DNA from: a virus | Lineage: Duplodnaviria > Heunggongvirae > Uroviricota > Caudoviricetes | IMG/VR virus record: IMGVR_UViG_2579778842_000017 | Location: 1 to 64,000 of that record | Direction: 5' to 3' (one strand) | Length of the DNA stretch: 64,000 nt | Part shown: positions 1 through 64,000 of the stretch, in pieces | How positions within the stretch are numbered: position 1 is the first letter of the stretch | Layout: the number at the start of each line of letters is the position of its first letter | Made by a program: the position numbers and the translations under genes | The notes under the pieces: model-generated | Database searches by the model: none | What the model was told of the DNA's origin: nothing | Seen by the model: only the letters and a program-made list of their open reading frames with translations

Positions 1-933
1 ATGGACAACGACAAAATTGATCAACACAGCGACGAAATTGAAGTTGAGAGCGAAGAAAAAGAGCGCGGCAAAAAAATAGAAATAGATGAAGACCGACTCC
101 CCTCCCGGGCGATGGCAATTCATGAGCATATCCGCCAGGATGGTGAAAAAGAGCTGGAACGCGACGCAATGGCGCTACTGTGGTCAGCCATTGCGGCGGG
201 TCTGTCGATGGGCGCTTCGTTACTGGCAAAAGGGATATTTCATGTCGAACTGGAAGGTGTGCCGGGCAGCTTCTTGCTGGAGAATCTCGGTTATACCTTT
301 GGTTTTATTATCGTCATTATGGCCCGCCAGCAATTATTTACCGAAAATACCGTGACTGCGGTACTACCCGTCATGCAAAAACCGACAATGAGCAACGTCG
401 GCTTACTTATACGGTTATGGGGCGTCGTGCTGCTGGGTAATATTCTCGGGACAGGTATTGCGGCGTGGGCATTTGAATATATGCCTATCTTCAATGAAGA
501 AACTCGCGATGCATTTGTCAAAATCGGCATGGATGTGATGAAGAACACCCCCAGCGAGATGTTTGCCAACGCGATCATTTCCGGCTGGCTGATCGCCACT
601 ATGGTTTGGATGTTTCCTGCAGCGGGTGCGGCAAAGATTGTGGTGATTATATTGATGACCTGGCTTATTGCCCTGGGTGACACCACCCATATCGTGGTCG
701 GTTCTGTTGAAATCCTCTATCTGGTGTTTAACGGTACGCTGCACTGGAGCGATTTCATCTGGCCCTTCGCACTACCTACTTTAGCGGGGAACATCTGCGG
801 CGGCACCTTTATCTTCGCGTTAATGAGTCATGCACAGATTCGTAACGACATGAGCAATAAGCGTAAAGCAGAAGCACGCCAAAAAGCAGAACGTGCGGAA
901 AACATTAAGAAAAATTATAAAAACCCGGCATAA
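1..933 (+). CDS. yfdC: FNT-family (formate/nitrite transporter-like) inner membrane protein, YfdC-like; host flank
   Basis: 310-aa ORF with multiple hydrophobic helices; lies directly upstream of an argW-type tRNA-Arg, as yfdC does in E. coli. Confidence 0.75.
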   Translation: MDNDKIDQHSDEIEVESEEKERGKKIEIDEDRLPSRAMAIHEHIRQDGEKELERDAMALLWSAIAAGLSMGASLLAKGIFHVELEGVPGSFLLENLGYTFGFIIVIMARQQLFTENTVTAVLPVMQKPTMSNVGLLIRLWGVVLLGNILGTGIAAWAFEYMPIFNEETRDAFVKIGMDVMKNTPSEMFANAIISGWLIATMVWMFPAAGAAKIVVIILMTWLIALGDTTHIVVGSVEILYLVFNGTLHWSDFIWPFALPTLAGNICGGTFIFALMSHAQIRNDMSNKRKAEARQKAERAENIKKNYKNPA

Positions 934-1008
934 ATGGCGAGGGTTTAAGCAATCGAGCGGCAGCGTACTTACCCCGCACTCCATTAGCGGGTATACTCAT
1001 GCCGCATT

Positions 1009-1083
1009 GTCCTCTTAGTTAAATGGATATAACGAGCCCCTCCTAAGGGCTAATTGCAGGTTCGATTCCTGCAGGGGACACCA
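1009..1083 (+). tRNA. argW: tRNA-Arg (anticodon CCU), argW-type; prophage integration target
   Basis: 75-nt sequence GTCCTCTTAGTT...GGGGACACCA with 7-bp acceptor stem, anticodon loop CTCCTAA, TPsiC arm GGTTCGATTCC, 3' CCA; integrase gene follows. Confidence 0.9.
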
Positions 1084-1244
1084 TTTATCAGTTCGCTCCC
1101 ATCCGTACCAGTCCGCAAAATCCCCTGAATATCAAGCCTTCCGTAGATTCACAGTTCGTAATGGTTCGCGTCAGATCGTTGACAGCCGCACTCCATGACG
1201 GGTAAAAAGTGGATAAAATAATTTTACCCACCGGATTTTTACCC

Positions 1245-2393
1245 ATGCTCACCGTTAAGCAGATTGAAGCAGCAAAGCCGAAAGAAAAACCATACCGCCT
1301 TCTCGATGGTAATGGCCTGTACCTTTATGTCCCTGTATCCGGGAAAAAGGTATGGCAGCTTCGCTACAAGATTGACGGTAAGGAGAAAATCCTTACCGTC
1401 GGAAAATATCCGCTTATGACTTTGCAGGAGGCAAGGGATAAAGCATGGACTGCGAGGAAAGACATCTCGGTTGGCATCGATCCGGTAAAAGCGAAAAAGG
1501 CTTCGTCTAACAACAACTCCTTTAGCGCCATTTACAAGGAATGGTACGAGCACAAGAAGCAAGTCTGGTCAGTAGGGTATGCGACTGAACTTGCAAAAAT
1601 GTTTGATGACGACATTTTACCTATCATCGGCGGCCTTGAAATTCAGGATATTGAGCCGATGCAACTGCTGGAAGTAATCCGCAGATTTGAAGATCGCGGT
1701 GCAATGGAGCGAGCAAATAAAGCCCGCAGAAGATGCGGTGAGGTTTTCCGTTACGCTATTGTCACTGGTAGGGCTAAATATAACCCGGCACCTGACCTTG
1801 CTGACGCCATGAAGGGATACCGCAAGAAGAACTTCCCGTTTCTTCCTGCAGACCAGATCCCGGCATTCAACAAAGCACTGGCTACATTTTCAGGAAGTAT
1901 CGTATCGCTCATTGCGACCAAAGTTTTACGCTACACAGCCCTCAGAACAAAAGAGCTTCGTTCCATGCAATGGAAGAACGTCGATTTTGAAAACAGGATT
2001 ATCACCATAGACGCCAATGTGATGAAGGGACGCAAGATTCATGTGGTTCCGATGTCGGACCAGGTAGTTGAACTTCTCACTACGCTAAGCTCCATCACTA
2101 AACCAGTATCAGAGTTTGTTTTTGCCGGACGCAACGATAAGAAGAAGCCAATCTGCGAGAACGCGGTATTGCTTGTGATCAAACAAATCGGCTATGAGGG
2201 TCTGGAAAGCGGTCACGGATTCAGGCATGAATTCAGCACGATTATGAACGAGCACGAATGGCCCGCTGATGCCATTGAGAAGCAACTGGCGCACGCTAAC
2301 AGCGGCTCCATTCGTGGGATATACAATCACGCTCAGTACATGGATAAGCGCCGGGAGATGATGCAGTGGTGGGCTGATTGGATTGATGAGTAG
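1245..2393 (+). CDS. int: P4-type tyrosine integrase (IntS-like)
   Basis: N-terminus MLTVKQIEAAKPKEKPYRLLDGNGLYLYV typical of tRNA-targeting P4-family integrases; ORF track starts at an upstream GTG (1209), ATG at 1245 more likely; adjacent to tRNA 3' end. Confidence 0.9.
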   Translation: MLTVKQIEAAKPKEKPYRLLDGNGLYLYVPVSGKKVWQLRYKIDGKEKILTVGKYPLMTLQEARDKAWTARKDISVGIDPVKAKKASSNNNSFSAIYKEWYEHKKQVWSVGYATELAKMFDDDILPIIGGLEIQDIEPMQLLEVIRRFEDRGAMERANKARRRCGEVFRYAIVTGRAKYNPAPDLADAMKGYRKKNFPFLPADQIPAFNKALATFSGSIVSLIATKVLRYTALRTKELRSMQWKNVDFENRIITIDANVMKGRKIHVVPMSDQVVELLTTLSSITKPVSEFVFAGRNDKKKPICENAVLLVIKQIGYEGLESGHGFRHEFSTIMNEHEWPADAIEKQLAHANSGSIRGIYNHAQYMDKRREMMQWWADWIDE

Positions 2394-2397
2394 ATTC

Positions 2398-4098
2398 TTA
2401 TACAACTTTCCATTGCGCATCGCCGATCAGCCACGCATCAAACAAGCTCATATATCGAGCTCGCAAACGACAGACCTTGTAATCTTCCCCTACACCATCC
2501 AATGAGATCGGTTTACCCAAAAATGTAAGAGAGGTTAAATTTCTTCCCCGTAATATCAACTCGATTTCCTGCCCGTCATAAGCCTGCCCCTGAGTGGTAA
2601 TGTTTGCCCCGTTGGTTACTGGGATGTAAAACGAACTATGGCCGCTTCTTACCGGAACTGGTGCTGGTAATGTAATTGTGCGAATGTCATTTTCCAGACC
2701 ACTCACTACAGCACCACTCACATCACCGATTAGGGCGGTTAGGCGGTCGCGCTTATGCTCAATTGTTAAGCCTGAGTTGCTGCTGTCTGCATCATAAAAG
2801 CCAGTTGAACGATCTCCGCGTAGGTTTACGTTCATCACACGGCAGCCTGATGTGTTTTTTGCTCTGATGCAAACAGTGCCGCTTGTAGATGAGTGATGAG
2901 AACTGCTTACTAAAGCTCCCCTGGATGATGATAGATTGATATCCGCAATTTTACATGCCTCGTAATATGTATTCCCCATTAGCTCTGTTCCTATGGCCCC
3001 GTGATCCATAGTTCCATATCGTTCACAGTTCTGTATAAAACCACCATCTAAAACTACCGCCGTAGTGTTAAACGTTGTCGAATTATCGACATCAATTCCA
3101 TTCAACCCGTTTCTTATCACTAGGCCATAGTCAGGGAGGACGCCGCCTGGGTCACTACTGTATAAATTGGGATTGAGGATCTTGCAGGCATTAGCGCCAT
3201 TCTGATAGATAAGCCTCGTAGATCCTGTCCCACCATTCATTATTTCTGGATTGTCATTTTTAAGCCCGTAGCAAAGCAAGCCAACTCTCATGCCAACGCA
3301 GTCCCGGCCTAACTGCATATCTACCCACAATCCAAAAATGCCCGAGTTATTACGGCATTTGATTAAATCAATTCCGACAACTCCAGCCTTTCCGTTAAAA
3401 TCAATTCGAGGGTTATGCACCTGTATATTTCTAATATAATCAGTGCCAGCAACAGCTGGATCAGCTTTAAATAGCGTAATATTGTCTCTATTTGCATAAA
3501 AAATAGCGTCTCTTGACTGATGGATCGTTGTATTCCCGTAATAGTAATATGTTGCATCTACCGGATAAATTCCTGGCATGAAATAAATATCTCCACCAGA
3601 GCTCAGTAGCGACTGAATATCCGAGTGAGAATAACTTGGCTCAATGATAACGGCAGGTCGGGTTAGTTTTTTTGGAGCGTAGTCATCATAGATGCTTTGC
3701 CCACCCCATGAACTCCCTACTAATTTGTCCCCTCCAGAAGATGCCAATCTCTTCTCAAACTGATCGGGGTCATACTTCAGCACATTTGGGAATTTGAACT
3801 GCTGCGCCCCATATGCATCATAAACAGCCATAGAATGGCCTTGCACAGTTACGAATTTGGCAATCTGTCCGTTATATACAGGGTAACCAGCGGCGTTAAT
3901 GATGATTGGTTGCGAAACAGGAACGTGAGAACCGTCTTCATTCTCTACATAAACCTGAATCTGGTTTTCAGGATTTACAGGGTCAGTGTCAATTTTACCG
4001 ATATAAATTTTGCCATTGGCAACCGCTTTAAAAGAACGAGCCATAGTGAAGAGTTGCGAAGGCATCGATACAATCACATTAGCTGTAATGTCTGTCAT
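2398..4098 (-). CDS. Tailspike protein, P22-like N-terminal head-binding domain with divergent receptor-binding C-terminus
   Basis: 566 aa; N-terminus [82 protein letters not shown] matches the P22 gp9 head-binding domain. Confidence 0.85.
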
Positions 4099-4156
4099 TT
4101 AATTTGCTCCAGATACAATGAATCGCCGCAGCATGGCTACGGTGAATTTTGGGCAT

Positions 4157-4180
4157 AAAAAAACCCAGCCGAAGCTGGGT
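4157..4180 (-). terminator. Rho-independent terminator downstream of ant
   Basis: hairpin CCCAGCCGAAGCTGGG followed by U-run on the minus-strand transcript. Confidence 0.6.
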
Positions 4181-4198
4181 CGTTGCGTTGGTTATCTG

Positions 4199-5100
4199 TC
4201 AGTAGTTATGTACTGAAGGAGGTAATTCTTTATTCTTAAGTCTCATCCATGCGGAAAGATTCGTTGGTCCGTCTGGCTCATTGATATCAACATCTCGTGT
4301 GTGGTTTATTAAAACGTCTCTCGCCATTCCGATAACATACGAGAATTCATGACCGTAGTCGTAGCATCTGCCGGAATAGTTCGATTGAATTTGTTTTAGC
4401 GCCGGATACAGTTCGCGGAATAATGCCTGTGAGCGGTTGGCATAATCCCATAACCATACAAGGCTGTTTGCTTCTTTTGCAGAAAGCTCGTTGGTTTTCT
4501 TCTCTTGTTTGCCAATGAACTCACCTTCAAGCACTACCCTGTGGATGTACTCTACTGCTTGTGGTATCTGAGATGCATCAAGCTCTTCAATACTTTCCAC
4601 ATTGAAACGCTGATGAATCATTGCATAAGCTTCTGGGTACATTAGATGCTTTTTGCTGACTAGCATATTTACAGCATCACGAAGCGGAGTCCTGTCATCA
4701 ACAGATGTTTTCTTCCGTGCATTTGCTGCCTCTCCCTTTGTCCAGTAGTCATGCAGCACAGTAAAGCATTCTTCCTGGTACTGAATCAGTTTATCGCGGA
4801 TGTCAGCACGAACTTTCTCAGGGTTGATGCTGAACAGCCATCCATTTAACTTCTTCAAAGGAAGGCAGAGTAGCTTACGAAGCTTACCATCAGCGGCAAC
4901 CATGTTCATATGAACACAGTTGAATTTGCTAATCTGCTTCATGAGTTTTGTTTGCTGCGTTGACCAGCTCATTCCGAGGTTTTCAACGATTGGCTTCATC
5001 GCAACATATGCAACTCCGGCAGCCATGGCGGTGATAATTTGCTGACCGTTGAATGGCACGTAAGAGGTGTTCACTGCTTCTAAAATTGCTATACTATTCA
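4199..5100 (-). CDS. ant: Antirepressor Ant (immI region)
   Basis: P22 Ant-like sequence starting [21 protein letters not shown]; position arc-ant-tailspike as in P22; ORF track extends to a GTG at 5167. Confidence 0.8.
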
Positions 5101-5333
5101 TGTTGGTTTTTCTCCACGGATTTACCGACAACCGAAGCCCTGACTGTTCCAGCAGTTGGGGCTTCACTGTTTTGATTTCTTTGCCGCATCAAGCATCACT
5201 TCTGAAAACGTGCGCTTGCCACTGAATACTCTTTCTCTTCTCAATTTTTCGTTCGTGCCAAATGATTCGCCATGAACAAAATTTGGTCTTAAAATGGTAA
5301 TCGCAATCTCTTTGACTACTGCATCCAAGCGAA

Positions 5334-5486
5334 TCACACCGTTACCCCCTCTCTCTTCAGGCTGTCTATCAGGCGCTTGATAACCTCTGAGTTAAACGAC
5401 CTGCACTCTTCCTTTGCCCTGCTACCGATAGCATCCTTTAACGACTGCGGCATCCTTACCAAAATCTTACTTATTTCTTTCTCCAT
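5334..5486 (-). CDS. arc: Arc-like ribbon-helix-helix repressor
   Basis: about 50 aa from internal Met (MEKEISKILVRMPQSLKDAIGSRAKEECRSFNSEVIKRLIDSLKREG), aligns with P22 Arc (GRSVNSEI motif); immediately upstream of ant. Confidence 0.75.
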   Translation of the reverse strand: MEKEISKILVRMPQSLKDAIGSRAKEECRSFNSEVIKRLIDSLKREGVTV

Positions 5487-5600
5487 GTTACCCTCCACGC
5501 AAACAACTCTTTTCGAATACAAAAGATAGCAAAGTGAGTATATCTAGTCAAAATTTTTTTGCATACACTTTGATATCAAATTGAATACCAAAGGTGTGAT
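5487..5600. promoter_or_regulatory. Divergent Pant / Pmnt promoter-operator region
   Basis: AT-rich 114-bp gap between divergently oriented arc and mnt, the position of the overlapping Pant/Pmnt promoters and Mnt/Arc operators in P22. Confidence 0.45.
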
Positions 5601-5849
5601 ATGGCAAAGGGTGTGTCAATTTCTCCAACTACGGTAAGAATCCCTGAATCTTTGCGCGAGGCTCTTGCTGTTAGAGCATCAAAAAATGGTCGCTCTGTTA
5701 ACTCCGAGATCGTCATGATTTTGCAAGCCGCGATTGATGAAGATAGGTCGCCAAAGTCAGTTGAGTCATTTGCTCAGCAAGAAGCTGACAAATTCAAAGA
5801 GGCGCTGCTGGAGACGCTGAAAACCATGTATGGTAAGGATGATAAATAA
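5601..5849 (+). CDS. mnt: Mnt-like repressor
   Basis: 82 aa; TVRIPESLREALAVRASKNGRSVNSEIVMILQAAI aligns with P22 Mnt N-terminal RHH domain; C-terminal LKTMYGK resembles Mnt. Confidence 0.8.
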   Translation: MAKGVSISPTTVRIPESLREALAVRASKNGRSVNSEIVMILQAAIDEDRSPKSVESFAQQEADKFKEALLETLKTMYGKDDK

Positions 5850-6385
5850 TGCTGCACACAATTCATTTCTTATGCCCCGTTAACACCGCCACTGTTGGGC
5901 AACTTCAGAACCACTGTCTCACCGCATTATCTCAAGGCGCAACTGAATTAAATATCCATATATCAAGTCAGGGAGGGGAAACTGCCGCTGGCTTTACTGC
6001 GTATAACTTTCTTAAGTCACTCCCTGTTACCGTTAGAACTCACAACATAAGCAATGTTGAATCCATAGCTAATATCGTTTTCCTGGCTGGCTCAGAACGT
6101 TTCGCAAACCCATTATCAAGATTCCTGTTACATCCTCTATTATGGGGCTTTGCCACCCCAGCCGCCGACCATGCCAGATTGAGAGAGTACGGGAAATGCC
6201 TCGATAACGATCTTGATCGCTTCGTTGAGACGTTCAATATCGACATCGGAACCCATATTAGGTGGGCATCCCTGATAGCAGACTCGACCATTTTGGATGC
6301 TAACAAGGCTCTTGAGCATGGCATAATTAATTCCATAAAAACTGCAAGGCTGGTATCCAATCAGGCAAACTGGTGGGTTGTTTGA
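5849..6385 (+). CDS. ClpP-like (S14-family) serine peptidase, translationally coupled to mnt
   Basis: 178 aa; by-eye alignment to E. coli ClpP across the core (HISSQGGETAAGFTAYNFL / THNISNVESIANIVFLAGSERFANPLSRFLLHP / ILDANKALEHGIINSI) with Ser, His and Asp of the catalytic triad at aligned positions; ATG overlaps mnt stop (TAATG). Confidence 0.7.
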   Translation: MLHTIHFLCPVNTATVGQLQNHCLTALSQGATELNIHISSQGGETAAGFTAYNFLKSLPVTVRTHNISNVESIANIVFLAGSERFANPLSRFLLHPLLWGFATPAADHARLREYGKCLDNDLDRFVETFNIDIGTHIRWASLIADSTILDANKALEHGIINSIKTARLVSNQANWWVV

Positions 6386-6410
6386 TGGGTAAATCATGAT
6401 TACTCCTTAT

Positions 6411-6438
6411 AAAAAACCCACCTGACGGTGGGTTTTAT
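6411..6438. terminator. Bidirectional Rho-independent terminator between convergent operons
   Basis: AAAAAACCCACCTGACGGTGGGTTTTATT: GC hairpin flanked by A-run and T-run. Confidence 0.7.
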
Positions 6439-6860
6439 TAGTGCTTGTATAGCTTGAACTCCCTGTCGAGCCATAAGACATAAAAAGTGGCTCCTATCTT
6501 ATAACCAACCATAGGTGCCTTAGAGCAAAATCTGAACGCAATGAAATCCACATCTTGAGTAACATGCTTAGGAATCGGAGCTTTTATCGCGTTTCTGGCA
6601 ATTTTTTCCGTCCCAAGCCCGTGTTTATCAGATTTTCGTATCTCATCCCATGACATCCGACTTAACCTGAACAGCCTATCTGCAAATGCTGCCTTTTCAT
6701 GCTTTTGGCAGCAATCTAGGCAATACCCCTTTTGTAGGTATCTAAGAGAAAATACAGGCGGACTTTTGTCTACATCATGAGATTCGTGATGGATAGAGAG
6801 GCCAACAGTAGCAGAGCTCTCTTTATCCCTCTGTTTTATTCTTCCCTTAACTCTAGACAT
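6438..6860 (-). CDS. Hypothetical protein, downstream partner of the Panacea-domain gene (candidate toxin/effector)
   Basis: 140 aa, basic, Cys cluster CLDCC; starts 5 bp after the stop of the upstream DUF4065 gene; no family recognised. Confidence 0.55.
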   Translation of the reverse strand: MSRVKGRIKQRDKESSATVGLSIHHESHDVDKSPPVFSLRYLQKGYCLDCCQKHEKAAFADRLFRLSRMSWDEIRKSDKHGLGTEKIARNAIKAPIPKHVTQDVDFIAFRFCSKAPMVGYKIGATFYVLWLDREFKLYKH

Positions 6861-6865
6861 ACACG

Positions 6866-7315
6866 TCAGTTAATTAACGTTTTGAAAAAACCTTTCATAG
6901 AATCAAGTGTGATTTCTTGGCTAACCGCACCCTCAATGTAAGCATCTTTCCATGGCTGCTCTTCGTGAGTCATATTGCGCAGTTTCCAGGCAGAAAACTG
7001 ACCATAAACTTTATACACCTCATCCAGCAATTCAATTTCATCTTCACTGAATTTTTTAGCGTCAAAGTTTTCTGGCGCAGGTAAAGCTCCGTTACCACAG
7101 TCCCTATATTTACGATACAATTCAGGAACTACTGGCCCATGCATCCAGGCTTCAATTTTCTCATTAAATAGCGGCTTACCCAGAAGAACCAGAGAAAACC
7201 CTTGGGCATAATACGTCAACTTCTGAATTTTTAGGTTAGAGATAATGTCGCCACTTTCTTCATCGCAATGCGCCAAGAAGTAGTCGGCGACATCAAAACA
7301 AGTGAGCATAAACAT
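6866..7315 (-). CDS. Panacea (DUF4065, SocA/GepA-like) domain protein, candidate antitoxin
   Basis: 149 aa; KIQKLTYYAQGFSLVLLGKPLFNEKIEAWMHGPVVPELY matches the DUF4065 core motif as I recall it. Confidence 0.65.
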   Translation of the reverse strand: MFMLTCFDVADYFLAHCDEESGDIISNLKIQKLTYYAQGFSLVLLGKPLFNEKIEAWMHGPVVPELYRKYRDCGNGALPAPENFDAKKFSEDEIELLDEVYKVYGQFSAWKLRNMTHEEQPWKDAYIEGAVSQEITLDSMKGFFKTLIN

Positions 7316-7445
7316 ACCTCCATCTTGATAGCCGCAGCTATGTATACAACTGTGTCAAGTTGCATTTAATACCATAACAAAGCTGTCATCAATCCTTCAG
7401 AGGCTAACTTACAACCACTTTATCGACACGTTTAAATCATTACAT

Positions 7446-7502
7446 TTCACATTTACTGCATTTTCGCCGAAGTTACCTATAAGGTAATGTCACATTTCCT
7501 GC
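7446..7502. repeat. Two direct copies of TCACATTT(A/C)CTGCA upstream of the Panacea operon
   Basis: copies at 7446-7459 and 7489-7502 in the AT-rich intergenic region; candidate operator sites. Confidence 0.4.
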
Positions 7503-7683
7503 AAGTTTCATGCAATGTTGAAAAGTGAGCTATTCACTTTTCTATGACACCAAACACCAAAAATAGCACTTTTTGCTAAATCATTCGCCCAAGTTGTGGA
7601 TGGTTTGTCGTTGACACGTTTTCACACACCACTCCACCAATAAAGTATCATCTGGTATCCTGCTCAAAACTAAGGAGGTTGGT

Positions 7684-7872
7684 GTGAAGAAAAAATTTGT
7701 AAACGTTGCAAAGTGCGCAATTTTTATATTTTTTATGACCTTTTACGGATTTAGTGCCGGAGAAGGTTTCGATCGTGATGCCAATGCATTCAGTTTCTTT
7801 TGTCTGTCTATAGTGGTCATAATTGTATGGGTGGAATTAAAGCAAACATTGTTTCATGTGCTAGGGAAATAA
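7684..7872 (+). CDS. Small hydrophobic protein (two predicted TM segments) at the sieA-equivalent position
   Basis: 62 aa, GTG start 3-4 nt after AAGGAGG; hydrophobic stretches CAIFIFFMTFYGF and FSFFCLSIVVIIVWV. Confidence 0.4.
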   Translation: MKKKFVNVAKCAIFIFFMTFYGFSAGEGFDRDANAFSFFCLSIVVIIVWVELKQTLFHVLGK

Positions 7873-7889
7873 CCATCCATGGCATTTAG

Positions 7890-9755
7890 TCACTGCTGTG
7901 TTGCCTCAGTGGCAAGCAGCGGTCTGATGGCATTTGCAGCGTTACTTAATGCTCTTTCATAGGCTGGCGTTCCTGCTTTGGTGTTTGCCAGACGTAAGAG
8001 CGCATTCCTGGCCATAGGGCTTTCATAAACCCTCGACATAAGGCCAATCCCTGTTTCCCCAGCCAATAGCGCGCCTCCGGTTTTTAGGTTACCAATAACC
8101 CTTACCAAAGGCGCGAGTGTCATGCCAGTCTTCGTCACAACATTAGCCTCAGATGCTCTTTTGGTAGCATCGAGAATAGATAACATCCCCTCTATCTCTT
8201 TTCCGTTCTTCCCACCAAATACAGTTTTAAACACCTGACCATTTGCTTGTTTTTGCAGCTTGCCAAGCTCGGTCATCATTTTCTGAGGGCTGTCACCTAC
8301 CTTGTCAGCTATTTTGCTGATATATGCCGCCCTTAGCATGTCTTTACCTTTTTGATCGAGTTTCCCGTACAATCGAGCTATATCTGACCCATATTGTCCA
8401 TACACAATGGTATTTACAGCCTCGGGAGTTAAATCTCCTTTGTTTAGAACGTTTTTAAGGCGCGTTTGAGTTGCATGTGTTGCCATTTTTGCATAATCAG
8501 CTTTTCCCGCTCTCCATGCTGAAGCATCTTTTGGGCTAAGTCCTTTCGCTATAGATTTACTAAGGCTATTGGTTAGCGAGTTATAGACCCTGTCGACCAT
8601 TGTTTGCGACATTGATGGCAGAACTGTACGATCGCCTTTTACGTCAATGCGGAACTGAGTTCTCAGCTTATCAAGTAACTCAAAGGCATCATCTCCATTT
8701 GTTATCTCCTGAATGGCATTCTTATAATCATTAAGCGCAGAAATGGTCTGGGTGTCAGAAACACCTTTAAGTTTCCCAAGTTCGTTTACTGCTCCGTCGA
8801 TAGCTCTTATGGCGCCACTTGTATCAACTGGCTTTCCAACCATTCTTCCTGACAGGCTGTTTAGTTTTGACTTGGCTAACGATTTTTCCCTTGCAACGCC
8901 TGACTTTAGACTATCAACGACTACAGATGGATCGTAGTCGCCGTATTTTTCGGTGAAGCGATTAACAAGCTTGGTTCTGGCATCCTGCTGTGCGGCTCTC
9001 ATTGGTCCAGTACCAGCTATGACTCCTTCTGAGTAACCCTGCAGTTGATTGCCAAGTTTTGTTTTTGGAGGAACTACATCCGATGTCATAACTGGTACAT
9101 CTGCCGCAGCGGCACGCTTGAGCAATTGCTGATCTGCTGGTGATATTTCGCCACGAACAGCAGTAATTCCACGCCCTATTCCCTTTGCTGCTGCGGAAAG
9201 AACCCCCTGAGCGGCAAGGTTAACTCCTGCATTTTTAGCTGCATTTTGTGCGAAATCGCCTTTCTGATTTGCGGCCTCTGCCAGTGATCCAATAGCCATG
9301 CTTCCTGCCGTTCCAACTCCTGGAACTAAATACCCGCCAATTGTTTCTCCAGCTTGCGCATAAGGGTCTGTTGGTCGATCTACTGGACGATAGACATCGT
9401 CCAAAACCTTGGGGCCACCAAGCCCCTGGCTGATTGCATTAATCAGGCTTGCGCCACCCTGCAATACGTCAAATGGTATGTTTACCAGACCACGACCAGC
9501 CTGCTCTGCAATTTGCCCTGCACTTTGACCACCAGTGAGCCAATCGCCAGCTTGTTGCATCAATGATGGTTCTTCTTTCTGCTGCTGAGGCGGAGGGTAT
9601 GCTGCATAAAACTGATCTCTTGCTTCAGCCCATTTGTCACCAGCCTTAGGGGCAACAACCTCATCAAAATATTGCGCTTGAGCCTGTGCTTTCTGTTCTT
9701 CAGTTAACGCCTGATACTGTGGAGAGGCGATAACATCTTTCCATGCTTTAGCCAT
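7890..9755 (-). CDS. Ejection (DNA-transfer) protein, P22 gp16-like
   Basis: 621 aa; size and position after gp20-like gene as in P22 order 14-7-20-16. Confidence 0.8.
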   Translation of the reverse strand: MAKAWKDVIASPQYQALTEEQKAQAQAQYFDEVVAPKAGDKWAEARDQFYAAYPPPQQQKEEPSLMQQAGDWLTGGQSAGQIAEQAGRGLVNIPFDVLQGGASLINAISQGLGGPKVLDDVYRPVDRPTDPYAQAGETIGGYLVPGVGTAGSMAIGSLAEAANQKGDFAQNAAKNAGVNLAAQGVLSAAAKGIGRGITAVRGEISPADQQLLKRAAAADVPVMTSDVVPPKTKLGNQLQGYSEGVIAGTGPMRAAQQDARTKLVNRFTEKYGDYDPSVVVDSLKSGVAREKSLAKSKLNSLSGRMVGKPVDTSGAIRAIDGAVNELGKLKGVSDTQTISALNDYKNAIQEITNGDDAFELLDKLRTQFRIDVKGDRTVLPSMSQTMVDRVYNSLTNSLSKSIAKGLSPKDASAWRAGKADYAKMATHATQTRLKNVLNKGDLTPEAVNTIVYGQYGSDIARLYGKLDQKGKDMLRAAYISKIADKVGDSPQKMMTELGKLQKQANGQVFKTVFGGKNGKEIEGMLSILDATKRASEANVVTKTGMTLAPLVRVIGNLKTGGALLAGETGIGLMSRVYESPMARNALLRLANTKAGTPAYERALSNAANAIRPLLATEATQQ

Positions 9756-11149
9756 TAATCACCCCATAGTGAAGAAAAGTTACTGCTGGCTGCTGGCTGT
9801 GATACCTGTGTAGGTTGAGATTGCTGCCGCTGAGATTTACCAACATTAACGTTATATTGTTGGTTGTAATTGTTGGTGTATTCCTGAATCTCACGAATCG
9901 ACTGCTGCATAGCCTCCGGGCTTGAATAGTCAACCTGCGGCATCCCCTGAAAATACATCTTCGCTTCTGCAACGGTGTTAATACCACTGGCACCCATATC
10001 CCTTGCTGCCGCCACACCCTGATTCTGCATTCTGCCCTGAATACGTTGTGCTGAGTTATATAACTGGCGCTGCTCTTTTCCTGTTAATCGGCTGCGAACA
10101 TCAGCACCAATTGCTGGATTACCTGCACCGCCTGTCATTCCTGTCATGAAATCGAGAGCAGAAGCGTCTGCATTTGCGATCGCGTCGATATCCTTCTTCA
10201 TGGCATAGTTTTGTGCTGATGCAGACGATGTTGCAGGCGCTGCGATTGAACTGGCAGGAACGCGAACCATATTCCCCTCGTTGTCGATGCCTTCGTAGAA
10301 CGCATTAGCCCCAGCGCCGTGAAGCTTCCCACCTACCGTTACAGTTCTGCCATCTGATAACTGAACTGTACGCTTATCATTCCCAGCGATTCCTCTTGTT
10401 GACGCTCGCTGCATTGCCAAATCCTGACCTCGTCGCGCAGTAGAAGCAGATAAGTCCTGACCGCGCATCGTGATGTTCTGACCTCGTGCTGTTAGCGCCT
10501 CTCCAGCCTGATTGCTGCGGATTGTCTCTGCCAGCCTGCCTCGGTCAATTTCACGACCAGCCATCTTGTCCTGAACATTGAAGTAATCAATCGGACCAAG
10601 AGCAGCCATTCCAAGGTGATCAACAAACTCTGTGAAACCTTGTGGATTTTGCTGATACATTTTCGCCACATCCAGAGGGTCTACTCCGGCACGAGTAAGC
10701 TCAGATGAGTTGTTCTGCAACCATGACATCATGGCTTCTGGAGATGAAGCTGCCAGTCTGGCACTTGCTGCCAGTGTGCCGACAGTGGAACGCTGGTCTT
10801 CATCGACAAATTTCATGCCGTTTCTTACAGCGTCAAACTGCTCAGGATACTGTGATGCCAGTTTTCGCATTGCATCGCGGTCACCAGATGTATATGCATC
10901 AGCATAAGCCTGCTGAAACTCTTGCTGTCGCTTCTGCTGATCCATCTGCTTATACATATCCATGACAGATGAAATGCCCTGCAAAGCCTGCAAGCCAACG
11001 TTATTACGTCCTGAACGCTCCATCTCGTTATTCTGTCGAATGTATGCAAGCGTGGCGTCTGCATCACTTGCTCTTGGAGCGTTGGAGTTCATGCCGCCTA
11101 ACCCGGCAAGAAGCGCGCCTGAATTACCAGCCTGTTGCCATGTAGCCAA
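9755..11149 (-). CDS. Ejection protein, P22 gp20-like
   Basis: 464 aa (P22 gp20 about 471), synteny. Confidence 0.8.
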
Positions 11150-11161
11150 GAGACACCTCCA

Positions 11162-11815
11162 TTAAAAAAGTGAACCAAGAAGACCGACGCCAGCACCAAT
11201 TGCTGTACCCCAACCAGGCATGATTGCAGTACCTGCAGCTGCACCTGCTGCCGCTCCACCCAAGGCGCTCTGAAATCCTGATGGTTTATTCGCATTAGCC
11301 GCAGATGCTGCCGCCTGCTGTTGATACAATTGGCTGACGTTGTTGGCATAGTTCTGCCCGGCGTTTGCCTGACCTGTAAGAGCGCCAAGGCCGATATTTG
11401 CCAGATTGTTGTAGTTGTTCATCTGACCTGACAGCCAGTTTTGACCGAGTGTAGGTGCGATTGCTGCTAACTGGTTTCCTGTTGCTGTAGAGCCTAATCC
11501 ACCCGTTGCCTCTGCTGCTGCCAGACTCTGGTAACGCGCCTGCCCTGCAAGGTCTTTGTACTGCTGGGAGTTGTAATACTGGTTAAGCGCCTGACCTTGC
11601 CCCTGAAGAGAGGAAAGATTTTGCAACTGTGATACGTACTGCTGAGCGAGTGGCGTGAACGGTGCAAGGTTCTGCATGTTCGTCTGCCACATTTCACGCT
11701 GCAGTTCGATACCTTTTTCAGTTGCGCGTGCCTGGGCTTTTGAACCGCCATCACTGCCACCTTTGCAGTAAACAGCTTTGCTGAGGTGCTTATTGGCAAT
11801 CTGGAAAATTAACAT
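11162..11815 (-). CDS. Ejection protein, P22 gp7-like
   Basis: 217 aa, Gly/Ala/Gln-rich with hydrophobic C-terminal region, synteny. Confidence 0.75.
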   Translation of the reverse strand: MLIFQIANKHLSKAVYCKGGSDGGSKAQARATEKGIELQREMWQTNMQNLAPFTPLAQQYVSQLQNLSSLQGQGQALNQYYNSQQYKDLAGQARYQSLAAAEATGGLGSTATGNQLAAIAPTLGQNWLSGQMNNYNNLANIGLGALTGQANAGQNYANNVSQLYQQQAAASAANANKPSGFQSALGGAAAGAAAGTAIMPGWGTAIGAGVGLLGSLF

Positions 11816-12272
11816 TCTTTAGCTCCTCGTATTTTGAGCGCGGTAACTGATAAATCGTGATGCCTACAGGCTTTCCATTGCTGGTATAAGCATCATCAAG
11901 GTGACCAACACGGGTAGCGCCAAGCAAACGGATAATTGCCCGTCCGTATTTCGTTGTGTCAGGAACCATGGTGATGCTGTTAAGGAATGGTGAGTTTTCG
12001 AGAAGCCATTTGCAGAATAATCGATGCCCTTGCAGTGCATATTCACCACGGAATCCGGGGTCGTACACCGCATGGCATTCAACAACGCTATGCCAGAAGT
12101 TACGCACTTCATGAACGCCAGCCAGCACTAATCCTTCGTAGATGCCGAGGTATACCGCATCAGGCTTGATGTAGTATTTATCTCCACTGTCTACGATATT
12201 TCCTGTGTTTGCCGGGTTGTTGAGGAATTCTGCAAGCTTCACCGGATTATCGATGAGCTTTATTTCCATCAC
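11790..12272 (-). CDS. P22 gp14-like virion protein
   Basis: 160 aa, between needle and gp7 genes as in P22. Confidence 0.7.
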
Positions 12273-13117
12273 TGCTCCGCAATGATTTTGATGGTTGTGG
12301 CAGTAAACGACGCACCATTCGACTGAATGGTTAACGTGCTGCCATTTGTGGCAAGAAAGCCGTCTTTATCAACGCTAAAGAACGTAGCTAACAGGATGTT
12401 ATCGGTTGTTGTCGCAGAGTTACGACTGCTTACCAGTGTGTCAGGAACAGAACCGGAAAATGTTAGCTGCATTGACCTGTTGGCGGTTCCGCTGGGCCAC
12501 GTCCCGACGATCGACAGCTTGAAGAACAAGGTTTTGTTCTCGTTGAACACAACCATCTTGTTGTTAACGGTGTCGAAGAATGGTGCCAACGTGCCGGATG
12601 ACGGCGTGAGAGTTTTCAGTAGGCTAACAAGGTTGGTCGGCGCTGTCGGGATGGTTACAGATACGCCAGAGTAAACAACCTCCGACTTCTTGCGAGTAGT
12701 GGCATACTCCAGAGCATCGATGCGCGTTTCATGGTCTGAAACCTGCGACTCCAGCGACTGAACTCTTGTGTCAAGCGACGAAATATCGCTTTCATTCTGA
12801 GCTATTCGTGTTTCATGGTCCTGAAGAGTTGATTCTGCCTGGCTGATTCGCTCCTCATGATTAACAAGCGTTGCTTCCGCAGCAGAAATTCGCTGCTCAT
12901 GGTCAGCGAGAATCACATCCTGCTCATCGTTCCTGACCTGTGCATCATAAGCGCCCTGTCCGGCCTCGTTGGCCTTGTTAGCCACGTTACCAACATCAGT
13001 GCCCTGTGCGATAACGTAAAGCAGATACGACTGCGAGAAGATATTGCGTGGAAGGATTGATGTATCGAGCCGCGTAGCCTGCACAATAACAGGGGTGTTG
13101 AGATTCGAATCAGCCAT
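12269..13117 (-). CDS. Tail needle (gp26-like) with extra C-terminal knob domain
   Basis: 282 aa; N-terminal [18 protein letters not shown] then heptad-rich coiled coil ([33 protein letters not shown]); longer than P22 gp26, as in Sf6/HK620-type needles. Confidence 0.8.
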
Positions 13118-14535
13118 TACTCGATCCTTATCTGGCAGCCTGACAGAGTGACAGGTGACTTAGTGATAACGCGCAATTTGAAGCCGACATTTTTCCTGAT
13201 GCGCCCGACACGCTTCCACAAAACACGTTTGTCGTAAATGAACGGTTCATTCTGCTCAATCATCTGCTCACGTCCGTAATTGATGCCGTCAGTGGTTGCA
13301 GAGAGAAAAAGGCGGTCAGCATACTGCGCAACGCCAGTTGACGACTCAACTTCAAGGTCGAAAACTCTGGCGTTATCCGCTTTGAACAGTGGAGTAAACA
13401 GCAGGTGTTCTTGCTGTAGCCCATACTGGCTGCTGATGTCGAACTGCAATTTGCCGGTAACCGATTCCAGCTTATCTCCGCACGTTATCTGATTGCCTTC
13501 GTAAATGAAGTCAATAGCGCGGTACACATCGTCATACAGGCCTGTTTTCAGCACACACCATTGCGGACCATTGGCGCTTGAAGATGCGTCGTACACGAGA
13601 ACATGGCGCGGAAGGTGGATAATCAGCAACTCATGCGCATCAAACCGCAGCGATTCCATCACGCCATCAGCCAGTTCATCAGCAGTGTAGGAGCGTAGTA
13701 TTTTCTCAATGCTCGCGCTGGCGATTGGTGATACCTGACCGGAGCCGATGATATACACAGACGGCGCACCTGTTGCCGGATTGCTGATAAACGCATAGGA
13801 ATCAGCAAACGGCGTTTTGCAGTAAGTTCCGGCGATGCCTTTTTGCACCATCAGCGATGGCTGTGCGACATATAAAGCGGCACCAACAGTGGTTGCGCCC
13901 GTCAGGGAGAAATATTCAATCGTCGATGAACCAAAGCAGACGATGAAGTCTCGCCATGTTCCGATGCCGATGATACCGTCCGGCTGCGATTCTGCGCGAT
14001 ATTGTGCGCTGTAACGGTCAGGATGTGATTCGTCTTCAAGGTCAGTGATAAACCATGAATCAGTTCCGTCTTTTGACCACGCATAACGCCCACGTAAGCG
14101 CGTAATGTCGCGAACTGAACCTAACTCATACTGCGTGAATCCGCTGTCCGCAGGCCAGTTTGAGACGGTTTTAACCGTGCCATCATAGCGATACTCGACC
14201 AGTTGACCATTAACGCCTACAGCCTGAGATGTCCGACCATGCGCCATTGATACACGACCACTTCCGGCAACATCACCGACTTCGCTTTCGCCTTTGTAGA
14301 GCTTTCCACCACACACGCGATAAACAGCATTCTGCGCCATGTTGTACTCGACGCCGCGCGATATACCGTTCACATCAGAACGTTTTGCAATGCCCGGGAA
14401 TGAGCGAAGATATCCGCTGCTGTTCAGGATTTCTTTGGGTGTAGCCAGCATATTCACTGGCAGATAGTCGATATAGTCGGCATTTCGGAAGTCTTTGCCG
14501 ACACCTTTCATAAGCGGAAGTTGCTGAATCGGCAT
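13117..14535 (-). CDS. Tail hub protein, P22 gp10-like
   Basis: 472 aa, same length as P22 gp10, synteny. Confidence 0.8.
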
Positions 14536-14544
14536 TTATTCACC

Positions 14545-15006
14545 TCACGTACTCGGATCATCTTTCTCGATGTAAAACCGATTCCACGTAAACGCGCTTT
14601 TGTTACCACTACCGCGAGGCATGTCATTTCGTCGCTCAAGTGGTGGTATTTTGGTTAAAGCGATACAGATTGTCTGATATGCACTGTCAGCAGCGGTCAG
14701 GAGAGCATCCGACGGCTGAATGACGTTATCCATGCACACTTGCACAGCGAGCTTCAAAGCGACGCCATCATTTGCCCATGCAGGGATACCTGAATCATCG
14801 TCAGGTAACGGCATGATGCCGTTTTCTGTATCCGCAAACTGATATCCAAGCTCGATACCTTTCGCCTGCCATGCTGCCATCATGTCTTCAAGGTCATTAA
14901 TGGCATCTTCAATTGCCTGAGGGTCAGCATCTGTCAACGTGGCATTGGAATACAGCCCGGCTTTTCGTAAAGCCTTTAGAACGAGATCACCCTTCGTTTT
15001 CGCCAT
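14545..15006 (-). CDS. Head-to-tail adaptor, P22 gp4-like
   Basis: 153 aa, position between coat and gp10. Confidence 0.75.
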   Translation of the reverse strand: MAKTKGDLVLKALRKAGLYSNATLTDADPQAIEDAINDLEDMMAAWQAKGIELGYQFADTENGIMPLPDDDSGIPAWANDGVALKLAVQVCMDNVIQPSDALLTAADSAYQTICIALTKIPPLERRNDMPRGSGNKSAFTWNRFYIEKDDPST

Positions 15007-15175
15007 CTTCTTCCGCCTTAGCCACTTTTTGCTTCGTTGCGGTTTCTTCAGGAGTTTTTACCCAGCCTTTTTTCAGGTGAGATTTAACTTCTTCGTCATC
15101 AACAATGATGTAATCGACAGCAAACTGACCACAGGTGATCATGTTGCCCGGCTTATAGAGCATTGTTCGTGCCAT
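14987..15175 (-). CDS. Small hypothetical protein between coat and gp4
   Basis: short ORF (probable start at MARTMLYKPG) with Lys/Glu-rich tail. Confidence 0.4.
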   Translation of the reverse strand: MARTMLYKPGNMITCGQFAVDYIIVDDEEVKSHLKKGWVKTPEETATKQKVAKAEEDGENEG

Positions 15176-15216
15176 TGTCTTCTCCCAATAAAAATGGGGC
15201 CGAAGCCCCACCAAAA

Positions 15217-16470
15217 TTACTGCCCAGCTATAACGATGCCCGTATATTCAGGAACAAGTACAGAGCAACCGTACAGAGTGGTGAAACGAGCAGTGGTTAC
15301 GCCTTTGATGTGGTCGAAGGCGTAAGACATGATCAGCGTAGCGCCCTGCTCGGTGGTTGCTGTCATTACCTGTGGACCCTGACCAGTCGGGAACGCTAGT
15401 TTGCCGTACATCAGCTCAACAGAACCATCAGCCCAGAACAGGTTAGCAGGTGCTGCGTTCTTGTTGAGAATGGTGATTGCTGCTGATTCTGCCGGTTTGG
15501 CATCGACGTTTGCATATGGACGACTCGCAACATCGGTATTTTCAACAGGGAGAATCTTTGGAGAGATTGTTACGGTAGTTCCGCTAACAGCCAGAACACG
15601 GAATACCTGCGGTTGCCCGGTGGTATCTTTTGTGATCTGGTGTACGGAATTCACACCGGCAATGGTGAACGCATCACCAACCTGCAAGCCAGATGCAGAT
15701 ACCGTAATAGTCCCCTGTCGGTTATCAACTGGCATACCATTTGAATCTTTCGCTTCAACCTTGTGTTCAGGTTGGCCTGATACTGTCAAGGATTCAGCGC
15801 TTCCTTTCGGTAATCGACCAGAAATATCGGTCTTGTAGCTATCAAAGGAAGCAACCGGAGGGATCTGCGCTTTTTCGTATGCTGTCAGGGTTGCGCCCTG
15901 AGCGTAGGCACGGTGACCAAGCTCGCCAGCAAGGTCTTTGTAGTTGAAGGGGTTCCAGAAAGAGCGACGGTTGATACCCTGCGGTACACCAATCGCCGTC
16001 ATGGTGGCATCAATACCTGCCGCACAGTTCCACAAATCACGGCCCTGTGTACCTGTGGTTGAGTCAGACATTGTGATCACGTTAGTAGCACGCTGCGTAA
16101 CCATGGAAATCAGGTCAGAGTCAATCTGTGCAGCAAGGCGCATACCTGCGGCGCGACCAGCTTCAGTTTTATGCTCAGGGTCACGCATTTCACGCGCATC
16201 CAGAGTGTACAGAATGTTTTTCGGCTCCTTGAACACAGAAGGAACAAGGCGCTGAACCAGTGCTGTAGGCGTTTTGCTGCTGAGATCGAGGCCTTCCTCA
16301 ATGTTCATGTGGTAATGCTGCGGACGATACAGAACATCACCTGCTCGCTGCATTGCTGTATCACCGGGACGGAATTTTTTAGCGTTACGGGAAACTACGC
16401 AGGCGGCCTCAAAGCCTTCAACGTAGTTTTCGAACATGATTTCAAGGTTTTTTGCTAATTGGTTAGCCAT
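15217..16470 (-). CDS. Major coat protein (P22 gp5-like)
   Basis: 417 aa, downstream of scaffold gene. Confidence 0.85.
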   Translation of the reverse strand: MANQLAKNLEIMFENYVEGFEAACVVSRNAKKFRPGDTAMQRAGDVLYRPQHYHMNIEEGLDLSSKTPTALVQRLVPSVFKEPKNILYTLDAREMRDPEHKTEAGRAAGMRLAAQIDSDLISMVTQRATNVITMSDSTTGTQGRDLWNCAAGIDATMTAIGVPQGINRRSFWNPFNYKDLAGELGHRAYAQGATLTAYEKAQIPPVASFDSYKTDISGRLPKGSAESLTVSGQPEHKVEAKDSNGMPVDNRQGTITVSASGLQVGDAFTIAGVNSVHQITKDTTGQPQVFRVLAVSGTTVTISPKILPVENTDVASRPYANVDAKPAESAAITILNKNAAPANLFWADGSVELMYGKLAFPTGQGPQVMTATTEQGATLIMSYAFDHIKGVTTARFTTLYGCSVLVPEYTGIVIAGQ

Positions 16471-16488
16471 GCTTAATGCTCCGATAGG

Positions 16489-17382
16489 TTATTTTTTTGC
16501 CTTTTTAGCGGCGAAATACGGCGTCCAGTCACCAGTTTCCAGCGCCCTGGCTTTCAATTTGTCGAGGTTGTTGATTACTGCGCCGTTGCTCCCCTTAACT
16601 GTCGGGGTTGTGGCTGCCGTGGTTTTTGCTTTTGGCATGATTCTGGCCTTCGATTCGATACGTTCCAGCAGACGACCAATTGCTACGGGGTTTGTAGCTT
16701 CTGCCAGTTGCTTGCGCAGTTCAGCGTTGCGGCCGAGTGCCAGAACAACGATTTCCGGCTTCTCTGACTCAAACAGGATCGCGTTTTGTGTCTCGATGGG
16801 AACTTCCTCGAGTACGGCCTGCTCAGCTTCCTGATAGCCAGGAACTTTGAGAGCCTTAACACGTTGCTGATATTTGGATAATCGCTCTTGATAGGCAGCC
16901 TGAAGCTCCTGCTCCTTCTGCTTGCGAGCCATCTCCTGTTGCTGGTACTTGCCGTTATCCTCTGCCCACTTAGCCATGCGTTGCTGGTAGATTTCTTCAT
17001 CGAAACCGATGTCCTCATCATCCAGTTTTGGCATTCGCGGTGGTTGAGTGATTACCGGCTGCTGCTCGACGGGTTTCTGAGACTGACGCATCAGCTCTTT
17101 CAGCTCGCGGTCTTTCTCTTTAATCGTCTTGCGCAGGTGTTTTACCAGTCCATGCTCTGCGCCATCTTCGCTGGTTGGCGAATCCAGCTTTTCGTCACCA
17201 AAGTAGAATTCCTGTTCTGATTCGTCGTCATCAGTTTCAGTAGCTTCCTCTGCATCATTGCCGGAGGACTCACTGCCATCTTCTGTTTCGACTTCTTCAG
17301 CCAGTTCGACATCATCAGGAATCTGCTCTGACGCGTCGGTTTCGATTTCAACTTCTGGTGTGTTTTCTGCCATCTGGTCCAT
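16489..17382 (-). CDS. Scaffolding protein (P22 gp8-like)
   Basis: 297 aa, acidic N-terminus, helical charged composition, between portal and coat. Confidence 0.8.
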   Translation of the reverse strand: MDQMAENTPEVEIETDASEQIPDDVELAEEVETEDGSESSGNDAEEATETDDDESEQEFYFGDEKLDSPTSEDGAEHGLVKHLRKTIKEKDRELKELMRQSQKPVEQQPVITQPPRMPKLDDEDIGFDEEIYQQRMAKWAEDNGKYQQQEMARKQKEQELQAAYQERLSKYQQRVKALKVPGYQEAEQAVLEEVPIETQNAILFESEKPEIVVLALGRNAELRKQLAEATNPVAIGRLLERIESKARIMPKAKTTAATTPTVKGSNGAVINNLDKLKARALETGDWTPYFAAKKAKK

Positions 17383-17472
17383 TTGTTACCCCTGTTTACT
17401 CGATGTTCAGCCCATCGGAAGGCAATAGGGTGCCAGGCCTCATAAAGACAGCCATTGCACGTTATGGGTTAA

Positions 17473-19689
17473 TTACTGCTGTGGTTGTTGCTGAGTTGAT
17501 TTTTGCAGGATGCTGCTGATGTCCATGCGCTGCGCATGGCCTTGCGCCTGACTTTTCAGGACAAGCTCTGCATCAGCACGGGCATTATCTCCTTGCTGTT
17601 GCTGGAACTGTCCGAGCAGTTTCAGCGCCTCACGGATATCAGATTTTTGCTGGCTATCGGCAGATGCGAGGATTTTCACAACATTTGCCGCTGCAACCTG
17701 AGCATCCGTCTGTGCCTGGAATGCTTTAACCTGAATGGCTGCCTGCTCGTTCTGCGCTTTCTGCAATTCAGCCTGACCAGCAAGAAGCTGACCTTGCGCT
17801 GCAACCATAGCCGGATCTGGCTGACTGGCCTGTTGTTGTTTCGCCTGTTCAACCATCTGCTGTTCTTCAGGCGTTCTCGGCTTGATAACGCCAGACAGAA
17901 GCAACTGATTGCGGTTGTATTCTTTCAGGTCGTCCATCCCTTCGCCGTCCATATTGTCGAGAATCATCGACGATACAAGGTCGTGCTTCGGCGTTCCTGG
18001 TGGGATAAGTGCCAGCATGGAAAGTAACGACTTAACCGTTGCGTCACGGCGAGTAGCGAACGACTGACCGACATCGACAGTCACTTCATAGTTACCCTGC
18101 GAAAGGTCGTTAAGCGCGATAACCTGCCCTGTCTGACGGTCAACCACTTCACCAGTCATCAGCGCCACGTCATCGCTGCCGTCCTCATTAACGATACGCA
18201 TCGGCGTATCGCTGCCATAGACTTCACGCGCCATAGAAAGCCACACAACGCCAGCGCGACGCATAGATTTAGCCATGTTGTCCATGTAGATATAGGACTG
18301 CGTGTCCATCCGGTTAAAAATGCTATCAACGGTATCAGTAGCGACGTTGCTCGGCATGTTCTCAAGCTGCGACGCACCTGTAATTTGCTGAATAGCCGTT
18401 CCGGTGTACTGCAATAGCCCGGCAAGAGCTGGAGGCATTTGTGTCGGAGGCGTATAACTGCTGACCTGAGCCTGCGCAGTAATATCTCCGTTTTTGTTTT
18501 TCAGACTGACCATCGGCAGGAACGCCGGGCGCTTTTTGTTGCGCTCCGCCCAATGAGTGGCGAGAGGACCAGGAATCATGTCAACATCAACTACAGGAAT
18601 GCCATCACCGCCAGCCTGAGTAGCGTTATCTGCAATCATGGAAACCATCAGGTTCTCAAGACGCTGTGCATCCATCGCTTTTGCTGCGTGTCCTTCAATT
18701 CGCTCCTGATTATCAACAAATGAGCGACGCCCATATACCGGGATGAGAGGAATATGTTCGCCCGGAATACGCTTCGGTTCTTCCAGCCATTCAGCGCCAG
18801 ACAGAAGACCGCAATAAACGCGGCGCTTCTTCACCGTTCGCTCGCCAATCAGTTCGAATGCACCATCGGTCAGTTCGTCGACAATATCTTTTATTTGCTC
18901 TTCATCATAGATTGCCGTTTCTCCGCTAACAGGGTTGCGCCACGCCGTGATCTTCACCTTCTCTATGCGAACTTCGTAGTAGCGTCCAACATAGATGGCA
19001 TCTGGCGTTGACCAGTCATATTGAGTGCCAGTGTTATCACGAGAAAGGCTTGCCGCGGTGGAATCAGGGTATTCAGCCTCGAACGCTTTGGGCGTCATGG
19101 AGAACATTTCCATAGCCCACATAGCATCAGAGCGGTCATATTGCTTGCTGTCCTGATCAAAGAAGACGCATGTCGCTGGGTCGTAAACAGGAAGAAGGCT
19201 GATGCGTCGCTGCTCGTTACTCGGATCCATTTCATCTTCGTAATCGGCACACATGCGGAAACAACCGAATCCGCCCGTTACAGCATCATCAAATGCGTTA
19301 TCACACGCTTCGCCACCGGATGTTTCCTGATAGTCAGCGCGGAATTTGCCGTTCATCTTTTCGGCTAACGCTTCCGATGCCTTATCGTCCTTAGGCCTGA
19401 ATTTAACGCTGATGCGATTCTGTCGATACTCGCCAATGATGCGATCACATTCACGGGCAATCTTATTCAGTTCAAAGCGCGGGTAATGCTCAAACCTGCC
19501 TTCATCAAATGAGTAACCAGCGTTTGTGCTGCCTTCCCACTGTGCGCCGGACACCCGGACGAAACGTTGAGCCTCAATAATCTGCTCACGCATATCCTTC
19601 GTTGCTGACCAGGCATTATCAAAGTTGCACAGCACCTTGCGATGCCAGTCAGTCATCTTTCTATCATCAGCCATCATCCAACTCCGCAA
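17473..19689 (-). CDS. Portal protein (P22 gp1-like)
   Basis: 738 aa with Gln-rich C-terminal barrel extension; follows TerL. Confidence 0.85.
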   Translation of the reverse strand: MRSWMMADDRKMTDWHRKVLCNFDNAWSATKDMREQIIEAQRFVRVSGAQWEGSTNAGYSFDEGRFEHYPRFELNKIARECDRIIGEYRQNRISVKFRPKDDKASEALAEKMNGKFRADYQETSGGEACDNAFDDAVTGGFGCFRMCADYEDEMDPSNEQRRISLLPVYDPATCVFFDQDSKQYDRSDAMWAMEMFSMTPKAFEAEYPDSTAASLSRDNTGTQYDWSTPDAIYVGRYYEVRIEKVKITAWRNPVSGETAIYDEEQIKDIVDELTDGAFELIGERTVKKRRVYCGLLSGAEWLEEPKRIPGEHIPLIPVYGRRSFVDNQERIEGHAAKAMDAQRLENLMVSMIADNATQAGGDGIPVVDVDMIPGPLATHWAERNKKRPAFLPMVSLKNKNGDITAQAQVSSYTPPTQMPPALAGLLQYTGTAIQQITGASQLENMPSNVATDTVDSIFNRMDTQSYIYMDNMAKSMRRAGVVWLSMAREVYGSDTPMRIVNEDGSDDVALMTGEVVDRQTGQVIALNDLSQGNYEVTVDVGQSFATRRDATVKSLLSMLALIPPGTPKHDLVSSMILDNMDGEGMDDLKEYNRNQLLLSGVIKPRTPEEQQMVEQAKQQQASQPDPAMVAAQGQLLAGQAELQKAQNEQAAIQVKAFQAQTDAQVAAANVVKILASADSQQKSDIREALKLLGQFQQQQGDNARADAELVLKSQAQGHAQRMDISSILQKSTQQQPQQ

Positions 19690-21170
19690 GGTATGTTGTA
19701 GCTTGAGTAATCAATCTCTTTAGGATCTTTGATGTCTCGCATCTGTATTGCAAAACGCCTCATCATGTAGCCATAGCGAACAGCAGAAAGGATGTCGTCA
19801 TTTAGCTTGACGATCTTCCCGTTCTCATCGCGGTGATACAGACGAAACTCTTCAAAGAATGGCTCGCAGGTGTTAAATACCTTGAAACGACCGTCGAGCA
19901 TCATGTCGCGTATCTCTGCTATCCCGGGTTCGACCGCATTACCTCCATCAGGCCATGTTGCATGATCTGGCAACATGTCGAACCCAGCTTCGGCGTATTG
20001 TTCCTTGAGCTGAGCGCCGCCTCCCTTTTCGTGCTGATGCCCGTCATGAGGCCAAGCCGTAGGGGTGTTTTTGCTCCATGCTTTAACAGCACTCCATGCC
20101 TCTGTCGCCTTCTTCTGTTTGGCCTTCCAGACGCGAGAAAGATAAATCACGTCCTCGTCTTTATCCCACCAAAGCTGGATATGTGCCTGTGGGTGATCCC
20201 ATCCGAAGTCCATTGCATTGATGACGTAGAAGTGATCAGGACACTCGAACGGCTGACACTTAATCGTCTCTTCCGGTATCTGGAAGATTCGACCGCTACC
20301 CATCGTAGGAATACCGCGAGCACGCGCCTCTCTCTCATGCTCGGGATAGGATGCGATGATTTGCTCTTTCTGTTCGTCTGTGTAGTGCTCAGCGTCATAG
20401 ATGGTCATGTTGACCACTTTCTGCGACTTGCTGGGATTCTTCAGGAACTTGGTAACAACGTCAGACATCCCCATCAGCGGGGTAAACGTCAGAATTGAGA
20501 ATTGCCCGTATTTGTTGGTACGGGTAAGACCTTCGCCATAAATGCTGTATGGTGGCTCTTCGTCAAACCACACGCCGTGGATTGTGTCACCCTGCCAGCG
20601 AGCGCGGCCTTGCGAGTATGGTTTGAAGTAGCAGATTGAAATGCCATCTTCAACGCCATCAGCCGTGTGATGCTTAACCAGAAGATGATCAACAAGGTTC
20701 GGAAAGAAAGGAGACTTCTTCCAGCTAATGATGTCTTCTTTAGGTATGGAACCGTAGCCTGGCTCATCATTCTCTTCGATACGACCACACAGGATGCGTT
20801 GAGTCGTTTTGGTTACAGTCTCGTTTGTCTCGCCGCCAATCCAGAAGACAACAGGCTCATAGAAACGCTTACCTTTCCACTCACCGCCATATTTACCATC
20901 AGCAGGATAGCCTTTTGTGCCCGGGTAACGCCCGGTAAGGTGAAACGCGACTTCAGCAGCACCAGTAAATGACTTACCAAGCTGGTTACCAGCCATAAAA
21001 CATCGCTCTGGATAGTCATGCCCGGCGTCGATGAACTCACGCTGTTTGCTGTATGGCGTAAATTCATATAGCAGGTGTGTGTTACGGTAGTTCTCTTCTT
21101 CTTCGAGTAGCTCGAGCAATTCGATTTGCTCTTCGTCGCTCAAGTTATCAAGAATCGCGTCCAGTTCCAC
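19674..21170 (-). CDS. Terminase large subunit (P22 gp2-like)
   Basis: 498 aa; N-terminus [30 protein letters not shown], Walker A-like GNQLGKS. Confidence 0.9.
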
Positions 21171-21636
21171 GGTTGAATAGCTCCTTGATACGAGAGCGCC
21201 GCTTATCGCGATCTCCCTTATCAGGTGTCACGTCTTCAACTTGCGACTGCTCTTTGAGGCCCAAATCACGGGCGATGATGTTAGCGTTGAGAAGGTCAGC
21301 GGCTGCGCCAGAGAATTTCTGGTCGTAGATGATGTCTTCCGCTCGTGATGTGACGTCAGAAAAACCTTCCATTGACCGGAAGGTTCCCCATGTTTGCCTG
21401 GTGATATCAAGGAAGGTACACAATCCTGAAATAGTCATGGCTCGCATCTTAGGGACATTAGCCTTAATTATTTCTCCCTGATATGAAAATACCTTACCCT
21501 CCCATAGCGGGTTATCATCAGCCCACTCGAAGTATTCACAACAAGCAGCCCACAGCGCCTCAGGCGATTCGAATTTAGGATTTCGCCCATGACTACTGCG
21601 GGCCTCCCAAAATCGGTTGCCCTTTGGTGCTGCCAT
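21148..21636 (-). CDS. Terminase small subunit (P22 gp3-like)
   Basis: 162 aa starting [29 protein letters not shown], recognised as P22 gp3-type. Confidence 0.85.
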
Positions 21637-21715
21637 ATTGATTATTTCCCTTCTGCTTGCTTATCCCATTCATCGCGGAATTTGGATGGGTTGTCGAAAC
21701 CTTGAGTTGCCATGT

Positions 21716-21958
21716 TTATGCTCCGGTAGTGAACAGGTCTAACGCTTCCTTCGATTTACGCACCGCTTCGATTGTGCGGGTCGTGATATCTGAATTAGCG
21801 CCGCCTGACTGGAAGTGAATTTTGAATAGCTCAAGCTTCAGCTCGTCAGTGCCAATGAACTGAAATGCTTCTTCTGCGGCTGCGTTCTGGTTCATGACCA
21901 GTTTGTAAATCTCTAGCTGGAATTTCTGTTCTTCAGTCATGGGAATAATCTCTGCCAT
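21716..21958 (-). CDS. Small hypothetical protein between lysis cassette and terS
   Basis: 80-aa ORF in late-operon orientation. Confidence 0.5.
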   Translation of the reverse strand: MAEIIPMTEEQKFQLEIYKLVMNQNAAAEEAFQFIGTDELKLELFKIHFQSGGANSDITTRTIEAVRKSKEALDLFTTGA

Positions 21959-22260
21959 TGTTGGCTCCGTTTATCCGTTAAAAGGGATATCAGTTAAGTT
22001 ATCCCGTGTAGGGTATAAGCCATTGTCGAGACCACTCATTGAATGGTCTCTGCAATAACCGATGTCTTTCCATCAGTCCGCCACCACAAAGAATCTTTTT
22101 TGCCATAAGGCAGGAGGTTCATCTTTCAGTGGCTGTCAGTGTTATTTCCCCACTTTCTGGCTTGGGTTGTTTCGCTGTACTGCCGTAACTGGTTACCCAG
22201 AATAAATTCCGGTTTCATTATAAAGCCCACCCGTAGATAGGCTTTGTAATGCCTACATGG

Positions 22261-22863
22261 TTAAATGATTTGCCAGTCTTCAGCCATCAGGTCGCCAATG
22301 GATGGAACCCATGTAGCAAGGCGGTTCTGTGAGTTTTTCAATACAAGCGTGTCATTGAAAGTTGACTCGCCAACATATTCGCCAAAGCCATAACCCAACG
22401 CAGACGCTAATTTTTCCCCTTTCACGAGATAAACAAACTGGTCTTTCCCATTCCATCCTGCCCGCTGCAAACTTTTGCCCTGTTTTAACGCTTCCATGGC
22501 AAGGCCGAAACTTAGTCCTGATACCGGACGATAAGCCTTTTCGAATACTTCTTTTGGACTCCAGCTAACGTAGCCATCAAAGCGATCGGTGTTAGGTTTT
22601 CCGCCATCCAGATATTCAACCAGATAGCCTTCGTCCTCGCCGTTTTCTCCGGCAGGAAGCTGCCAGCCACGAAAATCGTTATATGCCTGTCTCGTCATCG
22701 GAAAGGCGTTAATCAGTTTTACGCCAATATGCTGGGTCATAAAATTACCTATGCAGTTGGGAATAAAAAGCCCCGCAAATGCGAGGCTAAATCCTGGTAT
22801 TTGTAATGAACTGGCTCTTATCTCAACGCAGCCCCTTACCGCGCGCCAGATGCTCAATATCAA
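22261..22863 (-). CDS. Hypothetical protein with C-terminal DUF2829-like motif
   Basis: motifs AMEALKQGKSLQRAGWNGKDQFVYLV and WVPSIGDLMAEDWQII; likely real start MTQHIGVKL near 22740. Confidence 0.55.
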   Translation of the reverse strand: MILSIWRAVRGCVEIRASSLQIPGFSLAFAGLFIPNCIGNFMTQHIGVKLINAFPMTRQAYNDFRGWQLPAGENGEDEGYLVEYLDGGKPNTDRFDGYVSWSPKEVFEKAYRPVSGLSFGLAMEALKQGKSLQRAGWNGKDQFVYLVKGEKLASALGYGFGEYVGESTFNDTLVLKNSQNRLATWVPSIGDLMAEDWQII

Positions 22864-22962
22864 GCATCAGCAATGAGATGTTTAATCTGGATTCACTCCA
22901 GAAGTGATCATCACCCTGTCTACAGAGCCAGATGTGAAGGATGATGAGTAAAATTATCGCTA

Positions 22963-23400
22963 TCATCGAAGGCATTGCGTCCTGATGTACTCCTGCAGGT
23001 AGTTAACCTGCGCGGTTATCCTGTCGATTCCACTTCGGAGACGGTAATAATTGAGTTCAGCATCTGCTGTAAGTCTTGGGCTTTCTCCATCGCCCATGCT
23101 GCTGGCTCCGGTCGTTGACTTTGCACAGATGGCGGCGACTTGCAGGCGCTTACGACCAGCAGAAACATCAGCACGGAGACTTTCGATAGTCGCGTTAGCA
23201 TCAGCAAGCTCCTTTGTGTATCTGGCGTCAAGTTCTGCTACATCACGTTGACGCTTCTGCATGTCAGCGATTGTGGATGTGGCCTTATCGCGCTGCTCTT
23301 TATAGGCGATGGCGTTATCACGGTAATGATTAACAGCCCATGACAGGCAGACGATGATGCAGATAATCAGAGCGGAGATAATCGCGGTTACTCTGCTCAT
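22963..23400 (-). CDS. Rz: i-spanin Rz
   Basis: 145 aa, N-terminal TM anchor, coiled-coil; follows lambda R-type endolysin. Confidence 0.85.
23016..23201 (-). CDS. Rz1: o-spanin Rz1 lipoprotein, embedded in Rz in another frame
   Basis: [20 protein letters not shown] lipobox followed by Pro-rich mature region. Confidence 0.7.
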
Positions 23401-23873
23401 GCCTCAATCTCTCTTACCGTTCCGCCAGCTTCTTTGAATTTTGCAATCAGGCTGTCAGCCTTATGCTCGAACTGACCATAACCAGCGCCAGGCAGTGAAG
23501 CCCAGATATTGCTGCAACGGTCGATTGCCTGACGGATATCACCGCGATCAATCATGGGTAAAGCACCACGTTCTTTAATCTGCTGCAATGCCACAGCATC
23601 CTGGCTTTTGGGAGAGAAGTCTTTCAGGCCAAGCTGCTTGCGGTAGGCATCCCACCAACGGGAAAGAAGCTGGTAACGTCCTGCTGCTGTTGATTTGAGT
23701 TTGGGGTTTAGCGTGACAAGTTTGCGAGGGTGATCGGAGTAATCAGTGAATAGCTCTCCGCCAACAATGACGTCATAACCATGATTCCTGGTTTTCTGAC
23801 GTCCGTTATCAGTTCCCTCTGACCACGCCAGCATATCGAGGAACGCCTTACGTTGATTATTGATTTCCACCAT
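23397..23873 (-). CDS. R: Endolysin, lambda R-type lytic transglycosylase
   Basis: 158 aa; [39 protein letters not shown] essentially lambda R. Confidence 0.9.
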
Positions 23874-24180
23874 CTTCTACTCCGGCTTTTTTAGCAGCGA
23901 AGCGTTTGATAAGCGAACCAATCGAGTCAGTACCGATGTAGCCGATGAACACGCTCGTTATATAAGCGAGATTGCTACTTAGTCCGGCGAAGTCGAGAAG
24001 GTCACGAATGAACCAGGCGATAATGGCGCACATCGTTGCGTCGATTACTGTTTTTGTAAACGCACCGCCATTATATCTGCCGCGAAGGTACGCCATTGCA
24101 AACGCAAGGATTGCCCCGATGCCTTGTTCCTTTGCCGCGAGAATGGCGGCTAACAGGTCATGTTTTTCTGGCATCTTCAT
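23857..24180 (-). CDS. S: Holin, lambda S-type (dual start)
   Basis: 107 aa [39 protein letters not shown]. Confidence 0.9.
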
Positions 24181-24578
24181 GTCTTACCCCCAATAAGGGG
24201 ATTTGCTCTATTTAATTAGGAATAAGGTCGATTACTGATAGAACAAATCCAGGCTACTGTGTTTAGTAATCAGATTTGTTCGTGACCGATATGCACGGGC
24301 AAAACGGCAGGAGGTTGTTAGCGCGACCTCCTGTCACCCGCTTTCACGAAGATCATGTGTAGAAGGCCGCAGCGTAACTATCACTGATGAATTCAGGATA
24401 GCCAGTGGATACGGCTCAGTTTGGGTTGTGCTGTTGCTGGGCGGCGATGACGCCTGTACGCATTTGGTGATCCGGTTCTGCTTCCGGTATTCGCTTAATT
24501 CAGCACAACGGAAAGAGCACTCAATGCATTTAAACCAAGCCCCATAAAGGAGAATGCTCTTACCTGTTGCACAGATAT

Positions 24579-24635
24579 AAAAAATCCCGAAACCGTTATG
24601 CAGGCTCTAACTATTACCTGCGAACTGTTTCGGGA
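24579..24635 (-). terminator. tR'-like terminator (end of lambda-type 6S late leader RNA)
   Basis: minus-strand transcript forms AAUCCCGAAAC...GUUUCGGGAUUUUUUAU; matches lambda tR' region as I recall it. Confidence 0.6.
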
Positions 24636-24769
24636 TTGCATTTTGCAGACCTCTCAGCCTGCGATGGTTGGAGTTCCAGACGATACGTCGAAGTGACCAA
24701 CTAGGCGGAATCGGTAGTAAGCGCCGCCTCTTTTTATCTCACTACCACAACGAGCGAATTAACCCATCG

Positions 24770-24810
24770 TTGGGTCAAATTTACCCAACTTTATTCAAAA
24801 AGTCAATATC
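24770..24810 (-). promoter_or_regulatory. Late promoter pR' with qut region
   Basis: minus strand reads TTGACT-17 bp-TAAATT then CGATGGGTTAATTCGCTCGTTGTGG, matching the lambda pR'/qut arrangement; just downstream of Q. Confidence 0.6.
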
Positions 24811-24848
24811 ATGCCGTTAATATGTTGCCATCCGTGGCAATCATGCTG

Positions 24849-25472
24849 CTAACGTGTGACCGCATTCAAAATGTTGTCTGCGATTGACTCTTCTTTGTGG
24901 CATTGCACCACCAGAGCGTCATACAGCGGCTTAACAGTGCGTGACCAGGTGGGTTGGGTAAGATTTGGGATTAGCATCGTCACAGCGCGATATGCGGCGC
25001 TTGCTGGCATCCTTGAATAGCCGACACCTTTGCATCTTCCGCATTCTTTCTCAACAACTCTCCCCCACTGCTCTGTTTTTGCTATATCAACCGCACGGCC
25101 TGTACCGTGACAATCTCTGCATCTTGCGCCAGGCGTCGCGGCACTACGGCAATAATCCGCATAAGCGAATGTTGCGAGCACTTGCAGTACCTTTGCCTTA
25201 GTATTTCCTTCGAGCTTTGCCACACCACGGTATTTCCCCGATACCTTGTGTGCAAATTGCATCAGATAGTTGATAGCCTTTTGTTTGTCGTTCTGGCTGA
25301 GTTCGTGCTTACCACAGAATGCAGCCATTCCGAATCCGGCTTGTGATTGCGCCATCCCCATAGCAGCCATCACATCAGTACCGGAAAGAGAGTCAGAAGC
25401 CGTGGCCCGTGGTGAGTCACTCATCATCGGGCTTTTTGGCGAATGAAATTTAGCCACGCTTTCGAGTCTCAT
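24849..25472 (-). CDS. Q: Late antiterminator Q (lambda-type)
   Basis: 207 aa, Zn-finger Cys cluster (CRDCHGTG...CGRCKG); same length as lambda Q. Confidence 0.9.
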
Positions 25473-26134
25473 GCGCCTTCTCCCTGTACCTGAATCAATG
25501 TGAGATTTCCGCAGAACACTGCCCCAGTATCGATATACATCTGGTTGGCAAATTTGAGTGGTTTCACTGCTGGCGTATGACCAAAGATGAACGTGTCCGC
25601 GCCTTTGATTTCTTTCACGATCCCGTCTTGTGAGTTGCTGATTCGTTCGCGGTTCCAGATTACCTGCTGATGATCAACTGGCTTTCCAAACTCGTATTCG
25701 TCACAAGGATAATCGGCGTGGCAGATGACATATTTTTTATCTTTGCTCACCAGTTCGATGATTAACGGAAGTTCATCTGCTTTATGGGCAAGAGCTTTAG
25801 CCAGAATTTCTTTGTCGTAATCGAGATTAAAGAACCAGCCACCGCCATTAAGCATCCAGTGATTGACGTTTCCTCGCTCTGATAAGCCATCAATCATCAT
25901 TTGCTCATGGTTTCCACGTACAGCTCTGAACCAGGGGAATGTGATTAATTCCAGGCATTCGACGTTCTCTGTACCGCGATCGACCAAATCGCCAACCGAG
26001 ATAAGCAGGTCTTTTTTGGTGTCGAATCCTATCGTCTCCAGTTTTTTCATCAGGTTCGTGTAGCATCCGTGCAGATCGCCAACTACCCAAATATTTCGGT
26101 ATTTGCTGCCATCAATTCTTTCGTAATAGCGCAT
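25469..26134 (-). CDS. Ser/Thr protein phosphatase (lambda PPase / NinI-type)
   Basis: metallophosphatase motifs GDLHG, GDLVDRG, GNHE; start likely [10 protein letters not shown]. Confidence 0.85.
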
Positions 26135-26318
26135 CTCTTTCACTCCATCCGCGATGAACCATAAGAACGTCGTTGACGATGGCGTGCATTTTCCCGTCTT
26201 TATCATCAACGTATTTTCTGACCGTACAGCGACTACATTTCAGTCTGCGTGCTACTTCTGTCTGGTTTCCGTATGCTTCAACGAGCATGTCTGGAATGGT
26301 TTTTACTGAGAACGTCAT
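26112..26318 (-). CDS. ninH: NinH
   Basis: 68 aa [30 protein letters not shown]..., lambda NinH-like. Confidence 0.8.
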
Positions 26319-26929
26319 GCGGCCTCACTTCTGCTATTTCGCAGGTCTTTGAGTTTCTGTTGGTACTCTGCCTTGATCGCCTTGCACTCTTCGACAGTCC
26401 AGCGATGGCGGTTATGGTTTGATTCGATTTCGTCTACTGCTTCCTGCCCGATACGGCTAATCAGTTCGACGCGATACGGAACGAGATTTCCGCTTTTGTG
26501 CTGGTTGCACACCACGCATTGCTTGTGAATATTGCGTTCATCAAATCGGAGTTGAGGTGCCGCAGCAGTTGTCCGGTAATGTCCGGCATCCCACTGAGCA
26601 GACGTGATCGTTCCGCATGAGATACATGGTAAGTCGCGGTCTCTTTCTCTGATGAAGGCGTTTACGGCTTGTTGGACTTGTTTAATCCAGTAACTGCGGG
26701 GCTTTAAGGCGAGTTTTCGAATCTTAAGTTTATCTTTCTGTTTCTGCTCCTCTCGTCGTCGTTTCTTCTCTGCTGCTTTTTCCGCTTTTTCGCGTTCTTT
26801 GCTTCGTCGTTCGAGTGCTATCTTTGTTCCACACTCTGGAGAGCACCACCACTGATTAGCGAATGCAGGGTGAAACCATTCCCGACATTCTTCGTTTTTA
26901 CATCGTCTTCGCGCTGGTTTAGCCATCAT
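26315..26929 (-). CDS. ninG: NinG (Rap-like recombination endonuclease)
   Basis: Cys-rich NinG family; start likely [10 protein letters not shown]. Confidence 0.8.
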
Positions 26930-27095
26930 CTTCTTCCTCGTACATTGAGCTATTCGGATCACTCATAAGTTCTGCGCAACAGTGCTCACACACGTGAACT
27001 TCCAGTACATGCAGCTTCTGACCGCAGTTAGCACACGTTAAAGCTCGCTCGACGCTTTCTTTCTGGTATTGAAGGGATTGGGATGGGCTAAGCAT
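26919..27095 (-). CDS. ninF: NinF
   Basis: 58-aa [61 protein letters not shown] translated by hand; below the ORF-track size cut-off. Confidence 0.7.
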
Positions 27096-27456
27096 TATTG
27101 GCGTCCTGCATCATGAGAAAGACAATCATGGCGGCGCGGAGAACATTTTCATGCTCATGCTCCCAAATAGGGTTGGCAGAAGCACCGTGCAAACCGCTTT
27201 CGTTCCAGTCCCAGAGAATGTTAACTCTGTTATCATCAATAATCGGCCATGCGTCTGCTGGGTTTGCGCATGGGTTAAAGGATCCGCGCTCAACTTCTAC
27301 TTCAACTGCGTCTCCGTTTACAATGTCTCCCTCAAATGAGATAAACACCATCGCGCCATTCTCACCTTCTTTGTAATCCGGTGATCCGTTATGAATGGCT
27401 TCGAATACCGCCACGTTAATTTCAAAATCACTTAACTGTGAATAATCCATTGTCAT
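27088..27456 (-). CDS. Nin-region hypothetical protein (NinX / DUF2591-like), paralog of 41409-41762
   Basis: starts [14 protein letters not shown], ends [19 protein letters not shown]; start overlaps ninE stop (ATGA). Confidence 0.6.
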
Positions 27457-27629
27457 TTCCTCGCACGATTTCTTAGCCACCGGATATCCCACAGGTGAGC
27501 CGTGTAGTTGAAGGTTTTTACGTCAGATTCTTTTGGGATTGGCTTGCGTTTATTTCTGGAGCGTTTCGTTGGAAGGTATTTGCAGTTTTCGCAGATGATG
27601 TCGGTGAAACTTCGTCGCTGTCGCCTCAT
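27453..27629 (-). CDS. ninE: NinE
   Basis: [58 protein letters not shown], near-identical to lambda NinE. Confidence 0.75.
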
Positions 27630-28153
27630 GCCGCCCTCCTGACGCCCTGCCCGATCGCCATCAATGCCGCTTTGGATACGGTAGTAAACATCCGTCGAGG
27701 ACTGATGAACGGTCGCCAAATCAGCAGCATGGAGCCTTTGCTGTTTCCCTTCTTCTCCAGCCATGTCGATGGTTCGATAAAATTAATCCGTCCATCAGTG
27801 ATAATGCGAACTTCGTCGACACTCTCCAGAGCCTTGCTGAACCATCCGACTGACATATCCTCTGGCACAAGCATAACTACCGTCTGTCGCTGTTGTATGC
27901 ACTGCTCAGCGGCTTTTTCCACCCACGGCCTGATATTGCTGTACGGTGGGTTATTCCAGATTGCACCGTGGCTTACCCACTCAGAATTGAGCGCGTCGTC
28001 GGCCTCAGTTAGCCAGTGAGCACACAGAGCATTTTTGTCGCTCGCTGCCGAATCCAGCCAGAATCCAAACTCAATATCCAGTGCATCAAAAAGCCAAAGC
28101 GGCGTTTGCCAGCAGTCCTTGTCGTGTGCTGGCGTATTTGATTTGATAGTCAT
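27626..28153 (-). CDS. Phage orphan DNA N6-adenine methyltransferase
   Basis: NPPY motif ([12 protein letters not shown]), size about 175 aa from [18 protein letters not shown]. Confidence 0.8.
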
Positions 28154-28590
28154 GCAGCCCGATCTCCCCATCGCGCTTTCCACTCCAGAGCCAGTCGCGC
28201 TTCGTCTGACCACTTAACGCCACGCTCTGTACCGAATGCCTGTATAAGCTCTAATAACTCCGCAAATTCGCTTACACGCATCCTGCTGGTTGACTGGCCT
28301 ATTACCACAAAGCCATTCCCGGCAAGGTTAGGAACAACGTCCTGCTGCTTTAATGCTGCGGTAAACACACACTTCCAGCTTTCTGCATCCAGCCGGCGAC
28401 CATGCCATTCAACCTGACGCGAAACGTCACCAAGGCAAGCCCAAAGCTTCCGATTTTGGTCTAAGCTGCGGTTGTGCTCCTGAATGGTTACTACTATTGG
28501 TTTGGTTGGGTCTGGAAGGATTTGCTGTACTGCGTGAATAGCGTTTTGCTGATGTGCTGGAGATCGAATTTCAAAGGTTAGTTTTTTCAT
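28150..28590 (-). CDS. ninB: NinB (Orf-family recombination mediator)
   Basis: 146 aa MKKLTFEIRSPAHQQNAIHAVQQILPD..., lambda NinB-like. Confidence 0.85.
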   Translation of the reverse strand: MKKLTFEIRSPAHQQNAIHAVQQILPDPTKPIVVTIQEHNRSLDQNRKLWACLGDVSRQVEWHGRRLDAESWKCVFTAALKQQDVVPNLAGNGFVVIGQSTSRMRVSEFAELLELIQAFGTERGVKWSDEARLALEWKARWGDRAA

Positions 28591-28783
28591 GACTTCCCTC
28601 TCTAACAGATTTCAGGTTATTCCACTCCGTTACCGCACTGCGATAATTCGCGGCCGCCACAGCGGCGTGGTTAGCGCAGTAGATTTGGCACCCGTTCTCC
28701 ATGTCTAATATTGTCGGTGATTTTCCGCATTTACATTTTTTGGCACGCGGTGCGTCTGAACACATTCCGTTAACGGTGTTCAT
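28571..28783 (-). CDS. Small Cys-rich (zinc-ribbon-like) protein
   Basis: 70 aa with C-x-C ... C-x3-C; between helicase and ninB. Confidence 0.5.
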   Translation of the reverse strand: MNTVNGMCSDAPRAKKCKCGKSPTILDMENGCQIYCANHAAVAAANYRSAVTEWNNLKSVREGSHEKTNL

Positions 28784-28864
28784 CAGGATCCCCCTCGTTC
28801 TTAATCCAATAAAAAAGGGCTACTGTGTAAATAGCCCCTATTATTAGCTCAGTGATGTAGATGG

Positions 28865-31258
28865 TCATACGTCCGCCCCTTGTGCATATCGTCTGCCACG
28901 CGCAGCAGGCGCATTTGATGCTGTGCAAATCTGTCTGGCTTCATCCTGGTCACATGCAACAAAGTGTCCGTTGCAGAACCGCTGGTAAACCGTACCAAGT
29001 GAGCCAAAACGGTTTTTCGTCACGATGATTTCAGCAAATGGCGCGGCGCTACTGTTCTCGTCATATACCGCTTCCCGATAGAGCATGATGATTGAGTCTG
29101 CGTCCTGCTCAATGCTTCCTGAATCACGCAAATCTGCGTTTGTCGGGCGTTTGTTTGGTCGCTTCTCAACATCGCGCGAAAGCTGACTTAGGGAGATAAC
29201 AGGCGTTTTCAAGTCTTTCGCCATCGCCTTCAGGCTTCCTGAGATGTGAGCAATTGCGAGGTCGTTGCGGTCTGCTTTCGGCTTCTCAATCAGGCCAAGA
29301 TAATCCGCCATGATGAGTGAGAGGTTTGGATTTTCCTGTTTGTGCCGTTCTGCGATTGAGCGTATTTCTTCGACCGATAACCGCGAGGCATCGACTACCC
29401 ATACATCCAAATCCGCTAGCTGACTCATGCCGTTAGCAACACGTGCCCAGCCCTCGTCATCCATCGATGCAGGATTTCGCAGTACGCTAACCGACATCCT
29501 CCCGGCGTTGGCAATGCTTCGCTCTGCAATCTGCAATGCGCTCATTTCCATTGAGAAAATCAATACCCCGCGCCGGACGTCAGAACCAGGAATAACGCGG
29601 CTTGCAACGCCTTCGGCAATCTTCAGCGCCAGTTCCGTATTGTGCGTAACGATGTAATCCGTTGTCACATAGAGATGGCTAGGATGGCTTACCATGATGC
29701 AGAGACACTCTTCTGGCTCAACAACTTCAACCGATTTGATACCCACACCAAGGTCGCCAAGCCTGTTAATCCCGAGATTTTTGCGTAAACGTGGTGAGTG
29801 AATTTGCTCTATCAAAGATGATGGCAACTTCATGCTGACCATGTGTGCATCAAGTCCGTCGTGCTTCTCTCCTTTGTACGTGTAAACTATTCCCGTCCTG
29901 CTGGATTCTTTGGCGGTTCCACCTAAAGATCTAACAAGCCTTACTAATCCTTTAGCTAATTTCTGACTGGATGAACTAAAGCGGATGCATCCGGACTTCT
30001 CAACCCAGCCATCTGTCTCGAGAAGGCCAGTTAAAACACCGGTACGTATTTCTTTGCTAGCACTAAAAATTTCTGCTGGGATTTCCTTCTCGGACGCACC
30101 TTTCCCGATCACCCCAATGCCACGTAGTTTGTCCAATAGTGGGTTCTTCTGGCCTTTTTGGTTGCTTATCAAATAATCATTCTCTCCTACCTTAACCAGT
30201 CGCAATGGTGCAATTGCATCACTCATGCGGCTCAGGACATATTCTTCCGAGTTGGTGAATTTGATGCCTTTTATCAACGAACCGTCACCAAGTAGAGCCC
30301 CAATAACCCAACCATCAAGGGGAATATTTTTACCAAAGTCTCCGGTCAAGGATGGCACTCTTATTCTTCCCTGATAACGTGTTTTTTGTAGCATCCCAGC
30401 CAGCGCATCAGTATCAACAACGCGTTTACCAGTAAATCTTGATGATGAAATTTCCCATAAGTGGTTGTCGGCACATTTCACGCTACGTCCGTCTTCAAAG
30501 GTGACTAAATATGTGAATTTCTTCCCTTGTGGGAAGACGCCAATTACCTCCGAAGGAAGCCCGTCTATTGACGCGATGCGATCGCCAATTTTGACTTCTC
30601 CGTGAGTAGTCCAGGTGCCATCTGCAAGTAAAATCCCTTCGCTTAGCGCCATTGCTTTCCCCATACCAGGACGAGCAGCGATTATCACCAGGTCTTCCGC
30701 GTTCATCCCTCCGGTGATGGCATCAAGTTCTTCGATTCCGGTCTTCAGGGTATCGGACTCTTCTCCGTTCCTCAGACGCCTGTCAAGCGTGTCAGTGTAG
30801 TCAGTAATGATTTCCCCTAACCGTACAGGTTTTACCTCGTCACGGGGCTTTCTGATAGCTGAGAGACGTTTTACAAGTTCATCCATCGCCTGACTCGATG
30901 CGTCGATGGTTCCGCTCTGAATTGGTTCACGCATTTCATCCATGATTTCCAGCACCAGACGGCGGTGATAGTTATCCGCGACCATTCCGGCATATCCCTT
31001 CAGGTTTGCGGCACTCGGGCAGTTTTTGCTGGTCATCAGGATTGACGTGAAATGCTCCTCTCCGCACGCCTCGGCAACCATCAGCGCATCGATTAGGTTT
31101 CTGTTTCTCGCCTGCTTGCGGATAACCTCGAAGGCTTTCCGGTAGAGCGGAATTGAAAACGCTTCCGGCTCCAGCGTTGCCAGAACGTCGCTGGCGGTTG
31201 GTGTTAATCCACCAATCAGCAGGCCACCGATAACGCTCGCTTCGATATCCTGTCTCAT
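28865..31258 (-). CDS. Replicative DnaB-like helicase (P22 gene 12-type) interrupted by an in-frame intein
   Basis: 797 aa; Walker A AARPGMGK split from [10 protein letters not shown] by about 339 aa; C-terminal DnaB-like RecA fold. Confidence 0.85.
29639..30655 (-). mobile_element. Intein with LAGLIDADG-type homing endonuclease domain inside the helicase P-loop
   Basis: in-frame insert [13 protein letters not shown]...YIVTHN|T; motifs [13 protein letters not shown] and [11 protein letters not shown]; ends HN followed by Thr; begins with Ala. Confidence 0.65.
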
Positions 31259-32076
31259 GCAATCCCCCTGTCTGCAAACTTCCCTTCCCGTACTCCCGTT
31301 AACGAATCTTCCCTCAGCAGGTAATCAAAATCAGCTGTCCAGCCCGTGTCGTTGTCTCCGAAGTAAAACGGCTTGGCCTGATGCACAAACGCCCTGACAT
31401 ACGCTCTGAAACCGTCCACGTTTGGCGTTTTCAGTTGCGGGATGATTTTCTTCAGGCGGCGTTTGCGTTTCTCGTTGACCGCAACAGCGTGTGGCAGTCT
31501 GTCACCGACTTCGGTGTTGTAGGCGTTCAGGAAGGATTCGTAGTCGATTCGTTCTGCCTTGCGACGTTCAGGTTTAACCTGCCCATCGCCACCCCCGTTA
31601 GGGGGTAAGGGGGTATTTGTATTTATTGTCTTTTGTATATTGTCTTTTGTGTTTAGCTGACTTGGCTTATACCCATTAGCCGACTTGGCTAATGTTTTAT
31701 TAGCTGTTTTAGCTAATGTTAAGCTGTCCTGGCTAATCCACTGAGAAACCACCTTGTTCACTCCGATTTTCACGCCATCAGCAATGAGGAATTTACGCTC
31801 GATAAGCTGGCGCTTGGCAGCGCAAACATGAGTGTGATGAATACCTGTCATGGCTGCTATCTGCGTGTTTGTGAGTCGATCCATCGGCTTATTGAATCCG
31901 TATGTCTTGCGCATGATAGCGAGCATCACCTTCAACTGCCGGACGGTTAAATCAGCCATCAGCAGACTGTCGGTAATCTCGTTAGCAACGCGCATGAAAC
32001 CATCTTCGGTATCTGCCACGCGATGCTCCACGACCTCAAGTTGAGGCCTGTAATCAGCTAACTTAACGACGCCCAT
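31255..32076 (-). CDS. Replication initiation protein (P22 gene 18 / O-like)
   Basis: 273 aa, HTH-like N-terminal region, upstream of helicase. Confidence 0.8.
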
Positions 32077-32258
32077 GTTTCACTCCTGCTTTGGCTAGTC
32101 TGTAAACACCAACAAGGCGCTCTGCGAACGCCCTGTTATTTGCTGCGGCTACCACTAATCCCTCGGGTGAATCAGGGTGTCGAATATCTTCTTTTTCCTG
32201 GTATTTCTTACGACGTTTTGTCATAATTACTCCTGTGGATTGATCCAGTCTTTCTACA

Positions 32259-32537
32259 TCAGGCCTCGAAGAATTCGCCGTTCTTCGGGGCTTTTTCTTT
32301 TGTCAGCATTCTGGCTACTTTCTTAGCCAGTTCCGCCAACTCCTCGTCTTCAACACCCCATTCAAGAACAGCCAGAAGCATTCCCATTTTTGGGATGAAG
32401 CTGTCTTTCCATCGCGAAATTTGCGATTCATTAATCCCTAACGCGTCGGCAACCTTTCGCTGACCACGTACAGCAATTCGATTCAGGATGTTGCTTGTAA
32501 TTGCATTCGCTTTCTTGCGAGTACTTGTAAGTTGCAT
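32259..32537 (-). CDS. c1: CII-like transcriptional activator (P22 c1)
   Basis: 92 aa with HTH KVADALGINESQISRWK; downstream of cro. Confidence 0.75.
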   Translation of the reverse strand: MQLTSTRKKANAITSNILNRIAVRGQRKVADALGINESQISRWKDSFIPKMGMLLAVLEWGVEDEELAELAKKVARMLTKEKAPKNGEFFEA

Positions 32538-32596
32538 ATGTAAGTATTTCCTTAACTAATAAGAAGTTATGCGCATCAACTTATGCGCGTTGTATT

Positions 32597-32638
32597 CCCG
32601 CATTTCGGCGGGAATGAGGACCATGACTGTTAAAGAGC
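32597..32638 (-). promoter_or_regulatory. nutR (boxA + boxB)
   Basis: minus-strand transcript carries boxA-like TGCTCTTTAACA then hairpin CCCGCCGAAAUGCGGG; identical hairpin at nutL. Confidence 0.6.
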
Positions 32639-32645
32639 AATTTGC

Positions 32646-32831
32646 TTATGCCGCTTTGCGGTAAGCGCTTTCTTGATACTTCAGGGCGCCAGCTGTAACG
32701 ACTTCCAGTCGATAGGCGTCTTTCTCTGGGATGACTTCCTTCCACTGAGAGACTGCTGAATCGCTAATGCCTAACGCTTTAGCTACAGCACGCTGGGTTC
32801 CGAAGTGGTCGATAACATCTTTCTTGTACAT
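32646..32831 (-). CDS. cro: Cro repressor
   Basis: 61 aa HTH protein (RAVAKALGISDSAVSQWK) divergent from c2. Confidence 0.85.
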   Translation of the reverse strand: MYKKDVIDHFGTQRAVAKALGISDSAVSQWKEVIPEKDAYRLEVVTAGALKYQESAYRKAA

Positions 32832-32911
32832 AGACTCGCTCCGAAATTAAAGAACACTTAAATTATCCACTAAAGGAATCTTAAGTCAAGTTTATTTAAG
32901 ATGTCTTAACT
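32832..32911. promoter_or_regulatory. OR operators with PR/PRM (P22 immC type)
   Basis: palindromic operators ATTAAAGAACACTTAAAT and ATTTAAGATGTCTTAA between cro and c2. Confidence 0.7.
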
Positions 32912-33562
32912 ATGAAAACTCAATTGATGGGAGAGCGCATTCGCGCTCGGAGAAAAGAACTCAAGATCAGGCAGGCCGCACTTGGAAAGATGGTCGGCGT
33001 GTCTAATGTTGCCATATCTCAGTGGGAACGCTCTGAGACAGAGCCAAATGGAGAGAATCTTCTCGCCCTGGCTAATGCGTTGAAGTGTTCCCCTGACTAT
33101 CTGATGAAAGGAGAGGAAAGTCTTTCAAACATTGCCTATCACAGTAGGCATGATCCAAGAGGGTCATACCCTCTGATTAGCTGGGTGAGCGCAGGATGCT
33201 GGATGGAAGCTGTAGAACCATATCATAAGCGTGCAATAGATAACTGGTACGATACAACCGTAGACTGTTCAGAAGATTCGTTTTGGTTGGACGTGAAGGG
33301 AGACTCAATGACGGCTCCGGCCGGTCTCAGTATCCCTGAAGGAATGATAATACTCGTCGATCCTGAAGTAGAGCCGCGTAACGGGAAACTGGTAGTTGCA
33401 AAGCTCGAAGGAGAAAACGAGGCAACTTTCAAGAAGTTAGTTATTGATGCAGGCAGGAAGTTTCTAAAACCACTTAACCCACAATATCCGATGATCGAGA
33501 TCAACGGAAACTGCAAAATCATCGGCGTAGTTGTCGATGCAAAACTAGCAAACCTTCCATAA
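32912..33562 (+). CDS. c2: Prophage repressor C2 (P22 c2-type, LexA-like autocleavage domain)
   Basis: 216 aa MKTQLMGERIRARRKELKIRQAALGKMVGVSNVAISQWERSETEPNGENLLALANALKCSPDYL..., near-identical to P22 C2. Confidence 0.9.
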   Translation: MKTQLMGERIRARRKELKIRQAALGKMVGVSNVAISQWERSETEPNGENLLALANALKCSPDYLMKGEESLSNIAYHSRHDPRGSYPLISWVSAGCWMEAVEPYHKRAIDNWYDTTVDCSEDSFWLDVKGDSMTAPAGLSIPEGMIILVDPEVEPRNGKLVVAKLEGENEATFKKLVIDAGRKFLKPLNPQYPMIEINGNCKIIGVVVDAKLANLP

Positions 33563-33586
33563 GGGGGCATTCGCCCCTTTTTTTTA
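33563..33586 (+). terminator. Rho-independent terminator after c2
   Basis: GGGGCATTCGCCCC followed by T8. Confidence 0.65.
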
Positions 33587-33599
33587 TTTCCTTTAAAAA

Positions 33600-33700
33600 T
33601 CAAAGCCAAACTTAAGTTACGAAAGAAAATTTAAGTTTTCTTCAAAAATACTCTTGACCATTAATTAAAGAGATCTTAAATTTAAGCCATCAGCAGGACG
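33600..33700. promoter_or_regulatory. OL operators / PL promoter
   Basis: AAATTTAAGTTTTCTTCAAAAAT and TAATTAAAGAGATCTTAAATTTAAG operator-like palindromes, TTGACC -35-like. Confidence 0.6.
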
Positions 33701-33728
33701 CTGGTAGCCAAACGGAACAGATTGGCAG

Positions 33729-33768
33729 GCTCTTTAACATTGATGGGATTGTCCCGCCGAAATGCGGG
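33729..33768 (+). promoter_or_regulatory. nutL (boxA + boxB)
   Basis: GCTCTTTAACA then hairpin CCCGCCGAAATGCGGG upstream of the N-like gene. Confidence 0.6.
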
Positions 33769-33911
33769 AACCAAAGAGTAGTTGGCTTTGGGATTGGATG
33801 AATGCGCAGGCTGATGCGCGCAGGAGAGCTTCGGGAGAACAAGGTGCCTGTAAATAAGCCGGAGTTCAGCACCGGCCATCCAATCGCCAAAGTCAATCAT
33901 CGGAGGTCAAC

Positions 33912-34211
33912 ATGACAGTAGTCATTACATATCTGGCTGACGATAACGCCAGAAATCGCCGCAGAGCACGCAGACAGGCTCAACGTGAACAGGCAATGCA
34001 AGAGCAGCGATTGGCACGAAAAATTGCGCTAAAGCTCTCTGGTTGCGTCAGGGCAGATAAAGCAGCATCACTCGGAAGCCTTCGCTGCAAGAAGGTAGAA
34101 GAAGTCGAGAGTAAACAGAATCGTATTTACTACCGCAAGCCACGCAGTGAAATGGGTGTGACTTGTGTTGGTCGCCAGAAAATGAAATTAGGCAGCAAAC
34201 CACTTATTTGA
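33912..34211 (+). CDS. N-like antiterminator (P22 gene 24-type)
   Basis: 99 aa with N-terminal arginine-rich motif DDNARNRRRARRQAQREQ; first gene after PL/nutL. Confidence 0.7.
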   Translation: MTVVITYLADDNARNRRRARRQAQREQAMQEQRLARKIALKLSGCVRADKAASLGSLRCKKVEEVESKQNRIYYRKPRSEMGVTCVGRQKMKLGSKPLI

Positions 34212-34289
34212 GGTGAGATATGGAAGAAGAATTTGAAGAGTTCGAAGAGCATCCTCAGGATGTGATGGAACAATACCAGGACTATCCGT

Positions 34290-34490
34290 ATGACTACGAC
34301 TATTGATACAAATCAATGGTGTGGACAATTCAAGCGATGCAATGGGTGCAAGCTGCAATCGGAATGCATGGTTAAGCCTGAAGAAATGTTTCCTGTAATG
34401 GAAGATGGGAAATATGTCGATAAATGGGCAATACGAACGACGGCAATGATTGCCAGAGAACTTGGTAAACAGAACAACAAGGCTGCCTGA
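34290..34490 (+). CDS. Small Cys-rich hypothetical protein
   Basis: 66-aa ORF in early-left operon. Confidence 0.4.
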   Translation: MTTTIDTNQWCGQFKRCNGCKLQSECMVKPEEMFPVMEDGKYVDKWAIRTTAMIARELGKQNNKAA

Positions 34491-34529
34491 TGGTGGCCTT
34501 TATTTTTGACATAAACAACAGAGGTGAAC

Positions 34530-34820
34530 ATGGAATTTAAAGGTACTGAAGGTAAGTGGGAAATAATGATGGATGGCGATGAGATTAAAATCATCCAGGC
34601 AGACTCACTTGAAAATGGCGCAGGCTGGCGTTCGTATATTGCAATCTGTGAGGAAGTTCAATGCATTGAAGATGCCAATCTAATAGTGGCAGCACCTGAC
34701 CTTTTAAATGCCCTGAAAGCGATGCTAAACAAGGCATACAAGCAAAACTGGAATGACCATTATCCTGATGAAGTATCGAAAGCACAGTCAGCAATTAGCA
34801 AAGCTCTTGGAGATGAGTAA
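34530..34820 (+). CDS. Ead/Ea22-like protein
   Basis: GKWEIMMDG...ANLIVAAPDLLNALKAML motif typical of the Ead/Ea22 family. Confidence 0.55.
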   Translation: MEFKGTEGKWEIMMDGDEIKIIQADSLENGAGWRSYIAICEEVQCIEDANLIVAAPDLLNALKAMLNKAYKQNWNDHYPDEVSKAQSAISKALGDE

Positions 34821-35008
34821 TGAAAGTAAAAATAACTGCTTCTAATACCAGTTTTGTTAGTGTTGGTGATATTACAAAAATAATAACAAACCATGATGGA
34901 ACACAAGTTATGTGGTCTGATTTCTGTAAAAGATATGAGCGAGTTAGTTGGTGTAAACTCGTATGGGGCGTCGAATACGAAGAATTACCTGAAATGCATG
35001 ACGAATAA
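34820..35008 (+). CDS. Small hypothetical protein
   Basis: 62-aa ORF, start overlaps upstream stop (TAATG). Confidence 0.4.
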   Translation: MKVKITASNTSFVSVGDITKIITNHDGTQVMWSDFCKRYERVSWCKLVWGVEYEELPEMHDE

Positions 35009-35142
35009 GCACTGTGTATTCATTCCAACGAGTGAATACACGGAGCAATGTCGCTCGTAACTAAACAGGAGCCGACTTGTTCTGATTATTGGAAATCTTC
35101 TTTGCCCTCCAGTGTGAGGGCAGTTTTTTTGACGGAGGATAT

Positions 35143-36111
35143 ATGAGTGAAGTAACAGATTTAGTTGTTATTGAAAAAGCAAATGCAATGACTGTATTTC
35201 AGTCTGCCGACCAGATTGAAGAAATCCTTCAAAAGGTTGAACGTGAAGTTATGTCCTTTGTGCCTGATATCACAACGGCAAAGGGCAGAAAGGAGATCGC
35301 TTCTCTGGCGTATAAAGTTGCGCAGACGAAAACATATCTCGATGGTCTTGGCAAAGACCTTGTTGCTGAACTGAAGGAAATTCCAAAGCTAATTGATGCC
35401 AACCGCAAGACAGTGCGTGATCGCCTTGATGAACTGAAAGCCAAGGCGCGCCAGCCTCTTACTGATTATGAGGAAGAACAGGCGCGGATTAAAGCCGAAG
35501 AAGAAGCTAAGGCAGCAGCTGAAGCTCTCGCAAAGCAAATTGAGTCTGACCATGAAATAGCGATTTTGATGGATCGCGAATTTGACCGCCAAAGAGAAGA
35601 GGCAAGACTCAAAGCGGAGCAGGAAAAGCGAGAGCATGAAGAACGCTTAAAAAGAGAAGCTGAAGAGAGAGCCAGAGCAGAAGCCGAAGCAAAGGCAAAA
35701 GCCGAAATTGAAGCAGCAGCAAGGCGAGAAGCAGAAGCAAAGGCCGCAGCGGAACGTGCAGAGCGTGAACGCATTGAAGCCGAGCAACGAGCACAGCGCG
35801 AAGCAAAAGAGGCAGCAGAACGAGCTGAAAGAGAAAAGCAGGCGGCAATTGAAGCAGAACGCCGAAAAGCACAGGAAGAGGCTGAACGAATCCGGCGCGA
35901 GGCTGAAGCAAAAGAGCAAGCCAGAATAGCAGAAGAAAAAAGAATCAAGGACGAAGAAGAGCGTAGAGCAAAGGATAAAGCTCACCGGAAAGAAGTAAAT
36001 AACAAAATACTTGCTGACCTTATCAAGGTTGGCGCATCAGAAGATGTTGCTAAAAATATCATAACAGCCATCGTAAAAGGCGAAGTATTCGCAACAAAAA
36101 TAACCTACTAA
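35143..36111 (+). CDS. Coiled-coil protein with long Ala/Glu/Arg/Lys-rich repeats
   Basis: globular N- and C-terminal parts around about 150 aa of EAEAKAKAE/RREAEAK low-complexity helix; GGAGG RBS. Confidence 0.6.
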   Translation: MSEVTDLVVIEKANAMTVFQSADQIEEILQKVEREVMSFVPDITTAKGRKEIASLAYKVAQTKTYLDGLGKDLVAELKEIPKLIDANRKTVRDRLDELKAKARQPLTDYEEEQARIKAEEEAKAAAEALAKQIESDHEIAILMDREFDRQREEARLKAEQEKREHEERLKREAEERARAEAEAKAKAEIEAAARREAEAKAAAERAERERIEAEQRAQREAKEAAERAEREKQAAIEAERRKAQEEAERIRREAEAKEQARIAEEKRIKDEEERRAKDKAHRKEVNNKILADLIKVGASEDVAKNIITAIVKGEVFATKITY

Positions 36112-36581
36112 TAAAACCAACATAAGGAACCACCCATGATTTACGCAATCGCGGGAGGCGCTCGCATGGGTGCCTTCCAATTAAATGAATCTTTACTTGA
36201 ACGAATCACCCGTAAATTACGTGACGGATGGAAACGACTCATCGACGTACTTAATCAGCCAGGAGTTCCAAAAAATGGATAAAACACTTATGGCTATTCA
36301 GACTAAATTCACTATCGCCACTTTTATTGGCGATGAAAAGATGTTTCGTGAGGCCGTCGAAGCCTACAGAAAATGGAGGTCTAAATGATTCCGGTAGAGC
36401 TGGCGAAAACTCCAGAGTTAAGTCGATTAAAAAGAGAATATCACATTGCTGAGGCTCGTTACTGGCGTAAAGCGGGAGATAAATCAAAGAAACAACTTTG
36501 TTTATGGCAAGCACAAAGAGAGCGCATGAATGAGCGCGAATTTCTTTCCTCCCCATCCGAATTACCATTCTGAGGTGAATT

Positions 36582-37289
36582 ATGGATTTGAACAAATTCG
36601 ATGAGCCATTCAGCCCTGAAGATATCGAATGGCGAATACAGCAAAGCGGTAAAACACGCGATGGCAAGGTGTGGGCTATGGTGCTGGCTTATGTCACGAA
36701 CCGGGCAATCATGAAACGCCTGGACGATGTTTGCGGCAAAGCAGGATGGCGCAATGAATACCGCGATATTCCCAACAACGGCGGCGTTGAATGCGGCATA
36801 TCAATCAGGATTGATTCCGAATGGGTAACCAAATGGGATGCTGCTGAAAACACGCAGGTAGAAGCCGTCAAAGGTGGTCGTTCAGGTGCAATGAAGCGTG
36901 CTGCCGTTCAGTGGGGAATCGGTCGGTATCTGTATAACCTTGAGGAAGGTTTCGCACAAACATCTCTTGATAAAAAGCATGGGTGGCACAGGGCAAAACT
37001 GAAGGATGGAACAGGATTTTACTGGCTCCCTCCATCGCTGCCGGTATGGGCAATCCCAGCATCAGATAACAAACCATCACCAGAAAATACCAACCAGAAA
37101 TCTCCATCGGTTGACTGCGAACAAATCCTGAAAGACTTCAGCGATTATGCGTCAACAGAAACTGACAAGAAAAAACTCATCGAGCGTTATCAGCGTGACT
37201 GGCAATTAATGGCTGGCAACGAGGAGGCGCAGGCTAAATGCGTTCAGGTAATGAACATCAGAGTTAACGAACTAAAACAGGCGGCATAA
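36582..37289 (+). CDS. Rad52-like single-strand annealing protein (Sak/Erf-type recombinase)
   Basis: 235 aa with GISIRIDSEW ... AVQWGIGRYLY motif; directly upstream of ssb. Confidence 0.7.
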   Translation: MDLNKFDEPFSPEDIEWRIQQSGKTRDGKVWAMVLAYVTNRAIMKRLDDVCGKAGWRNEYRDIPNNGGVECGISIRIDSEWVTKWDAAENTQVEAVKGGRSGAMKRAAVQWGIGRYLYNLEEGFAQTSLDKKHGWHRAKLKDGTGFYWLPPSLPVWAIPASDNKPSPENTNQKSPSVDCEQILKDFSDYASTETDKKKLIERYQRDWQLMAGNEEAQAKCVQVMNIRVNELKQAA

Positions 37290-37763
37290 ATGGCAAGCAG
37301 AGGCGTAAATAAGGTGATCATTATTGGTCGCCTTGGGCATGATCCAGAAATCAGATATTCACCATCAGGAACGGCATTTGCAAACCTTACAGTTGCTACG
37401 TCAGAACAATGGCGTGATAAGCAAACTGGAGAGCAAAAGGAGCAGACGGAGTGGCACCGCGTGGTAATGAGCGGAAAACTGGCAGAAATTGCCGGCGAAT
37501 ATCTGCGAAAAGGCTCTGAGGTTTATCTTGAAGGAAAATTGCGGACAAGAAAATGGCAGGATCAAAGCGGACAGGAGCGGTTCACTACCGAAGTCATCGT
37601 GGGCGTTGGTGGAACCATGCAAATGCTTGGTGGCAAGCAAGGAGGCAATGAACAGTCTTCACCTCAGCGAAATAACGGTCAGCAACAAAGGCAGCAACCT
37701 CAGCAGCAGGGAAATCACAGCGAACCACCTATGAACTTCGACGATTCGGATATTCCGTTCTAG
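37290..37763 (+). CDS. ssb: Single-stranded DNA-binding protein
   Basis: OB-fold N-terminus [23 protein letters not shown], Gly/Gln-rich linker, acidic tail DDSDIPF. Confidence 0.9.
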
Positions 37764-37772
37764 GAGCTGAAT

Positions 37773-38252
37773 ATGAAAATCTGCTCAAGATGCCATCAAC
37801 AGAAGGAAGAAAGGGACTTTCAAATCAGAAGAGCATCCAGAGATGGATTAACTGCCGCTTGCCGGGCTTGCCTGGCTGAATACGACAAAGAGCGCGCGGG
37901 ATTGCCACATCGAGTATCAGCAAGGAGAGAATATCAATCATCGGAACGCGGCAGAGAACGGTGTAACGCAGCCAAAAAGCGGTTCATTCAGAGCAACCCA
38001 TGGAAAAGAAAAGCCCACATCATTGTGGGTAATTTTTTGCGCGACGGTAAGCTAATCCGACCACCACAATGTGAGTGCTGCGGATCAGAATGTAAACCAC
38101 AGGCGCACCACTGCGATTACAGTAAACCTCTTGAAGTGATGTGGCTATGCAAAGCATGTCATGTTGAATGGCACAAGCACAACAAGCCAATATATCCAGA
38201 CGAGGAACCAGTAACTCTCCCCTTCCCTCGTCACGCTATTCACGCAATTTAA
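37773..38252 (+). CDS. HNH endonuclease with N-terminal zinc ribbon
   Basis: CxxC ... AHHCDYSKPLEVMWLCKACHVEWH. Confidence 0.65.
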   Translation: MKICSRCHQQKEERDFQIRRASRDGLTAACRACLAEYDKERAGLPHRVSARREYQSSERGRERCNAAKKRFIQSNPWKRKAHIIVGNFLRDGKLIRPPQCECCGSECKPQAHHCDYSKPLEVMWLCKACHVEWHKHNKPIYPDEEPVTLPFPRHAIHAI

Positions 38253-38260
38253 GGACTTAC

Positions 38261-38809
38261 ATGAATCACTTGATGGTTGACCTTGAAACAATGGGCAACG
38301 GGCCATACGCGCCAGTTATTTCTATTGGGGCGGTGTTCTTTGACCCGAATACCGGAGAAACAGGAGAAGAGTTCTCGGTAAATATCTCGCTTGAGTCATC
38401 AATGCGATATCGGGCGCGTCCTGACGCTTCAACGATTTTATGGTGGATGGAACAGAGTGAAGAAGCCAGAAAATCGCTAACCAGCAACACTCAGGAGCTT
38501 TCAACGGCTCTTTCATGGTTATCTGAATTCATCATAAAGAACGCTAACCACAAATTCGTTCAGGTTTGGGGGAATGGAGCATCATTTGACTGCGTTATTC
38601 TCCGCAACAGTTATTCGCTGACAGGGCAGCCAGTTCCGTGGCAGTGGTGGAATGACCGCGACGTAAGAACAATCGTCGAGCTTGGAAAGGTAATAGGATT
38701 TGACCCTAAGCGAGATATGCCATTCAAAGGAACTCGCCACAACGCGCTTGATGATGCCATCCACCAAGCCAAATACGTTTCAGCAATCTGGAAAAAATTA
38801 GCTAAATAA
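38261..38809 (+). CDS. 3'-5' exonuclease (DnaQ-like DEDDh)
   Basis: MNHLMVDLETMG, later HNALDDA motif. Confidence 0.75.
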   Translation: MNHLMVDLETMGNGPYAPVISIGAVFFDPNTGETGEEFSVNISLESSMRYRARPDASTILWWMEQSEEARKSLTSNTQELSTALSWLSEFIIKNANHKFVQVWGNGASFDCVILRNSYSLTGQPVPWQWWNDRDVRTIVELGKVIGFDPKRDMPFKGTRHNALDDAIHQAKYVSAIWKKLAK

Positions 38810-38825
38810 TCAACAGGAGAAAAAC

Positions 38826-39122
38826 ATGCCAGCGCCTCTGTATGGTGCGGATGACCCGCGCCGCTGTTCCGGCAATTCCATATCGGAGGTGCTGGATAAA
38901 TTCAGAAAAAACTACGATCGGATAATGTCGCTACCGCAGGAAACGAAAGAGGAAAAGGAATTTCGCCACTGTATATGGCTTGCAGAGAAAGAAGAACACG
39001 AGCGAATTTACCAGACATCAATCCGACCATTCCGCAAAGCCACATATACCCACTTCCCTGAATATATCGACCCGCGCCTGCGTAATTACCGCTCACGCTA
39101 TGGCGCTATCAGTAATGACTGA
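38826..39122 (+). CDS. Hypothetical protein
   Basis: 98-aa ORF with RBS, early-left operon. Confidence 0.5.
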
Positions 39123-39132
39123 GGAATTTACC

Positions 39133-39300
39133 ATGAGAGGACTTGCATACAATCCCGGCATTCTTCCGGCAGAAATGATTATTCGCCAACGCGTAAAGCC
39201 AATGCCATCGAGAGAGGAATTGCTTAAGAGAAAGAGTTTCGGTTCTGTTAATGACAACAAATATCTGAATGCGATGTGGCGCAAAGGAGGCAACCAGTGA
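39133..39300 (+). CDS. Small hypothetical protein
   Basis: 55-aa [22 protein letters not shown] with GAGG RBS. Confidence 0.35.
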
Positions 39301-39551
39301 GTAATTCAGCACGACTACAGCTTGGTTTTTCACCGCTATCAAAAACTATCATGCTGGCAAAAATGCGCGATGTTGAAGGTGGACGTATGCGCGTTGGCAA
39401 TGATCCAGGTCGTGATGTTACCAATGAGGCTGCTCAATTGGTGTGGCGACTGGTCATGGCTGAAGGTGGTGAGATCGCGTGGGAGCTGGATGATGGTTCT
39501 CGCATGGTGTTGAAGGCAGAAAAGCAGGAGGCAACCAGTGAGCCAGATTGA
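39276..39551 (+). CDS. Hypothetical protein (start uncertain)
   Basis: 91-aa ORF, stop overlaps next gene. Confidence 0.35.
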
Positions 39552-40353
39552 TTATCAGGCACTGCGTGCTAAGGCAGAAAAAGCAACGTGTGGCGAGTGG
39601 TCGCTCGAATATGGAGAGGGCCGATTTGATGGTGATGATGCGCTAATTCATCGCGAGGCTGCTGGATATATTCCCATTTGCAGAATTGAAGGAGCGCATC
39701 CAGAAAGCGGTTTCGATGAAGATTTCCAAATGGAACAGCAGGCCAATGCTGAATTCATCGCCGCAGCCAATCCGGCTACCGTCTTGGCGCTGCTGGATGA
39801 GCTGGAAAGAAAACAGCAATACATCAAACGCCGTGACCAGGAGAACGAGGATATTGCTCTTACGGTTGGGAAGCTGAGAGTTGAGCTTGAGGAAGTAAAA
39901 CAACACGCTGAAGAATTATCCGAAACCAAGGCTGTTCGTAACCAATGGCGACCAGATATTTGCCCAATAACCGGACGTGCATTTTTCATGTGGATTGAGC
40001 ATCCAACATTGGGGAATGTGCCGACATATGGTGGCCCATTAGATAGTTACACCATTCCAACAAAGGACGGTGACGGTGAGTTTTCATGTGAGCGTTACGA
40101 TCATGATTTTGGCGGTTGGGTAGAAAGCGAATGTCTTGGGTTATATCTGATTGATGATAGAGAACAATGCAGGGTCTACGAACTGGAGGAACACGTTAAG
40201 GAACTGGATGCTCGGGAAATATCGCTCCCGGAACGTAGCAGCATGCTTCATCGAACAGATTTTCACGATGATTACCAAACGGTAATGGCATACAAAGTTT
40301 CTGAAGTCATCGCTGCAATCCGCGCCGCAGGCATTCGCATCAAAGGAGAGTGA
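39538..40353 (+). CDS. Ead/Ea22-like protein
   Basis: 271 aa; ALRAKAEKATCGEWSLEYG ... ANAEFIAAANPATVLALLDELE. Confidence 0.65.
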   Translation: MSQIDYQALRAKAEKATCGEWSLEYGEGRFDGDDALIHREAAGYIPICRIEGAHPESGFDEDFQMEQQANAEFIAAANPATVLALLDELERKQQYIKRRDQENEDIALTVGKLRVELEEVKQHAEELSETKAVRNQWRPDICPITGRAFFMWIEHPTLGNVPTYGGPLDSYTIPTKDGDGEFSCERYDHDFGGWVESECLGLYLIDDREQCRVYELEEHVKELDAREISLPERSSMLHRTDFHDDYQTVMAYKVSEVIAAIRAAGIRIKGE

Positions 40354-40357
40354 TGAT

Positions 40358-40873
40358 ATGGCGTTAACACACCGCGAACTCTGTCAGATTGCGTACAAGT
40401 TCCTTAAGCGCAACGGGTTCAAGGTTTGCTTTCATGACCGCTTTGTTGCTGTAACCAGTACCGGAGAACAGCCAGATGCTATGGGATTCAGAAATTCAGC
40501 ATCATGCCTGATAGAGGCGAAGTGTTCTCGTGCTGACTTGTTGGCAGATAGAAAAAAGCGTTTCCGTAAAAATCCCTCACTTGGCATGGGCGACTGGCGA
40601 TTCTTTATTAGTGAGCCGGGAATTATTTCAGTTGAGGATTTACCTCCCGGCTGGGGATTACTTCACGTTATTAACGGAAGAGTACGGAAAGTACATGGGT
40701 GGCCCAATGGTAATTGCTGTTGGGGTAATCCTGACGATAAGCCATTTACTGGAAATAAGCAGGTTGAATGCGATTACATGTTATCTGCATTAAGGCGCAT
40801 GGAGTTGAGAGGGCACCTTAATGAAATATATGACGGTGTAATTGTTAATAAGAAAGAAGGAAACGCGGCATGA
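40358..40873 (+). CDS. PD-(D/E)xK nuclease-fold protein (MmcB-like)
   Basis: GEQPDAMGFRNSASCLIEAKCSRADL contains PD ... EAK arrangement. Confidence 0.55.
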   Translation: MALTHRELCQIAYKFLKRNGFKVCFHDRFVAVTSTGEQPDAMGFRNSASCLIEAKCSRADLLADRKKRFRKNPSLGMGDWRFFISEPGIISVEDLPPGWGLLHVINGRVRKVHGWPNGNCCWGNPDDKPFTGNKQVECDYMLSALRRMELRGHLNEIYDGVIVNKKEGNAA

Positions 40874-41412
40874 CCACTATTACCAATAAGAAACAGTATC
40901 CCAGCGAGCAATATCTTAATGAGCTGATCACCAACATAGAGTTTGCTGCAAGGGCACCAGTTGAAGTCGTGAGAGCGATGGCAGCAGAGCTACAGAAGCG
41001 GCGCGAAGCTGATAGTGCAGAACCTGCAAGTAATCATGAAGAGTTGCCGCTTGATTATCTCCAAGGTCAAAAAGATGGTCTTGAATGGGCTGCGCAGCTT
41101 GCAGAAGCAAATCACCCACAAACTGGCGACTGGCTTTACGATGACCCGCTGGAGCTGGCTAAAGCTATCAGAAAAGGTCCTGACATGCCCGAGTTCGCTG
41201 GACCCCATCCGGTAACTCCGGATGGTTGGATAAGCTGTAGTGAGCGAATGCCCCCTCAAGATGATTGGATTTTAATTTATTCAAAGCACGGCGAGTATAT
41301 GGCAGGACAGGTACAAGGGGAATACGTGGAGTTGAGCGACGGCACTTTATCGTGGTTAGGGAACGCCTTGTACTGGATGCCGCTGCCAGAACCGCCGCAG
41401 GAGGCGAAATGA
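40870..41412 (+). CDS. DUF551-domain protein
   Basis: C-terminal WISCSERMPPQDDWILIYSKHGEYMAGQ ... YWMPLPEPP. Confidence 0.6.
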   Translation: MTTITNKKQYPSEQYLNELITNIEFAARAPVEVVRAMAAELQKRREADSAEPASNHEELPLDYLQGQKDGLEWAAQLAEANHPQTGDWLYDDPLELAKAIRKGPDMPEFAGPHPVTPDGWISCSERMPPQDDWILIYSKHGEYMAGQVQGEYVELSDGTLSWLGNALYWMPLPEPPQEAK

Positions 41413-41762
41413 TGGACTATTCACAGTTAAGTGATTTTGAAATTAACAGAATGGTAGGAGACATAATTTTTAAAGGCCTTTGGGCATGTAAACCGGAAAC
41501 ATCAGGGAATAACACCAACAAATGGTATTACGGAAATGCTGATACAACTTTTGAGCCATTAAACCCTTTACCTGACTACTGCAATAATCCATCGGATGCA
41601 TGGCCTATTATTGTTGATAATAAAATCAGTCTAACCTGCCACCAATCTCGCGGTGAGTGGTCAGCTGTTTTTAATGCCGAGAACATTTGCTTTCATGCGA
41701 ATAATCCACTCCGAGCCGCCATGATTGTATTTCTCATGATGCAGGAAAATCAGAATGGCTAA
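41409..41762 (+). CDS. NinX/DUF2591-like protein, paralog of 27088-27456
   Basis: [13 protein letters not shown] ... [19 protein letters not shown]; same termini as the nin-region copy. Confidence 0.6.
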   Translation: MMDYSQLSDFEINRMVGDIIFKGLWACKPETSGNNTNKWYYGNADTTFEPLNPLPDYCNNPSDAWPIIVDNKISLTCHQSRGEWSAVFNAENICFHANNPLRAAMIVFLMMQENQNG

Positions 41763-42093
41763 ATCAGCAGCAGAGCGCAAAGCCGCTCAGAGAGCCAGAC
41801 AAGCTGCATCTGGTGTGCGTAAGCTGGAGATTGTGCTTGATGCTCAGGAAATTGAAATGCTGGAGCGTAACTGTGCCACGCGTCGCCCCGGGCGTGCGCC
41901 TTACGAATTTGGTGAGTATATAGCGTTACTGATCCGCCAGGATGATGCACGCGTGCACGGGCGTATAAAATCGATCAGCAGAAAACGTTGCGGTAAGTGC
42001 GGCGAGAGAGTTCCTGTGAATTCATGCCCGTGTAATGGTGACTCGCAATGCTGGGTGACTAAAGGCTGGCATGAAACGAAATTAATAGTGTGA
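41755..42093 (+). CDS. Small basic protein with C-terminal Cys cluster (zinc-finger-like), last gene before the second terminase
   Basis: 112 aa; basic helical N-terminus, CGKCGERVPVNSCPCNGDSQC; stop codon lies inside the GTGACATGTCAC palindrome. Confidence 0.5.
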   Translation: MAKSAAERKAAQRARQAASGVRKLEIVLDAQEIEMLERNCATRRPGRAPYEFGEYIALLIRQDDARVHGRIKSISRKRCGKCGERVPVNSCPCNGDSQCWVTKGWHETKLIV

Positions 42094-42101
42094 CATGTCA
42101 C
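42090..42101. repeat. Palindrome GTGACATGTCAC (copy 1 of 3)
   Basis: perfect 12-bp palindrome at the junction between early-left operon and second virion module. Confidence 0.6.
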
Positions 42102-42142
42102 GAGTAGATTATGCATGATGAATTTGATGGGTTTTGAATACT

Positions 42143-42168
42143 GCCGCCAACTATGGCGGCTTTATTTT
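42143..42168 (+). terminator. Rho-independent terminator
   Basis: GCCGCCAACTATGGCGGC then TTTATTTT. Confidence 0.65.
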
Positions 42169-42211
42169 GCATGGTACTATTACCACAACGGTAACTATTA
42201 CCACGGTGGTT

Positions 42212-42808
42212 ATGATGCCTGCTGAACCTAAAACCTATAAACGCAAATCAACGCAATTTAAGCCACTAACAGCAATGCAGGAGGCTTATTGCCAGTCATA
42301 CATCAAAACGCCTGAAAACCAGACTCAGGCAGCGATTAACGCAGGATTCTCCCCAAATACAGCGGCAGTTAAAGCCAGTGTCATGATGCGCGATGAACGC
42401 ATTCAAAAACGGATTGCCGAGCTGATGGAGGAGCGCAACAAACGAATGCGCGTCAGTGCTGATTACGTTCTCATGCGCCTGGTGGAGATCGACCAGATGG
42501 ACGTGATTGATATCCTCAACGACGATGGGAGTCTTAAGCCAATCCGCGAGTGGCCGAAAATCTGGCGCACTACGCTTAGTGGCTTTGATCTGTCATCGAC
42601 CATCATGAACATGAACGAGGATTCGATAGAGACAATCCTCAAAAAAATTAAATGGCCTGACAAGATGAAGAACCTCGAACTGATTGGTAAGCACGTCGAC
42701 GTTAACGCGTTCAAAGAGCGCCTGGAGGTTTCCGGCACGGTCACCATCGCCGACCGCATGGCCGCCGCCCGGCGCCGCGTCATAGAGCAGGCTGGTGGTG
42801 AAGAATGA
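42212..42808 (+). CDS. Terminase small subunit (second virion module)
   Basis: about 200 aa from MMPAEPKTYKRK, directly upstream of and overlapping TerL; ORF track extends to a TTG at 42134. Confidence 0.7.
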   Translation: MMPAEPKTYKRKSTQFKPLTAMQEAYCQSYIKTPENQTQAAINAGFSPNTAAVKASVMMRDERIQKRIAELMEERNKRMRVSADYVLMRLVEIDQMDVIDILNDDGSLKPIREWPKIWRTTLSGFDLSSTIMNMNEDSIETILKKIKWPDKMKNLELIGKHVDVNAFKERLEVSGTVTIADRMAAARRRVIEQAGGEE

Positions 42809-44280
42809 CAGCCGCAGCCATGTCGCCGGAAGAGCAACTCGTCGAGGATATCGCCTCGTTCACGTATGACCCGCTGGGCTATGCGCTGTATGCGTTTCCG
42901 TGGGGCGAGGAAGGCACAGAGCTGGCGCACGCCACCGGTCCGCGTAAGTGGCAGGCAGACGCATTCCGCGAGATACGCGATCACCTGCAGAACCCGGCGA
43001 CGCGTCACCAGCCGTTGATGCTGGCCCGCGCATCCGGCCACGGCATCGGCAAGTCAGCTTTCATCTCAATGCTGATTAACTGGGGCATGTCCACTTGCGA
43101 GGATTGTAAGGTCGTGGTGACCGCCAACACCGACAACCAGCTACGAACGAAGACCTGGCCGGAAATTATCAAGTGGTCGAACCTTGCTATCACGAAAGAC
43201 TGGTTTACCTGTACCGCTACCGCGATGTACAGCAATGACCCTGGGCACGACAAGCGGTGGCGAGCTGACGCAATCCCCTGGTCTGAGCACAACACTGAGG
43301 CATTCGCCGGATTACACAATGAGCGCAAACGCATCATCGTGGTATTCGATGAAGCGTCGAACATTGCGGATCTGGTGTGGGAAGTTGCTGAGGGTGCGCT
43401 TACGGACGAAGACACTGAGATTATCTGGGTGGCGTTCGGAAACCCGACACGTAACACCGGGCGTTTCCGCGAATGTTTCCGCAAATATAAACACCGCTGG
43501 AAAACTGCACAGATTGACAGCCGGACGGTGGAAGGTACTAACAAGCAGCAATTACAGAAATGGGTTGATGACTACGGGGAAGACAGCGACTTCGTTAAAG
43601 TCCGTGTGCGCGGCATATTTCCTGATGCATCTGAATTGCAGTTTATCCCTACCGGTCTTACTGACGAGGCAATGAAACGGGTGGTAACTGCTGCGCAGGT
43701 GGCACATGCTCCGGTGATAATCGGCGTTGACCCGGCATACTCCGGCGTTGATGACGCTGTGATATACCTGCGGCAGGGGCTGCACAGTAAGGTGCTGTGG
43801 ACTGGCAACAAGACCACTGACGATCTGATAATGGCGAAGCGTATCGCTGACTTTGAAGACCAGTACCAGGCTGACGCAGTGTTCATCGACTTCGGTTACG
43901 GAACCGGTCTGAAATCAATCGGTGACGGATGGGGTCGTACATGGCAACTTGTTCCGTTCGGTGGCGCGTCTACTGACCCGCAGATGCTCAACAAGCGTGG
44001 GGAGATGTTCAACTCATGCAAGACATGGCTGAGGCTGGGCGGCATGCTGGATGACCAGGAAACAGCGGACGACCTGTCTGCGGCAGAGTACAAAGTTCGA
44101 GTGGACGGTAAAATCGTTATCGAACCGAAGGAAGATATCAAGGAGCGGCTTGGGCGTTCGCCTGGTAAAGGCGATGCGCTACTGCTGACGTTTGCTTTCC
44201 CGGTGTCAAAGCGCCTGCGACTTCCCGGGCAGCAGAACCAGCAAGGCAAGGCCATCACAGATTACGATCCCTATGCTTAA
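42805..44280 (+). CDS. Terminase large subunit (second virion module)
   Basis: 491 aa; Walker A-like ARASGHGIGKS, nuclease-like C-terminal half. Confidence 0.85.
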   Translation: MTAAAMSPEEQLVEDIASFTYDPLGYALYAFPWGEEGTELAHATGPRKWQADAFREIRDHLQNPATRHQPLMLARASGHGIGKSAFISMLINWGMSTCEDCKVVVTANTDNQLRTKTWPEIIKWSNLAITKDWFTCTATAMYSNDPGHDKRWRADAIPWSEHNTEAFAGLHNERKRIIVVFDEASNIADLVWEVAEGALTDEDTEIIWVAFGNPTRNTGRFRECFRKYKHRWKTAQIDSRTVEGTNKQQLQKWVDDYGEDSDFVKVRVRGIFPDASELQFIPTGLTDEAMKRVVTAAQVAHAPVIIGVDPAYSGVDDAVIYLRQGLHSKVLWTGNKTTDDLIMAKRIADFEDQYQADAVFIDFGYGTGLKSIGDGWGRTWQLVPFGGASTDPQMLNKRGEMFNSCKTWLRLGGMLDDQETADDLSAAEYKVRVDGKIVIEPKEDIKERLGRSPGKGDALLLTFAFPVSKRLRLPGQQNQQGKAITDYDPYA

Positions 44281-44330
44281 TCCGCTTGAGGGGATAATGT
44301 CGTTGATATCCTCTGATGAGGATAAAACAA

Positions 44331-44354
44331 AGCCAGCTCATAGGCTGGCTGTTT
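44331..44354 (+). terminator. Rho-independent terminator after TerL
   Basis: AGCCAGCTCATAGGCTGGCT followed by GTTTGTG. Confidence 0.5.
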
Positions 44355-44366
44355 GTGATATGTCAC
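44355..44366. repeat. Palindrome GTGATATGTCAC (copy 2, one mismatch)
   Basis: immediately after the TerL terminator. Confidence 0.5.
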
Positions 44367-44370
44367 GGTG

Positions 44371-44742
44371 TTATTGCTCGCTTAACTTCTGCTTCAGCAA
44401 GTAACCTTCAAGCATCCAGATTTTGTTTACAGCATTCTGTCGGGCAATCTTCCGACCAATTTCTGCATCAAAGTTTTCCGGGCTTGCACAGGCGCTCTCT
44501 CCGGTGACGGTGAAGCCGTTGCGCAGCACCAGGACGCAGAACGTCAGCAGAGAAAGTGATTCGTGCGGCTGGTAGTTTACCTCTCCGCCAGTATGTTTCG
44601 CTTTTATGGCTACGCCAAAGGCACCATCTTCTGCTGTGAAATATGCCTCCTGAGCAATAATGCTCTCGATATGGTCTGGCGTAACGCGCGGCGCGGCTAA
44701 ACCTTTAGCCTGAATTTCAGATTCAATGTCTTTGTCACTCAT
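44371..44742 (-). CDS. Hypothetical moron protein between terL and portal
   Basis: 123-aa minus-strand ORF inserted in an otherwise plus-strand virion operon. Confidence 0.6.
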   Translation of the reverse strand: MSDKDIESEIQAKGLAAPRVTPDHIESIIAQEAYFTAEDGAFGVAIKAKHTGGEVNYQPHESLSLLTFCVLVLRNGFTVTGESACASPENFDAEIGRKIARQNAVNKIWMLEGYLLKQKLSEQ

Positions 44743-44943
44743 AGTCTAATCTCACCTTAAAAATGCCCGGCGAACCGGGCGAACTGGAAGCAATGAGTTA
44801 TGCCTTCCGTGGCTGTACGGGTTTACAGCATGAAGTCATCGCAATGGCGTCCTGCTGTAAAAAGGGCGGTGATAGTCCTTCAAGGGAAACCATCACCGCC
44901 AAGCCCCTGGAACTTCTGGCATCACGGTCCTTAGGCGTGATTC

Positions 44944-45020
44944 TGGCGTGGCATGCAGGATTCGAACCTGCGACCAACCGCTTAGAAGGCGGTTGCTCTG
45001 TCCGACTGAGCTAATGCCAC
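44944..45020 (-). tRNA. Phage-borne tRNA-Arg (anticodon UCU)
   Basis: minus strand reads GTGGCATTAGCTCAGTCGGACAGAGCAACCGCCTTCTAAGCGGTTGGTCGCAGGTTCGAATCCTGCATGCCACGCCA: 7-bp acceptor stem, anticodon loop CTTCTAA, 3' CCA. Confidence 0.8.
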
Positions 45021-45447
45021 AACGCTGAGAGCACTTAGCCTGTTAAGGCACCACACTTTGTCGCGGCTCCATAAATGCTCTCATCGTTGTACCCTCGTCT
45101 CTTCCGAGGCGTCACACCGAATCGCCGGGATGGTGAATCCCCGTGCGCGGCATAAAACCGCTCGACTTGCACATTCCGGCTACCTGGTTCGTTTGCCCGA
45201 GCAAGGGAGGGTGCCCCTTAAACGTATCCAGACCGCTATCGGCGCATGTGCCATACGCCGTACTGCTCAAAATAAAAGCTCACTCCACCTGTTCAATTTA
45301 ACGACAAGCCAGTCAGGTTAATAACAGGAATGCACTCTATGCTTACCTGAAAGGTAATAATTCGTGCGTTAAATGTCAACTACCTACGATAAATAAATCA
45401 TATGTGGTTAAATTGGTAATAATTTAATTGCGTACGGAGTCATTGAT

Positions 45448-45654
45448 ATGTGCATGGGTAGCTCACCATCAGTGCCTGCAACACCAGAAGTTCAGGCAGC
45501 ACCACAGGAGCAGGATGCCGCCGTTGTTGATGCCCGCGACGAAGAAACTCGTCGCCGTCGCGCTGCTGCTGGTCGTAGTTCTACGCTGCTTACCGGTTCT
45601 CAGGGCGACACATCAACCGCTAATACCAGCGGTAAAACGCTGCTTGGTCAGTAA
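45448..45654 (+). CDS. Small hypothetical protein upstream of portal
   Basis: 68 aa; GGAGTCATTGA-ATG initiation region nearly identical to that of the portal gene. Confidence 0.4.
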   Translation: MCMGSSPSVPATPEVQAAPQEQDAAVVDARDEETRRRRAAAGRSSTLLTGSQGDTSTANTSGKTLLGQ

Positions 45655-45668
45655 CCGGAGTCATTGAA

Positions 45669-47348
45669 ATGGCGGAAACAACTAAAGAGCGATTGAACAA
45701 ACAGTTCGCACAACTTGAAAGCGAGCGTCAGTCGTTCGAGCCGCACTGGCGCGAGTTGAGTGATTACATCAACCCGCGTGGTTCCCGCTTTCTGACTTCT
45801 GAGGTCAACCGTAACGATCGACGCAATACACGCATTATTGATTCGACCGGGACTATGGCGGCGCGCACTCTCGCCAGCGGCATGATGTCAGGCATCACAA
45901 GCCCCGCGCGTCCGTGGTTTCGCCTGGCTACGCCAGATCCTGAAATGATGGATTATGGCCCTGTTAAGTTGTGGCTTGAGGCGGTGCAGAACCGCATGAA
46001 CGATATGTTCAATAAGTCGAATCTCTATCAGTCGCTGCCGCAGTTATACGGAAGCCTCGGCACATACAGCACTGGTGCAATGGCAGTGCTGGAGGATGAC
46101 GAGGACATCATTCGCACAATGCCATTCACGATAGGCAGTTACTACCTGGCTAACTCACCTCGTGGCAGTGTGGACACCTGTTTTCGCAAGTTCTCTATGA
46201 CTGTTCGTCAGCTTGTTCAGGAGTTCGGGCTAAATAACGTCAGCGAATCCGTAAAAAGCATGTGGGAAAGCGGCACCTACGAGAAGTGGATTGAAGTGAT
46301 GCATTCGGTTTACCCGAACATTGACCGCGATACATCGAAGCTGGATAGCAAGAACAAGCCATTCAAATCGGTTTATTACGAGGTTGGTGGCGATAACGAC
46401 AAGTTGTTGCGTGAGTCCGGATTCGATGAGTTTCCAATTATGGCTCCGCGCTGGGAAGTTAACGGCGAAGATGTTTATGGATCATCATGCCCGGGCATGC
46501 TGGCGCTTGGACCTGTTAAGGCATTGCAGCTTCTCCAGAAGCGCAAGTCGCAGTTGATTGATAAAGCCACCAATCCGCCGATGGTTGCTCCGATTTCCCT
46601 CAAGAATCAGCGTGCCTCCCTTCTTCCTGGCGACATCACGTATATCGATCAGATTACTGGTCAGGATGGTTTCAGGCCTGCTTATCTGGTTAACCCCAGT
46701 ACAGCAGATTTGGTGGCAGACATTCAGGACACTCGTCAAATCATTAACAGCGCCTACTTTGTCGATCTGTTCATGATGTTGCAGAACATCAATACCCGCT
46801 CGATGCCTGTTGAAGCGGTGATCGAAATGAAAGAAGAAAAACTTCTGATGTTGGGGCCGGTTCTGGAGCGTCTGAACGACGAATGTCTTAATCCTCTCAT
46901 TGACCGCGCTTTCTCGATGATGGTGCGTAAAAACATGTTGCCGCCACCGCCTGACGCGATGGAAGGCATGCCCCTGAAGGTCGAATACATTTCCGTCATG
47001 GCTCAGGCGCAGAAGTCTATCGGCCTGTCCAGTCTGGCGTCCACGGTTAACTTCATTGGTCAACTTGCGCAAGCGAAACCAGAAGCTCTCGACAAACTCA
47101 ACGTTGATCAGGCGATCGATGCATTCGCTGATATGTCCGGAGTGTCTCCAACCGTCATTGTTCCGCAGGAACAGGTTGAGCAGGCTCGCCAGCAACGGGC
47201 ACAGCAACAACAGCAGCAACAAATGATGGCCATGGGGATGGCGGCGGCACAGGGTGCCAAGACGCTAAGCGAAGCTAAAACTTCGGATCCGAGTGTTTTG
47301 TCAGCTATGGCGAATGCAGTTAGTGGTCAGGGTGGGCAATCACAATGA
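45669..47348 (+). CDS. Portal (head-tail connector) protein, T7-supergroup-like
   Basis: 559 aa; C-terminal QQQQQQMMAMGMAAAQGAKT...AMANAV resembles T7 gp8 C-terminus; follows TerL. Confidence 0.75.
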   Translation: MAETTKERLNKQFAQLESERQSFEPHWRELSDYINPRGSRFLTSEVNRNDRRNTRIIDSTGTMAARTLASGMMSGITSPARPWFRLATPDPEMMDYGPVKLWLEAVQNRMNDMFNKSNLYQSLPQLYGSLGTYSTGAMAVLEDDEDIIRTMPFTIGSYYLANSPRGSVDTCFRKFSMTVRQLVQEFGLNNVSESVKSMWESGTYEKWIEVMHSVYPNIDRDTSKLDSKNKPFKSVYYEVGGDNDKLLRESGFDEFPIMAPRWEVNGEDVYGSSCPGMLALGPVKALQLLQKRKSQLIDKATNPPMVAPISLKNQRASLLPGDITYIDQITGQDGFRPAYLVNPSTADLVADIQDTRQIINSAYFVDLFMMLQNINTRSMPVEAVIEMKEEKLLMLGPVLERLNDECLNPLIDRAFSMMVRKNMLPPPPDAMEGMPLKVEYISVMAQAQKSIGLSSLASTVNFIGQLAQAKPEALDKLNVDQAIDAFADMSGVSPTVIVPQEQVEQARQQRAQQQQQQQMMAMGMAAAQGAKTLSEAKTSDPSVLSAMANAVSGQGGQSQ

Positions 47349-47641
47349 CAGATTACGAAGACGATCAACTGAAAGAAGAAAACGCCCGTAAGCAACGTGA
47401 CATGGCACAGCGTGAAATTGATGACATTCGCTTTGTCATGAGCAGTGAACAGGGGCGTCGCGTTGTCTGGTCTGTGCTGGAGAAAGGCCGTGTGTTTTCC
47501 GCTATCTCTCCGATGGATGCTATGGCAATGGCATTTAATGAGGGGCAACGCAATCTGGCGCTGGAACTGTTTCAGCGCGTTATGGCGCATTGCCCTGAAC
47601 AGTATTTGAAGATGGCCAAAGAGGCCAGTGAACAGGAGTGA
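47345..47641 (+). CDS. Hypothetical head-module protein
   Basis: 98-aa ORF overlapping portal stop. Confidence 0.5.
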   Translation: MTDYEDDQLKEENARKQRDMAQREIDDIRFVMSSEQGRRVVWSVLEKGRVFSAISPMDAMAMAFNEGQRNLALELFQRVMAHCPEQYLKMAKEASEQE

Positions 47642-48339
47642 TCATGAATTTATTTGAGCGTTTGCTGTATCGCCGTCTTTGCAATGAGCAACCAGTCGAT
47701 GGTGGAGCAGCTCCGGCTGCGTCAGAACCATCAGCGCCTGCAGGTGATAACCATGCTCCAGTTGGTGATCCATCACAACAAGAAGGTGATAAGCCGCAAC
47801 CTGTTGCTGATGGCGATAAACCTGCTGATGACAAAAAGTCTGAAAGCGATAAGCAGGGTGAAAAAAAGGACGGCGATAAACCGGATGGTGCGCCGGAGAA
47901 GTACGAGTTTCAGGCTGCCGAAGGCGTAGAGCTGGATACAGAAGCGTTGAAGGAATTCGAGCCGGTGGCGCGAGAACTAAACCTGACCAACGAGCAAGCG
48001 CAAAAGCTGGTTGATGCTTATCCGAAGATTCTGGCAGGTGTTCAGCAGCGCCAGGCAGAAGCCTGGCAGAAAACAACCGAGCAGTGGGCTGCTGATGTAA
48101 AAGCTGACAAAGAAATCGGTGGCGACAAGTTGATTTCTAACCTTAGCGCCGCACAGCGTGCGCTTGACCAGTTCGGGACACCTGAACTCAAAGAATATCT
48201 GAACACCACCGGGCTGGGTAATCACCCTGATCTGGTCAAAACGTTCGTGAAAATCGGAAAGGCGATGTCTGAAGATGGCATGGTCACCGGTGGTAATGAA
48301 GGCCAGCGTAGTGCGGCCGAAGTGCTCTATGGCAAATAA
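47638..48339 (+). CDS. Putative scaffolding protein
   Basis: 233 aa, acidic Pro/Ala/Asp-rich N-terminal region then helical part; between portal and capsid. Confidence 0.55.
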   Translation: MIMNLFERLLYRRLCNEQPVDGGAAPAASEPSAPAGDNHAPVGDPSQQEGDKPQPVADGDKPADDKKSESDKQGEKKDGDKPDGAPEKYEFQAAEGVELDTEALKEFEPVARELNLTNEQAQKLVDAYPKILAGVQQRQAEAWQKTTEQWAADVKADKEIGGDKLISNLSAAQRALDQFGTPELKEYLNTTGLGNHPDLVKTFVKIGKAMSEDGMVTGGNEGQRSAAEVLYGK

Positions 48340-48347
48340 GAGAGGAA

Positions 48348-49340
48348 ATGACAATGGCTGTTAAAGGCTTAACTGCGCTAACGCTGGCTGACTGGGGTAA
48401 GCGCGTCGATCCAAACGGGAAAGTCGATAAGATTATCGAGCTTCTCGGTCAAACTAACCCGATCCTTCAGGATATGCCTTTTGTCGAAGGGAACCTTCCT
48501 ACCGGACACCGAACCACCATTCGTTCTGGTTTACCTTCAGCTACCTGGCGTTTGCTGAACTATGGCGTACAGCCAAGCAAATCAACCACAGTGCAGGTAA
48601 CCGATTCCGTTGGCATGCTGGAAACCTATGCTGAAGTCGATAAGTCACTGGCTGATCTGAACGGCAATACCGCCGAATTCCGCCTGTCTGAAGACCGCGC
48701 ATTTATTGAAGCGATGAATCAGCAGATGGCGCAGACGCTATTTTATGGTGATTCCAGCGTTAACCCTCAGCAGTTTATGGGACTGTCCTCCCGCTATTCC
48801 AGCCTGTCTGCGGGTAATGCTCAGAACATCATTGATGCTGGTGGCACGGGTACAGATAACACCTCCATCTGGTTAGTGGTGTGGGGCGAAAACACCGTGC
48901 ATGGCATCTTCCCGAAAGGGCAGAAGGCTGGCATTCAGATGGAAGATAAAGGCCAGGTGACACTGGAAGATGTTAATGGCGGCAAGTACGAAGGCTACCG
49001 TACCCATTACAAATGGGATAACGGACTTGCTCTGCGTGACTGGCGTTATGTTGTTCGCATTGCAAACATCGATGTCAGCAATCTTTCAGAACCTTCCTCT
49101 GCCGCAAATATTGCGAAGTTGATGGTTAAAGCACTGCATCGCATTCCAAATCGTGGCATGGGTCGCCCGGTGTTCTACATGAACCGCACTGTAGGCCAGG
49201 CTCTTGATCTGCAATCTCTGGAGAAAACATCTCTGGCGATCAGCGTAAAAGAGACAGAAGGCGAGTGGTGGACTTCATTCCGTGGTGTACCAATCCGTGA
49301 AACTGATGCGCTTCTGGAAACAGAAGCCCGCGTGGTGTAA
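48348..49340 (+). CDS. Major capsid protein (second virion module)
   Basis: 330 aa, strong RBS, position after scaffold. Confidence 0.7.
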   Translation: MTMAVKGLTALTLADWGKRVDPNGKVDKIIELLGQTNPILQDMPFVEGNLPTGHRTTIRSGLPSATWRLLNYGVQPSKSTTVQVTDSVGMLETYAEVDKSLADLNGNTAEFRLSEDRAFIEAMNQQMAQTLFYGDSSVNPQQFMGLSSRYSSLSAGNAQNIIDAGGTGTDNTSIWLVVWGENTVHGIFPKGQKAGIQMEDKGQVTLEDVNGGKYEGYRTHYKWDNGLALRDWRYVVRIANIDVSNLSEPSSAANIAKLMVKALHRIPNRGMGRPVFYMNRTVGQALDLQSLEKTSLAISVKETEGEWWTSFRGVPIRETDALLETEARVV

Positions 49341-49391
49341 CGCCTGTTATTAACCTGTGGGTCGTAACAGACCCACTAATGGAGAAAGAAG

Positions 49392-49829
49392 ATGATCACC
49401 GACAAACTGTTGATGTTCTCCGAAGCTCAGGCGGTTACGAATACCGCGGCTTCTACTGACGTAATCGATCTCGGTCCAATTGACGGAAAACGTCGTGATA
49501 TCGGCGTGGGTTACCCGCTTGAGTTTTGGGCGCTGGTTAACACAGCCGCCGCGGCAAGCGGTAATGCAACTGTAAACATCCAGTTGCAGACGAGTGAGAA
49601 TAACAGCTCATGGACCACTATTTATGATAGTGGCGCACTGGCAAAGACCGCCCTGACAGCAGGTAAACGAGTTGTTTCTGCAAAGGTGCCTGCCGGTGTT
49701 CAGCGATATCTGCGTGTTAACTACTCCGTCGCAACCGGCCCACTAACGGCTGGCGAATTCACTGCTGGTATCAGTCTTGATGTTGATGCCAATACGCCGT
49801 ATCCGATCCGCTCAAAAGTAACTGGTTAA
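49392..49829 (+). CDS. Putative capsid decoration / minor head protein
   Basis: 145 aa beta-rich, immediately after capsid gene. Confidence 0.45.
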   Translation: MITDKLLMFSEAQAVTNTAASTDVIDLGPIDGKRRDIGVGYPLEFWALVNTAAAASGNATVNIQLQTSENNSSWTTIYDSGALAKTALTAGKRVVSAKVPAGVQRYLRVNYSVATGPLTAGEFTAGISLDVDANTPYPIRSKVTG

Positions 49830-49830
49830 G

Positions 49831-50175
49831 GTGATATCGATGTCAGGTGAGAAACCAAGATACCGCGTTCTGCGCCTCTCTCATATCCATAACACTCTGT
49901 GGCCGGAGGGGGCAGAAATCGAATACGAAGGTGAGCCTGGTAGCGCACTGGAACCTGTTAACGATGCAGCCAGACAGGCAAAAGCAAAAGTTGCAGGAAA
50001 GGTGTCAATGGCAGCAACCAGCACCAAAATCATCAACGATGTGTCAGATGATGATGAACTGGATAAGCTCCGTGAAGAGTACGAATTGCTCTTTAACGAG
50101 AAGCCACACCATAACGCCAAAGCCGAAACGCTCCGCGAGAAGATCGCAGATAAGCGTAAAGAACTGGGCGTGTAA
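49831..50175 (+). CDS. Hypothetical virion-module protein
   Basis: 114-aa ORF, followed by terminator. Confidence 0.45.
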   Translation: MISMSGEKPRYRVLRLSHIHNTLWPEGAEIEYEGEPGSALEPVNDAARQAKAKVAGKVSMAATSTKIINDVSDDDELDKLREEYELLFNEKPHHNAKAETLREKIADKRKELGV

Positions 50176-50186
50176 GCCTCGCGAAT

Positions 50187-50212
50187 CAGACAAGGGGCTT
50201 CGGCCCCTTTAT
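50187..50212 (+). terminator. Rho-independent terminator
   Basis: AAGGGGCTTCGGCCCCTTTATTG. Confidence 0.65.
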
Positions 50213-50219
50213 TGCAGGA

Positions 50220-50549
50220 GTGTATATGGAACTCGTAAACCTCAAAACCGGCACTGACAGCTACCAGGATGAGAGCGGAGAAACCAGAACTCGCGATGAA
50301 TACCCGTGGGGGCTGTGCATCACTCTTAATAACGACACATTGAATAAGCTGAAGGCGCAACCTCAGGGCGTCGGAACAGAAGTGATGATAACTGCAAAGG
50401 CTGTTATTCGAGGCCTGTCTGCCAGAGAAACTGACGATGGTGTTAATCGCAGCGCCGATCTGCAGATCACTGATATGGCGATCGCTCCTGTTTCCAGGGA
50501 TGTAGAAAAATCAGCGGCTGAAACTCTGTACGGTAACGGAGGTGAGTGA
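50220..50549 (+). CDS. Hypothetical virion-module protein
   Basis: 109-aa ORF. Confidence 0.45.
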   Translation: MYMELVNLKTGTDSYQDESGETRTRDEYPWGLCITLNNDTLNKLKAQPQGVGTEVMITAKAVIRGLSARETDDGVNRSADLQITDMAIAPVSRDVEKSAAETLYGNGGE

Positions 50550-51154
50550 TGGCCTCTGTAGTAGAGATCTGTAATCGTGCGCTGTCCAATATTGGCAACA
50601 GCCGCAGTATTAACAGCCTGACGGAAGCCAGCAAGGAAGCGGGTGAATGTTCGCTGCACTTTGAGGCCTGCCGTGATGCTGTTCTTTCTGATTTTGACTG
50701 GAACTTTGCTACCAAACGCGTGGCGCTTGCAGATACGAGCAATCCACCGCCTGACTGGGAATATGCGTACCAGTACCCGTCCGATTGTCTGCGCATTACT
50801 GAAATTATGCTTCCTGGTGTACGCAATCCAACAGCAGCAATGCGCGTTCAGTACGAAGTTGGTGCAGACACCAACGGAACAGGAAAGTTGATCTACACAG
50901 ACCAGCCGCAGGCATGGCTCAAGTATGTCTCTCGCGTTTCAGATGTGAACATGTTTGATGCCATTTTTATGGAGGCGTTGGCCTGGCGTCTTGCGGCAGC
51001 TATTAACATGGCGCTGACTGGGAATGCAGACCTCGGTACGTTTGCCCTCAATATGTACAATCGCGTGATTCTTAGTGCTGGCTCGCATAGCCAGAATGAA
51101 TCACAGGAACCACAGCCACCGGTTGACGAGTTTACCATTGCGAGGTTGTCCTGA
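50546..51154 (+). CDS. Putative tail adaptor (T7 gp11-like position)
   Basis: 202 aa, precedes the large nozzle-like protein. Confidence 0.5.
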   Translation: MMASVVEICNRALSNIGNSRSINSLTEASKEAGECSLHFEACRDAVLSDFDWNFATKRVALADTSNPPPDWEYAYQYPSDCLRITEIMLPGVRNPTAAMRVQYEVGADTNGTGKLIYTDQPQAWLKYVSRVSDVNMFDAIFMEALAWRLAAAINMALTGNADLGTFALNMYNRVILSAGSHSQNESQEPQPPVDEFTIARLS

Positions 51155-53625
51155 TGGCTATCAGTTGGATCCAGCCCAGCTTTGCCGGTGGTGAGATTGG
51201 ACCGTCGTTGTACGGTCGTATCGACATGGCGAAGTACCAGGTGGCATTGCGCAAGTGCGATAACTTTATCGTGCGGCAGTATGGCGGCGTTGAGAATCGA
51301 CCTGGTACGCGTTTTGTCGGTGCCGCCAAATACCCAAATCGGAAATGCCGCCTAATCCCGTTCCAGTTCTCGACGGTTCAGACTTATGCTCTGGAGTTCG
51401 GACACCAGTACATGCGCGTTATCAAAGATGGTGCGTTGGTGCTGAACAGCAGCAATGTTATTTATGAAATTGCCACGCCATATACTGAAGCCGATCTGTT
51501 CCGAATTAAATTCACGCAAAGCGCAGACGTGCTTACGCTGGTTCATCCGGCATACCCGCCGAAAGAGTTGCGCCGCTATGCGCATGACAACTGGCAACTG
51601 GTTGATGTGGTAACGAAGAACGGGCCATTTGAAGATATCAATATTGACGAGTCAGTGACGGTTTATGCCAGCGCCAGCACCGGGACAATTACGTTAACGG
51701 CAAGCGCCTCAATTTTTGGCGCGGAGCAGGTAGGCAAATTGTTCTATCTGGAACAGCCTGCAGTGGATTCTGTGCCGGTATGGGAAACCAGTAAGAGTAC
51801 GTCGATTGGCGATATTCGCCGTGCAGACAGTAACTACTATCGCGCCGTTACAGCAGGCAAAACAGGCACTTTGCGCCCTTCGCATACAGAAGGCACATCA
51901 TGGGATGGCTGGGGCGGATCCGGTGATGATGATACCGGCATTGAGTGGGAGTATCTGCACAGTGGTTTTGGCATTGCCCGTATCTCTGCTGCAAATGGAA
52001 CTACTGCAACTGCCGAGGTGATTTCCTATATCCCTTCGCAGGTAGTTGGCGAGGATAATGCCAGCTATAAATGGGCTAAATATGCCTGGGACAGTATTAA
52101 CGGTTATCCTGGCACTGTTGTTTATTATCAACAACGCCTTTACTTCGCCGCATCGACTGCGTTCCCTCAGACTATCTGGGCCAGCCGTACCGGGGATTAT
52201 AAGGATTTTGGCAAAAGCAATCCTACGCAGGATGACGACAGAATTATCTACACCTATGCCGGGCGTCAGGTTAATGAGATCCGTCACCTGATTGATGTTG
52301 GTTCGCTGGTGGCGCTGACTTCCGGAGGTGAGTACGTCATCACTGGCGACCAGAACAAAGTGCTTGCCCCATCATCATTTGCATTCAGCTCTCAGGGATC
52401 AAATGGCTCGAGCAATGTCCCACCAATTGCCGTGGCGAATATTGCTCTGTTCGTCCAGGAGAAAGGCAGTGTTGTCCGTGATCTGGCCTACTCATTCGAT
52501 GTTGACGGCTATCAGGGGAACGACCTGACCATCCTTGCCAATCATCTTTTTCAGAAGCACAGCATTGTTGACTGGTGCTTCTCGATTGTCCCTTACTCCA
52601 GCGCCTTCTGCATTCGTGATGACGGTAAATTACTGGTGATGACCTATTTGCGTGATCAGCAGGTTTTTGCATGGGCACCACAATCCAGTACCGGAAAATA
52701 TGAAAGCACATGCAGTATCAGCGAAGGCAATGAAGATGCGGTGTATTTCGTCGTTAACCGAACCGTTAACGGGCAAACAGTGAGATACATCGAGCGGCTG
52801 TCCAGCCGTTTATTTACCAGCGATGAAGATGCTTTCTTTGTTGATTCTGGCCTTAGCTATGATGGAAGAAATACGTCTGACAGAACGATGACCATCACTG
52901 GTGGTTCTGGTGAATGGGATTACCGTGCGGAATATACAATCAGTGTTTCTGGTGGTGCGTACTTCACCAGTAGTGATGTCGGCGCGCAACTACAGTTCCC
53001 TTATACCGGAACTGATCCTGGTACTGGCGATGAAGTGTCAAAAGAATTACGTTGCGACATTATTTCTGTAACCAGCAATACCGCTGTAGTGGTTCGTGCT
53101 AACAGGAACGTCCCGCCATCCCTCAGGAATGTGGCCACCACGAACTGGCAGATGGCGCGCCGGACATTTGGAGGCCTGTCTCATCTTGAAGGCCAGACCG
53201 TAAACATTCTCTCTGATGCGAACGTGGAACCACAGAAAGTAGTTTCCGGAGGTGCCGTCACGCTGGAATCTCCGGGGGCTGTAGTGCACATCGGCCTGCC
53301 AATAACTGCTGAATTCGAAACACTGGATATCAACATTAACGGACAGGAAACGCTGCTGGACAAAAAACAGGTGATCCCGTCCGTTACTCTGGTTGTGAAT
53401 GCCAGCCGCGGCATCTGGGCGACTACGCCTGGCGGTAAATGGTACGAATATCCACAGCGTGAATTCGAGTTCTACGATGATCCTGTTGATGATGCTACCG
53501 GAAAAGTAGAAGTGAAACTGGACAGTAACTGGGGCAAAAACGGACGTGTAAAAATCCGTCAGCTTGACCCGTTGCCGCTGTCTGTTCTTGCCGTTATTCC
53601 TCGCCTTACTGTTGGGGGATTCTGA
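51154..53625 (+). CDS. Putative tail nozzle / tail tubular protein B
   Basis: 823 aa, translationally coupled to upstream gene; size and position as T7 gp12. Confidence 0.55.
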   Translation: MAISWIQPSFAGGEIGPSLYGRIDMAKYQVALRKCDNFIVRQYGGVENRPGTRFVGAAKYPNRKCRLIPFQFSTVQTYALEFGHQYMRVIKDGALVLNSSNVIYEIATPYTEADLFRIKFTQSADVLTLVHPAYPPKELRRYAHDNWQLVDVVTKNGPFEDINIDESVTVYASASTGTITLTASASIFGAEQVGKLFYLEQPAVDSVPVWETSKSTSIGDIRRADSNYYRAVTAGKTGTLRPSHTEGTSWDGWGGSGDDDTGIEWEYLHSGFGIARISAANGTTATAEVISYIPSQVVGEDNASYKWAKYAWDSINGYPGTVVYYQQRLYFAASTAFPQTIWASRTGDYKDFGKSNPTQDDDRIIYTYAGRQVNEIRHLIDVGSLVALTSGGEYVITGDQNKVLAPSSFAFSSQGSNGSSNVPPIAVANIALFVQEKGSVVRDLAYSFDVDGYQGNDLTILANHLFQKHSIVDWCFSIVPYSSAFCIRDDGKLLVMTYLRDQQVFAWAPQSSTGKYESTCSISEGNEDAVYFVVNRTVNGQTVRYIERLSSRLFTSDEDAFFVDSGLSYDGRNTSDRTMTITGGSGEWDYRAEYTISVSGGAYFTSSDVGAQLQFPYTGTDPGTGDEVSKELRCDIISVTSNTAVVVRANRNVPPSLRNVATTNWQMARRTFGGLSHLEGQTVNILSDANVEPQKVVSGGAVTLESPGAVVHIGLPITAEFETLDININGQETLLDKKQVIPSVTLVVNASRGIWATTPGGKWYEYPQREFEFYDDPVDDATGKVEVKLDSNWGKNGRVKIRQLDPLPLSVLAVIPRLTVGGF

Positions 53626-54089
53626 TGATCGATGTTCAAATTATTCCCGCAACCGAAGAGCATCTTCAGATGATTTTGCCGGATGTTCGTCAGGCTGATA
53701 TTGACGAACTGTATGCGGTATCACTGATGACTACCGAAGATGCGCTGCGTGTTGGTCTGCGTACTGCGACTATGGCCTGGTCAGGATTTGCGAACGGAGA
53801 ACTGGTAACCATGTTTGGCGTATCTCCGGCGTCAATGATCGGTGGCAATGGTACGCCCTGGCTGGTAGGAACCAGCCGTATTGAAAAATATCAGAAGACA
53901 TTTCTGCGCCACTGCCGCCCTGTATTGCAGCAGATGCTGGCAGTTTATCCGCGCCTGGAAAACTACGTCGACGAGCGAAACCATGTTGCCAAAGCATGGC
54001 TGCACTGGCTTGGATTCAGGCTTGAAGAAGCCGCGCCTTATGGTGCTCTTGGTCTTAATTTCCACAGATTTCACATGGAGAGAAAATAA
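53625..54089 (+). CDS. Hypothetical virion protein
   Basis: 154-aa ORF coupled to neighbours. Confidence 0.5.
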   Translation: MIDVQIIPATEEHLQMILPDVRQADIDELYAVSLMTTEDALRVGLRTATMAWSGFANGELVTMFGVSPASMIGGNGTPWLVGTSRIEKYQKTFLRHCRPVLQQMLAVYPRLENYVDERNHVAKAWLHWLGFRLEEAAPYGALGLNFHRFHMERK

Positions 54090-54634
54090 TGTGCGATCCG
54101 GTTATTGCTGGTGGCGCAATGCTCGCCATGAGTGGCATTCAGGCATACACCCAGTACCAACAGGGAAAGTATGTCTCGAAGGTTGCAGAAGCGAACGCAG
54201 ATATAGCCACAGCTCAGGCAAATGATGCAATAAACAGAGGTAACGCTGAAGCTGAGCAACGGCGCAGAGAGACCCGACAGCGGCTTGGTACACAGGCGGC
54301 GACAATGGGGGCTACCGGCGCTGATTTATCTACAGGTAACGCGCTGGATATATTTGGCGACACTGCCCAGTTTGGCGCTCTTGATTCGCTGACGACGGTG
54401 AATAACGCGCAACGCGAGGCTTACGGTTATCAGGTTCAGGCTGCCAACTATAAAGCAGAAGCCAGTTCAGCCCGTAAACAGGGGAATGTGGGAGCAGCAA
54501 CAACATTGCTCACCGCGCCTCTGAAGGCATACGGTGCGTACCAGATGTTTGGTGGGACGTGGAGTCCGTTTACTCAAAGCACTCCTGCGCCAATCGGGGC
54601 AGCAGCAGGAACCAGATTACCCGGAGGATTATAA
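54089..54634 (+). CDS. Putative internal virion protein (hydrophobic N-terminus)
   Basis: 181 aa; MCDPVIAGGAMLAMSGIQAY. Confidence 0.5.
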   Translation: MCDPVIAGGAMLAMSGIQAYTQYQQGKYVSKVAEANADIATAQANDAINRGNAEAEQRRRETRQRLGTQAATMGATGADLSTGNALDIFGDTAQFGALDSLTTVNNAQREAYGYQVQAANYKAEASSARKQGNVGAATTLLTAPLKAYGAYQMFGGTWSPFTQSTPAPIGAAAGTRLPGGL

Positions 54635-57147
54635 TGCCAGTCGTACCAACAGTATCCGGACGTCAGGTTGAGAGCCGTGGAGTTCAGTCAGCAGGCTTGC
54701 AGACGTTTTCTCAGCCAGGTATTGGTGATGCTTTTGTTCGGGCAGGGACAGAGGCAATTGATGTTTTGGGGCAGGCAAAACAGCGTGCCAATATCGCTCT
54801 GGCTCAGGAGGCATCTCTTAACCTCAGTCAGATAAGCAGCGATCTGCTGAATAATCCTGAAACAGGATTGCTTAACCTGAAAGGGAAAAATGCTATTGGA
54901 AAAGGCCATGAGTATACGCAGCAGTTTGATGCTCAGGTCGAACAACTGGCTATGTCGCTGCCGGATGAACAGGCTCGTAATGCTTTCATGCAGCAGGCGC
55001 AGCAGCAGCGCATTCAGTTCACTACGCAGGCCGGGCGACACGAGATAGGGCAAATTAATGCCTACGAAGAAGGCCAGTTTCAGGCGACACTGCTGAACAA
55101 TGGTAAAAATGCCGCAGCATTGTATGGCGACAACGCCGCATACGTATTGGCTAACAAGCAAACTTTCCAGCAAATTGAGGAGTACGGTGTTGCACATGGC
55201 TGGAGCAACGAGCAAATCCAGGCCAAGAAAATCGAGTTTAAAGAGAAGGTTGCTGATGCTGCATTGTCCCAGTGGTCGGCAAACAATGCGACCGCATTCA
55301 TCCAAAGTAATGGCGAGTTAAGTGATACTGCTGCTGGAGCTCGCCGTGCTGTAGCAGATAGTGACTCTTCCGAGCGTGCCCGTGGCATACGCAACAATAA
55401 CCCAGGAAATCTCGAATACAGCAAAACTAATCCGTGGGTAGGCCAGACCGGTGATGATGGTCGATTTGCTAAATTCGAAACACCTGAACACGGGATTCGT
55501 GCATTAGGGCGGAACCTGATGTCGTATCAGAGGCAGGGTATTGATACTGTCAGCGAGATAATTAATCGCTGGGCACCGCCTGCTGATAAAAATGACACTA
55601 TGTCGTATATCAAAGCAGTGTGCGAACAACTTGGCGTTTCTGCTGATGAGCCTCTCGATGCATCTAATCCTGATACCCTGAAGGCGCTTTGTGCAGCCAT
55701 TATCCATCATGAGAACGGTAGCCAGCCATACAGTGATCAGCAGTTAACTGCTGGTGTCAGTGCAGCACTTGGTTTATCAACAATTCCAACCAACACCAAA
55801 CGCTATACCGGTAATGCAGCATTCGATGCGGCATCTCCTGAGGCGCAGGCAAGTTTTATGCGACAGGCGGATCAACTGCGTCGGCAGCAGCAGGCTGAAT
55901 ATAAAACGATGATTGACAGCCAGGTTCGCGATGCGACAGCTGCGTATATGCGTGGCGTTGAATTTCCTAACCCACCTGGTGAGGCTGATTTTATTGCAGC
56001 TTATGGAGTAAGAGAAGGAAACCTGCGATATACCGAGTTCAGAAATACGCAAATCGCCGGACAGTATATAGGCTCTTTCCGCAACATGCCGACAAGCAGC
56101 ATTACAGCATATGTTGAGCAATTACGCCCGGATACTGGTGAGACAGGGGAGGGTTATGCGGCACGAGCCGCTCTTTATGACAACGTTGTGTCGGCTGCAA
56201 GTCAGGTGATAAAGCAGCGACAGGCTGATCCTGTACAGTTCTCTCTTGCCGCCGGACAGGCAAAGCCTATCGACATGAGCAATAAGGATAACTTTGGACA
56301 GAGCGTTGCCTTGCGTGCTGCTCAGGTCAGTGACCTTGCTAAGTCATATGGCACTCCACTGACGTTCTTTTCCAAAGACGAGGCCAATCAGATCGGTGTT
56401 TTCTTTCGTGATGCTCCAGTTTCCCAACAGGCAGCATATCTCGACACCATCAGGCAGAGCACTGGTGGTGGGCAGGTGTATATGTCAGCACTACAGCAGA
56501 TCAGTGCCAACGCTCCATCTGCTGCCGTTGCCGGGATACTGATGGATAAGCCTGGTGGTATTTTGGCAGAAAAAAACTGGTTTAATCCGGATGTTTCCGT
56601 GTCTCCTGAAACCGCTGCGCAGACAATTCTTGCTGGCGCGGCGGCTCGTAAAGGTACTGATGATGCGAAAGGTATTCCGATGCCTAAAGATGCTGATCTT
56701 CGCCTTGAGTTTTCTGACATGGTGAAGGATGCATTTGCTGGTGACGCTCATGGGGCATCAATGGCATACGAGATCGCAAAGGATTATTACGCTGGTGTGA
56801 TGGCGAAAAAAGGCGTGGTATCAGGAGAAATTGACAATGATGTCTGGAAACAGGCTGTTAACGTAGCTACAGGTGGCGTGCATGACTATAACGGAATGGG
56901 GAATGTCCTTTTGCCGTGGGGAATGTCTGCAGAGCAATTCGATAAGCAGGTTAATCAGGCTTGGAATGAACAAGTTGTCGGCTCCGGGATAAAAACACCG
57001 CCTGGTCAGTATGGTTTGCAAAGTTACGGCGATAGTCAGTACCTGGTGAAACTTGGTACTGGTTATCTGCTGAAAGATGATGGTTCTCCCGTTGTTCTTA
57101 ATCTGACACAGAAGCGTCAGAGATTCTCCGGAGATATTCCGCAATGA
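54634..57147 (+). CDS. Large internal virion / ejection protein
   Basis: about 837 aa from MPVVPTVSGRQ (TAATG coupling, GGAGGA RBS); GIRNNNPGNLEY motif. Confidence 0.6.
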   Translation: MPVVPTVSGRQVESRGVQSAGLQTFSQPGIGDAFVRAGTEAIDVLGQAKQRANIALAQEASLNLSQISSDLLNNPETGLLNLKGKNAIGKGHEYTQQFDAQVEQLAMSLPDEQARNAFMQQAQQQRIQFTTQAGRHEIGQINAYEEGQFQATLLNNGKNAAALYGDNAAYVLANKQTFQQIEEYGVAHGWSNEQIQAKKIEFKEKVADAALSQWSANNATAFIQSNGELSDTAAGARRAVADSDSSERARGIRNNNPGNLEYSKTNPWVGQTGDDGRFAKFETPEHGIRALGRNLMSYQRQGIDTVSEIINRWAPPADKNDTMSYIKAVCEQLGVSADEPLDASNPDTLKALCAAIIHHENGSQPYSDQQLTAGVSAALGLSTIPTNTKRYTGNAAFDAASPEAQASFMRQADQLRRQQQAEYKTMIDSQVRDATAAYMRGVEFPNPPGEADFIAAYGVREGNLRYTEFRNTQIAGQYIGSFRNMPTSSITAYVEQLRPDTGETGEGYAARAALYDNVVSAASQVIKQRQADPVQFSLAAGQAKPIDMSNKDNFGQSVALRAAQVSDLAKSYGTPLTFFSKDEANQIGVFFRDAPVSQQAAYLDTIRQSTGGGQVYMSALQQISANAPSAAVAGILMDKPGGILAEKNWFNPDVSVSPETAAQTILAGAAARKGTDDAKGIPMPKDADLRLEFSDMVKDAFAGDAHGASMAYEIAKDYYAGVMAKKGVVSGEIDNDVWKQAVNVATGGVHDYNGMGNVLLPWGMSAEQFDKQVNQAWNEQVVGSGIKTPPGQYGLQSYGDSQYLVKLGTGYLLKDDGSPVVLNLTQKRQRFSGDIPQ

Positions 57148-58946
57148 GTTACTTTGGCCTTAATCCAGTAAACCAGAATCAGCAGCTTGACGAAGCAGCA
57201 TCAAATCCAGCTGGCTTTAACAGCGATGTTGGTTTTTTCGACAATGCTGTAGGAGCGGCATTGTCTGGTTTGTACTCCGGGCTGGTGGCAAAGCCAGATC
57301 AGTTGCTATGGGCAGGGATGGATAAAATCGTATCCCCGATTGCTCAGTTTGTTAACGAAAACACCTCGCTCAATGACACTTCAGTTTCATACATTGCTGA
57401 GCAGAGAAAACTAGCAGAGCAGCAGGTTAAGCGGCTGACGCCTGATGCCGCGACAACCGGAACCGCCGGGCAGGTCCTTTATGGGTTGTTCGATATGGGC
57501 GGGCAGGCTGTTGTCGGTACAACGCTCGGTGGTCCGGTCGGAGGTGCTGCGGCGGTAACTTCGCTACAGGGTTTTTCTGAGTTTGAACGGCTGACAGCAC
57601 AGGGTGTTGATTTCAGGACGGCGCAGGAAGCGGGATTAGTGCAGGGTATTACTGCTGGTGCCGGAACACTGATCCCTATGAGCCTCGGGTTACGTGCTGG
57701 TGGTGCGCTGGCGGAAGGTGTGGCGGCTCAGCTTGCGCGGACGGGTGAAAGTTCAGTGCGACGCGCCGCAGCAACAGCAGTACGTGCAACGCCAGATATT
57801 GCCTATGCCGCAGGTACAAATATTGCGTTCGGTATGGCACAGCGTGGGCTTACTGCAAAAACGCTTCGTGATGGTGGCTATAGCGAAATGGCTAACCAGT
57901 ATGATGTGTTGGATCGACAGGCAATTGCTATTGATGCTGTTCTTGGGGTGGCGTTTGGTGGTGTCGGCAGATTTATTAACTCTCGCGGCGAGTCTACAAG
58001 CGCACCAAATTTTTCACCAGTTGATATTGATGCTGCACTGGCGGCGAATGCCGCTCATCATGCTGAAATTGATATTGCTCCCGGCGTTCCGATCAACGTG
58101 CTTTCGCGTAATTCGCACATTCAGGCTCTGCGAAAAGCCATGTCTGATGTTAGCCAGGGGAGACCTGTAGACGTTGCCAGCATTGTTGAGTCTGCATCTT
58201 TCAGTGAAATTCCTGGGCGCAAGAGTCTGCTGTCTCAGGCAGTTAATGAGGCTCTGTCATCTGTAGATGATGGAGTAACTGCGCGCGCTATAGAAAATCG
58301 GTTGCTTGAAGAACAGGCCGCGCAGCTTTTGTCGCGTGGCGATAGACAGGTTTACCAGTCTGAAATCGCTAATAGCCAACGAATTATTGAAAATCTCACT
58401 GAACAGCGCGCACAAATTCTTGCAGAAGAGCCAACCGGTAGCGGTAAGGCTTTATCTCGTGCTCGATCAGATAAACAGGCCAGACTTCGCGATATTGACC
58501 AACGAATCCGGCAGGCACAAGAACGCCTGGAATTTTCTCGTAACGCGTTGGCGCCGCACGAGCCTGGAGGTCAGTTTTTTGAAGCTCGAGCAGAACTGGC
58601 ACGACGACAGCAGGCAGAAAGTGAACTTAATGCTCAGGCTGTTTCATTCTATAAAACAGCAGAGGTCAGGACGCCAGACGAAGTAGCTCCTTTTGAGCCC
58701 GGTAAGATATTGCAACAGACAGAACAAAAAATGATGGCAGATCCGGCAGGAGATATTGATCTGCGTATAGCTGAAGACTCGCTGCTTGAATCTCCGGACA
58801 TGATAATCACCGTGCTGGATGATGATGGTAATCCACAATCGCGCAGTGCGCGTGAAGTACTGGATGAAGCGAACAGGGAAAGTGAGCAGGCAATACAGGA
58901 TTCCAGCCTGTTTGATGTCGCTGTGGCGTGTTTCTTGAGAGGTTAA
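57144..58946 (+). CDS. Large internal virion / ejection protein
   Basis: 600 aa, Ala/Gly-rich. Confidence 0.6.
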   Translation: MSYFGLNPVNQNQQLDEAASNPAGFNSDVGFFDNAVGAALSGLYSGLVAKPDQLLWAGMDKIVSPIAQFVNENTSLNDTSVSYIAEQRKLAEQQVKRLTPDAATTGTAGQVLYGLFDMGGQAVVGTTLGGPVGGAAAVTSLQGFSEFERLTAQGVDFRTAQEAGLVQGITAGAGTLIPMSLGLRAGGALAEGVAAQLARTGESSVRRAAATAVRATPDIAYAAGTNIAFGMAQRGLTAKTLRDGGYSEMANQYDVLDRQAIAIDAVLGVAFGGVGRFINSRGESTSAPNFSPVDIDAALAANAAHHAEIDIAPGVPINVLSRNSHIQALRKAMSDVSQGRPVDVASIVESASFSEIPGRKSLLSQAVNEALSSVDDGVTARAIENRLLEEQAAQLLSRGDRQVYQSEIANSQRIIENLTEQRAQILAEEPTGSGKALSRARSDKQARLRDIDQRIRQAQERLEFSRNALAPHEPGGQFFEARAELARRQQAESELNAQAVSFYKTAEVRTPDEVAPFEPGKILQQTEQKMMADPAGDIDLRIAEDSLLESPDMIITVLDDDGNPQSRSAREVLDEANRESEQAIQDSSLFDVAVACFLRG

Positions 58947-58951
58947 ATTAA

Positions 58952-61426
58952 ATGAGACAGGAATGTATACAAGCGGTCCAGCAGGCGGCGCAGCGCACGT
59001 TAACGGCGCGAGAAATACAGAACATTGAAGACCGCATTTATCGAAATATGCGCTCCATTGCTCGTGATGACCCGATGTCGTGGAGACAACTTTCCGAATC
59101 AGAGCGGCTATATCGTGCAGCACAATTGGCATCTGAAGAATTACAGCGAGAAGCGGCATTAAAGAAACGTCGTGTGGCCCTCACTATAGCCGCACGTCAG
59201 AGATTGGATAAATTTATCAATAGCTATCAAGGGGCTGATGGGAAACTTGGCGCTCTTAACCGTACTATTGCTTTTAATGCAGACGGTAAATCGAATTTCC
59301 TCTCTGTTGAATCCAGAACAAAAGCCACCCGTGATTATGCATTGAGTCAATTGCAGGAGGCATTCGAAGCAGTTGATCCTCGCTTTTTTGGTCTGTTTGA
59401 AGATGAAGCGGGCGTACGTGACCTGGTATATGAAATGCGGGGGCAAAATACTGGCAATGCTAAAGCAAGAAAAGGTGCTAAGGCGTGGAGAGAAGTGACA
59501 GAGCTACTGCGCCGCCGGTTTAATGATGCTGGTGGGGACATTGGCTATCTCGAAAACTGGGGGATCCCTCAACATCATTCTATGGAAAAGGTTGGGGCGG
59601 TATCAAAGGATAAGTGGGTTAGCGATGTTATAGGTAAGCTGGATCGCAAATATTATATCCGAGCCGATGGACAACTGATGAACGATGCCGAGTTGTCTGC
59701 ATTTCTTGGAGAGGCTTATAACACGATCGCTACTGGTGGGCTGAATAAGCTTACTGATACCGGAATGCGAATTTCCGGCGCACGTGCTAACCGTGGTAAT
59801 GCATCACGACAGATACATTTCAAAGATGCAGATTCCTATCTGCAATATCAGCAACTTTATGGCGATCGCTCTCTATGGGAAATCATGGTCGGTCACCTGG
59901 AAGGTATCAGTAAAGATATTGCACTGGTGGAAACATATGGTCCAAACCCCGATCATGTTTTCCGCTCCCTTCTTGATCAGGTTAAGGCAGAAACGGCAAC
60001 AGCTAACCCGAGTAAAACCGGTAAAGTCGAGCGGCTGGCGAACAAAACAGAGAACCTGTACAACTTTATTTCCGGAAAGACACAGCCTGTAGCGAATCCG
60101 CACATCGCGCGATGGTCTGACAATATCCGCAACTGGCTGGTTGCCAGCAGACTCGGATCCGCGTTGCTGTCATCGTTCTCTGATCTTGGAACCATGTATC
60201 TGTCTGCGAAGGTTACCAACCTTCCAATGAACCAGTTATTCCGCAACCAGCTTGAAGCTATGGACCCAACGAACCGTACAGAACTTGCGCGGGCGCGCCG
60301 CGCTGGTCTGGCGATGGAATCTCTACTTGGCAGCGTTAACCGCTGGGCGATGGATAATATGGGGCCGTCAGTGTCTCGTTGGGCGGCAACGGCGGTAATG
60401 CGTGCCAGTGGGCTTACAGCATGGTCAGATGCGCACAAGCGCGCCTATGGCGTAACCATGATGGGAAGCCTGGGAGAAGTAGTGTCACGGACACCAGACC
60501 TTCGTAGCCTCGATGACTATGATTTTCGTATCCTGAAAAGCAAAGGGATTACTGACACAGACTGGAGCGTATGGAAGCTGGCGCAACAGGAGGACTGGGG
60601 GAACGGTAATAATACGATGCTGACACCGGAAAGCATTATGCGTATCCCTGATTCAGCAGTTAAACATCTTGGTGAGCCTGAACGTGTGAAATTTGAGGCA
60701 ATGCGTAAACTGCTCGGTGCCGTAACTGAAGAAGTTGATATGGCTGTTATTACACCGGGCGCACGTGAACGGATGTTCGTAGGGTCTGGTCTTCAGCGTG
60801 GAACATGGAAAGGTGAATTAACGAGAAGTGTTTTCCTGTTTAAATCGTTCCCTATCTCGGTAGTTATGCGTCACTGGCATAGAGCTATGGGGATGCCGTC
60901 TGCTGGTGGGCGTGCGGCATATATAGCAACGTTTTTAGCAAGCACAACCATGCTTGGTGCTCTTTCCATGCAGATTACTGATCTTATTAATGGGAGAAAT
61001 CCAAAAGAAATGACCGGTGACAACATGGTTAAATTCTGGATAAATGCATTTTTAAAAGGTGGTGGGGCAGGGTTGTATGGTGATTTTCTTTTCTCTGACC
61101 ACACCAGGTACGGGAGCGGCGCACTAGCGTCGATGCTTGGCCCGGTAGCTGGTCTGGTTGATGACGTAGTGAAGATTGCTCAGGGCATACCGTTAAATGC
61201 TGTGGAAGGGAAGAATGAGCAGACTGGTGGTGATCTGGTTAAGCTTGGGAAAGGTTTGATGCCTGGTGCGAATCTCTGGTACTTGAAGGCGGCTCTCGAT
61301 CACATGATCTTTAATCAGATGCAGGAGTATTTTTCACCAGGCTATTTGCGTAAAATGGAGCAACGTTCGAAGAAAGAGTTTAACCAGACATACTGGTGGC
61401 GACCTCAGGATGTCACTCCGCAATAA
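58952..61426 (+). CDS. Large internal virion / ejection protein
   Basis: 824 aa, last large gene of the virion operon. Confidence 0.6.
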   Translation: MRQECIQAVQQAAQRTLTAREIQNIEDRIYRNMRSIARDDPMSWRQLSESERLYRAAQLASEELQREAALKKRRVALTIAARQRLDKFINSYQGADGKLGALNRTIAFNADGKSNFLSVESRTKATRDYALSQLQEAFEAVDPRFFGLFEDEAGVRDLVYEMRGQNTGNAKARKGAKAWREVTELLRRRFNDAGGDIGYLENWGIPQHHSMEKVGAVSKDKWVSDVIGKLDRKYYIRADGQLMNDAELSAFLGEAYNTIATGGLNKLTDTGMRISGARANRGNASRQIHFKDADSYLQYQQLYGDRSLWEIMVGHLEGISKDIALVETYGPNPDHVFRSLLDQVKAETATANPSKTGKVERLANKTENLYNFISGKTQPVANPHIARWSDNIRNWLVASRLGSALLSSFSDLGTMYLSAKVTNLPMNQLFRNQLEAMDPTNRTELARARRAGLAMESLLGSVNRWAMDNMGPSVSRWAATAVMRASGLTAWSDAHKRAYGVTMMGSLGEVVSRTPDLRSLDDYDFRILKSKGITDTDWSVWKLAQQEDWGNGNNTMLTPESIMRIPDSAVKHLGEPERVKFEAMRKLLGAVTEEVDMAVITPGARERMFVGSGLQRGTWKGELTRSVFLFKSFPISVVMRHWHRAMGMPSAGGRAAYIATFLASTTMLGALSMQITDLINGRNPKEMTGDNMVKFWINAFLKGGGAGLYGDFLFSDHTRYGSGALASMLGPVAGLVDDVVKIAQGIPLNAVEGKNEQTGGDLVKLGKGLMPGANLWYLKAALDHMIFNQMQEYFSPGYLRKMEQRSKKEFNQTYWWRPQDVTPQ

Positions 61427-61435
61427 GGAACAACA

Positions 61436-61849
61436 ATGAAGGAATTATTGCTGTTATCGGTATTTTTGATATCCGCTTGCTCGACATCCTATGATGTTTA
61501 TGACGGTGTTGATAAGGCATATTGCGACAAAGTTAAAATGGATTTTTCTCTTGCCAAGACGGCGAAGGATAGTTGTATTGATCACTACGTCAAGACTTAT
61601 ACCAAGCCAGCCTCATCGGCATCTGATATTGCTGAAGGTGCTGTGTTTGAGTGTAACAAGGTGATATCCATCGCAGCGAGTTCTTCATACGATGCTGCTG
61701 TATGTGCAATGGCTGAAAGAAACGGCATGTCAGTGCAAAAAATTAATAGCATGATAAGCAGTAATGACGAAGCCAAAATAAGAACTGATATCAGCTCGGT
61801 GAAAAAAGATGCCATGAACAGAGTTGTAAAATATCAGTCATCTTTATAA
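61436..61849 (+). CDS. Lipoprotein (candidate superinfection-exclusion protein)
   Basis: 137 aa, signal peptide with lipobox LISAC; lower GC than neighbours. Confidence 0.6.
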   Translation: MKELLLLSVFLISACSTSYDVYDGVDKAYCDKVKMDFSLAKTAKDSCIDHYVKTYTKPASSASDIAEGAVFECNKVISIAASSSYDAAVCAMAERNGMSVQKINSMISSNDEAKIRTDISSVKKDAMNRVVKYQSSL

Positions 61850-61852
61850 GTC

Positions 61853-61864
61853 GTGACATGTCAC
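61853..61864. repeat. Palindrome GTGACATGTCAC (copy 3)
   Basis: perfect copy right after the lipoprotein stop and before a terminator. Confidence 0.6.
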
Positions 61865-61890
61865 AGGCCGCTTTCGCGGCCTTGTTTTTA
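61865..61890 (+). terminator. Rho-independent terminator ending the virion operon
   Basis: AGGCCGCTTTCGCGGCCT then TGTTTTT. Confidence 0.7.
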
Positions 61891-62049
61891 ACGAATGCCA
61901 CCGCCACCCGGGCGGGAATCCGCAGAACGCCCACCGCAGCGGGAGCCGTCAGCAGCAGTGTCGCTGTCGTGCTGACAACGACCGGCAAAGGCCTGAGTTG
62001 AAGCTACCAGAGACAACAAAACGAACAGTGCAGCAAATGCTTTTTTCAT
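61888..62049 (-). CDS. Small secreted Gly/Arg-rich peptide
   Basis: 53 aa: Sec-type signal MKKAFAALFVLLSLVASTQAFA then 31-aa mature peptide with two Cys. Confidence 0.4.
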   Translation of the reverse strand: MKKAFAALFVLLSLVASTQAFAGRCQHDSDTAADGSRCGGRSADSRPGGGGIR

Positions 62050-62111
62050 TGTGAAATTTCCATCTATAAGCCACCTCAATGTGGCGTCAATGAGTGTTAG
62101 CACTGACTTTT

Positions 62112-62140
62112 GTTTCGTCCACAAAAAATCCCGCAGCGCG
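62112..62140 (-). terminator. Rho-independent terminator after the low-GC gene
   Basis: minus strand CCCGCGCTGCGGGATTTTTTG. Confidence 0.6.
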
Positions 62141-62143
62141 GGC

Positions 62144-62725
62144 TTATTCTTCTTCATCATTAAAAAGCGGATTGTTATTTCCATCTGATGAAAGGAAAGG
62201 TATGTGTTCTCTTGAAAATCCAACAATGACAATTTCATTATCATTTTTTGCATAATGAATGCATTCATTAGAATGCATTCCGCCAGGGTTGAAATTTAAG
62301 TTAATGGTATAATTCTTAAATGTGTTTGGATACCATGTTGGCCCACAATGATAATGCCAATAATTCTCTTGCTCATAATTGTCTGAGCCGGGAATTTTAT
62401 CATGGTTATCATCAACCCACGAGGGCTTGTTTTTTCCAACAAGCGCCCTTCCATTGGCAACATCCTCTAAAAAACTTTGTATGATTTTTATTTCATCATC
62501 AGTAAGGAAAGGTCCGTCTACAGCGAAAGGGGTGTTGCTTTCCCCATGTAGAAAACTATTAGATATTCTAATGTTAAACTTCAAGGAAAACTCCTGATGT
62601 GCTTCTATTTGGAGCGAAATGCCGCCTTGAAGTCGCTGAAAGATGTTCCTGTCTGGTAAACCATATCCTTGTCGCGCTCTTTGCTTGCGCGGCCAAGCAT
62701 AACTTTTCCAATGACATCCCAGCAT
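62144..62725 (-). CDS. Low-GC hypothetical protein (horizontally acquired moron)
   Basis: AT-rich codon usage unlike surroundings; possible alternative TTG start near 62584 after CAGGAG. Confidence 0.5.
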   Translation of the reverse strand: MLGCHWKSYAWPRKQRARQGYGLPDRNIFQRLQGGISLQIEAHQEFSLKFNIRISNSFLHGESNTPFAVDGPFLTDDEIKIIQSFLEDVANGRALVGKNKPSWVDDNHDKIPGSDNYEQENYWHYHCGPTWYPNTFKNYTINLNFNPGGMHSNECIHYAKNDNEIVIVGFSREHIPFLSSDGNNNPLFNDEEE

Positions 62726-62872
62726 TGCTTGGCTTGTTCATTGTGCTGAGTACGATTTTTCAACGCTGTCATATCGCGCCTCCTTTACCTTTAAGGTAAT
62801 AGTACGCTATTCACCCACAGTCTGCAATCTGTACAGAATTATTTAAAGGCACATCCCTGTGCCGCCGTTCTG

Positions 62873-63598
62873 TCAGAAGAACCCTGCCTTGTCGTTGATG
62901 TACTCCGCGTGCGTCTGGATATCACGCAGGCATTTGCTCACACCGACGATGTAGCAGAACATGGTGGTCAGCTCCGCCGCCGCGCCAGATACGTCGTGCC
63001 CGTCGTCCTGCAACTGGTTCAGCAGATTCATCAGCAGTGAGTTCTCCGTCAGGCCGAGAACACCAGACGGCGAGTGAATCAGGCTGCGGTAGCCGGGCTT
63101 CAGTGGGGCACTGTAGGTTTTGTTCTCTATCTTCATTGCCTGTATTACTGCTGACGCCGTGGCGTTGGCTACCTGGTCGGCAACCATCTTTATGCGTTCT
63201 TCCTGCGGGAGCGAGTCTTTAATGTAACTTCCGGTGCGGCGGATCTGAGGAAGAACCTCACCTGTAACCCATTTACGAAAGCGGTAGGGGATAGTGCCTG
63301 GTGTCACCGCATCGCGGCAGCGGAGGATCAGTGTGTAGAGGCCTGACTCGGAGATGATGTTGAGCTCTTTTACTCGGCTATCAAAAATTGCACGATGTTC
63401 ATGCCCTATGTTGAACATAGACCTTTCATCATCATCCAGTTTTTCAAGTGATTGGGTGACGTTTTGGATACGCAGCGCACTACAAACGTCTTGGGCTACA
63501 AACCATGGTTGGCCATCGATAATGATGGAACGGATAGGGTTAACAGATTCAAATTTGAAGATGGCAGTTTGAGCATTAGCCATGGTGGTTATCTCCAC
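62873..63598 (-). CDS. Bro-N domain protein (antirepressor-like)
   Basis: N-terminal FESVNPIRSIIIDGQPWFVAQDVCSAL ... LPQIRRTG matches the Bro-N domain; start likely MANAQTAIF. Confidence 0.65.
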   Translation of the reverse strand: MEITTMANAQTAIFKFESVNPIRSIIIDGQPWFVAQDVCSALRIQNVTQSLEKLDDDERSMFNIGHEHRAIFDSRVKELNIISESGLYTLILRCRDAVTPGTIPYRFRKWVTGEVLPQIRRTGSYIKDSLPQEERIKMVADQVANATASAVIQAMKIENKTYSAPLKPGYRSLIHSPSGVLGLTENSLLMNLLNQLQDDGHDVSGAAAELTTMFCYIVGVSKCLRDIQTHAEYINDKAGFF

Positions 63599-64000
63599 TT
63601 AGTGATTTTAATCACCACCGCAACGCCAATTACTGGTGGTGAACTGGACAAGGTTGGCGTACCGGCCTAAGTGGTACCGGCGTCCTTTCGGACCCCTGCC
63701 CAGCCCACCATAATTCGGATATGGCTGTGCTTAACGCATAAAAAAACCACGTCTGGCGTGGTATGCGCCACTTAGTAACTCGGGACGCCAATCCCGGCAC
63801 TGGATTTTTCCAGTGCCCGATTACTATGGCACAAGAGGAGTGCGATGTAAATTTACCGCAAAGGTAAATATAAGCACTCCACTTGGTAATTGCAAACCTT
63901 ATCTGGTTTGTTTTCGTAATTGTTCGGCACAATAGTCGAGATGTGTTTGCAGATCCCGCATAGACATCTGTGAGCTGGTGACGTAGTTAATCAGTGCAGT

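What the first reader, a model, noticed from the sequence alone, without database searches (positions are those of the whole stretch)
5601..6385. ClpP-like serine peptidase co-transcribed with the Mnt maintenance repressor
The gene after mnt encodes a protein that aligns by eye across the whole ClpP core, with Ser, His and Asp at the catalytic positions, and its ATG overlaps the mnt stop. This is not a P22 immI gene as far as I know. A ClpP-family protease expressed with the lysogeny-maintenance repressor could be a new superinfection-exclusion or anti-antirepressor function (for example degrading incoming Ant or injected proteins).
Basis: partly seen in the sequence, partly recalled or inferred. 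Interest (0 to 1): 0.7.

Follow-up and report, generated by a model that had tools for sequence, protein, structure and literature searches.

The report
Prophage gate-less ClpP-like peptidase after mnt
A P22-like prophage of E. coli carries, in the same operon as its Mnt maintenance repressor, a shortened ClpP-type peptidase with no entry gate and no docking sites for the usual unfolding motors. It belongs to a family of lysogen-expressed cargo genes found in many temperate phages, and its role in phage biology has not been studied.

Summary
Window 5601-5849 encodes a Mnt orthologue. Window 5849-6385 encodes a 178-aa ClpP-fold protein whose ATG overlaps the mnt stop (TAATG). Ser72 and His95 are invariant. 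The canonical Asp column holds Ser146 (Ala/Ser/Gly/Thr in relatives), and the neighbouring Asp145 is not conserved.

The protein starts at strand beta1, so it lacks ClpP's N-terminal gate. The pocket where ClpX/ClpA loops dock is polar.

Its closest characterised relative is Pseudomonas plecoglossicida ClpP1 (PDB 9UXT; model TM 0.94). That protein is a wide-pore 14-mer and a weak Ser/His peptidase. It does not bind ClpX and co-assembles with the canonical ClpP.

The gene plus its terminator is a ~600-bp mosaic module. It is ≥99% identical in 127 of 5426 complete E. coli genomes. It is joined in register to mnt alleles only 35-100% identical, in both P22-like and lambda-like phages.

Relatives at 50-75% identity have no mnt. 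They sit alone, antisense to lytic operons, at four other prophage positions. The function is therefore lysogen-expressed but not specific to immI. The GenBank label 'head maturation protease' is wrong.

Most likely it is an accessory, chaperone-independent ClpP isoform that acts alone or with host ClpP. An exclusion role is untested.

The parts
5523..5600 (.). Divergent immI control region between arc and mnt (expected Pant/Pmnt and operators)
   Evidence: It has the same position as P22's annotated Pant/Pmnt/Oarc/Omnt. A promoter-like TTGACT-17-TATCTT lies on the minus strand at 5551-5523. Inverted repeats lie at 5557-5592 and at 5525-5536/5566-5577. No plus-strand promoter passed the strict consensus scan, so Pmnt is inferred from position only.
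5601..5849 (+). mnt orthologue (82-aa ribbon-helix-helix maintenance repressor)
   Evidence: Pfam Arc 9.6e-11. 36% identity to P22 Mnt over the whole length. RefSeq label is 'Arc family DNA-binding protein'.
5836..5851 (+). AAGGA ribosome-binding site and TAATG stop/start overlap that couple mnt to the ClpP-like gene
   Evidence: Read directly from the sequence. The same in-register joint is kept in all mnt-linked loci.
5849..6385 (+). 178-aa N-terminally short ClpP-family peptidase (PpClpP1 type). Ser72 is at 6062-6064 and His95 at 6131-6133. Ser146 at 6284-6286 occupies the canonical Asp position.
   Evidence: dN/dS is 0.077 against the Pectobacterium orthologue.
6413..6436 (.). Bidirectional intrinsic terminator: a 10-bp stem AAAACCCACC/GGUGGGUUUU with loop UGAC, U-rich on both strands (run broken by one A on the plus strand)
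   Evidence: RNA folds of -18.5 and -19.7 kcal/mol, z -2.8 and -4.0. The matching 57 bp in phage Emek lies under features that include an annotated terminator. The right edge of the mobile module falls at 6407-6440. The pattern scan missed it.
5768..6440 (+). Extent of the conserved mosaic module (mnt 3' end, ClpP-like gene and terminator)
   Evidence: In 38 loci the left ends of ≥96% nucleotide identity cluster at 5768, 5811 and 5829, and the 77%-identical Pectobacterium alignments start at 5817. Right ends cluster at 6407-6440.
5334..5486 (-). arc (context: rest of the immI module)
   Evidence: Pfam Arc 9.6e-12. 35% identity to P22 Arc. Annotated 'Arc protein' in MN340231.
5102..5168 (+). 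sar antisense RNA (context)
   Evidence: Rfam RF00262, 83.9 bits, E 3.8e-16.
4199..5101 (-). ant antirepressor (context)
   Evidence: Pfam P22_AR_N 5e-45 and P22_AR_C 6.7e-30. The 5' end is taken from the 903-nt CDS (labelled 'hypothetical protein') at this position in MN340231.

Best explanation
The gene is a prophage cargo gene ('moron') that is expressed in the lysogen. In this prophage it is transcribed from the mnt promoter, translationally coupled to mnt, and ended by its own bidirectional terminator.

Its product is a short ClpP-family peptidase of the type solved for Pseudomonas plecoglossicida ClpP1. It has a ClpP core with a handle helix, a Ser-His catalytic pair without the usual Asp, no N-terminal gate, and no hydrophobic docking site for ClpX/ClpA.

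By analogy with that relative, it most likely assembles into ClpP-like heptamer rings and 14-mers with an open pore. It would have weak chaperone-independent peptidase activity, cannot recruit an unfoldase itself, and probably stacks onto or mixes with the host's single ClpP. That would change what ClpXP/ClpAP degrade in the lysogen.

The link to Mnt is a way of obtaining lysogen-specific expression, not a functional dependence on immI.

Shown here: the fold, the residue pattern, the operon structure, the modular mobility, purifying selection, and the antisense 'moron' placement of relatives.

Inferred: the oligomeric state, the activity, the interaction with host ClpP, and the benefit to phage or host.
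For: Fold and family:
- Pfam CLP_protease passes its cutoff.
- 9UXT matches at E 4.6e-35.
- The model has pLDDT 94.5, TM 0.94 and rmsd 1.5 A to 9uxt_A, and TM about 0.83 to E. coli ClpP.

Residue pattern:
- Ser72, His95 and the oxyanion Gly43 are invariant.
- The Asp column is Ala/Ser/Gly/Thr.
- E. coli pocket residues Y60, Y62, F82, I90 and L114 become N35, H37, S57, H65 and N87, and these replacements are conserved in the family.
- E. coli ClpP residues 1-24 have no counterpart.

Properties of the solved relative (PMC12900304):
- homo-14-mer with a 42.7 A pore;
- Ser and His essential, third residue dispensable;
- about 13-fold lower peptidase activity than the canonical paralogue;
- no ClpX binding;
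- stable hetero-14-mer with the canonical ClpP, with higher activity.

General ClpP rules: the N-terminal loops gate the pore and IGF loops dock at H sites (PMC9035409).

Operon: TAATG overlap and AAGGA site, and a terminator.

Functional protein: dN/dS 0.077 at dS 1.6.

Cargo behaviour:
- 128 of 5426 complete E. coli genomes carry it, 127 at ≥99% identity.
- It is joined to mnt alleles 35-100% identical, with breakpoints at 5768, 5811 and 5829 on the left and 6407-6440 on the right.
- The same mnt allele occurs with and without it.
- It also occurs in lambda-like phages between tail genes K and L.

Relatives without mnt lie antisense to lytic genes at:
- the lysis/terminase joint;
- the tape-measure/baseplate joint;
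- the tail-fibre end;
- between N and the recombination genes.
Against: - No experiment exists on any phage-borne member.
- Identity to PpClpP1 is only about 38-40%.
- The PpClpP1 clade is a chromosomal gene next to KGG stress genes, not a phage gene, so its biology may not transfer.
- The ring-ring 'oligomerisation sensor' residues of ClpP (E169-R170 in E. coli) are A144-D145 here.
- Hetero-assembly with E. coli ClpP was not and could not be modelled.
- No sigma-70 consensus promoter was found for mnt or for the solo relatives, so lysogenic expression is inferred from position and orientation only.
- Nothing found indicates what advantage the gene gives.
Confidence: 0.55

Rival explanations
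1. Superinfection-exclusion or defence protease. The open-pore peptidase made in the lysogen destroys unfolded incoming phage proteins, such as ejection proteins or newly made Ant from a heteroimmune phage. This would block infection or block induction of the resident prophage.
For: - It is expressed with the immunity function mnt.
- It sits in the slot next to where P22 keeps sieA and where this phage and others keep toxin-antitoxin pairs.
- Relatives occupy classic lysogen-expressed moron sites, including next to the N/immunity region.
- A gate-less pore could admit unstructured polypeptides (PMC12900304; PMC9035409).
Against: - No match to any PADLOC defence model.
- No defence partner gene recurs.
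- An Ant-specific role conflicts with solo relatives that have no mnt or ant within 4 kb, and with pairing to unrelated antirepressor types (P22_AR and Bro-N).
- The solved relative has low peptidase activity and no way of unfolding or selecting substrates.
Confidence: 0.15
2. Decoy or inhibitory subunit. The protein mixes with host ClpP rings and removes ClpX/ClpA docking sites. Host Clp proteolysis is damped, which would stabilise phage regulators or antitoxins or restrain induction. This resembles in spirit the reported anti-ClpP action of lambda RexB (recalled from memory, not checked here).
For: - Docking-pocket residues are replaced by polar ones and the N-terminal loops are absent.
- The relative does not bind ClpX.
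- The catalytic Asp is lost.
- Toxin-antitoxin pairs lie next to it in several prophages.
Against: - In the only tested relative, hetero-assembly raised ClpXP activity rather than lowering it.
- Ser, His and the oxyanion Gly are strictly conserved under strong purifying selection. That argues for retained catalysis rather than a pure decoy.
Confidence: 0.15
3. A two-gene toxin-antitoxin-like pair in which the ribbon-helix-helix protein neutralises or represses a harmful protease.
For: A small RHH gene with an overlapping downstream gene is the usual layout of type II toxin-antitoxin operons. Pfam also gives FitA-like RHH at 2.1e-08 for the upstream protein.
Against: - The RHH protein is a full-length Mnt orthologue inside a complete ant-sar-arc-mnt module.
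- One ClpP-like allele is joined to mnt alleles down to 35% identity.
- mnt occurs without it.
- Most relatives are solo genes.
- Phage E212 keeps the gene after losing mnt.
Confidence: 0.03
4. A head maturation (prohead) protease, as annotated in GenBank MN340231, or a decaying remnant of one.
For: The best PHROG is phrog_94 'head maturation protease' at 5e-21. NCBIfam Clp_rel_HeadMat scores 49.7 bits.
Against: - The score is far below that model's cutoff of 120.
- There is no C-terminal scaffold or targeting part, only 178 aa.
- The gene lies in immI on the strand opposite to the head genes.
- This prophage has a P22-type portal, scaffold and coat module with no protease slot.
- dN/dS of 0.077 excludes decay.
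Confidence: 0.02

Closest known systems
Pseudomonas plecoglossicida ClpP1 (PDB 9UXT; PMC12900304)
   Same: - Similar length (178 aa here, 183 aa there); both start at strand beta1 with no axial loops.
- Ser and His are conserved and the canonical Asp position holds a non-acidic residue (Pro there, Ser here).
- Both have a polar docking pocket.
- The model superposes at TM 0.94, rmsd 1.5 A; sequence E 4.6e-35.
   Different: - Only 38-40% identical.
- The Pseudomonas clade is a vertically inherited chromosomal gene beside KGG stress-protein genes.
- This clade is carried by temperate phages and here is fused to the mnt operon.
- Enterobacterial members have a conserved C-terminal NWWV strand.
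Canonical ClpP (peptidase family S14; E. coli ClpP)
   Same: - Same fold, including the handle helix (TM about 0.83).
- The catalytic Ser, His and oxyanion Gly align.
   Different: - About 21% identity.
- No propeptide and no N-terminal gate.
- Asp171 is replaced.
- H-site residues are replaced by Asn/His/Ser.
- TIGR00493 scores 22 bits against a cutoff of 308.6.
Atypical second ClpP isoforms that work only with a canonical partner (Listeria ClpP1, P. aeruginosa ClpP2, Mycobacterium ClpP1P2)
   Same: They have altered triads or N-termini and act through hetero-14-mers in which only the canonical ring binds the unfoldase (as summarised in PMC12900304). 4ryf and 4u0g are among the fold hits.
   Different: Those are chromosomal paralogues of normal length. 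No hetero-complex has been shown for this protein. E. coli has a single ClpP (my own knowledge, not checked here), so the partner isoform would be supplied by a prophage.
ClpP-related phage prohead proteases (phrog_94; NCBIfam NF045542)
   Same: They have a ClpP-like core without an N-terminal gate and are phage-encoded. They are the best PHROG match (5e-21).
   Different: Those lie in the head-gene cluster and carry a C-terminal scaffold or targeting part. This gene is 178 aa, lies in immI on the other strand, and scores below the model cutoff.
Other cargo in the P22 mnt/gene-16 interval (orf59a after mnt; sieA)
   Same: Same slot and same lysogen-expressed logic. In P22, mnt is followed by orf59a and a terminator, then sieA with its own promoter.
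   Different: The sequences are unrelated. orf59a and SieA are not proteases.

Membership tests
ClpP/crotonase-fold peptidase, Pfam CLP_protease (MEROPS S14 in the broad sense) | Profile match above the curated cutoff, and a ClpP fold with a handle helix | tested here: met
   46.7 bits against a cutoff of 20.2, profile positions 37-180 of 182. Model pLDDT 94.5 with helix 108-132. TM 0.83-0.94 to solved ClpPs.
ClpP/crotonase-fold peptidase, Pfam CLP_protease (MEROPS S14 in the broad sense) | Catalytic Ser and His plus the oxyanion-hole Gly | tested here: met
   S72, H95 and G43 align with E. coli S97, H122 and G68 and are invariant in 62 sequences.
Canonical ATP-dependent ClpP proteolytic subunit (the RefSeq product name) | Third triad residue Asp (E. 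coli D171) | tested here: not met
   The column holds Ser146; the family reads A35/S21/G4/T2. The adjacent D145 is not conserved.
Canonical ATP-dependent ClpP proteolytic subunit (the RefSeq product name) | N-terminal axial loops that gate the pore and contact the unfoldase | tested here: not met
   The protein begins at the residue aligned with E. coli K25. E. coli residues 1-24 have no counterpart. Pfam positions 1-36 are unmatched.
Canonical ATP-dependent ClpP proteolytic subunit (the RefSeq product name) | Hydrophobic H site for IGF/LGF loops of ClpX/ClpA | tested here: not met
   Y60, Y62, F82, I90 and L114 become N35, H37, S57, H65 and N87, conserved in the family. This is a sequence-level test only. 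The relative does not bind ClpX.
Canonical ATP-dependent ClpP proteolytic subunit (the RefSeq product name) | Equivalog model score | tested here: not met
   TIGR00493 scores 22 bits against a cutoff of 308.6. The PRK models score 27-41 bits against cutoffs of 228-361.
PpClpP1-type short ClpP | About 180 aa, starts at beta1, Ser-His with a non-acidic third position, and a close structural match | tested here: met
PpClpP1-type short ClpP | Homo-14-mer with a wide pore; hetero-14-mer with the canonical ClpP; Ser/His-dependent weak peptidase | not testable with these tools
   Only a monomer could be modelled.
ClpP-related head maturation protease | Model score above cutoff; location in the head module; C-terminal scaffold or targeting region | tested here: not met
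   NF045542 scores 49.7 bits against a cutoff of 120. The gene is in immI. The head module has portal, scaffold and coat genes without a protease. The protein ends at residue 178.
P22-type immI module (ant, sar, arc, mnt) | All four parts in the P22 arrangement | tested here: met
   The ClpP-like gene is an addition, since P22 has orf59a there.
Known anti-phage defence systems (PADLOC-DB v2) | Match to any defence protein model | tested here: not met
   No hit for the ClpP-like protein or for Mnt.
Type II toxin-antitoxin pair | Obligate pairing of the two genes | tested here: not met
   Relatives occur alone. mnt occurs without the gene. The gene occurs without mnt in phage E212.

The most novel reading that the evidence does not exclude
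Temperate phages of Enterobacterales carry their own second ClpP isoform as lysogen-expressed cargo. It is gate-less and cannot bind an unfoldase. It stacks onto the host's single ClpP to make a hybrid protease, and so reprogrammes host ClpXP/ClpAP proteolysis in lysogens. The outcome would be a measurable phage phenotype, such as altered prophage induction, stabilised regulators or antitoxins, or exclusion of incoming phages. That would be a new class of prophage 'proteostasis' gene. It would also suggest that the Pseudomonas 'ClpP1' paralogue belongs to the same once-mobile lineage.
Probability: 0.25. Interest if true: 0.75.

Novelty: new variant of a known kind. Interest (0 to 1): 0.5.

Why it matters
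ClpXP and ClpAP decide the fate of many phage and host regulators, so a phage-supplied ClpP subunit made in lysogens would give prophages a direct handle on host proteolysis.

The gene is not rare. It is in 128 of 5426 complete E. coli genomes, including the type strain ATCC 11775 and APEC/ExPEC strains.

It is routinely mislabelled, as a housekeeping 'ATP-dependent Clp protease proteolytic subunit' in RefSeq and as 'head maturation protease' in GenBank.

No study of it was found.

A solved structure of a 38-40% identical relative now exists. Simple experiments are therefore well defined: assembly with E. coli ClpP, S72A/H95A mutants, and deletion in a lysogen.

The gene also marks the position after mnt as a cargo slot in P22-like immI regions.

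Tried and rejected
- **Defence models.** PADLOC gave no hit for the protein, for Mnt, or for same-strand neighbours of relatives.
- **Literature.** Searches for ClpP-like prophage defence genes, immI/mnt plus Clp protease, the RefSeq protein accession, and prophage-encoded ClpP found nothing on this gene. The PhiR12 search was uninformative. Papers on phiv205-1 concern biofilm and adhesion of the whole prophage.
- **Is the solved relative itself phage-borne?** No. It lies in a chromosomal stress-gene neighbourhood in Pseudomonas, and a Massilia relative is also chromosomal.
- **A conserved partner gene.** None was found. The 182-aa upstream ORF in one E. coli subgroup is phrog_5483 of unknown function, with no Pfam or PADLOC match.
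- **Promoters.** The strict sigma-70 scan found no plus-strand promoter for mnt and none upstream of three solo relatives.
- **Terminator.** The pattern scan missed the hairpin at 6413-6436, which folding then confirmed.
- **Triad geometry and oligomer modelling.** These were not possible.
- **Readings considered and rejected.** The toxin-antitoxin and prohead-protease readings are covered under the rivals.
- **Origin of the clade.** Sequence scores do not decide between descent from cellular ClpP and descent from ClpP-like prohead proteases.
Full report
**What is at the coordinates**

The interval 5601-6385 holds two plus-strand ORFs.

The first, 5601-5849, encodes an 82-aa ribbon-helix-helix protein.
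- Pfam Arc gives 9.6e-11.
- It is 36% identical to P22 Mnt over its whole length, E 8e-14.
- It lies divergent from an Arc orthologue, a strong sar antisense RNA match at 5102-5168 (Rfam, 83.9 bits) and a P22-type antirepressor.
- This is therefore a complete, heteroimmune immI module of a P22-like prophage.

The prophage context is clear.
- An integrase sits next to tRNA-Arg(cct) at 1009-2393.
- P22-type ejection genes and a terminase, portal, scaffold and coat module follow.
- The region is 100% identical to phage phiv205-1 (genus Lederbergvirus) and to the chromosome of APEC IMT5155.

The second ORF, 5849-6385, starts with an ATG that shares its A with the mnt stop (TAATG). An AAGGA ribosome-binding site lies eight bases upstream. 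Twenty-seven bases after its stop, a 10-bp GC-rich hairpin is U-rich on both strands, the plus-strand run being broken by one A (6413-6436). It folds at -18.5 and -19.7 kcal/mol, z -2.8 and -4.0. The matching sequence in phage Emek lies under features that include an annotated terminator. The layout is thus mnt, the ClpP-like gene, then a terminator, convergent with a toxin-antitoxin pair.

**Is it really ClpP-like?**

Yes, and far beyond chance.
- Pfam CLP_protease matches positions 37-180 of 182, at 46.7 bits against a cutoff of 20.2.
- A search of solved structures gives E 4.6e-35 to 9UXT and about 1e-8 to mycobacterial ClpP1.
- An AlphaFold model built on 62 relatives has mean pLDDT 94.5 and shows the long handle helix at 108-132.
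- The model superposes on 9uxt_A at TM 0.94 and rmsd 1.5 A, and on E. coli ClpP at TM about 0.83.

- Ser72 and His95 align with the catalytic Ser97 and His122 of E. coli ClpP. Both are invariant, as is the oxyanion Gly43.
- The column of the catalytic Asp171 holds Ser146. Across 62 relatives it reads Ala 35, Ser 21, Gly 4, Thr 2.

Two further hallmarks of a working ClpXP/ClpAP core are missing.
- The protein begins at the residue aligned with E. coli Lys25, so the whole N-terminal gate is absent.
- The hydrophobic site where IGF loops dock (Y60, Y62, F82, I90, L114) is replaced by Asn35, His37, Ser57, His65 and Asn87. These replacements are conserved in the family.
- The roles of these features are taken from the review PMC9035409.
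- NCBIfam's ClpP equivalog model scores 22 bits against a cutoff of 308.6.

**The closest characterised relative**

9UXT is 'ClpP1' of Pseudomonas plecoglossicida (PMC12900304). The paper reports the following:
- a truncated N-terminus and a Ser-His-Pro 'triad' in which Ser and His are essential but the third residue is not;
- a homo-14-mer with a 42.7 A pore;
- about 13-fold lower peptidase activity than the canonical paralogue;
- no binding to ClpX;
- a stable hetero-14-mer with the canonical ClpP that is more active and supports faster ClpX-driven degradation.

The window protein shares every sequence-level feature of this type.

I checked whether that Pseudomonas gene is itself phage-borne. 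It is not. It is conserved across Pseudomonas and Azotobacter and lies among KGG stress-protein genes. A Massilia relative is also chromosomal.

An exhaustive search of 1.84 billion cluster representatives found 525 clusters at E ≤ 1e-10. Many of the 150 best listed are 180-190 aa long.

**How the gene behaves in genomes**

The gene is a discrete mobile module.
- 128 of 5426 complete E. coli genomes carry it. All copies are chromosomal, with up to three per genome, and 127 are ≥99% identical.
- RefSeq calls it 'ATP-dependent Clp protease proteolytic subunit'.
- Across 38 loci, nucleotide identity to the window begins at 5768, 5811, 5817 or 5829, all inside the last 80 bases of mnt. It ends at 6407-6440, at the terminator.

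Upstream, the same ≥98% allele follows mnt alleles that are 100, 64, 56, 45-47 and 35-36% identical to this one. The joint is always in the same register.

Other variations on the arrangement:
- The same mnt allele occurs with the gene (type strain ATCC 11775) and without it.
- The whole ant-mnt-ClpP-like block also sits between tail genes K and L of lambda-like phages.
- A 79%-identical orthologue follows mnt in Pectobacterium P22-like prophages. dN/dS is 0.077 at dS 1.6, which is strong purifying selection.
- Phage E212 has lost arc and mnt but keeps the gene. A few copies are broken.
- P22 itself has orf59a and a terminator after mnt, so this position is a cargo slot.

Relatives at 50-75% identity have no mnt and no ant within 4 kb. 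They are single genes, antisense to the surrounding lytic genes, at four other positions:
- between the lysis cassette and small terminase in Klebsiella-type lambdoid prophages;
- between the tape measure and the baseplate/gpU-like genes of myovirus-type tails;
- at the tail-fibre or tail-fibre-assembly end;
- between N and the recombination genes, next to the immunity region, in Proteus prophages.

One of the three solo loci scanned has a same-strand terminator just after the stop, and the other two have hairpins there on the opposite strand only. This is the signature of a lysogen-expressed moron. No partner gene recurs.

Only 6 of 50,697 deposited phage genomes carry a close copy. The gene is mainly seen in prophages.

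**Most likely mechanism**

Shown here:
- a ClpP-fold protein with a conserved Ser-His pair under selection;
- no gate and no unfoldase docking site;
- translational coupling to a lysogen-expressed repressor gene;
- membership of a family of phage cargo genes.

Inferred from the solved relative and from general ClpP knowledge:
- it forms ClpP-like rings with an open pore;
- it has modest chaperone-independent peptidase activity;
- it cannot recruit ClpX or ClpA;
- it is likely to stack on or mix with the host's single ClpP, so that lysogens carry a hybrid Clp core with altered output.

I give this reading 0.55.

The pairing with many mnt alleles, and the solo relatives, indicate that Mnt provides lysogen-specific expression rather than a functional partner.

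**Rivals**

- **Exclusion or anti-Ant protease (0.15).** This fits the location and the expression. It lacks any defence-model match, and an immI-specific version conflicts with the solo relatives.
- **Inhibitory decoy (0.15).** This fits the lost docking features. It is opposed by strict conservation of the catalytic residues and by the activating effect seen in the relative.
- **Toxin-antitoxin pair (0.03) and true or decayed prohead protease (0.02).** Both are contradicted by unpairing, by gene position, by model cutoffs and by selection.

**Novelty and limits**

The protein kind is known, and one relative was solved in 2026. The phage-borne clade, its fusion to the mnt operon, its modular spread and its moron behaviour are, as far as the searched literature shows, undescribed.

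I rate it a new variant of a known kind, with interest 0.5.

Not tested:
- oligomeric state;
- activity;
- interaction with E. coli ClpP;
- actual transcription in lysogens;
- any phenotype.

Noticed in passing
window 6438-6860(-) and 6866-7315(-): A convergent two-gene pair sits in the slot where P22 has sieA. One gene is a SocA/Panacea-domain antitoxin-like protein (Pfam 2.2e-24). The other is a 140-aa protein of phrog_8366 with weak matches to NsnC (PADLOC) and the MAG6450 family. Other prophages carry a YafO toxin pair in the same slot.
   Followed up: partly
window 5102-5168(+) and 5164-5337(-): There is a strong sar antisense RNA match (83.9 bits). An extra 56-aa ORF (phrog_17642, unknown function) lies between arc and ant and is absent from P22.
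   Followed up: partly
L055, L060-L063, L065, L067, L069, about 70-90 nt upstream of the ClpP-like ATG: Solo relatives in the myovirus tail context share a conserved 15-bp palindrome, CTGATCAAAYATCAG. It looks like an operator. The spacing is CTG-N9-CAG, so it is not a standard LexA box.
   Followed up: no
GenBank MN340231 (L001 6550-7086); P22 RefSeq NC_002371 mnt (L094 3520-3771): These look like annotation-transfer errors. The ClpP-like gene is labelled 'head maturation protease'. P22 mnt and its PHROG (phrog_2685) are labelled 'partition protein ATPase'.
   Followed up: partly
L047 2619-2807 and 4001-4351; L046; L058; L003 (phage E212): Some copies are damaged or rearranged. In L047 the gene is split by about 1.2 kb of inserted DNA. 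L046 and L058 hold only residues 56-178. Phage E212 lacks arc and mnt and most of ant but keeps an intact, unannotated ClpP-like gene.
   Followed up: partly
L002 (phage PhiR12_1) 3606-5618; L021-L025, L031: A whole immI-like block (antirepressor, small ORF, mnt, ClpP-like gene) is inserted between tail genes L and K of lambda-like phages.
   Followed up: partly
window 1009-1083, 1209-2393, 44944-45020, 63632-63816: tRNA-Arg(cct) next to the integrase marks one prophage end. A second tRNA-Arg(tct) lies at 44.9 kb. C4 antisense RNA and isrK matches near 63.7 kb suggest another mobile element at the far end of the window.
   Followed up: no
L070-L076, 3374-3922 (+): In one E. coli subgroup, with a 186-aa relative at 52% identity, a 182-aa same-strand ORF of unknown function (phrog_5483) directly precedes the ClpP-like gene. 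An HNH endonuclease gene lies nearby.
   Followed up: partly
L090-L093, 5001-5552 and flanks: The Pseudomonas 'ClpP1' clade sits next to KGG-repeat stress-protein genes and a DUF6555 gene in P. putida-group and P. fluorescens-group genomes. This hints at a stress-regulon role that the structural paper did not discuss.
   Followed up: no

Follow-up and report, generated by a model that had tools for sequence, protein, structure and literature searches.

The studied region lies in a 64,000-nt stretch of viral DNA (positions 1 to 64,000 of IMG/VR record IMGVR_UViG_2579778842_000017, here called the window), which is a P22-like (Lederbergvirus-type) prophage of Escherichia coli; compared with strain ETEC4085, the region is 100% identical. 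The genes for the tailspike and for the ejection (DNA transfer) protein gp16, followed by genes 20 and 7, are encoded on the minus strand, and the interval between tailspike gene and gene 16 is occupied by ant, arc, the sar RNA, mnt and accessory genes (Table 1). This layout fits the described 'ant moron', in which ant, arc, sar RNA and mnt are combined with variable accessory genes that oppose the late operon. The 'ant moron', or immI region, is known for its variation among P22-like phages (PMC2629481; PMC8022706). The sar RNA is present and, thus, the ant control circuit of the prophage looks intact. The mnt-like repressor gene overlaps the start of the gene encoding a ClpP-like protease (window 5601-6385, plus strand), and the same pair occurs in a Salmonella locus (L016); a protease that is co-transcribed with the maintenance repressor is unusual.

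Further towards gene 16, a gene for a Panacea-domain antitoxin (PanA) is followed after 5 bp by a co-directional gene for a protein of 140 aa, and a terminator at about 6412-6436 closes the pair. The 140-aa protein has weak matches to PADLOC NsnC (2.7e-7) and to the NCBIfam MAG6450 family (2.5e-5). The two genes are probably a previously uncharacterised PanA-PanT pair that is carried in the immI region. Divergent from PanA, across an intergenic region that had been described as AT-rich and 368 bp long and is so (38.6% GC compared to 48.6% for the window), lies a small open reading frame (ORF) of 62 codons with 34.9% GC, which converges with gene 16 at a distance of 17 nt.

Table 1. Positions of genes and sequence features at the locus (window coordinates unless a locus is named)
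Feature	Position	Strand	Remarks
Tailspike gene	2398-4098	minus	late gene
ant	4199-5167	minus	
sar antisense RNA	5102-5168		Rfam RF00262, 84 bits
arc	5334-5522	minus	
mnt	5601-5849	plus	
ClpP-like gene	5849-6385	plus	178-aa serine protease, PF00574 at 4e-12
PanA partner, presumed PanT toxin	6438-6860	minus	140 aa, co-directional with PanA; phrog_8366
PanA, Panacea-domain antitoxin	6866-7315	minus	divergent from the 62-aa ORF; PF13274 at E 2e-24
Intergenic region	7316-7683		368 bp, from the PanA start (7315, minus) to the ORF start (7684)
Direct repeat copy 1, TCACATTTACTGCA	7447-7460	plus	at the boundary of the diverged left and the near-invariant right part
Inverted repeat TTACC-TATAA-GGTAA	7473-7487		between the two repeat copies
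Direct repeat copy 2, TCACATTTCCTGCA	7490-7503	plus	
Perfect 9-bp palindrome, GAAAAGTGA-N5-TCACTTTTC	7520-7542		missed by the sequence-only reading
sieA-type leader, TGGTATCCTGCTCAAAACTAAGGAGGTTGGT	7653-7683	plus	97% identical to the P22 sieA leader
62-aa gene	7684-7872	plus	GTG start; predicted two-helix inner-membrane protein MKKKFVNVAKCAIFIFFMTFYGFSAGEGFDRDANAFSFFCLSIVVIIVWVELKQTLFHVLGK
3' cassette boundary element, CCATCCATGGC	7873-7883	plus	abuts the stop codon of the 62-aa gene
3' element at other loci	L028 4190-4215; L073 3975-4000		further: L006 3076, L017 2319, L071 2137, L076 659, L079 1551
Cassette flanks			5' AAGGAGGTTGGTGTG; 3' CCATCCWTGGC
Gene 16, ejection protein	7890-9755	minus	homologs annotated P22-gp16 family; PF26808 on the neighbour in homolog loci
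Gene 20	9755-11149	minus	
Gene 7	11162-11815	minus	

The 62-codon ORF is a conserved gene

A sequence-only reading of this DNA had proposed a 62-codon ORF that starts with GTG behind an AAGGAGG motif, and an ORF with these properties is present, with the Shine-Dalgarno (SD) sequence at 7672-7678 ending five nucleotides before the start. Salmonella enterica and Serratia fonticola have homologs that are likewise 62 residues long and 79-82% identical. In comparison with these, dN/dS ranged from 0.14 to 0.34 at a constant length of 62 codons, synonymous changes were in excess (Fisher P 0.0005-0.017), and the SD sequence and start codon were found at the identical position in all three diverged lineages, while all other frames of the ORF hold stop codons. 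Conservation in related prophages, which had been named beforehand among the points at which the proposal might fail, was found in the form of both homologs and purifying selection.

The encoded protein matches the profile of phrog_21338 from end to end (residues 1-62 on profile positions 1-62; E 4.3e-45, 152.9 bits) and is a member of this family; as the family has no assigned function, the membership says nothing on the mechanism. A profile search of 1.84 billion representative proteins returned just 12 cluster representatives, all of 61-66 aa save for longer gene calls and fragments. Across the family, K10, F14, M18, G22 and W49 are invariant, and S37, F38, I43, I46, I47, E51 and K53 are nearly so. 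Gene calls of 87-103 aa that extend further upstream (P0001-P0004) were considered as alternative forms of the gene and rejected, their extensions varying by context and preceding the conserved SD sequence. Sequence searches of Pfam, NCBIfam, PADLOC and PDB with the protein gave no match.

Among 5426 complete E. coli genomes, 89 (1.6%) carry the ORF at full length and with at least 98.9% identity. The annotation pipeline PGAP omits it in nearly all of these 89 genomes, and it is also left unannotated in the records of phages phiv205-1, JEP4 and UPF_BP1, as might be expected for an untranslated chance frame in AT-rich spacer DNA. However, the purifying selection, the constant length, the conserved SD sequence and start, the existence of a PHROG family and the remote homologs in the same position all argue against a chance frame, which we regard as extremely improbable. 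Accordingly, by its pattern of conservation, 7684-7872 is a genuine conserved gene.

The protein is predicted to form a hairpin in the inner membrane

The proposal that the product is a hydrophobic protein with two helices was borne out by two approaches. Hydropathy analysis revealed two hydrophobic segments at about residues 5-25 and 35-52, and AF2 modeling placed helices at residues 2-24 and 29-61 (mean pLDDT 71), the conserved residues of the family falling inside the predicted helices. The N-terminus is rich in lysine and the loop (GEGFDRD) is acidic; based on the positive-inside rule, the protein probably adopts a helical hairpin with both termini in the cytoplasm (N-in/C-in). A lipoprotein was also considered and rejected, as the protein is without a lipobox ([LVI][ASTVI][GAS]C): residues 8-11 read VAKC, with lysine at position -1, and Cys11 varies in remote homologs.

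The gene occupies the sieA slot

The gene had been placed at the position at which P22 carries sieA, and this placement turned out to be exact to the base pair. Window positions 7653-7686 are 97% identical to the P22 sieA leader including the GTG, with no homology beyond this start codon. When ten different contexts were aligned, TGGTATCCTG..CAAAACTAAGGAGGTTGGTGTG was the sole invariant block, and the leader was found in most ORF loci of IMG/VR. It contains a probable extended -10 motif (TGnTATCCT, 7653-7661). A consensus scan for promoters and terminators in 7200-8000 returned none that reached the threshold, and in a scan by position weight matrix (PWM) the leader scored 6.7, which is about the window median; thus, no promoter can be assigned with confidence. 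In P22, sieA and 85 bp upstream of it suffice for function, and transcription of the gene in lysogens is weak (PMC10883804).

At least eight alternative cassettes start at the same GTG behind the sieA leader, and most of them are envelope-targeted. Next to the 62-aa protein of the window, they comprise SieA itself (164 aa), a membrane protein of 75 aa, a YobH-family protein of 68 aa, a signal-peptide protein of 129 aa that is similar to Sf6 gp38, two different proteins of 109 aa with an N-terminal hydrophobic segment and an otherwise coiled-coil-like, heptad-rich sequence, a soluble protein of 140 aa, and a protein of 149 aa. Among the occupants seen, the 62-aa family is the most recurrent.

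Immediately after the stop codon of several unrelated cassettes a short element is found that has the consensus CCATCC(A/T/G)TGGC and is CCATCCATGGC in the window. It follows the YobH-like and 149-aa cassettes and a 77-aa cassette as well, and it is kept after homologs of the 62-aa gene of only 32-53% identity. It is better conserved than the preceding coding sequence. In tandem cassettes the element runs into the next SD sequence and start (TAG-CCATCCATGGCTAAC(A/G)GGAGGTTG..TG), and P22 sieA carries a degenerate copy (CCGTCCTTGGC). Since the end of gene 16 in phage Emek is identical but is not accompanied by the element, the latter is part of the cassette rather than of gene 16. Cassettes are probably swapped by recombination inside the short flanks that they share on the two sides, which would explain junctions that lie exactly at the start codon.

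Homologs keep the interval between gene 16 and the tailspike gene

At the loci examined, homologs of the 62-aa gene with identities as low as 32% map to the gene 16-tailspike interval of P22-like prophages. They are encoded opposite to the late genes, and the distance to the stop codon of gene 16 is usually 10-18 nt. At five loci with remote homologs (L072, L077-L080), the homolog is the sole gene between gene 16 and the tailspike gene, and at two exceptional loci (L028, L030) one extra cassette separates it from gene 16. A tblastn search with a type A query found no P22-type SieA within 3 kb of the ORF in the 31 viral contigs that bear it. In many prophages, the gene immediately upstream of the 62-aa gene is mnt or encodes a CI/LexA-like (S24) repressor, an arrangement that points to expression in the lysogen. 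In Serratia fonticola (L008-L011, about 4643-4999), a gene with a Rap1a domain (type VI immunity-like, PF18602) is located between mnt and the 62-aa gene. The family appears to be restricted to P22-like prophages. In one Salmonella locus (L027, GCA_010566485.1, 3299-4189), the 62-aa gene accompanies an S24 repressor gene beside siphovirus-type tail genes, and gene 16 is missing; this is the only context seen that is not P22-like, and it represents either a hybrid prophage or a rearrangement.

Repeats of the intergenic region

Two copies of TCACATTT(A/C)CTGCA, 43 bp apart from start to start, had been reported for the intergenic region, and these were recovered as the only two zero-mismatch matches in the 64 kb. 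The similarity extends to 15 of 17 positions (7444-7460 compared to 7487-7503), and of 1000 shuffles of the 368 bp that preserved dinucleotides, 10 contained a direct repeat as good as this, which places it modestly above chance. The TTACC-N5-GGTAA inverted repeat noted along with it is likewise present, though on its own it is at the level of chance, with about 2.8 perfect 5-bp inverted repeats with loops of 3-8 nt being expected per shuffle; when either strand is folded, it sits at the apex of an imperfect hairpin that spans about 77 nt. The perfect palindrome at 7520-7542 stands out more clearly: perfect arms of 8 bp are expected 0.04 times, giving P of about 0.007 for the palindrome. It carries two further TCACTTTT octamers, and four TCAC(A/T)TTT octamers fall inside 7447-7541, out of five in the whole window. 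The octamers are phased at 43-44 bp (7447, 7490, 7534), with an inverted one at 7521, and the palindrome itself follows 44 bp after repeat copy 2.

The PanA-side part of the region (7316-7445, 130 bp) occurs in two haplotypes that differ by about 10% (window compared to L004-L006 and L017-L019), whereas the 238 bp from about 7446 rightwards are almost invariant in both. The two strands of 7440-7660 folded somewhat more stably than shuffled sequence (z values of -2.1 and -2.7), the segment being without sequence variation for covariation. A scan of 5000-8200 against Rfam (E up to 1) returned the sar RNA and a terminator-like fragment only and left the intergenic region empty. The motif TCACATTT is identical to the extended CRP half-site; a CRP site was rejected, as neither copy has a TGTGA partner at N6 and the spacing within the palindrome is N5. 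Distant PanA homologs (from Gilliamella, Liberibacter and others) showed no TCAC(A/T)TTT cluster upstream, and are too diverged to inform on the matter.

The repeats travel with PanA and not with the 62-aa gene

The sequence-only reading had found the repeats consistent with operator sites, in a region that drives the 62-aa gene. Such a role might be considered on the grounds that the direct repeat exceeds chance, that four octamers cluster within 95 bp and that the repeat-bearing part is nearly invariant among relatives. However, the distribution of the two elements does not bear this out. The repeat region (7400-7560) is present in 85 of the 5426 E. coli genomes and the ORF in 89, while the complete combination occurs in 13; in IMG/VR, the repeat module was found at 2 of 31 ORF loci. 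Across at least eight upstream contexts, no more than the final 20-55 bp in front of the ORF are retained. Conversely, PanA adjoins the repeat module in all 32 IMG/VR loci of the module, most of which carry another cassette, and it is found next to the module in E. coli loci as well. In P15-25 and two other genomes, a natural deletion that spares the ORF has taken out PanA, the partner gene and half of repeat copy 1. The P15-25 sequence had also been considered as an independent module that begins at 7455, which was rejected: it is a deletion with one end inside an Emek orf61-like gene and the other at repeat copy 1. The repeats are, in addition, located 180-240 bp upstream of the start, and no promoter candidate from either the consensus or the PWM scan overlaps them. 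We therefore consider operators of the 62-aa gene to be improbable. The repeats are outside its expression unit and belong to a segment that accompanies the divergent PanA operon; the best reading is that of sites that act on the PanA side or serve another regulator, with a recombination scar as a live alternative.

Discussion

The 62-aa gene shares with P22 sieA the leader, the GTG start, the strand and the convergent orientation next to gene 16 (Leavitt et al. 2024, PMC10883804). Like sieA, it is a prophage-strand gene between genes 16 and 9 that encodes a predicted inner-membrane protein and appears to be limited to P22-like prophages. In contrast, the two proteins have no sequence similarity beyond the start codon, the FxRYPxEAxxFNK motif of SieA is missing from the window protein, and SieA with its 164 aa and four or more helices (about 160-200 aa and four or five helices for SieA proteins) differs markedly from a protein of 62 aa with two. 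Size, helix number, motif and sequence thus place the 62-aa protein outside the SieA family, and position alone matches. Since the interval between genes 16 and 9 is a general site of tolerated accessory genes in P22-like phages (PMC2629481), position alone is weak evidence of function. The 'orf62' of phage L, which is mentioned in PMC8022706, was considered as a possible instance of the same gene and rejected: it encodes 97 aa on the strand of gene 16 and takes its name from an ORF number in ST104, so that only the name coincides.

In size and predicted inner-membrane topology, the protein is comparable to small two-helix exclusion proteins of other phages, such as Imm of phage T4, and the proposed action is likewise at the step of DNA entry. 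Imm, however, belongs to a lytic phage with a different genomic context. A further point of comparison are PanA-PanT systems, in which some PanTs are small membrane proteins (Kurata et al. 2022, PMC8832971), and a Panacea gene is located only 368 bp away. Nevertheless, the ORF is divergent from PanA, not co-operonic with it and independently distributed, and it does not form the two-gene arrangement with PanA that is characteristic of a PanT.

From these data it might be hypothesized that the 62-aa protein is a prophage-expressed protective factor of the inner membrane that would act, most likely, by blocking the DNA-delivery conduit of superinfecting P22-like phages. We hold this reading with about even confidence. 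The gene would be transcribed constitutively and at a low level in the lysogen from the sieA-type leader, with transcription starting a few bases 3' of TGGTATCCT, and in other prophages would be reached by read-through from the upstream repressor genes. The protein would then insert into the inner membrane and have a protective role at the envelope of the lysogen, most likely by SieA-like interference with the gp16/gp20 conduit of the incoming phage. SieA itself acts from the same slot against this conduit in P22-like phages (PMC10883804).

The main rival to a protective factor is a lysogenic-conversion factor without a role in phage exclusion, that is, a small inner-membrane protein that would modulate a host transporter, sensor kinase or envelope property, as is the case for many bacterial small membrane proteins. 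The evidence for a real gene, for membrane location and for the lysogenic strand would fit such a host role equally well, and the Salmonella locus without gene 16 is in line with it. In addition, the slot is not dedicated to exclusion, as it also holds YobH-family, secreted and soluble proteins. On the other hand, the family appears to be limited to P22-like prophages and is kept in the gene 16-tailspike interval down to 32% identity, at five loci as the sole gene, and this persistence suggests a phage-specific role. We consider a host role to be possible but doubtful.

Its small size and hydrophobicity might also suggest that the protein is a membrane toxin, either of a type I-like kind under the control of antisense late transcription, as the gene is convergent with the late operon, or a membrane disruptor neutralised by the nearby PanA, as membrane toxins of this sort exist (PMC8832971). 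However, PanA already has a co-directional partner of 140 aa, the PanA-linked region is missing in 76 of the 89 E. coli genomes that bear the ORF, and PanA occurs with at least eight other cassettes. With regard to the type I-like form, the protein has two helices as opposed to the single helix typical of type I toxins, and the Rfam scan of 5000-8200 found no dedicated small RNA, sar being the sole RNA family, while antisense late transcription is expected from P22 biology. Furthermore, the gene has a strong SD sequence, and in many prophages it shares its transcript with mnt or an S24 repressor gene, which are active in lysogens. Due to this co-transcription and to the distribution independent of PanA, a role as toxin is unlikely, and we would give it little credence.

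Beyond a protective role of the single protein, it might tentatively be speculated that the 62-aa family is an exclusion protein unrelated to SieA and, at the same time, that the slot is a cassette-exchange site at which envelope-defence genes are swapped at their start and stop codons; that both apply we regard as rather unlikely. The 5' flank of such exchanges would consist of AAGGAGGTTGGT-GTG-AAG and the 3' flank of the stop codon plus CCATCCATGGC, the two being joined into a linker where cassettes stand in tandem. In the relevant passages of accounts such as PMC2629481, neither the shared SD-GTG and CCATCCATGGC flanks nor the 62-aa family as a recurrent occupant is mentioned.

The sieA gene is absent from two thirds of the P22-like phages that have been sequenced (Leavitt et al. 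2024, PMC10883804), and the present analysis shows what occupies the slot: interchangeable small proteins, mostly envelope-targeted, with a common leader and start codon. To specialists, a different small gene at this position will not be surprising, since the variable 'ant moron' is well known. What seems to be under-appreciated is the recurrence of one family in the interval, its near-universal omission from annotation and the conserved cassette flanks. Annotation pipelines skip the family although 1.6% of complete E. coli genomes carry it and it also occurs in Salmonella and Serratia. If exclusion proves true, the protein would offer a minimal two-helix tool for the crossing of the inner membrane by the gp16/gp20 conduit, and it would be relevant to host range, both in phage therapy and in transduction. 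The cassette flanks provide a concrete and testable example of how mosaic phages exchange single genes and leave the neighbours undamaged. In several Salmonella loci (L012-L016, 4483-4968), the sieA slot is filled by a predicted lipoprotein of 161 aa (MKKSLLIIPLLLAGC...; phrog_6067), and the 62-aa gene follows directly 3' of it with its own GGAGGTTAGTGTG, so that this lipoprotein represents a second candidate envelope factor in the same operon.

Follow-up and report, generated by a model that had tools for sequence, protein, structure and literature searches.

A two-domain Tad2-family protein, probably an anti-defense sponge, in the lysis-to-terminase slot of a P22-like Escherichia coli prophage

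We analyzed a 64,000-nucleotide stretch (the window; positions 1 to 64,000 of the Caudoviricetes record IMGVR_UViG_2579778842_000017) in which the gene of interest is encoded in the P22-like (Lederbergvirus) late region of an E. coli prophage. The lysis cassette lies on one side of the gene and the packaging genes on the other, as the original prediction had it, with the holin, endolysin and Rz genes upstream and the DUF2560 and terminase genes downstream. The features of the locus are:

23857-24180, holin gene of the lysis cassette
23397-23873, endolysin gene of the lysis cassette
22963-23400, Rz gene of the lysis cassette
22823-22975, minus strand, 50-aa ORF of the Sf6 gp65/Kapi1_042 type (phrog_11822, E 5.5e-38), the upstream neighbor outside the cassette that carries the gene
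22800-22808, minus strand, upstream copy of a 9-bp direct repeat, CATTACAAA, from junction comparison with Sf6
22761-22788, minus strand, putative intrinsic-terminator-like hairpin, AGCCUCGC-AUUU-GCGGGGCU then UUUUUAUU, inside the cassette (consensus scan, sequence and RNA fold)
22261-22740, minus strand, two-domain Tad2-family coding sequence (CDS), 159 aa plus stop (ORF translation and homolog alignment)
22243-22251, minus strand, downstream copy of the 9-bp repeat, from the same junction comparison
21959-22260, conserved intergenic stretch of 302 bp, without strand
21716-21958, minus strand, DUF2560 gene (PF10834, E 1e-43), the downstream neighbor ahead of the small terminase gene
21148-21636, small terminase gene (packaging)
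19674-21170, large terminase gene (packaging)

The original prediction took the gene to span 22261-22863. A minus-strand ORF of 200 aa with a TTG start does cover that span, and its translation includes both motifs on which the prediction relied, AMEALKQGKSLQRAGWNGK and DLMAEDWQII. The CDS itself, however, is 22261-22740: the true start is almost certainly ATG 22740, giving a protein of 159 aa that ends at a TAA stop codon (22263-22261). We placed the start here on four grounds, which also ruled out the 200-aa reading: the homologs, the RefSeq CDS, the hairpin and the overlap with the 50-aa ORF. All 49 aligned homologs start at the methionine of the 159-aa protein or within about ten residues of it, and the 41-residue N-terminal extension is absent from every one. 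RefSeq annotates an identical 480-nt CDS in E. coli ETEC4085 as a 'DUF2829 domain-containing protein' (WP_001535928.1). The extra 41 codons of the 200-aa ORF overlap the 50-aa ORF, which is annotated in Sf6, Kapi1 and ETEC4085, and contain the terminator-like hairpin (22788-22769). The hairpin ends about 20 nt ahead of the start codon, and a Shine-Dalgarno-like AGG(T) lies 6-7 nt ahead of ATG 22740. Both this start and the presence of a distinct, conserved N-terminal domain, which is not a leader, had been missed.

Within P22-like phages, the gene moves as a small cassette occupying the lysis-to-terminase slot. Together with its upstream hairpin it is bounded by the two 9-bp direct repeats, and Sf6 represents the empty site. 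In relatives the slot also receives an Acb4-family sponge, with a PF13876/Acb4 gene carried in ETEC4085, Huey and Sf6. The non-coding gap of about 300 bp that had been predicted downstream of the gene is indeed present (302 bp, 21959-22260; conserved at 93-98% identity across more than 200 lambdoid phage records), but it had gone unnoticed that this 'gap' is a vacant site for a second sponge gene, of the Acb4 family. Between 22037 and 22061 the window contains 23 bp, as against a 429-bp segment with an Acb4/Gp49-family gene in relatives; a Gp49-family gene occupies this segment in ETEC4085 and Huey. As to moron criteria, presence/absence was seen, the sole terminator-like hairpin lies upstream of the gene, and a sigma-70 consensus promoter scan gave none on the minus strand, which is the gene's strand. 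An Rfam search of 21500-23100 returned nothing meaningful (best E 0.9).

Homologs of the protein number 2928 at E <= 1e-3, and the window allele is present in 45 of 5426 complete genomes. The best PHROG match is phrog_872 (3.6e-69). We discarded the 'transcriptional regulator' label of phrog_643, a weak secondary match (E 4e-5) ranking below it. PADLOC and NCBIfam searches gave no match to the protein, and the sole matches in BFVD were homologs without known function. The protein contains the following parts:

22519-22740, minus strand, N-terminal domain, residues 1-74, beta-alpha-beta-beta-alpha, which travels with sponge domains (AlphaFold2 (AF2) pLDDT 96.5)
22264-22518, minus strand, Tad2 (PF11195/DUF2829) domain, residues 75-159 (Pfam, phmmer against the PDB, Foldseek and pocket residues)
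22351-22422, minus strand, variable insertion in the Tad2 domain, residues 107-130 (KGEKLASALGYGFGEYVGESTFND), corresponding to SPO1 residues 36-59

The original prediction had assigned the protein to DUF2829 by its motifs and proposed a Pfam search and a structural comparison with Tad2; both bear it out, and the significant DUF2829 match whose lack was to have refuted the reading is present. PF11195 is matched at E 6e-22 (78.3 bits against a cut-off of 25) over profile positions 2-73 of 73. The entry already carries the name 'Tad2-like', which had been overlooked. The top phmmer hit in the PDB is SPO1 Tad2 (8sme/8wje; E 5e-25, 91 bits), with 40 identities in an ungapped alignment of 85 residues (47%), followed by ModTad2 (E 2e-18, 70 bits) with 37 of 85 (44%). 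An AF2 monomer model of the protein has a mean pLDDT of 89.4. Tad2 structures were its only Foldseek matches, with TM scores of 0.8-0.93 normalized to the target (8SME/8SMF/8WJE), and it also superposes on the ModTad2 crystal structure. In the model the Tad2 domain runs through a helix (78-86), two strands (91-93, 102-106), a helix (108-114), two strands (131-135, 141-143), a helix (148-152) and a final strand (156-158). SPO1 Tad2 (Gp34.65; 8SME/8SMF/8SMG/8WJE) shares both domain and fold with residues 75-159. SPO1 Tad2 is a single-domain protein of 89 aa from a lytic Bacillus myovirus, whereas the window protein, from a temperate E. coli podovirus, carries 74 further residues as an N-terminal domain.

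The gcADPR pocket of SPO1 Tad2, as described by Yirmiya et al., consists of a core (W25, N26, W73 and D79, plus S76) and a periphery (I63, T65, D67, H71 and T78). All five core residues are identical in the window protein (W96, N97, W144, D150 and S147, respectively), and they are found in 144-165 of 168 homologs. In the periphery, I63L is conservative, but T65N, D67Q, H71A and T78G are changed at positions that contact the adenine or hold ordered water in SPO1 Tad2 (Yirmiya et al.). Separately, F44, which stacks in SPO1, is a leucine in the window protein. Among the 168 homologs the core is near-invariant while the periphery falls into discrete subtypes, the majority SPO1-like (T-D-V-T); the N-Q-A-G periphery of the window protein belongs to a minority (about 13-14%). 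In the window allele the variable insertion (24 aa) matches that of SPO1 in length and type; the Kapi1 (38 aa) and Huey (31 aa) alleles have unrelated insertions.

The Pfam and phmmer matches, the AF2/Foldseek fold and the conserved core pocket residues support the Tad2-like reading, and the protein is probably a phage anti-defense sponge of the Tad2 family. Tested Tad2 homologs inhibit Thoeris I, II and IV, CBASS or Pycsar via sequestration. We found no published binding or infection assay for the window protein, its orthologs or any protein combining this N-terminal domain with Tad2. By the SPO1 precedent, residues 75-159 would assemble into a Tad2-like tetramer with inter-subunit pockets, and these pockets would take up an ADP-ribose-derived alarm molecule, a product of bacterial TIR enzymes, and keep it sequestered. 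Deprived of the signal, the host effector would never turn on, so that the phage could replicate. The 74-residue N-terminal addition might alter tetramer assembly, which counts against the sponge reading. The most likely ligand would be 3'cADPR (1''-3' gcADPR) of type I Thoeris, and another Thoeris-type molecule could be the signal instead; the exact signal could differ from 3'cADPR because the pocket periphery differs from that of SPO1.

Specificity in the Tad2 family shifts between clades, and single homologs inhibit Thoeris II or IV, Pycsar or CBASS. The same sponge mechanism could act mainly on a signal other than 3'cADPR, either His-ADPR (type II Thoeris), N7-cADPR (type IV Thoeris) or a cyclic nucleotide, mono- or di- (Pycsar/CBASS). 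We regard this choice of ligand as unlikely. The departure of N-Q-A-G from the T-D-V-T majority would fit it, as would the A-T-W motif at SPO1 positions 71-73, shared with the His-ADPR sponge ModTad2 (9EIB/8V3E; type II Thoeris). ModTad2, however, scores below SPO1 Tad2 against the window protein. It is single-domain, has T, D and S at positions 65, 67 and 78, and carries its own insertion that forms an extra pocket. In other Tad2 proteins the insertion forms a cyclic-dinucleotide pocket (PMC10680739): HgmTad2/AcrIIA7 and SptTad2 (8KBI-8KBM, 8WJC, 8WJD) share the DUF2829 core and the W-N motif of the gcADPR pocket, but bind cyclic dinucleotides through insertions of 35-41 residues that are absent from the window allele. 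The SPO1-like sequence of the 24-aa insertion (GFGEY) argues in the same direction, SPO1 Tad2 having bound no cyclic nucleotides. These observations also weigh on the suggestion that the protein is a lysogen-expressed moron buffering a housekeeping messenger such as c-di-GMP for the benefit of host or prophage, and not for lytic counter-immunity. Some Tad2 proteins do bind c-di-GMP with very high affinity (0.23 nM reported for SptTad2), and in the lysogen of Escherichia phage vB_EcoP_Kapi1 the ortholog, Kapi1_043, reportedly has the highest expression of all Kapi1 prophage genes (PMC12922286). But c-di-GMP binding needs the long insertion, and the expression data come from the Kapi1 allele and not from the window allele; we consider such a buffer very improbable. 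Automated PHROG/Pharokka-style annotation labels the orthologs in Huey and Mimir124 as 'anti-CRISPR protein', and the DUF2829 domain is common to AcrIIA7. To our knowledge, type II-A CRISPR-Cas is absent from E. coli, which counts against an AcrIIA7-type function. The AcrIIA7 match is moreover weak, covering the first ~36 domain residues only (E 1e-5 to 4e-6), and Li et al. were unable to reproduce any inhibition of Cas9 by AcrIIA7/HgmTad2 or other Tad2 homologs and showed AcrIIA7/HgmTad2 to be a sponge, a view shared by Yirmiya et al. The anti-CRISPR label is thus almost certainly wrong here.

Kapi1_043 has already been proposed in print as an anti-defense protein of Tad2-like type (PMC12922286). 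It shares the slot, the start codon and the two-domain architecture with the window gene, and the upstream region (96%) and N-terminal domain are ~96-100% identical. The middle of its Tad2 domain, including the 38-aa insertion, is unrelated, its pocket periphery is SPO1-like (K-T-A-D ... S-Q-T-D) where the window protein has N-Q-A-G, and overall identity is 70%. For a purely lytic-cycle counter-defense, it is odd that a sponge should be strongly expressed in a lysogen.

The N-terminal domain has no match in Pfam, NCBIfam or a copy of the PDB from which the RyR Tad structure is absent, by sequence, profile and structure searches, and a Pfam search with 22 N-domain sequences at E <= 10 gave noise only. 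It nevertheless occurs in 1566 representative clusters, placed N-terminally, internally, C-terminally or alone. Among the top 149 representatives the fusion partners are Tad2 (51), Sequestin (38) and Acb4 (22), and a further fusion partner is the RyR Tad sponge domain. These four sponge families are structurally unrelated to one another. The neighborhoods of two stand-alone N-domain genes were uninformative, although one contig has an Acb4-family gene about 3 kb away. The N-terminal domain is better conserved than the Tad2 domain (mean pairwise identity 70% vs 55%; 18 of 69 vs 9 of 83 columns invariant), with its invariant aromatic and charged residues located in loops. It is net acidic in the window protein (8 K+R vs 11 D+E). 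Lockin (hexameric beta cogs, absent from sequenced phages), Acb5 (W38/R10/H61, mainly Actinobacteria phages) and TadIV-1 (a two-helix dimer from T4) were each rejected as its identity by description, with no PDB match in any of the three cases.

A further relative is RyR Tad (Pectobacterium phage CB1 gp68), in which an N-terminal domain is followed by a gcADPR-sponge domain, the same order as in the window protein (bioRxiv 10.64898/2026.06.04.730250). Its N-terminal domain is homologous to window residues 1-67 (BLASTP 34% identity over 67 residues, E 7e-6 in a single comparison) with the motifs PMT...EGYLV.Y...SWSP..VF, but lacks W26, P29 and the D45-N50 loop, and its C-terminal sponge has an all-helical, ryanodine-receptor Repeat12-like fold instead of Tad2. 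The RyR Tad N-terminal domain forms a strand-swapped dimer in which the first strand completes a five-stranded sheet, and alone it has no anti-Thoeris-I activity (bioRxiv 10.64898/2026.06.04.730250). The AF2 monomer of the window protein has only three strands in this region (10-16, 37-43 and 57-62), with residues 1-9 unassigned, as would be consistent with its first strand being swapped. On the model of RyR Tad, residues 1-74 most likely form a separate, highly conserved accessory module that would pair protomers via the swapped strand.

Two small modules in one polypeptide at an anti-defense locus are also seen in Acb4-Tad2 (Pasteurella phage Pm86) and Acb4-Sequestin (Ab09 gp59), but there both halves are proven sponges, whereas in the window protein only the Tad2-family half belongs to a known sponge family. 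Possibly the N-terminal domain is an anti-defense effector itself, acting as a new sponge or by binding an immune protein of the host; like those fusions, the protein would then be bifunctional. Its fusion to Tad2, Sequestin, Acb4 and RyR Tad sponges invites this idea, Tal et al. having discovered Sequestin by exactly such fusion logic, as do its strong conservation, its invariant loop residues and its independent occurrence in any position or alone. The inactivity of the RyR Tad copy against Thoeris I and its solved role in strand-swapped dimerization speak against it, although that copy is divergent and without the D45-N50 loop. The acidic character, at odds with the positively charged pockets that sponges typically have (Tal et al.), and the lack of a structural relative in the PDB point the same way. 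We therefore offer only tentatively, and with some doubt, the proposal that the 74-residue module is a previously unnamed anti-defense domain with a target of its own, be it a further immune signal or an immune protein of the host.

The combination of N-terminal domain and Tad2 extends to N4 gp49 (EF056009 numbering; 160 aa, N-terminal domain 54% identical, PF11195 E 8e-24), which has an Acb4-family gene next to it, an arrangement shared with ETEC4085 and Huey. N4 is a lytic Schitoviridae phage, and its gene has a different neighborhood, with the replication genes on one side and the virion RNA polymerase gene on the other, in a region described as an anti-signaling hotspot of N4-like phages in a 2026 preprint. 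In parallel with that hotspot, the P22-like slot constitutes a putative two-cassette anti-signaling island, which takes the cassette with the N-terminal domain and Tad2, the Acb4-family cassette, or both.

A Tad2-family sponge is an expected kind of anti-defense gene, and the Kapi1 ortholog is already published as a Tad2-like candidate. For this group of proteins, the annotation moves from 'DUF2829 domain-containing' or 'hypothetical', or the mislabel 'anti-CRISPR', to candidate signal sponge in temperate E. coli phages. The Tad2 alleles, alike in N-terminal domain and first helix and divergent in insertion and periphery, offer a natural series for mapping ligand specificity. If a lysogen expresses such a sponge constitutively, this would bear on whether prophages weaken the signaling immunity of their host or trip sponge-sensing systems such as Panoptes. 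Finally, the conserved N-terminal module deserves experimental attention; should it have its own target, it would be a marker for new sponge families among its unannotated fusion partners.

The C-terminal domain (residues 75-159) of the 159-residue protein encoded on the minus strand at 22261 is Tad2, the fold of phage proteins that sequester immune signals. The original prediction had tentatively assigned the gene to DUF2829/Tad2 from its motifs. Residues 77-159 match Pfam PF11195, whose current name is 'Tad2-like' (E 6e-22; 78.3 bits, cut-off 25), and the top sequence match in the PDB is SPO1 Tad2 (Gp34.65; 8SME, 8WJE; E 5e-25), with 40 identities over 85 residues aligned without gaps. ModTad2 ranked second (E 2e-18, 37/85 identities); AcrIIA7/HgmTad2 and SptTad2 gave partial, weaker matches. 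An AlphaFold2 model, calculated with 50 homologues as input, has a mean pLDDT of 89.4, and all 24 of its Foldseek matches in the PDB (E <= 0.001) are Tad2 structures, with TM 0.8-0.93 normalised to SPO1 Tad2. Sequence, profile, structure and context support the assignment, and with it a predicted sponge function.

The extent of the gene required correction. The open reading frame first proposed, 22261-22863, exists (200 aa, TTG start) and contains the motifs, but the coding sequence is shorter and almost certainly runs from ATG 22740 to TAA 22261 (159 aa). This model is preferred because a 480-nt CDS of identical sequence is listed in RefSeq for E. coli ETEC4085 (WP_001535928.1, 'DUF2829 domain-containing protein'), because 49 of 49 aligned homologues start at, or at most about ten residues from, the methionine at 22740, and because a Shine-Dalgarno-like AGG(T) lies 6-7 nt 5' of that ATG. 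None of the 49 carries the 41-residue N-terminal extension, and the extra 41 codons overlap a conserved 50-aa ORF and contain an intrinsic-terminator-like hairpin, AGCCUCGC-AUUU-GCGGGGCU followed by UUUUUAUU.

The gene lies in a P22-like (Lederbergvirus) prophage in minus-strand orientation, with an integrase, a P22-type tailspike head-binding domain and an antirepressor at its left end.

Features around the Tad2-family gene, in the direction of transcription
24849-25472, minus strand, Q antiterminator
23857-24180, minus strand, holin
23397-23873, minus strand, endolysin
22963-23400, minus strand, Rz, with an embedded Rz1 lipoprotein frame
22823-22975, minus strand, conserved 50-aa ORF between Rz and the Tad2-family gene
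22808-22800, minus strand, first copy of the 9-mer direct repeat CATTACAAA
22788-22761, minus strand, intrinsic-terminator-like hairpin
21959-22260, 302-bp gap between the Tad2-family gene and DUF2560
22251-22243, minus strand, second copy of the 9-mer
21716-21958, minus strand, DUF2560, then small terminase, large terminase and portal

By megablast, 334 phage records match parts of 21600-23450, and since only two of them span at least 80% of it, the slot is a mosaic. The two 9-mers bracket the hairpin and the Tad2-family gene; in Sf6, which has no Tad2 gene, window position 22800 is joined straight to 22251 via one CATTACAAA. Over 200 records of lambdoid phages share the gap at 93-98% identity; among them are the cos phages HK97 and HK022 and also HK620, all three of which carry it without the Tad2-family gene. 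In HK620 it is annotated as the small hypothetical gene hkbL, and many other records leave it without annotation. An Rfam search of this strongly conserved stretch gave no family match. Within it, between window positions 22037 and 22061, ETEC4085 and phage Huey have a 'Gp49 family' gene on a segment of 429 bp, and Sf6 has gp66 at the equivalent site; PF13876/Acb4 matches each of these genes at E ~3e-35. In the window, 23 unrelated bases take the place of the segment. We read the locus as an island of two cassettes with a predicted anti-signalling role. The same pair occurs in phage N4 (EF056009), where the Acb4-family CDS gp48 adjoins gp49, which joins the N-terminal domain to Tad2; in a 2026 preprint this region of N4-like phages is described as a hotspot for anti-signalling genes. 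In this part of the N4 record (2109-2962) the PF13876 member is gp48 and not gp49, so the Pfam name 'N4 Gp49' does not match the record's numbering.

Other features of the window were noted. A 797-aa DnaB-like replicative helicase (28865-31258, minus strand) matches DnaB_C in two pieces and LAGLIDADG_3 at residues 405-454, which suggests an intein. Beyond the P22-like prophage lies a second phage-like structural module (~42100-62000, plus strand), perhaps another prophage in tandem, with a T7-type head-to-tail connector (PF12236, E 2e-186, 45669-47348) and several ORFs of 600-860 aa without a Pfam match. A 140-aa ORF (6438-6860, minus strand), flanked by the tailspike region and the injection genes, has a weak PADLOC match to NsnC (E 2.7e-7, residues 40-137) and no Pfam match at E <= 1e-5.

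To compare ligand pockets, we used the SPO1 residues that touch 1''-3' gcADPR or ordered waters according to Yirmiya et al. The native position was taken as the chain position minus one, an assumption that recovers W25, N26, W73 and D79.

SPO1 pocket residues and their window counterparts
Core, W25, window W96
Core, N26, window N97
Core, W73, window W144
Core, S76, window S147
Core, D79, window D150
Periphery, I63, window L134
Periphery, T65, window N136
Periphery, D67, window Q138
Periphery, H71, window A142
Periphery, T78, window G149

The window protein keeps each of the five core residues of SPO1. The periphery shows one conservative and four non-conservative changes. Among 168 homologues compared, the core residues are kept in 144-165, and positions 65/67/71/78 fall into discrete signatures, with T-D-V-T the majority and the window type, N-Q-(A/P)-G, at ~13-14%. 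In the window protein, the variable insertion (residues 36-59 in SPO1) has 24 residues and is similar in sequence to that of SPO1, with ASALGYGFGEY against ASDFGFGFGEY. Insertions of 35-41 residues are required for cyclic-dinucleotide binding, and SPO1 Tad2 binds none of these (Li et al., PMC10680739). We infer that the ligand is likely to be an ADP-ribose-derived TIR signal, with 3'cADPR as a first guess. Family membership does not fix the exact specificity, because Tad2 homologues are documented as inhibitors of Thoeris I, II and IV, CBASS and Pycsar.

The P22-like alleles of the gene are themselves mosaic. Kapi1_043 (Kapi1 record, 2045-2566) and Huey_0064 (Huey record, 997-1497; Huey_CDS0064) are near-identical to the window protein in the N-terminal domain and first Tad2 helix, but have unrelated insertions (38 and 31 residues, respectively) and, unlike the window protein, an SPO1-like pocket periphery. 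In length, the Kapi1 insertion is within the 35-41 residues reported for Tad2 proteins that bind cyclic dinucleotides, and these genes are tagged 'anti-CRISPR protein' in some records. Kapi1_043 has the same start codon as the window gene, and its upstream region is 96% identical, hairpin included. It was the top-expressed Kapi1 prophage gene in all conditions in a 2026 BMC Genomics paper (PMC12922286), whose authors proposed it as a Tad2-like anti-defence protein and remarked that their host lacks Thoeris. A promoter scan of the gene's strand found no sigma-70 consensus promoter. The hairpin (22761-22788) looks like a canonical intrinsic terminator, lies ~20 nt 5' of the start codon and travels with the gene in the cassette; it sits oddly with the very high lysogenic expression reported for the Kapi1 orthologue. 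Of 5426 complete E. coli genomes, 45 carry exactly the window allele, in every case on the chromosome, and homologues with this domain architecture are found in Klebsiella, Raoultella, Enterobacter, Citrobacter, Vibrio, Pseudomonas, Rhizobium and crAss-like phages.

For the N-terminal domain (residues 1-74), the fold beta(10-16)-alpha(17-24)-beta(37-43)-beta(57-62)-alpha(63-69) is predicted with very high confidence (pLDDT 96.5). A phmmer search of 1.84 billion representatives returned 1566 clusters at E <= 1e-3 (838 at E <= 1e-10). Among the best 149 of the 1566, the domain is N-terminal in 108, internal in 23, C-terminal in 12 and stands essentially by itself in 6, and a Pfam scan found only three recurrent partners: Tad2-like (51), crAss001_48/PF21825 (38) and Phage_gp49_66/PF13876 (22). 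Local re-analysis gave Tad2 (50), a 33-member cluster, Acb4 (PF13876; 23) and one RyR-Tad-type partner; by our reading of the sequences, the cluster is of the PF21825 type. PF21825 (Sequestin) and PF13876 (Acb4) are both proven sponges, and Sequestin was found through its fusions to Tad2 and Acb4 (Tal et al.).

The domain also has a homologue in the N-terminal part of RyR Tad (Pectobacterium phage CB1 gp68; 34% identity over 67 residues, E 7e-6). A June 2026 preprint (bioRxiv 10.64898/2026.06.04.730250) describes RyR Tad as a dimer with the first strand swapped between protomers, and its N-terminal fold as often a single ORF and of unknown function; it also reports that the isolated N-terminal fragment lacked anti-Thoeris-I activity. 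That copy is divergent, lacking W26 and P29 of the window domain as well as its D45-N50 loop. In the window's family, mean pairwise identity is 70% for the N-terminal domain versus 55% for Tad2, with 18/69 versus 9/83 invariant columns; the window's copy is net acidic (8 K+R versus 11 D+E). We therefore consider strand-swapped pairing, by analogy, the most likely role, with an anti-defence activity of the domain's own as a live alternative.

The predicted sponge gene belongs to the known Tad2 family, and its setting has already been remarked on in print. The present analysis adds a corrected gene model, a minority pocket signature, the cassette anatomy and, for the N-terminal half, its recognition as a very conserved module that has no name and is found alongside four unrelated sponge folds.

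Follow-up and report, generated by a model that had tools for sequence, protein, structure and literature searches.

A predicted class 3 intein with an embedded LAGLIDADG endonuclease domain in the P-loop of a P22 gp12-type prophage helicase

The interrupted helicase gene

The DNA analysed here (hereafter the window) is a 64,000-nt stretch carrying a P22-like prophage, in which integrase, tailspike, coat, portal and terminase genes are all present. A single ORF on the minus strand, at positions 28865-31258, encodes a protein of 797 amino acids (87.0 kDa) whose start ATG overlaps the stop codon of an upstream O-like replication gene; the counterpart position in related prophages is annotated 'replication protein'. 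The parts of the locus are as follows:

31255..32076, minus strand: O-like replication initiator gene, upstream of the helicase gene and translationally overlapped with it (ORF list; context)
28865..31258, minus strand: precursor gene, a P22 gp12-type DnaB-family replicative helicase split by an intein (single ORF)
30656..31258, minus strand: N-extein, residues 1-201, with the first half of Walker A at its end (aligns with the intein-less phi330 and P22 alleles)
30656..30667, minus strand: first half of Walker A, GMGK (end of the N-extein)
29639..30655, minus strand: intein of predicted class 3 type, 339 amino acids, 36.9 kDa, pI 8.7, with an embedded LAGLIDADG homing endonuclease (Pfam, phmmer, alignments, AlphaFold model)
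29636..29638, minus strand: Thr+1 (Thr541, ACG), which opens the C-extein and supplies the Thr of Walker A GKT (allele comparison)
28865..29638, minus strand: C-extein, residues 541-797, comprising what remains of the RecA-like ATPase core (Pfam DnaB_C, stretch 540-762)

Pfam recognises both DnaB domains in the precursor, the N-terminal domain (DnaB) at 8.9e-13 and DnaB_C at 3.7e-71, and the Walker A motif is intact once the insert is removed, as expected of a DnaB-family helicase of the P22 gp12 type. With the NCBIfam model TIGR00665 the score is 322, where the cut-off is 385, the NCBIfam helicase scores falling short because of the insertion alone. The best match to the helicase gene stands at 99.0%, in the phage collection and the E. 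coli collection alike. Small opposite-strand ORFs within the insert were taken as spurious.

Insert boundaries and empty-site alleles

The insert comprises precursor residues 202-540 and lies, in frame, inside the Walker A motif, separating its Lys from its Thr (GMGK/A...THN/T). A first-pass annotation of the sequence had placed an intein at 29639-30655, leaving its strand (minus) implicit, and had judged the helicase to be some 339 amino acids longer than expected; both statements hold, the former to the base. Removing the insert in silico leaves a 458 amino acid protein in which GMGKT is restored, giving the GMGKT-ELAL reading proposed in that annotation. This virtual spliced helicase shares 100% identity with its counterpart in phage vB_EcoS_phi330, in one ungapped piece, and, in the alignment to intein-less P22 gene 12 that had been suggested as a check, 90.4% identity with P22 gp12. 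As the deletion product matches both proteins, the boundaries of the insert are unambiguous at the protein level. In intein-less helicase alleles the empty P-loop site reads GGTATGGGGAAA immediately before the junction and ACCGAACTGGCG immediately after it, and the empty site of phi330 and P22 is GCTCGTCCTGGTATGGGGAAAACCGAACTGGCGCTGAAGATT. Two other placements of the boundary, one shifted to Ser5 and one allowing a two-residue linker, are ruled out by these empty-site alleles (a 100% match across the K/T junction) together with the alignment of block A across the family.

We also considered whether the insert might be an ordinary accessory domain of the helicase lineage and not a mobile element, an outcome named at first pass as one that would overturn the intein reading. 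Being in frame accords with such a domain, and nothing further does. The insert is an in-frame addition to a conserved host protein and is precisely missing, with a seamless junction, from P22 gp12, phi330 and 688 of the 712 E. coli genomes that carry the helicase; composition breaks at both of its boundaries (GC content 45.8% in the intein and 52.5-53.1% in the exteins); and it is homologous to inteins of unrelated ATPases. An accessory domain is already refuted by the orthologues, and we accord it practically no probability.

The splicing domain

The residues on which splicing is predicted to depend lie at the following positions:

30653..30655, minus strand: Ala1 (GCA), the non-nucleophilic residue that opens the intein, at position 1 of block A (junction reading)
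30455..30463, minus strand: block B His65-Leu66-Trp67 (CAC TTA TGG), with His at B10 and, at B12, the Trp that supplies the W of the WCT triplet (alignment to 6rix and 6bs8)
29699..29701, minus strand: Cys319 (TGC) at position 4 of block F, the nucleophile predicted to initiate class 3 splicing (alignments)
29639..29647, minus strand: block G Thr337-His338-Asn339 (ACG CAC AAT), being Thr G5 of the WCT triplet, penultimate His and terminal Asn (sequence, alignments)

Splicing blocks A (ILLADG), B (NHLW), F (ECLCIMV) and G (IVTHN) are all present and are followed by Thr+1, so that the insert has the four blocks, the terminal His-Asn and the nucleophilic +1 residue that identify an intein. Its end had been read at first pass as HN followed by Thr, which is what block G (THN) and Thr541 provide. 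Conservation among homologues is strong at the positions concerned: the first column holds Ala in 32 of the 36 homologues that cover it, and the block B His and Trp, like the Cys at F4, are invariant (45/45 in each case). Block B aligns with AHQW and QHQW of the solved inteins 6rix and 6bs8, whilst Cys319 aligns with the Cys of RCVEV in the same two structures and with that of RCITV in Catera gp206. A second Cys is found two residues upstream of Cys319 (CLC; Cys317-Leu-Cys319), and block B contains a further one, Cys61.

Class 3 inteins are defined by the WCT triplet of Trp B12, Cys F4 and Thr G5 (Tori 2010; Tori 2011). The signature is complete here: Ala1 leaves position 1 without a Cys, Ser or Thr nucleophile, the triplet is made up of Trp67, Cys319 and Thr337, and the +1 residue is Thr541. 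These residues align column for column with those of Mch DnaBi1 (6rix), Msm DnaBi1 (6bs8) and Catera gp206. The suggestion of a class 3-like mechanism had been drawn from the Ala start and is now backed by the full diagnostic signature.

Could the intein splice by another route? Ala1 is also a hallmark of the class 2 (KlbA-like) inteins, which are characterised by Ala1, direct attack by Cys+1 and absence of the WCT triplet (Tori 2010), and a Ser at intein position 5 might serve a class 1 mechanism were the boundary shifted to it. The +1 residue is Thr, however, and the WCT triplet is complete, neither of which fits class 2. Class 1 calls for Cys or Ser at position 1, where the intein has Ala with its boundary fixed by the empty-site alleles; a boundary at Ser5 contradicts the perfect K/T junction match to those alleles, and block A of the family aligns with Ala at position 1. 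Either of these routes strikes us as extremely improbable.

The endonuclease domain, fold and homologues

Between the splicing blocks lies a putative homing-endonuclease domain:

30275..30310, minus strand: LAGLIDADG motif 1, intein residues 116-127, with putative catalytic Asp124 (sequence; Asp in 44/45 homologues)
30077..30088, minus strand: block D of the endonuclease, KEIP (Lys190...Pro193) (matches KNIP of PI-SceI in alignment)
30002..30037, minus strand: LAGLIDADG motif 2, intein residues 207-218, with putative catalytic Asp215 (Pfam LAGLIDADG_3; Asp in 45/45 homologues)

Two LAGLIDADG-like blocks had been noticed at first pass, and both are borne out by these motifs, the second of which aligns with LAGLIDSDGYV of PI-SceI. 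Each has its acidic residue (Asp124 and Asp215) and, together with Lys190 of block D, they make up the set expected of a LAGLIDADG (DOD) endonuclease; the Lys and Pro of block D are invariant in the homologue alignment. The comparison with intein profiles that had been proposed gave matches above the Pfam cut-offs for LAGLIDADG_3 (29.0 bits against 22.5) and Hom_end (21.8 against 21.1), whilst the match to the HINT profile Hom_end_hint is weak (17-19 bits against 32).

An AlphaFold (AF2) model of the intein has a pLDDT of 94.1 and a pTM of 0.92, with the endonuclease domain modelled at high confidence. Searched with Foldseek, the model finds PI-SceI as its best overall match (E = 3e-18, query TM 0.72) and the class 3 mini-inteins at target TM 0.75-0.77; gp41-1 and the hedgehog autoprocessing domain are also among the matches, as expected of a HINT fold. 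At the sequence level, phmmer likewise matches the insert to PI-SceI, to gp41-1 and to 6rix and 6bs8, both of class 3. The insert has 87 homologues, down to E = 8e-123, which with the structure model means that its match to inteins is not due to chance.

Position 1 of the homologous inteins always comes after GK or GR, in motifs belonging to DnaB, PhoH, AAA_30, IstB, RecA and SNF2 ATPases, and 828 phage records contain a relative of the intein. Class 3 inteins mostly lie in ATPase P-loops (Tori 2010), and the P-loop of a phage helicase is the well-described, textbook setting of the class, involving no new mechanism. In the literature on inteins in Stx (Shiga toxin) and lambdoid prophages we found no description of this helicase intein; a prior InBase registration is possible.

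Distribution and mobility

Of 5426 complete E. coli genomes, 712 carry the helicase and 24 of these 712 have the intein, including Stx2a prophages of O121:H19 and of some O157:H7 strains. All of the intein-containing copies found are prophage sequences, with no propagated virions among them. Across eight alleles the intein is 99.3-99.9% identical and the exteins 96-98.7% identical, with 13 variable sites in the 1017 nt of the intein and 81 in the 1377 nt of the exteins; diversity is thus 4-5 times lower in the intein than in its flanks. Natural intein-containing and intein-less helicase alleles share 97-100% extein identity, and the intein is found on several different flanking haplotypes. Further afield, a Leminorella prophage helicase with exteins just 30-37% identical is interrupted at the same position by an intein of 70.8% identity. 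In its sporadic occurrence, its low diversity on varied flanks and its presence at the same site in distant helicases, the insert behaves, as far as allele comparison can indicate, as a mobile element. The low diversity on varied flanks could also reflect a single recent insertion followed by ordinary recombination of the exteins, instead of repeated homing.

A comparison of the window with one Stx2a prophage and phi330 had pointed to a co-conversion tract, in the form of synonymous changes linked to the intein and lying no more than ~75 nt from the junction. We rejected this candidate because, when seven intein-containing and seven intein-less alleles were compared, the changes turned out to belong to ordinary helicase haplotypes that intein-less genes also have. 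The sole intein-specific flanking site in this comparison is the Thr+1 codon, which is ACG in 7/7 intein-containing alleles and ACC in 7/7 intein-less E. coli/phi330 alleles and in P22.

These data bear on whether the endonuclease is active. The intein might splice but carry an inactive endonuclease, having spread by vertical descent and by ordinary recombination of lambdoid replication modules. This would fit the sharing of junction-proximal SNP haplotypes with intein-less alleles (the Thr+1 codon excepted), the rarity of the intein among carriers of the helicase, and the higher fraction of variable sites that change an amino acid, 5 of 13 in the intein versus 6 of 81 in the exteins; this last difference suggests relaxed constraint, possibly on the endonuclease. 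Set against it, the Asp of each LAGLIDADG motif and the Lys of block D are intact here and conserved in homologues, the endonuclease domain is confidently modelled, and both the reduced intein diversity and the occurrence of related inteins at this site in helicases that differ widely are as active or recent homing predicts. On balance we regard an inactive endonuclease as unlikely, although it is the most serious of the alternatives.

A more radical possibility is that the insert is a decayed, non-splicing intein and the helicase a pseudogene in a defective prophage, as the RefSeq annotation implies. PGAP splits every copy examined into two or three partial or pseudogene fragments, every copy lies in a prophage, and a dead class 3 intein is known (Arsp-FB24 Arth_1007). 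That Arthrobacter intein, however, lacks Cys F4, whereas all of the class 3 splicing residues are present here and no variable site in the sampled copies touches a catalytic residue. The 797-codon ORF is unbroken in the window and intact in 7/7 sampled copies without an insertion sequence, the eighth (ET734) having its C-extein truncated by IS66. The exteins remain under strong purifying selection, with few of their variable sites changing an amino acid, and the fragmentation by PGAP has the look of an artefact, its gene models being unable to fit the insert. Decay of this kind is, in our view, very improbable.

A proposed pathway of splicing and homing

What is observed at this locus is the insertion with its exact boundaries, together with the catalytic signature, the fold and the mobile-element pattern in the population, and all of this is best explained by a P22 gp12-type helicase carrying a class 3 intein with a LAGLIDADG homing endonuclease. 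We hold this reading to be highly probable, with protein splicing and DNA cleavage as activities predicted from sequence.

On this reading, the gene would be translated as an 87-kDa precursor with a physically split ATP-binding loop, which for that reason would presumably be inactive as a helicase. The splicing steps would then follow the class 3 pathway of Tori 2010. Cys319 at block F4, helped by the variant block B (His65 and Trp67), would attack the Lys201-Ala202 peptide bond, taking the N-extein onto a thioester branch at Cys319, from which it would be handed to the side chain of Thr+1 (Thr541). Cyclisation of Asn339 would free the intein, and an O-to-N acyl shift would produce a normal Lys-Thr bond, restoring GMGKT and yielding a 50-kDa helicase identical to that of intein-less alleles. 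The freed 37-kDa intein is a predicted LAGLIDADG endonuclease, which would cut the uninterrupted P-loop sequence of intein-less alleles when the two meet, for example during co-infection or in prophage-phage encounters; repair of the break would copy the intein into the empty allele (homing).

Splicing might in addition be conditional, acting as a post-translational gate on prophage replication. Passages in two papers (PMC6195587, PMC7360933) describe splicing of the mycobacterial class 3 intein DnaBi1 as sensitive to oxidative stress and zinc and, by analogy, oxidants or metals could reversibly block helicase maturation through the CxC motif Cys317-Leu-Cys319 or through Cys61. We consider such gating improbable. 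If it did operate, it could modulate phage genome amplification, and hence the dose of Shiga toxin, after induction of Stx2a prophages.

Implications

The intein described here is a clear but ordinary further example of a well-known type of mobile element. Its occurrence in 24 of 5426 complete genomes means that E. coli carries inteins via its prophages; a review of the field has stated that inteins seem not to occur in E. coli and Salmonella (Kelley 2016). With the gene reported by the RefSeq pipeline as two or three pseudogene fragments, the intein is hidden and intact prophage replication modules are made to look defective. The locus also offers a genetically tractable E. coli/P22-like phage system for in vivo work on class 3 splicing, on homing and on any conditional splicing.

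Comparison with known inteins

The closest described sequence relative that we found is the intein in the P primase-helicase of Stx phages (phi24B, Min27, Stx2a_F451), the uncharacterised Leminorella prophage intein being closer still at 70.8% identity. The phi24B/Min27 intein is similar in size (342 amino acids) and 50.9% identical over the whole 339 amino acids of the window intein; it shares the Ala1...THN/T ends, block F (ECLCIMV) and the pair of LAGLIDADG motifs and, like the window intein, follows the Walker A Lys (GVNGHGK/.../T) in the replication helicase of an E. coli temperate phage. Its host protein, however, is a non-orthologous TOPRIM-primase/gp4-type protein whose C-extein is 24.5% identical over 143 aligned residues, making this a distinct intein lineage and a distinct insertion allele. 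The phi24B-type primase intein was noted, uncharacterised, by Smith et al. 2012, and the ShP-Sfv primase inteins, which are InBase entries, are related to it.

Among mycobacteriophage inteins, the class 3 prototype MP-Be DnaB from Bethlehem (~341 amino acids; Tori 2010) shares a phage DnaB-like helicase host, the lack of an N-terminal nucleophile, the WCT triplet and Thr+1, and the mechanism proposed for the window intein is the one demonstrated for it (Tori 2010). This likeness is drawn from its published description, and the prototype differs in having Pro1 instead of Ala1 and an actinobacterial host. A tblastn search with the precursor against positions 28-52 kb of the Bethlehem genome (AY500153) gave no match, the annotated DnaB-like gene there being only 273 amino acids long. 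The intein of Catera gp206, for which efficient class 3 splicing has been reported, is 28% identical to the window intein over its full length including the endonuclease domain (E = 2e-31), with HLW, the block F Cys, THN and Thr+1 in register; it differs in its Ser start, its non-DnaB host protein and the low level of identity.

Of the solved structures, Msm DnaBi1 (6bs8), Mch DnaBi1 (6rix) and gp41-1 (6riz) match the splicing domain with E = 5e-11 to 3e-7 and target TM 0.75-0.80; their catalytic Trp, Cys and Thr columns align with those of the window intein, and Msm and Mch DnaBi1 are likewise DnaB inteins. Unlike the window intein, all three are mini-inteins that lack an endonuclease, gp41-1 begins with Cys1, and the hosts are chromosomal dnaB or metagenomic cyanophage-like genes. 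The two-domain architecture of HINT plus LAGLIDADG endonuclease is instead that of PI-SceI, the yeast VMA1 intein, whose endonuclease blocks D and E align with those found here, although PI-SceI is a class 1 intein (Cys1, Cys+1) of 454 amino acids, resides in a eukaryotic V-ATPase and shares ~15% identity with the intein of this prophage helicase.

The interrupted helicase gene

The helicase precursor is read from a single ORF whose ATG overlaps the stop codon of the O-like replication gene upstream:

28865..31258, minus strand, helicase precursor ORF of 797 codons (ORF call)
29639..30655, minus strand, intein insert, residues 202-540
31255..32076, O-like replication gene

In the precursor, Pfam identifies an N-terminal DnaB domain (8.9e-13) and DnaB_C (3.7e-71), the latter match falling into two stretches on either side of the insert. 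Within the insert the matches are to LAGLIDADG_3, Hom_end and, weakly, Hom_end_hint. The 87.0-kDa precursor divides into an insert of 36.9 kDa and a remainder of 50.1 kDa.

To locate the boundaries, we used the precursor minus the insert, a virtual spliced protein of 458 aa, as a tblastn query against phage genomes. Its match to Escherichia phage vB_EcoS_phi330 is a single ungapped alignment at 100% identity; P22 gene 12, the intein-less comparison that the first-pass annotation had called for, matches at 90.4%. As a one-residue shift would destroy the phi330 match, the boundaries are exact, and the interval 29639-30655 originally proposed encodes precisely residues 202-540. In all seven intein-less alleles compared, from E. 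coli and phi330, the empty site reads GGTATGGG(G/T)AAA immediately followed, across the insertion point, by ACCGAACTGGCG; that of P22 departs from these at nearby synonymous positions only.

Among 5.8 billion proteins searched, the insert has 87 relatives, with E-values down to 8e-123. In nearly all full-length relatives the segment begins with Ala straight after GK or GR and ends in THN followed by Thr; P-loop or related ATPases (DnaB, PhoH, AAA_30, IstB, RecA, SNF2) serve as hosts. A relative is also present in 828 phage records; the proteins concerned include terminases and helicases of mycobacteriophages and helicases of SETP3-like Salmonella phages. In a sequence search of solved structures, the splicing part matched gp41-1 (6riz, E = 5e-11) and the class 3 inteins Mch DnaBi1 (6rix, E = 9e-8) and Msm DnaBi1 (6bs8, E = 3e-7), and the middle part matched the PI-SceI endonuclease domain (block D, KEIP/KNIP; block E, LLETDGWV/LIDSDGYV). 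An AlphaFold2 model built from a 41-sequence alignment (mean pLDDT 94.1, pTM 0.92) was placed by Foldseek on PI-SceI (E = 3e-18, query TM 0.72) and on other intein endonucleases, with class 3 mini-inteins covering the HINT domain (target TM 0.75-0.77). The LAGLIDADG aspartates are near-invariant among homologues (Asp124 in 44/45, Asp215 in 45/45), and Lys190 of block D does not vary in alignment A1. Judged by homology and modelled fold, the insert is an intein with a LAGLIDADG homing endonuclease domain, for which cleavage is predicted; the LAGLIDADG intein recognised at first pass is borne out by the Pfam LAGLIDADG_3 and PI-SceI matches and by the intein-like fold of the model.

A class 3 signature

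The defining features of class 3 inteins are the absence of an N-terminal nucleophile, a co-varying Trp B12/Cys F4/Thr G5 (WCT) triplet and Thr or Ser at +1; they lie mostly in the ATPase P-loops of helicase-like proteins (Tori 2010; Tori and Perler, PLoS One 2011). The corresponding residues here are:

Position 1, Ala
Block B, NHLW, with His65 at B10 and Trp67 at B12
Block F, ECLCIMV, with Cys319 at F4
Block G, VTHN, with Thr337 at G5
Helicase +1 residue, Thr

HMMER aligns the signature residues with AHQW, RCVEV and PTHN of Mch DnaBi1 and with QHQW, RCVEV and PTHN of Msm DnaBi1, whilst BLASTP aligns them with HLW, RCITV and PTHN plus the following T in the gp206 intein of mycobacteriophage Catera, for which class 3 splicing has been reported (Tori and Perler, PLoS One 2011). 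Trp and Cys F4 are invariant in 45/45 extracted homologues; selection of these required a C-terminal [TV]HN plus nucleophile, leaving Trp, Cys and the N-terminal position as the independent columns. Family block A reads A-Q-P-L-D-S-x-I-L-T-P-x-G, with Ala where Cys1 usually stands. Class 2 is ruled out by Thr at +1 together with the WCT triplet, and class 1 by Ala1 combined with a fixed boundary. The signature is complete and the earlier class 3-like guess well founded, pointing to class 3 splicing.

With its Walker A motif split, the precursor should not bind ATP. Splicing would most likely follow the class 3 route: Cys319 would attack the Lys201-Ala202 bond to give a block F branched thioester, the N-extein would be transferred to Thr541, Asn339 would cyclise and an acyl shift would restore GMGKT. 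The free intein would then cut the P-loop coding sequence of intein-less alleles, and repair of the break would copy the intein in. That redox- or metal-sensitive conditional splicing gates phage replication is speculative.

Prophage setting and annotation

The gene belongs to the replication module (cI-cro-cII-O-helicase-nin) of a P22/Sf6/IME10-like prophage that appears complete. This prophage adjoins tRNA-Arg(CCU) and encodes an integrase, tailspike, coat, portal and terminase. A second prophage, phiV10/epsilon15-like and 97% identical to phages HEMP4 and phiV10, is adjacent, the boundary falling between about 41 and 44 kb:

1009-1083 and 1209-2393, tRNA-Arg(CCU) and integrase, start of first prophage
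44000-64000 (from about 44 kb), second prophage
44944-45020, tRNA-Arg(UCU), second prophage
45669-47348, T7-type portal gene, second prophage

Just downstream of the helicase, the nin region of related prophages in E. coli records carries free-standing homing-endonuclease-like genes encoding a NUMOD4-domain protein or HNH endonuclease (L001:6279-6881, L011:4636-5247, L012:4370-4981). No such gene is present at the matching place in the window, 28.2-28.9 kb.

In every RefSeq genome inspected, PGAP breaks the gene (window 28865-31258; RefSeq E. coli counterparts L001:2398-4791, L007-L012:1898-4291) into two or three CDSs marked partial or pseudogene, or begins a CDS inside the intein. The pieces are a 'DnaB-like helicase N-terminal domain-containing protein' (pseudo, partial) and one or two C-terminal fragments or an intein-internal CDS. 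This split seems to be an artefact that the insertion causes in annotation, by which an intact gene is entered as broken and the intein becomes invisible.

Distribution and mobility

The helicase is present, at a threshold of at least 95% nucleotide identity, in 712 of 5426 complete E. coli genomes, and only 24 of the 712 have the insert; in the others the gene is 1377 nt long and is annotated 'replicative DNA helicase'. The intein-containing module is also found in 51 Stx2a-phage records. Clinically relevant Stx2a prophages have their replication helicase interrupted by the intein, which also runs counter to the general remark that E. coli is without inteins (Kelley 2016). Base composition differs between insert (GC 45.8%, GC3 43.7%) and exteins (GC 52.5-53.1%, GC3 53-58%).

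We compared eight intein-containing alleles, taken from the window, from Stx2a prophages of O121 and O157, and from prophages of dog, horse, pigeon, human and sediment isolates. Identity across these is 99.3-99.9% for the intein and 96-98.7% for the exteins, with 13 variable sites in 1017 nt versus 81 in 1377 nt. The nonsynonymous share, 5/13 in the intein, is higher than the 6/81 of the exteins, and no variable site among the eight hits a catalytic residue. Several different flanking haplotypes carry the window-type intein. Low diversity, varied flanks and relatives in distant helicases fit a homing element; within E. coli, a single recent insertion with ordinary recombination thereafter would look similar. 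A co-conversion tract is not supported, as the junction-proximal SNPs are common to intein-less alleles too; the sole intein-specific flanking feature is the Thr+1 codon, ACG in intein-containing and ACC in intein-less alleles.

In E. coli ET734 (L008:3518-4496) an IS66-family insertion truncates the C-extein of an intein-containing allele; this helicase is genuinely dead, the intein still intact. All that survives of the intein in E. coli Res13-Lact-ER02-39 and five sister isolates from pigs (L003:3001-3052) is its final 52 nt, with 6 nt of C-extein, at 100% identity; the remnant adjoins a truncated 'DNA transfer protein' gene, in what looks like the deletion scar of a degraded prophage that formerly had the intein.

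Comparison with known inteins

Our literature search, which InBase lay outside, found no paper describing this P22-type helicase intein. In Mycobacterium phage Bethlehem (AY500153, 28000-52250), searched for the published MP-Be DnaB intein, the window precursor had no tblastn match; gp62, which the record annotates as a DnaB-like helicase, has a length of only 273 aa.

A close parallel is an 822-aa prophage DnaB-like helicase of Leminorella grimontii ATCC 33999 (NZ_AUUA01000027.1, L021:1799-4267), with a 70.8%-identical intein at the same Lys/Thr (GK/T) site. Since its N- and C-exteins are only 30% and 37.5% identical to those of the window, this comparison of sequences indicates intein transfer between distant helicase lineages. 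More remote is gene P of phage Min27 (L002:1858-4440), an 860-aa TOPRIM primase-helicase with a 342-aa intein, 50.9% identical to ours and likewise present in phi24B, Stx2a_F451 and Stx2a_F403. The primase-helicase of Min27 and phi24B is non-orthologous to the window helicase, and its intein also follows the Walker A Lys (GVNGHGK, then ACPLNEPILLADG...YVATHN, then TEVV) and has the same WCT residues; in the DNA, one 65-nt stretch is 83% identical. The P intein of Min27/phi24B-type Stx phages has been mentioned but not characterised (Smith et al. 2012). Lys/Thr is the 'classic' P-loop insertion position (Kelley 2016), and a phage helicase whose Walker A Lys and Thr are separated by a class 3 intein bearing a LAGLIDADG domain is the classic case.
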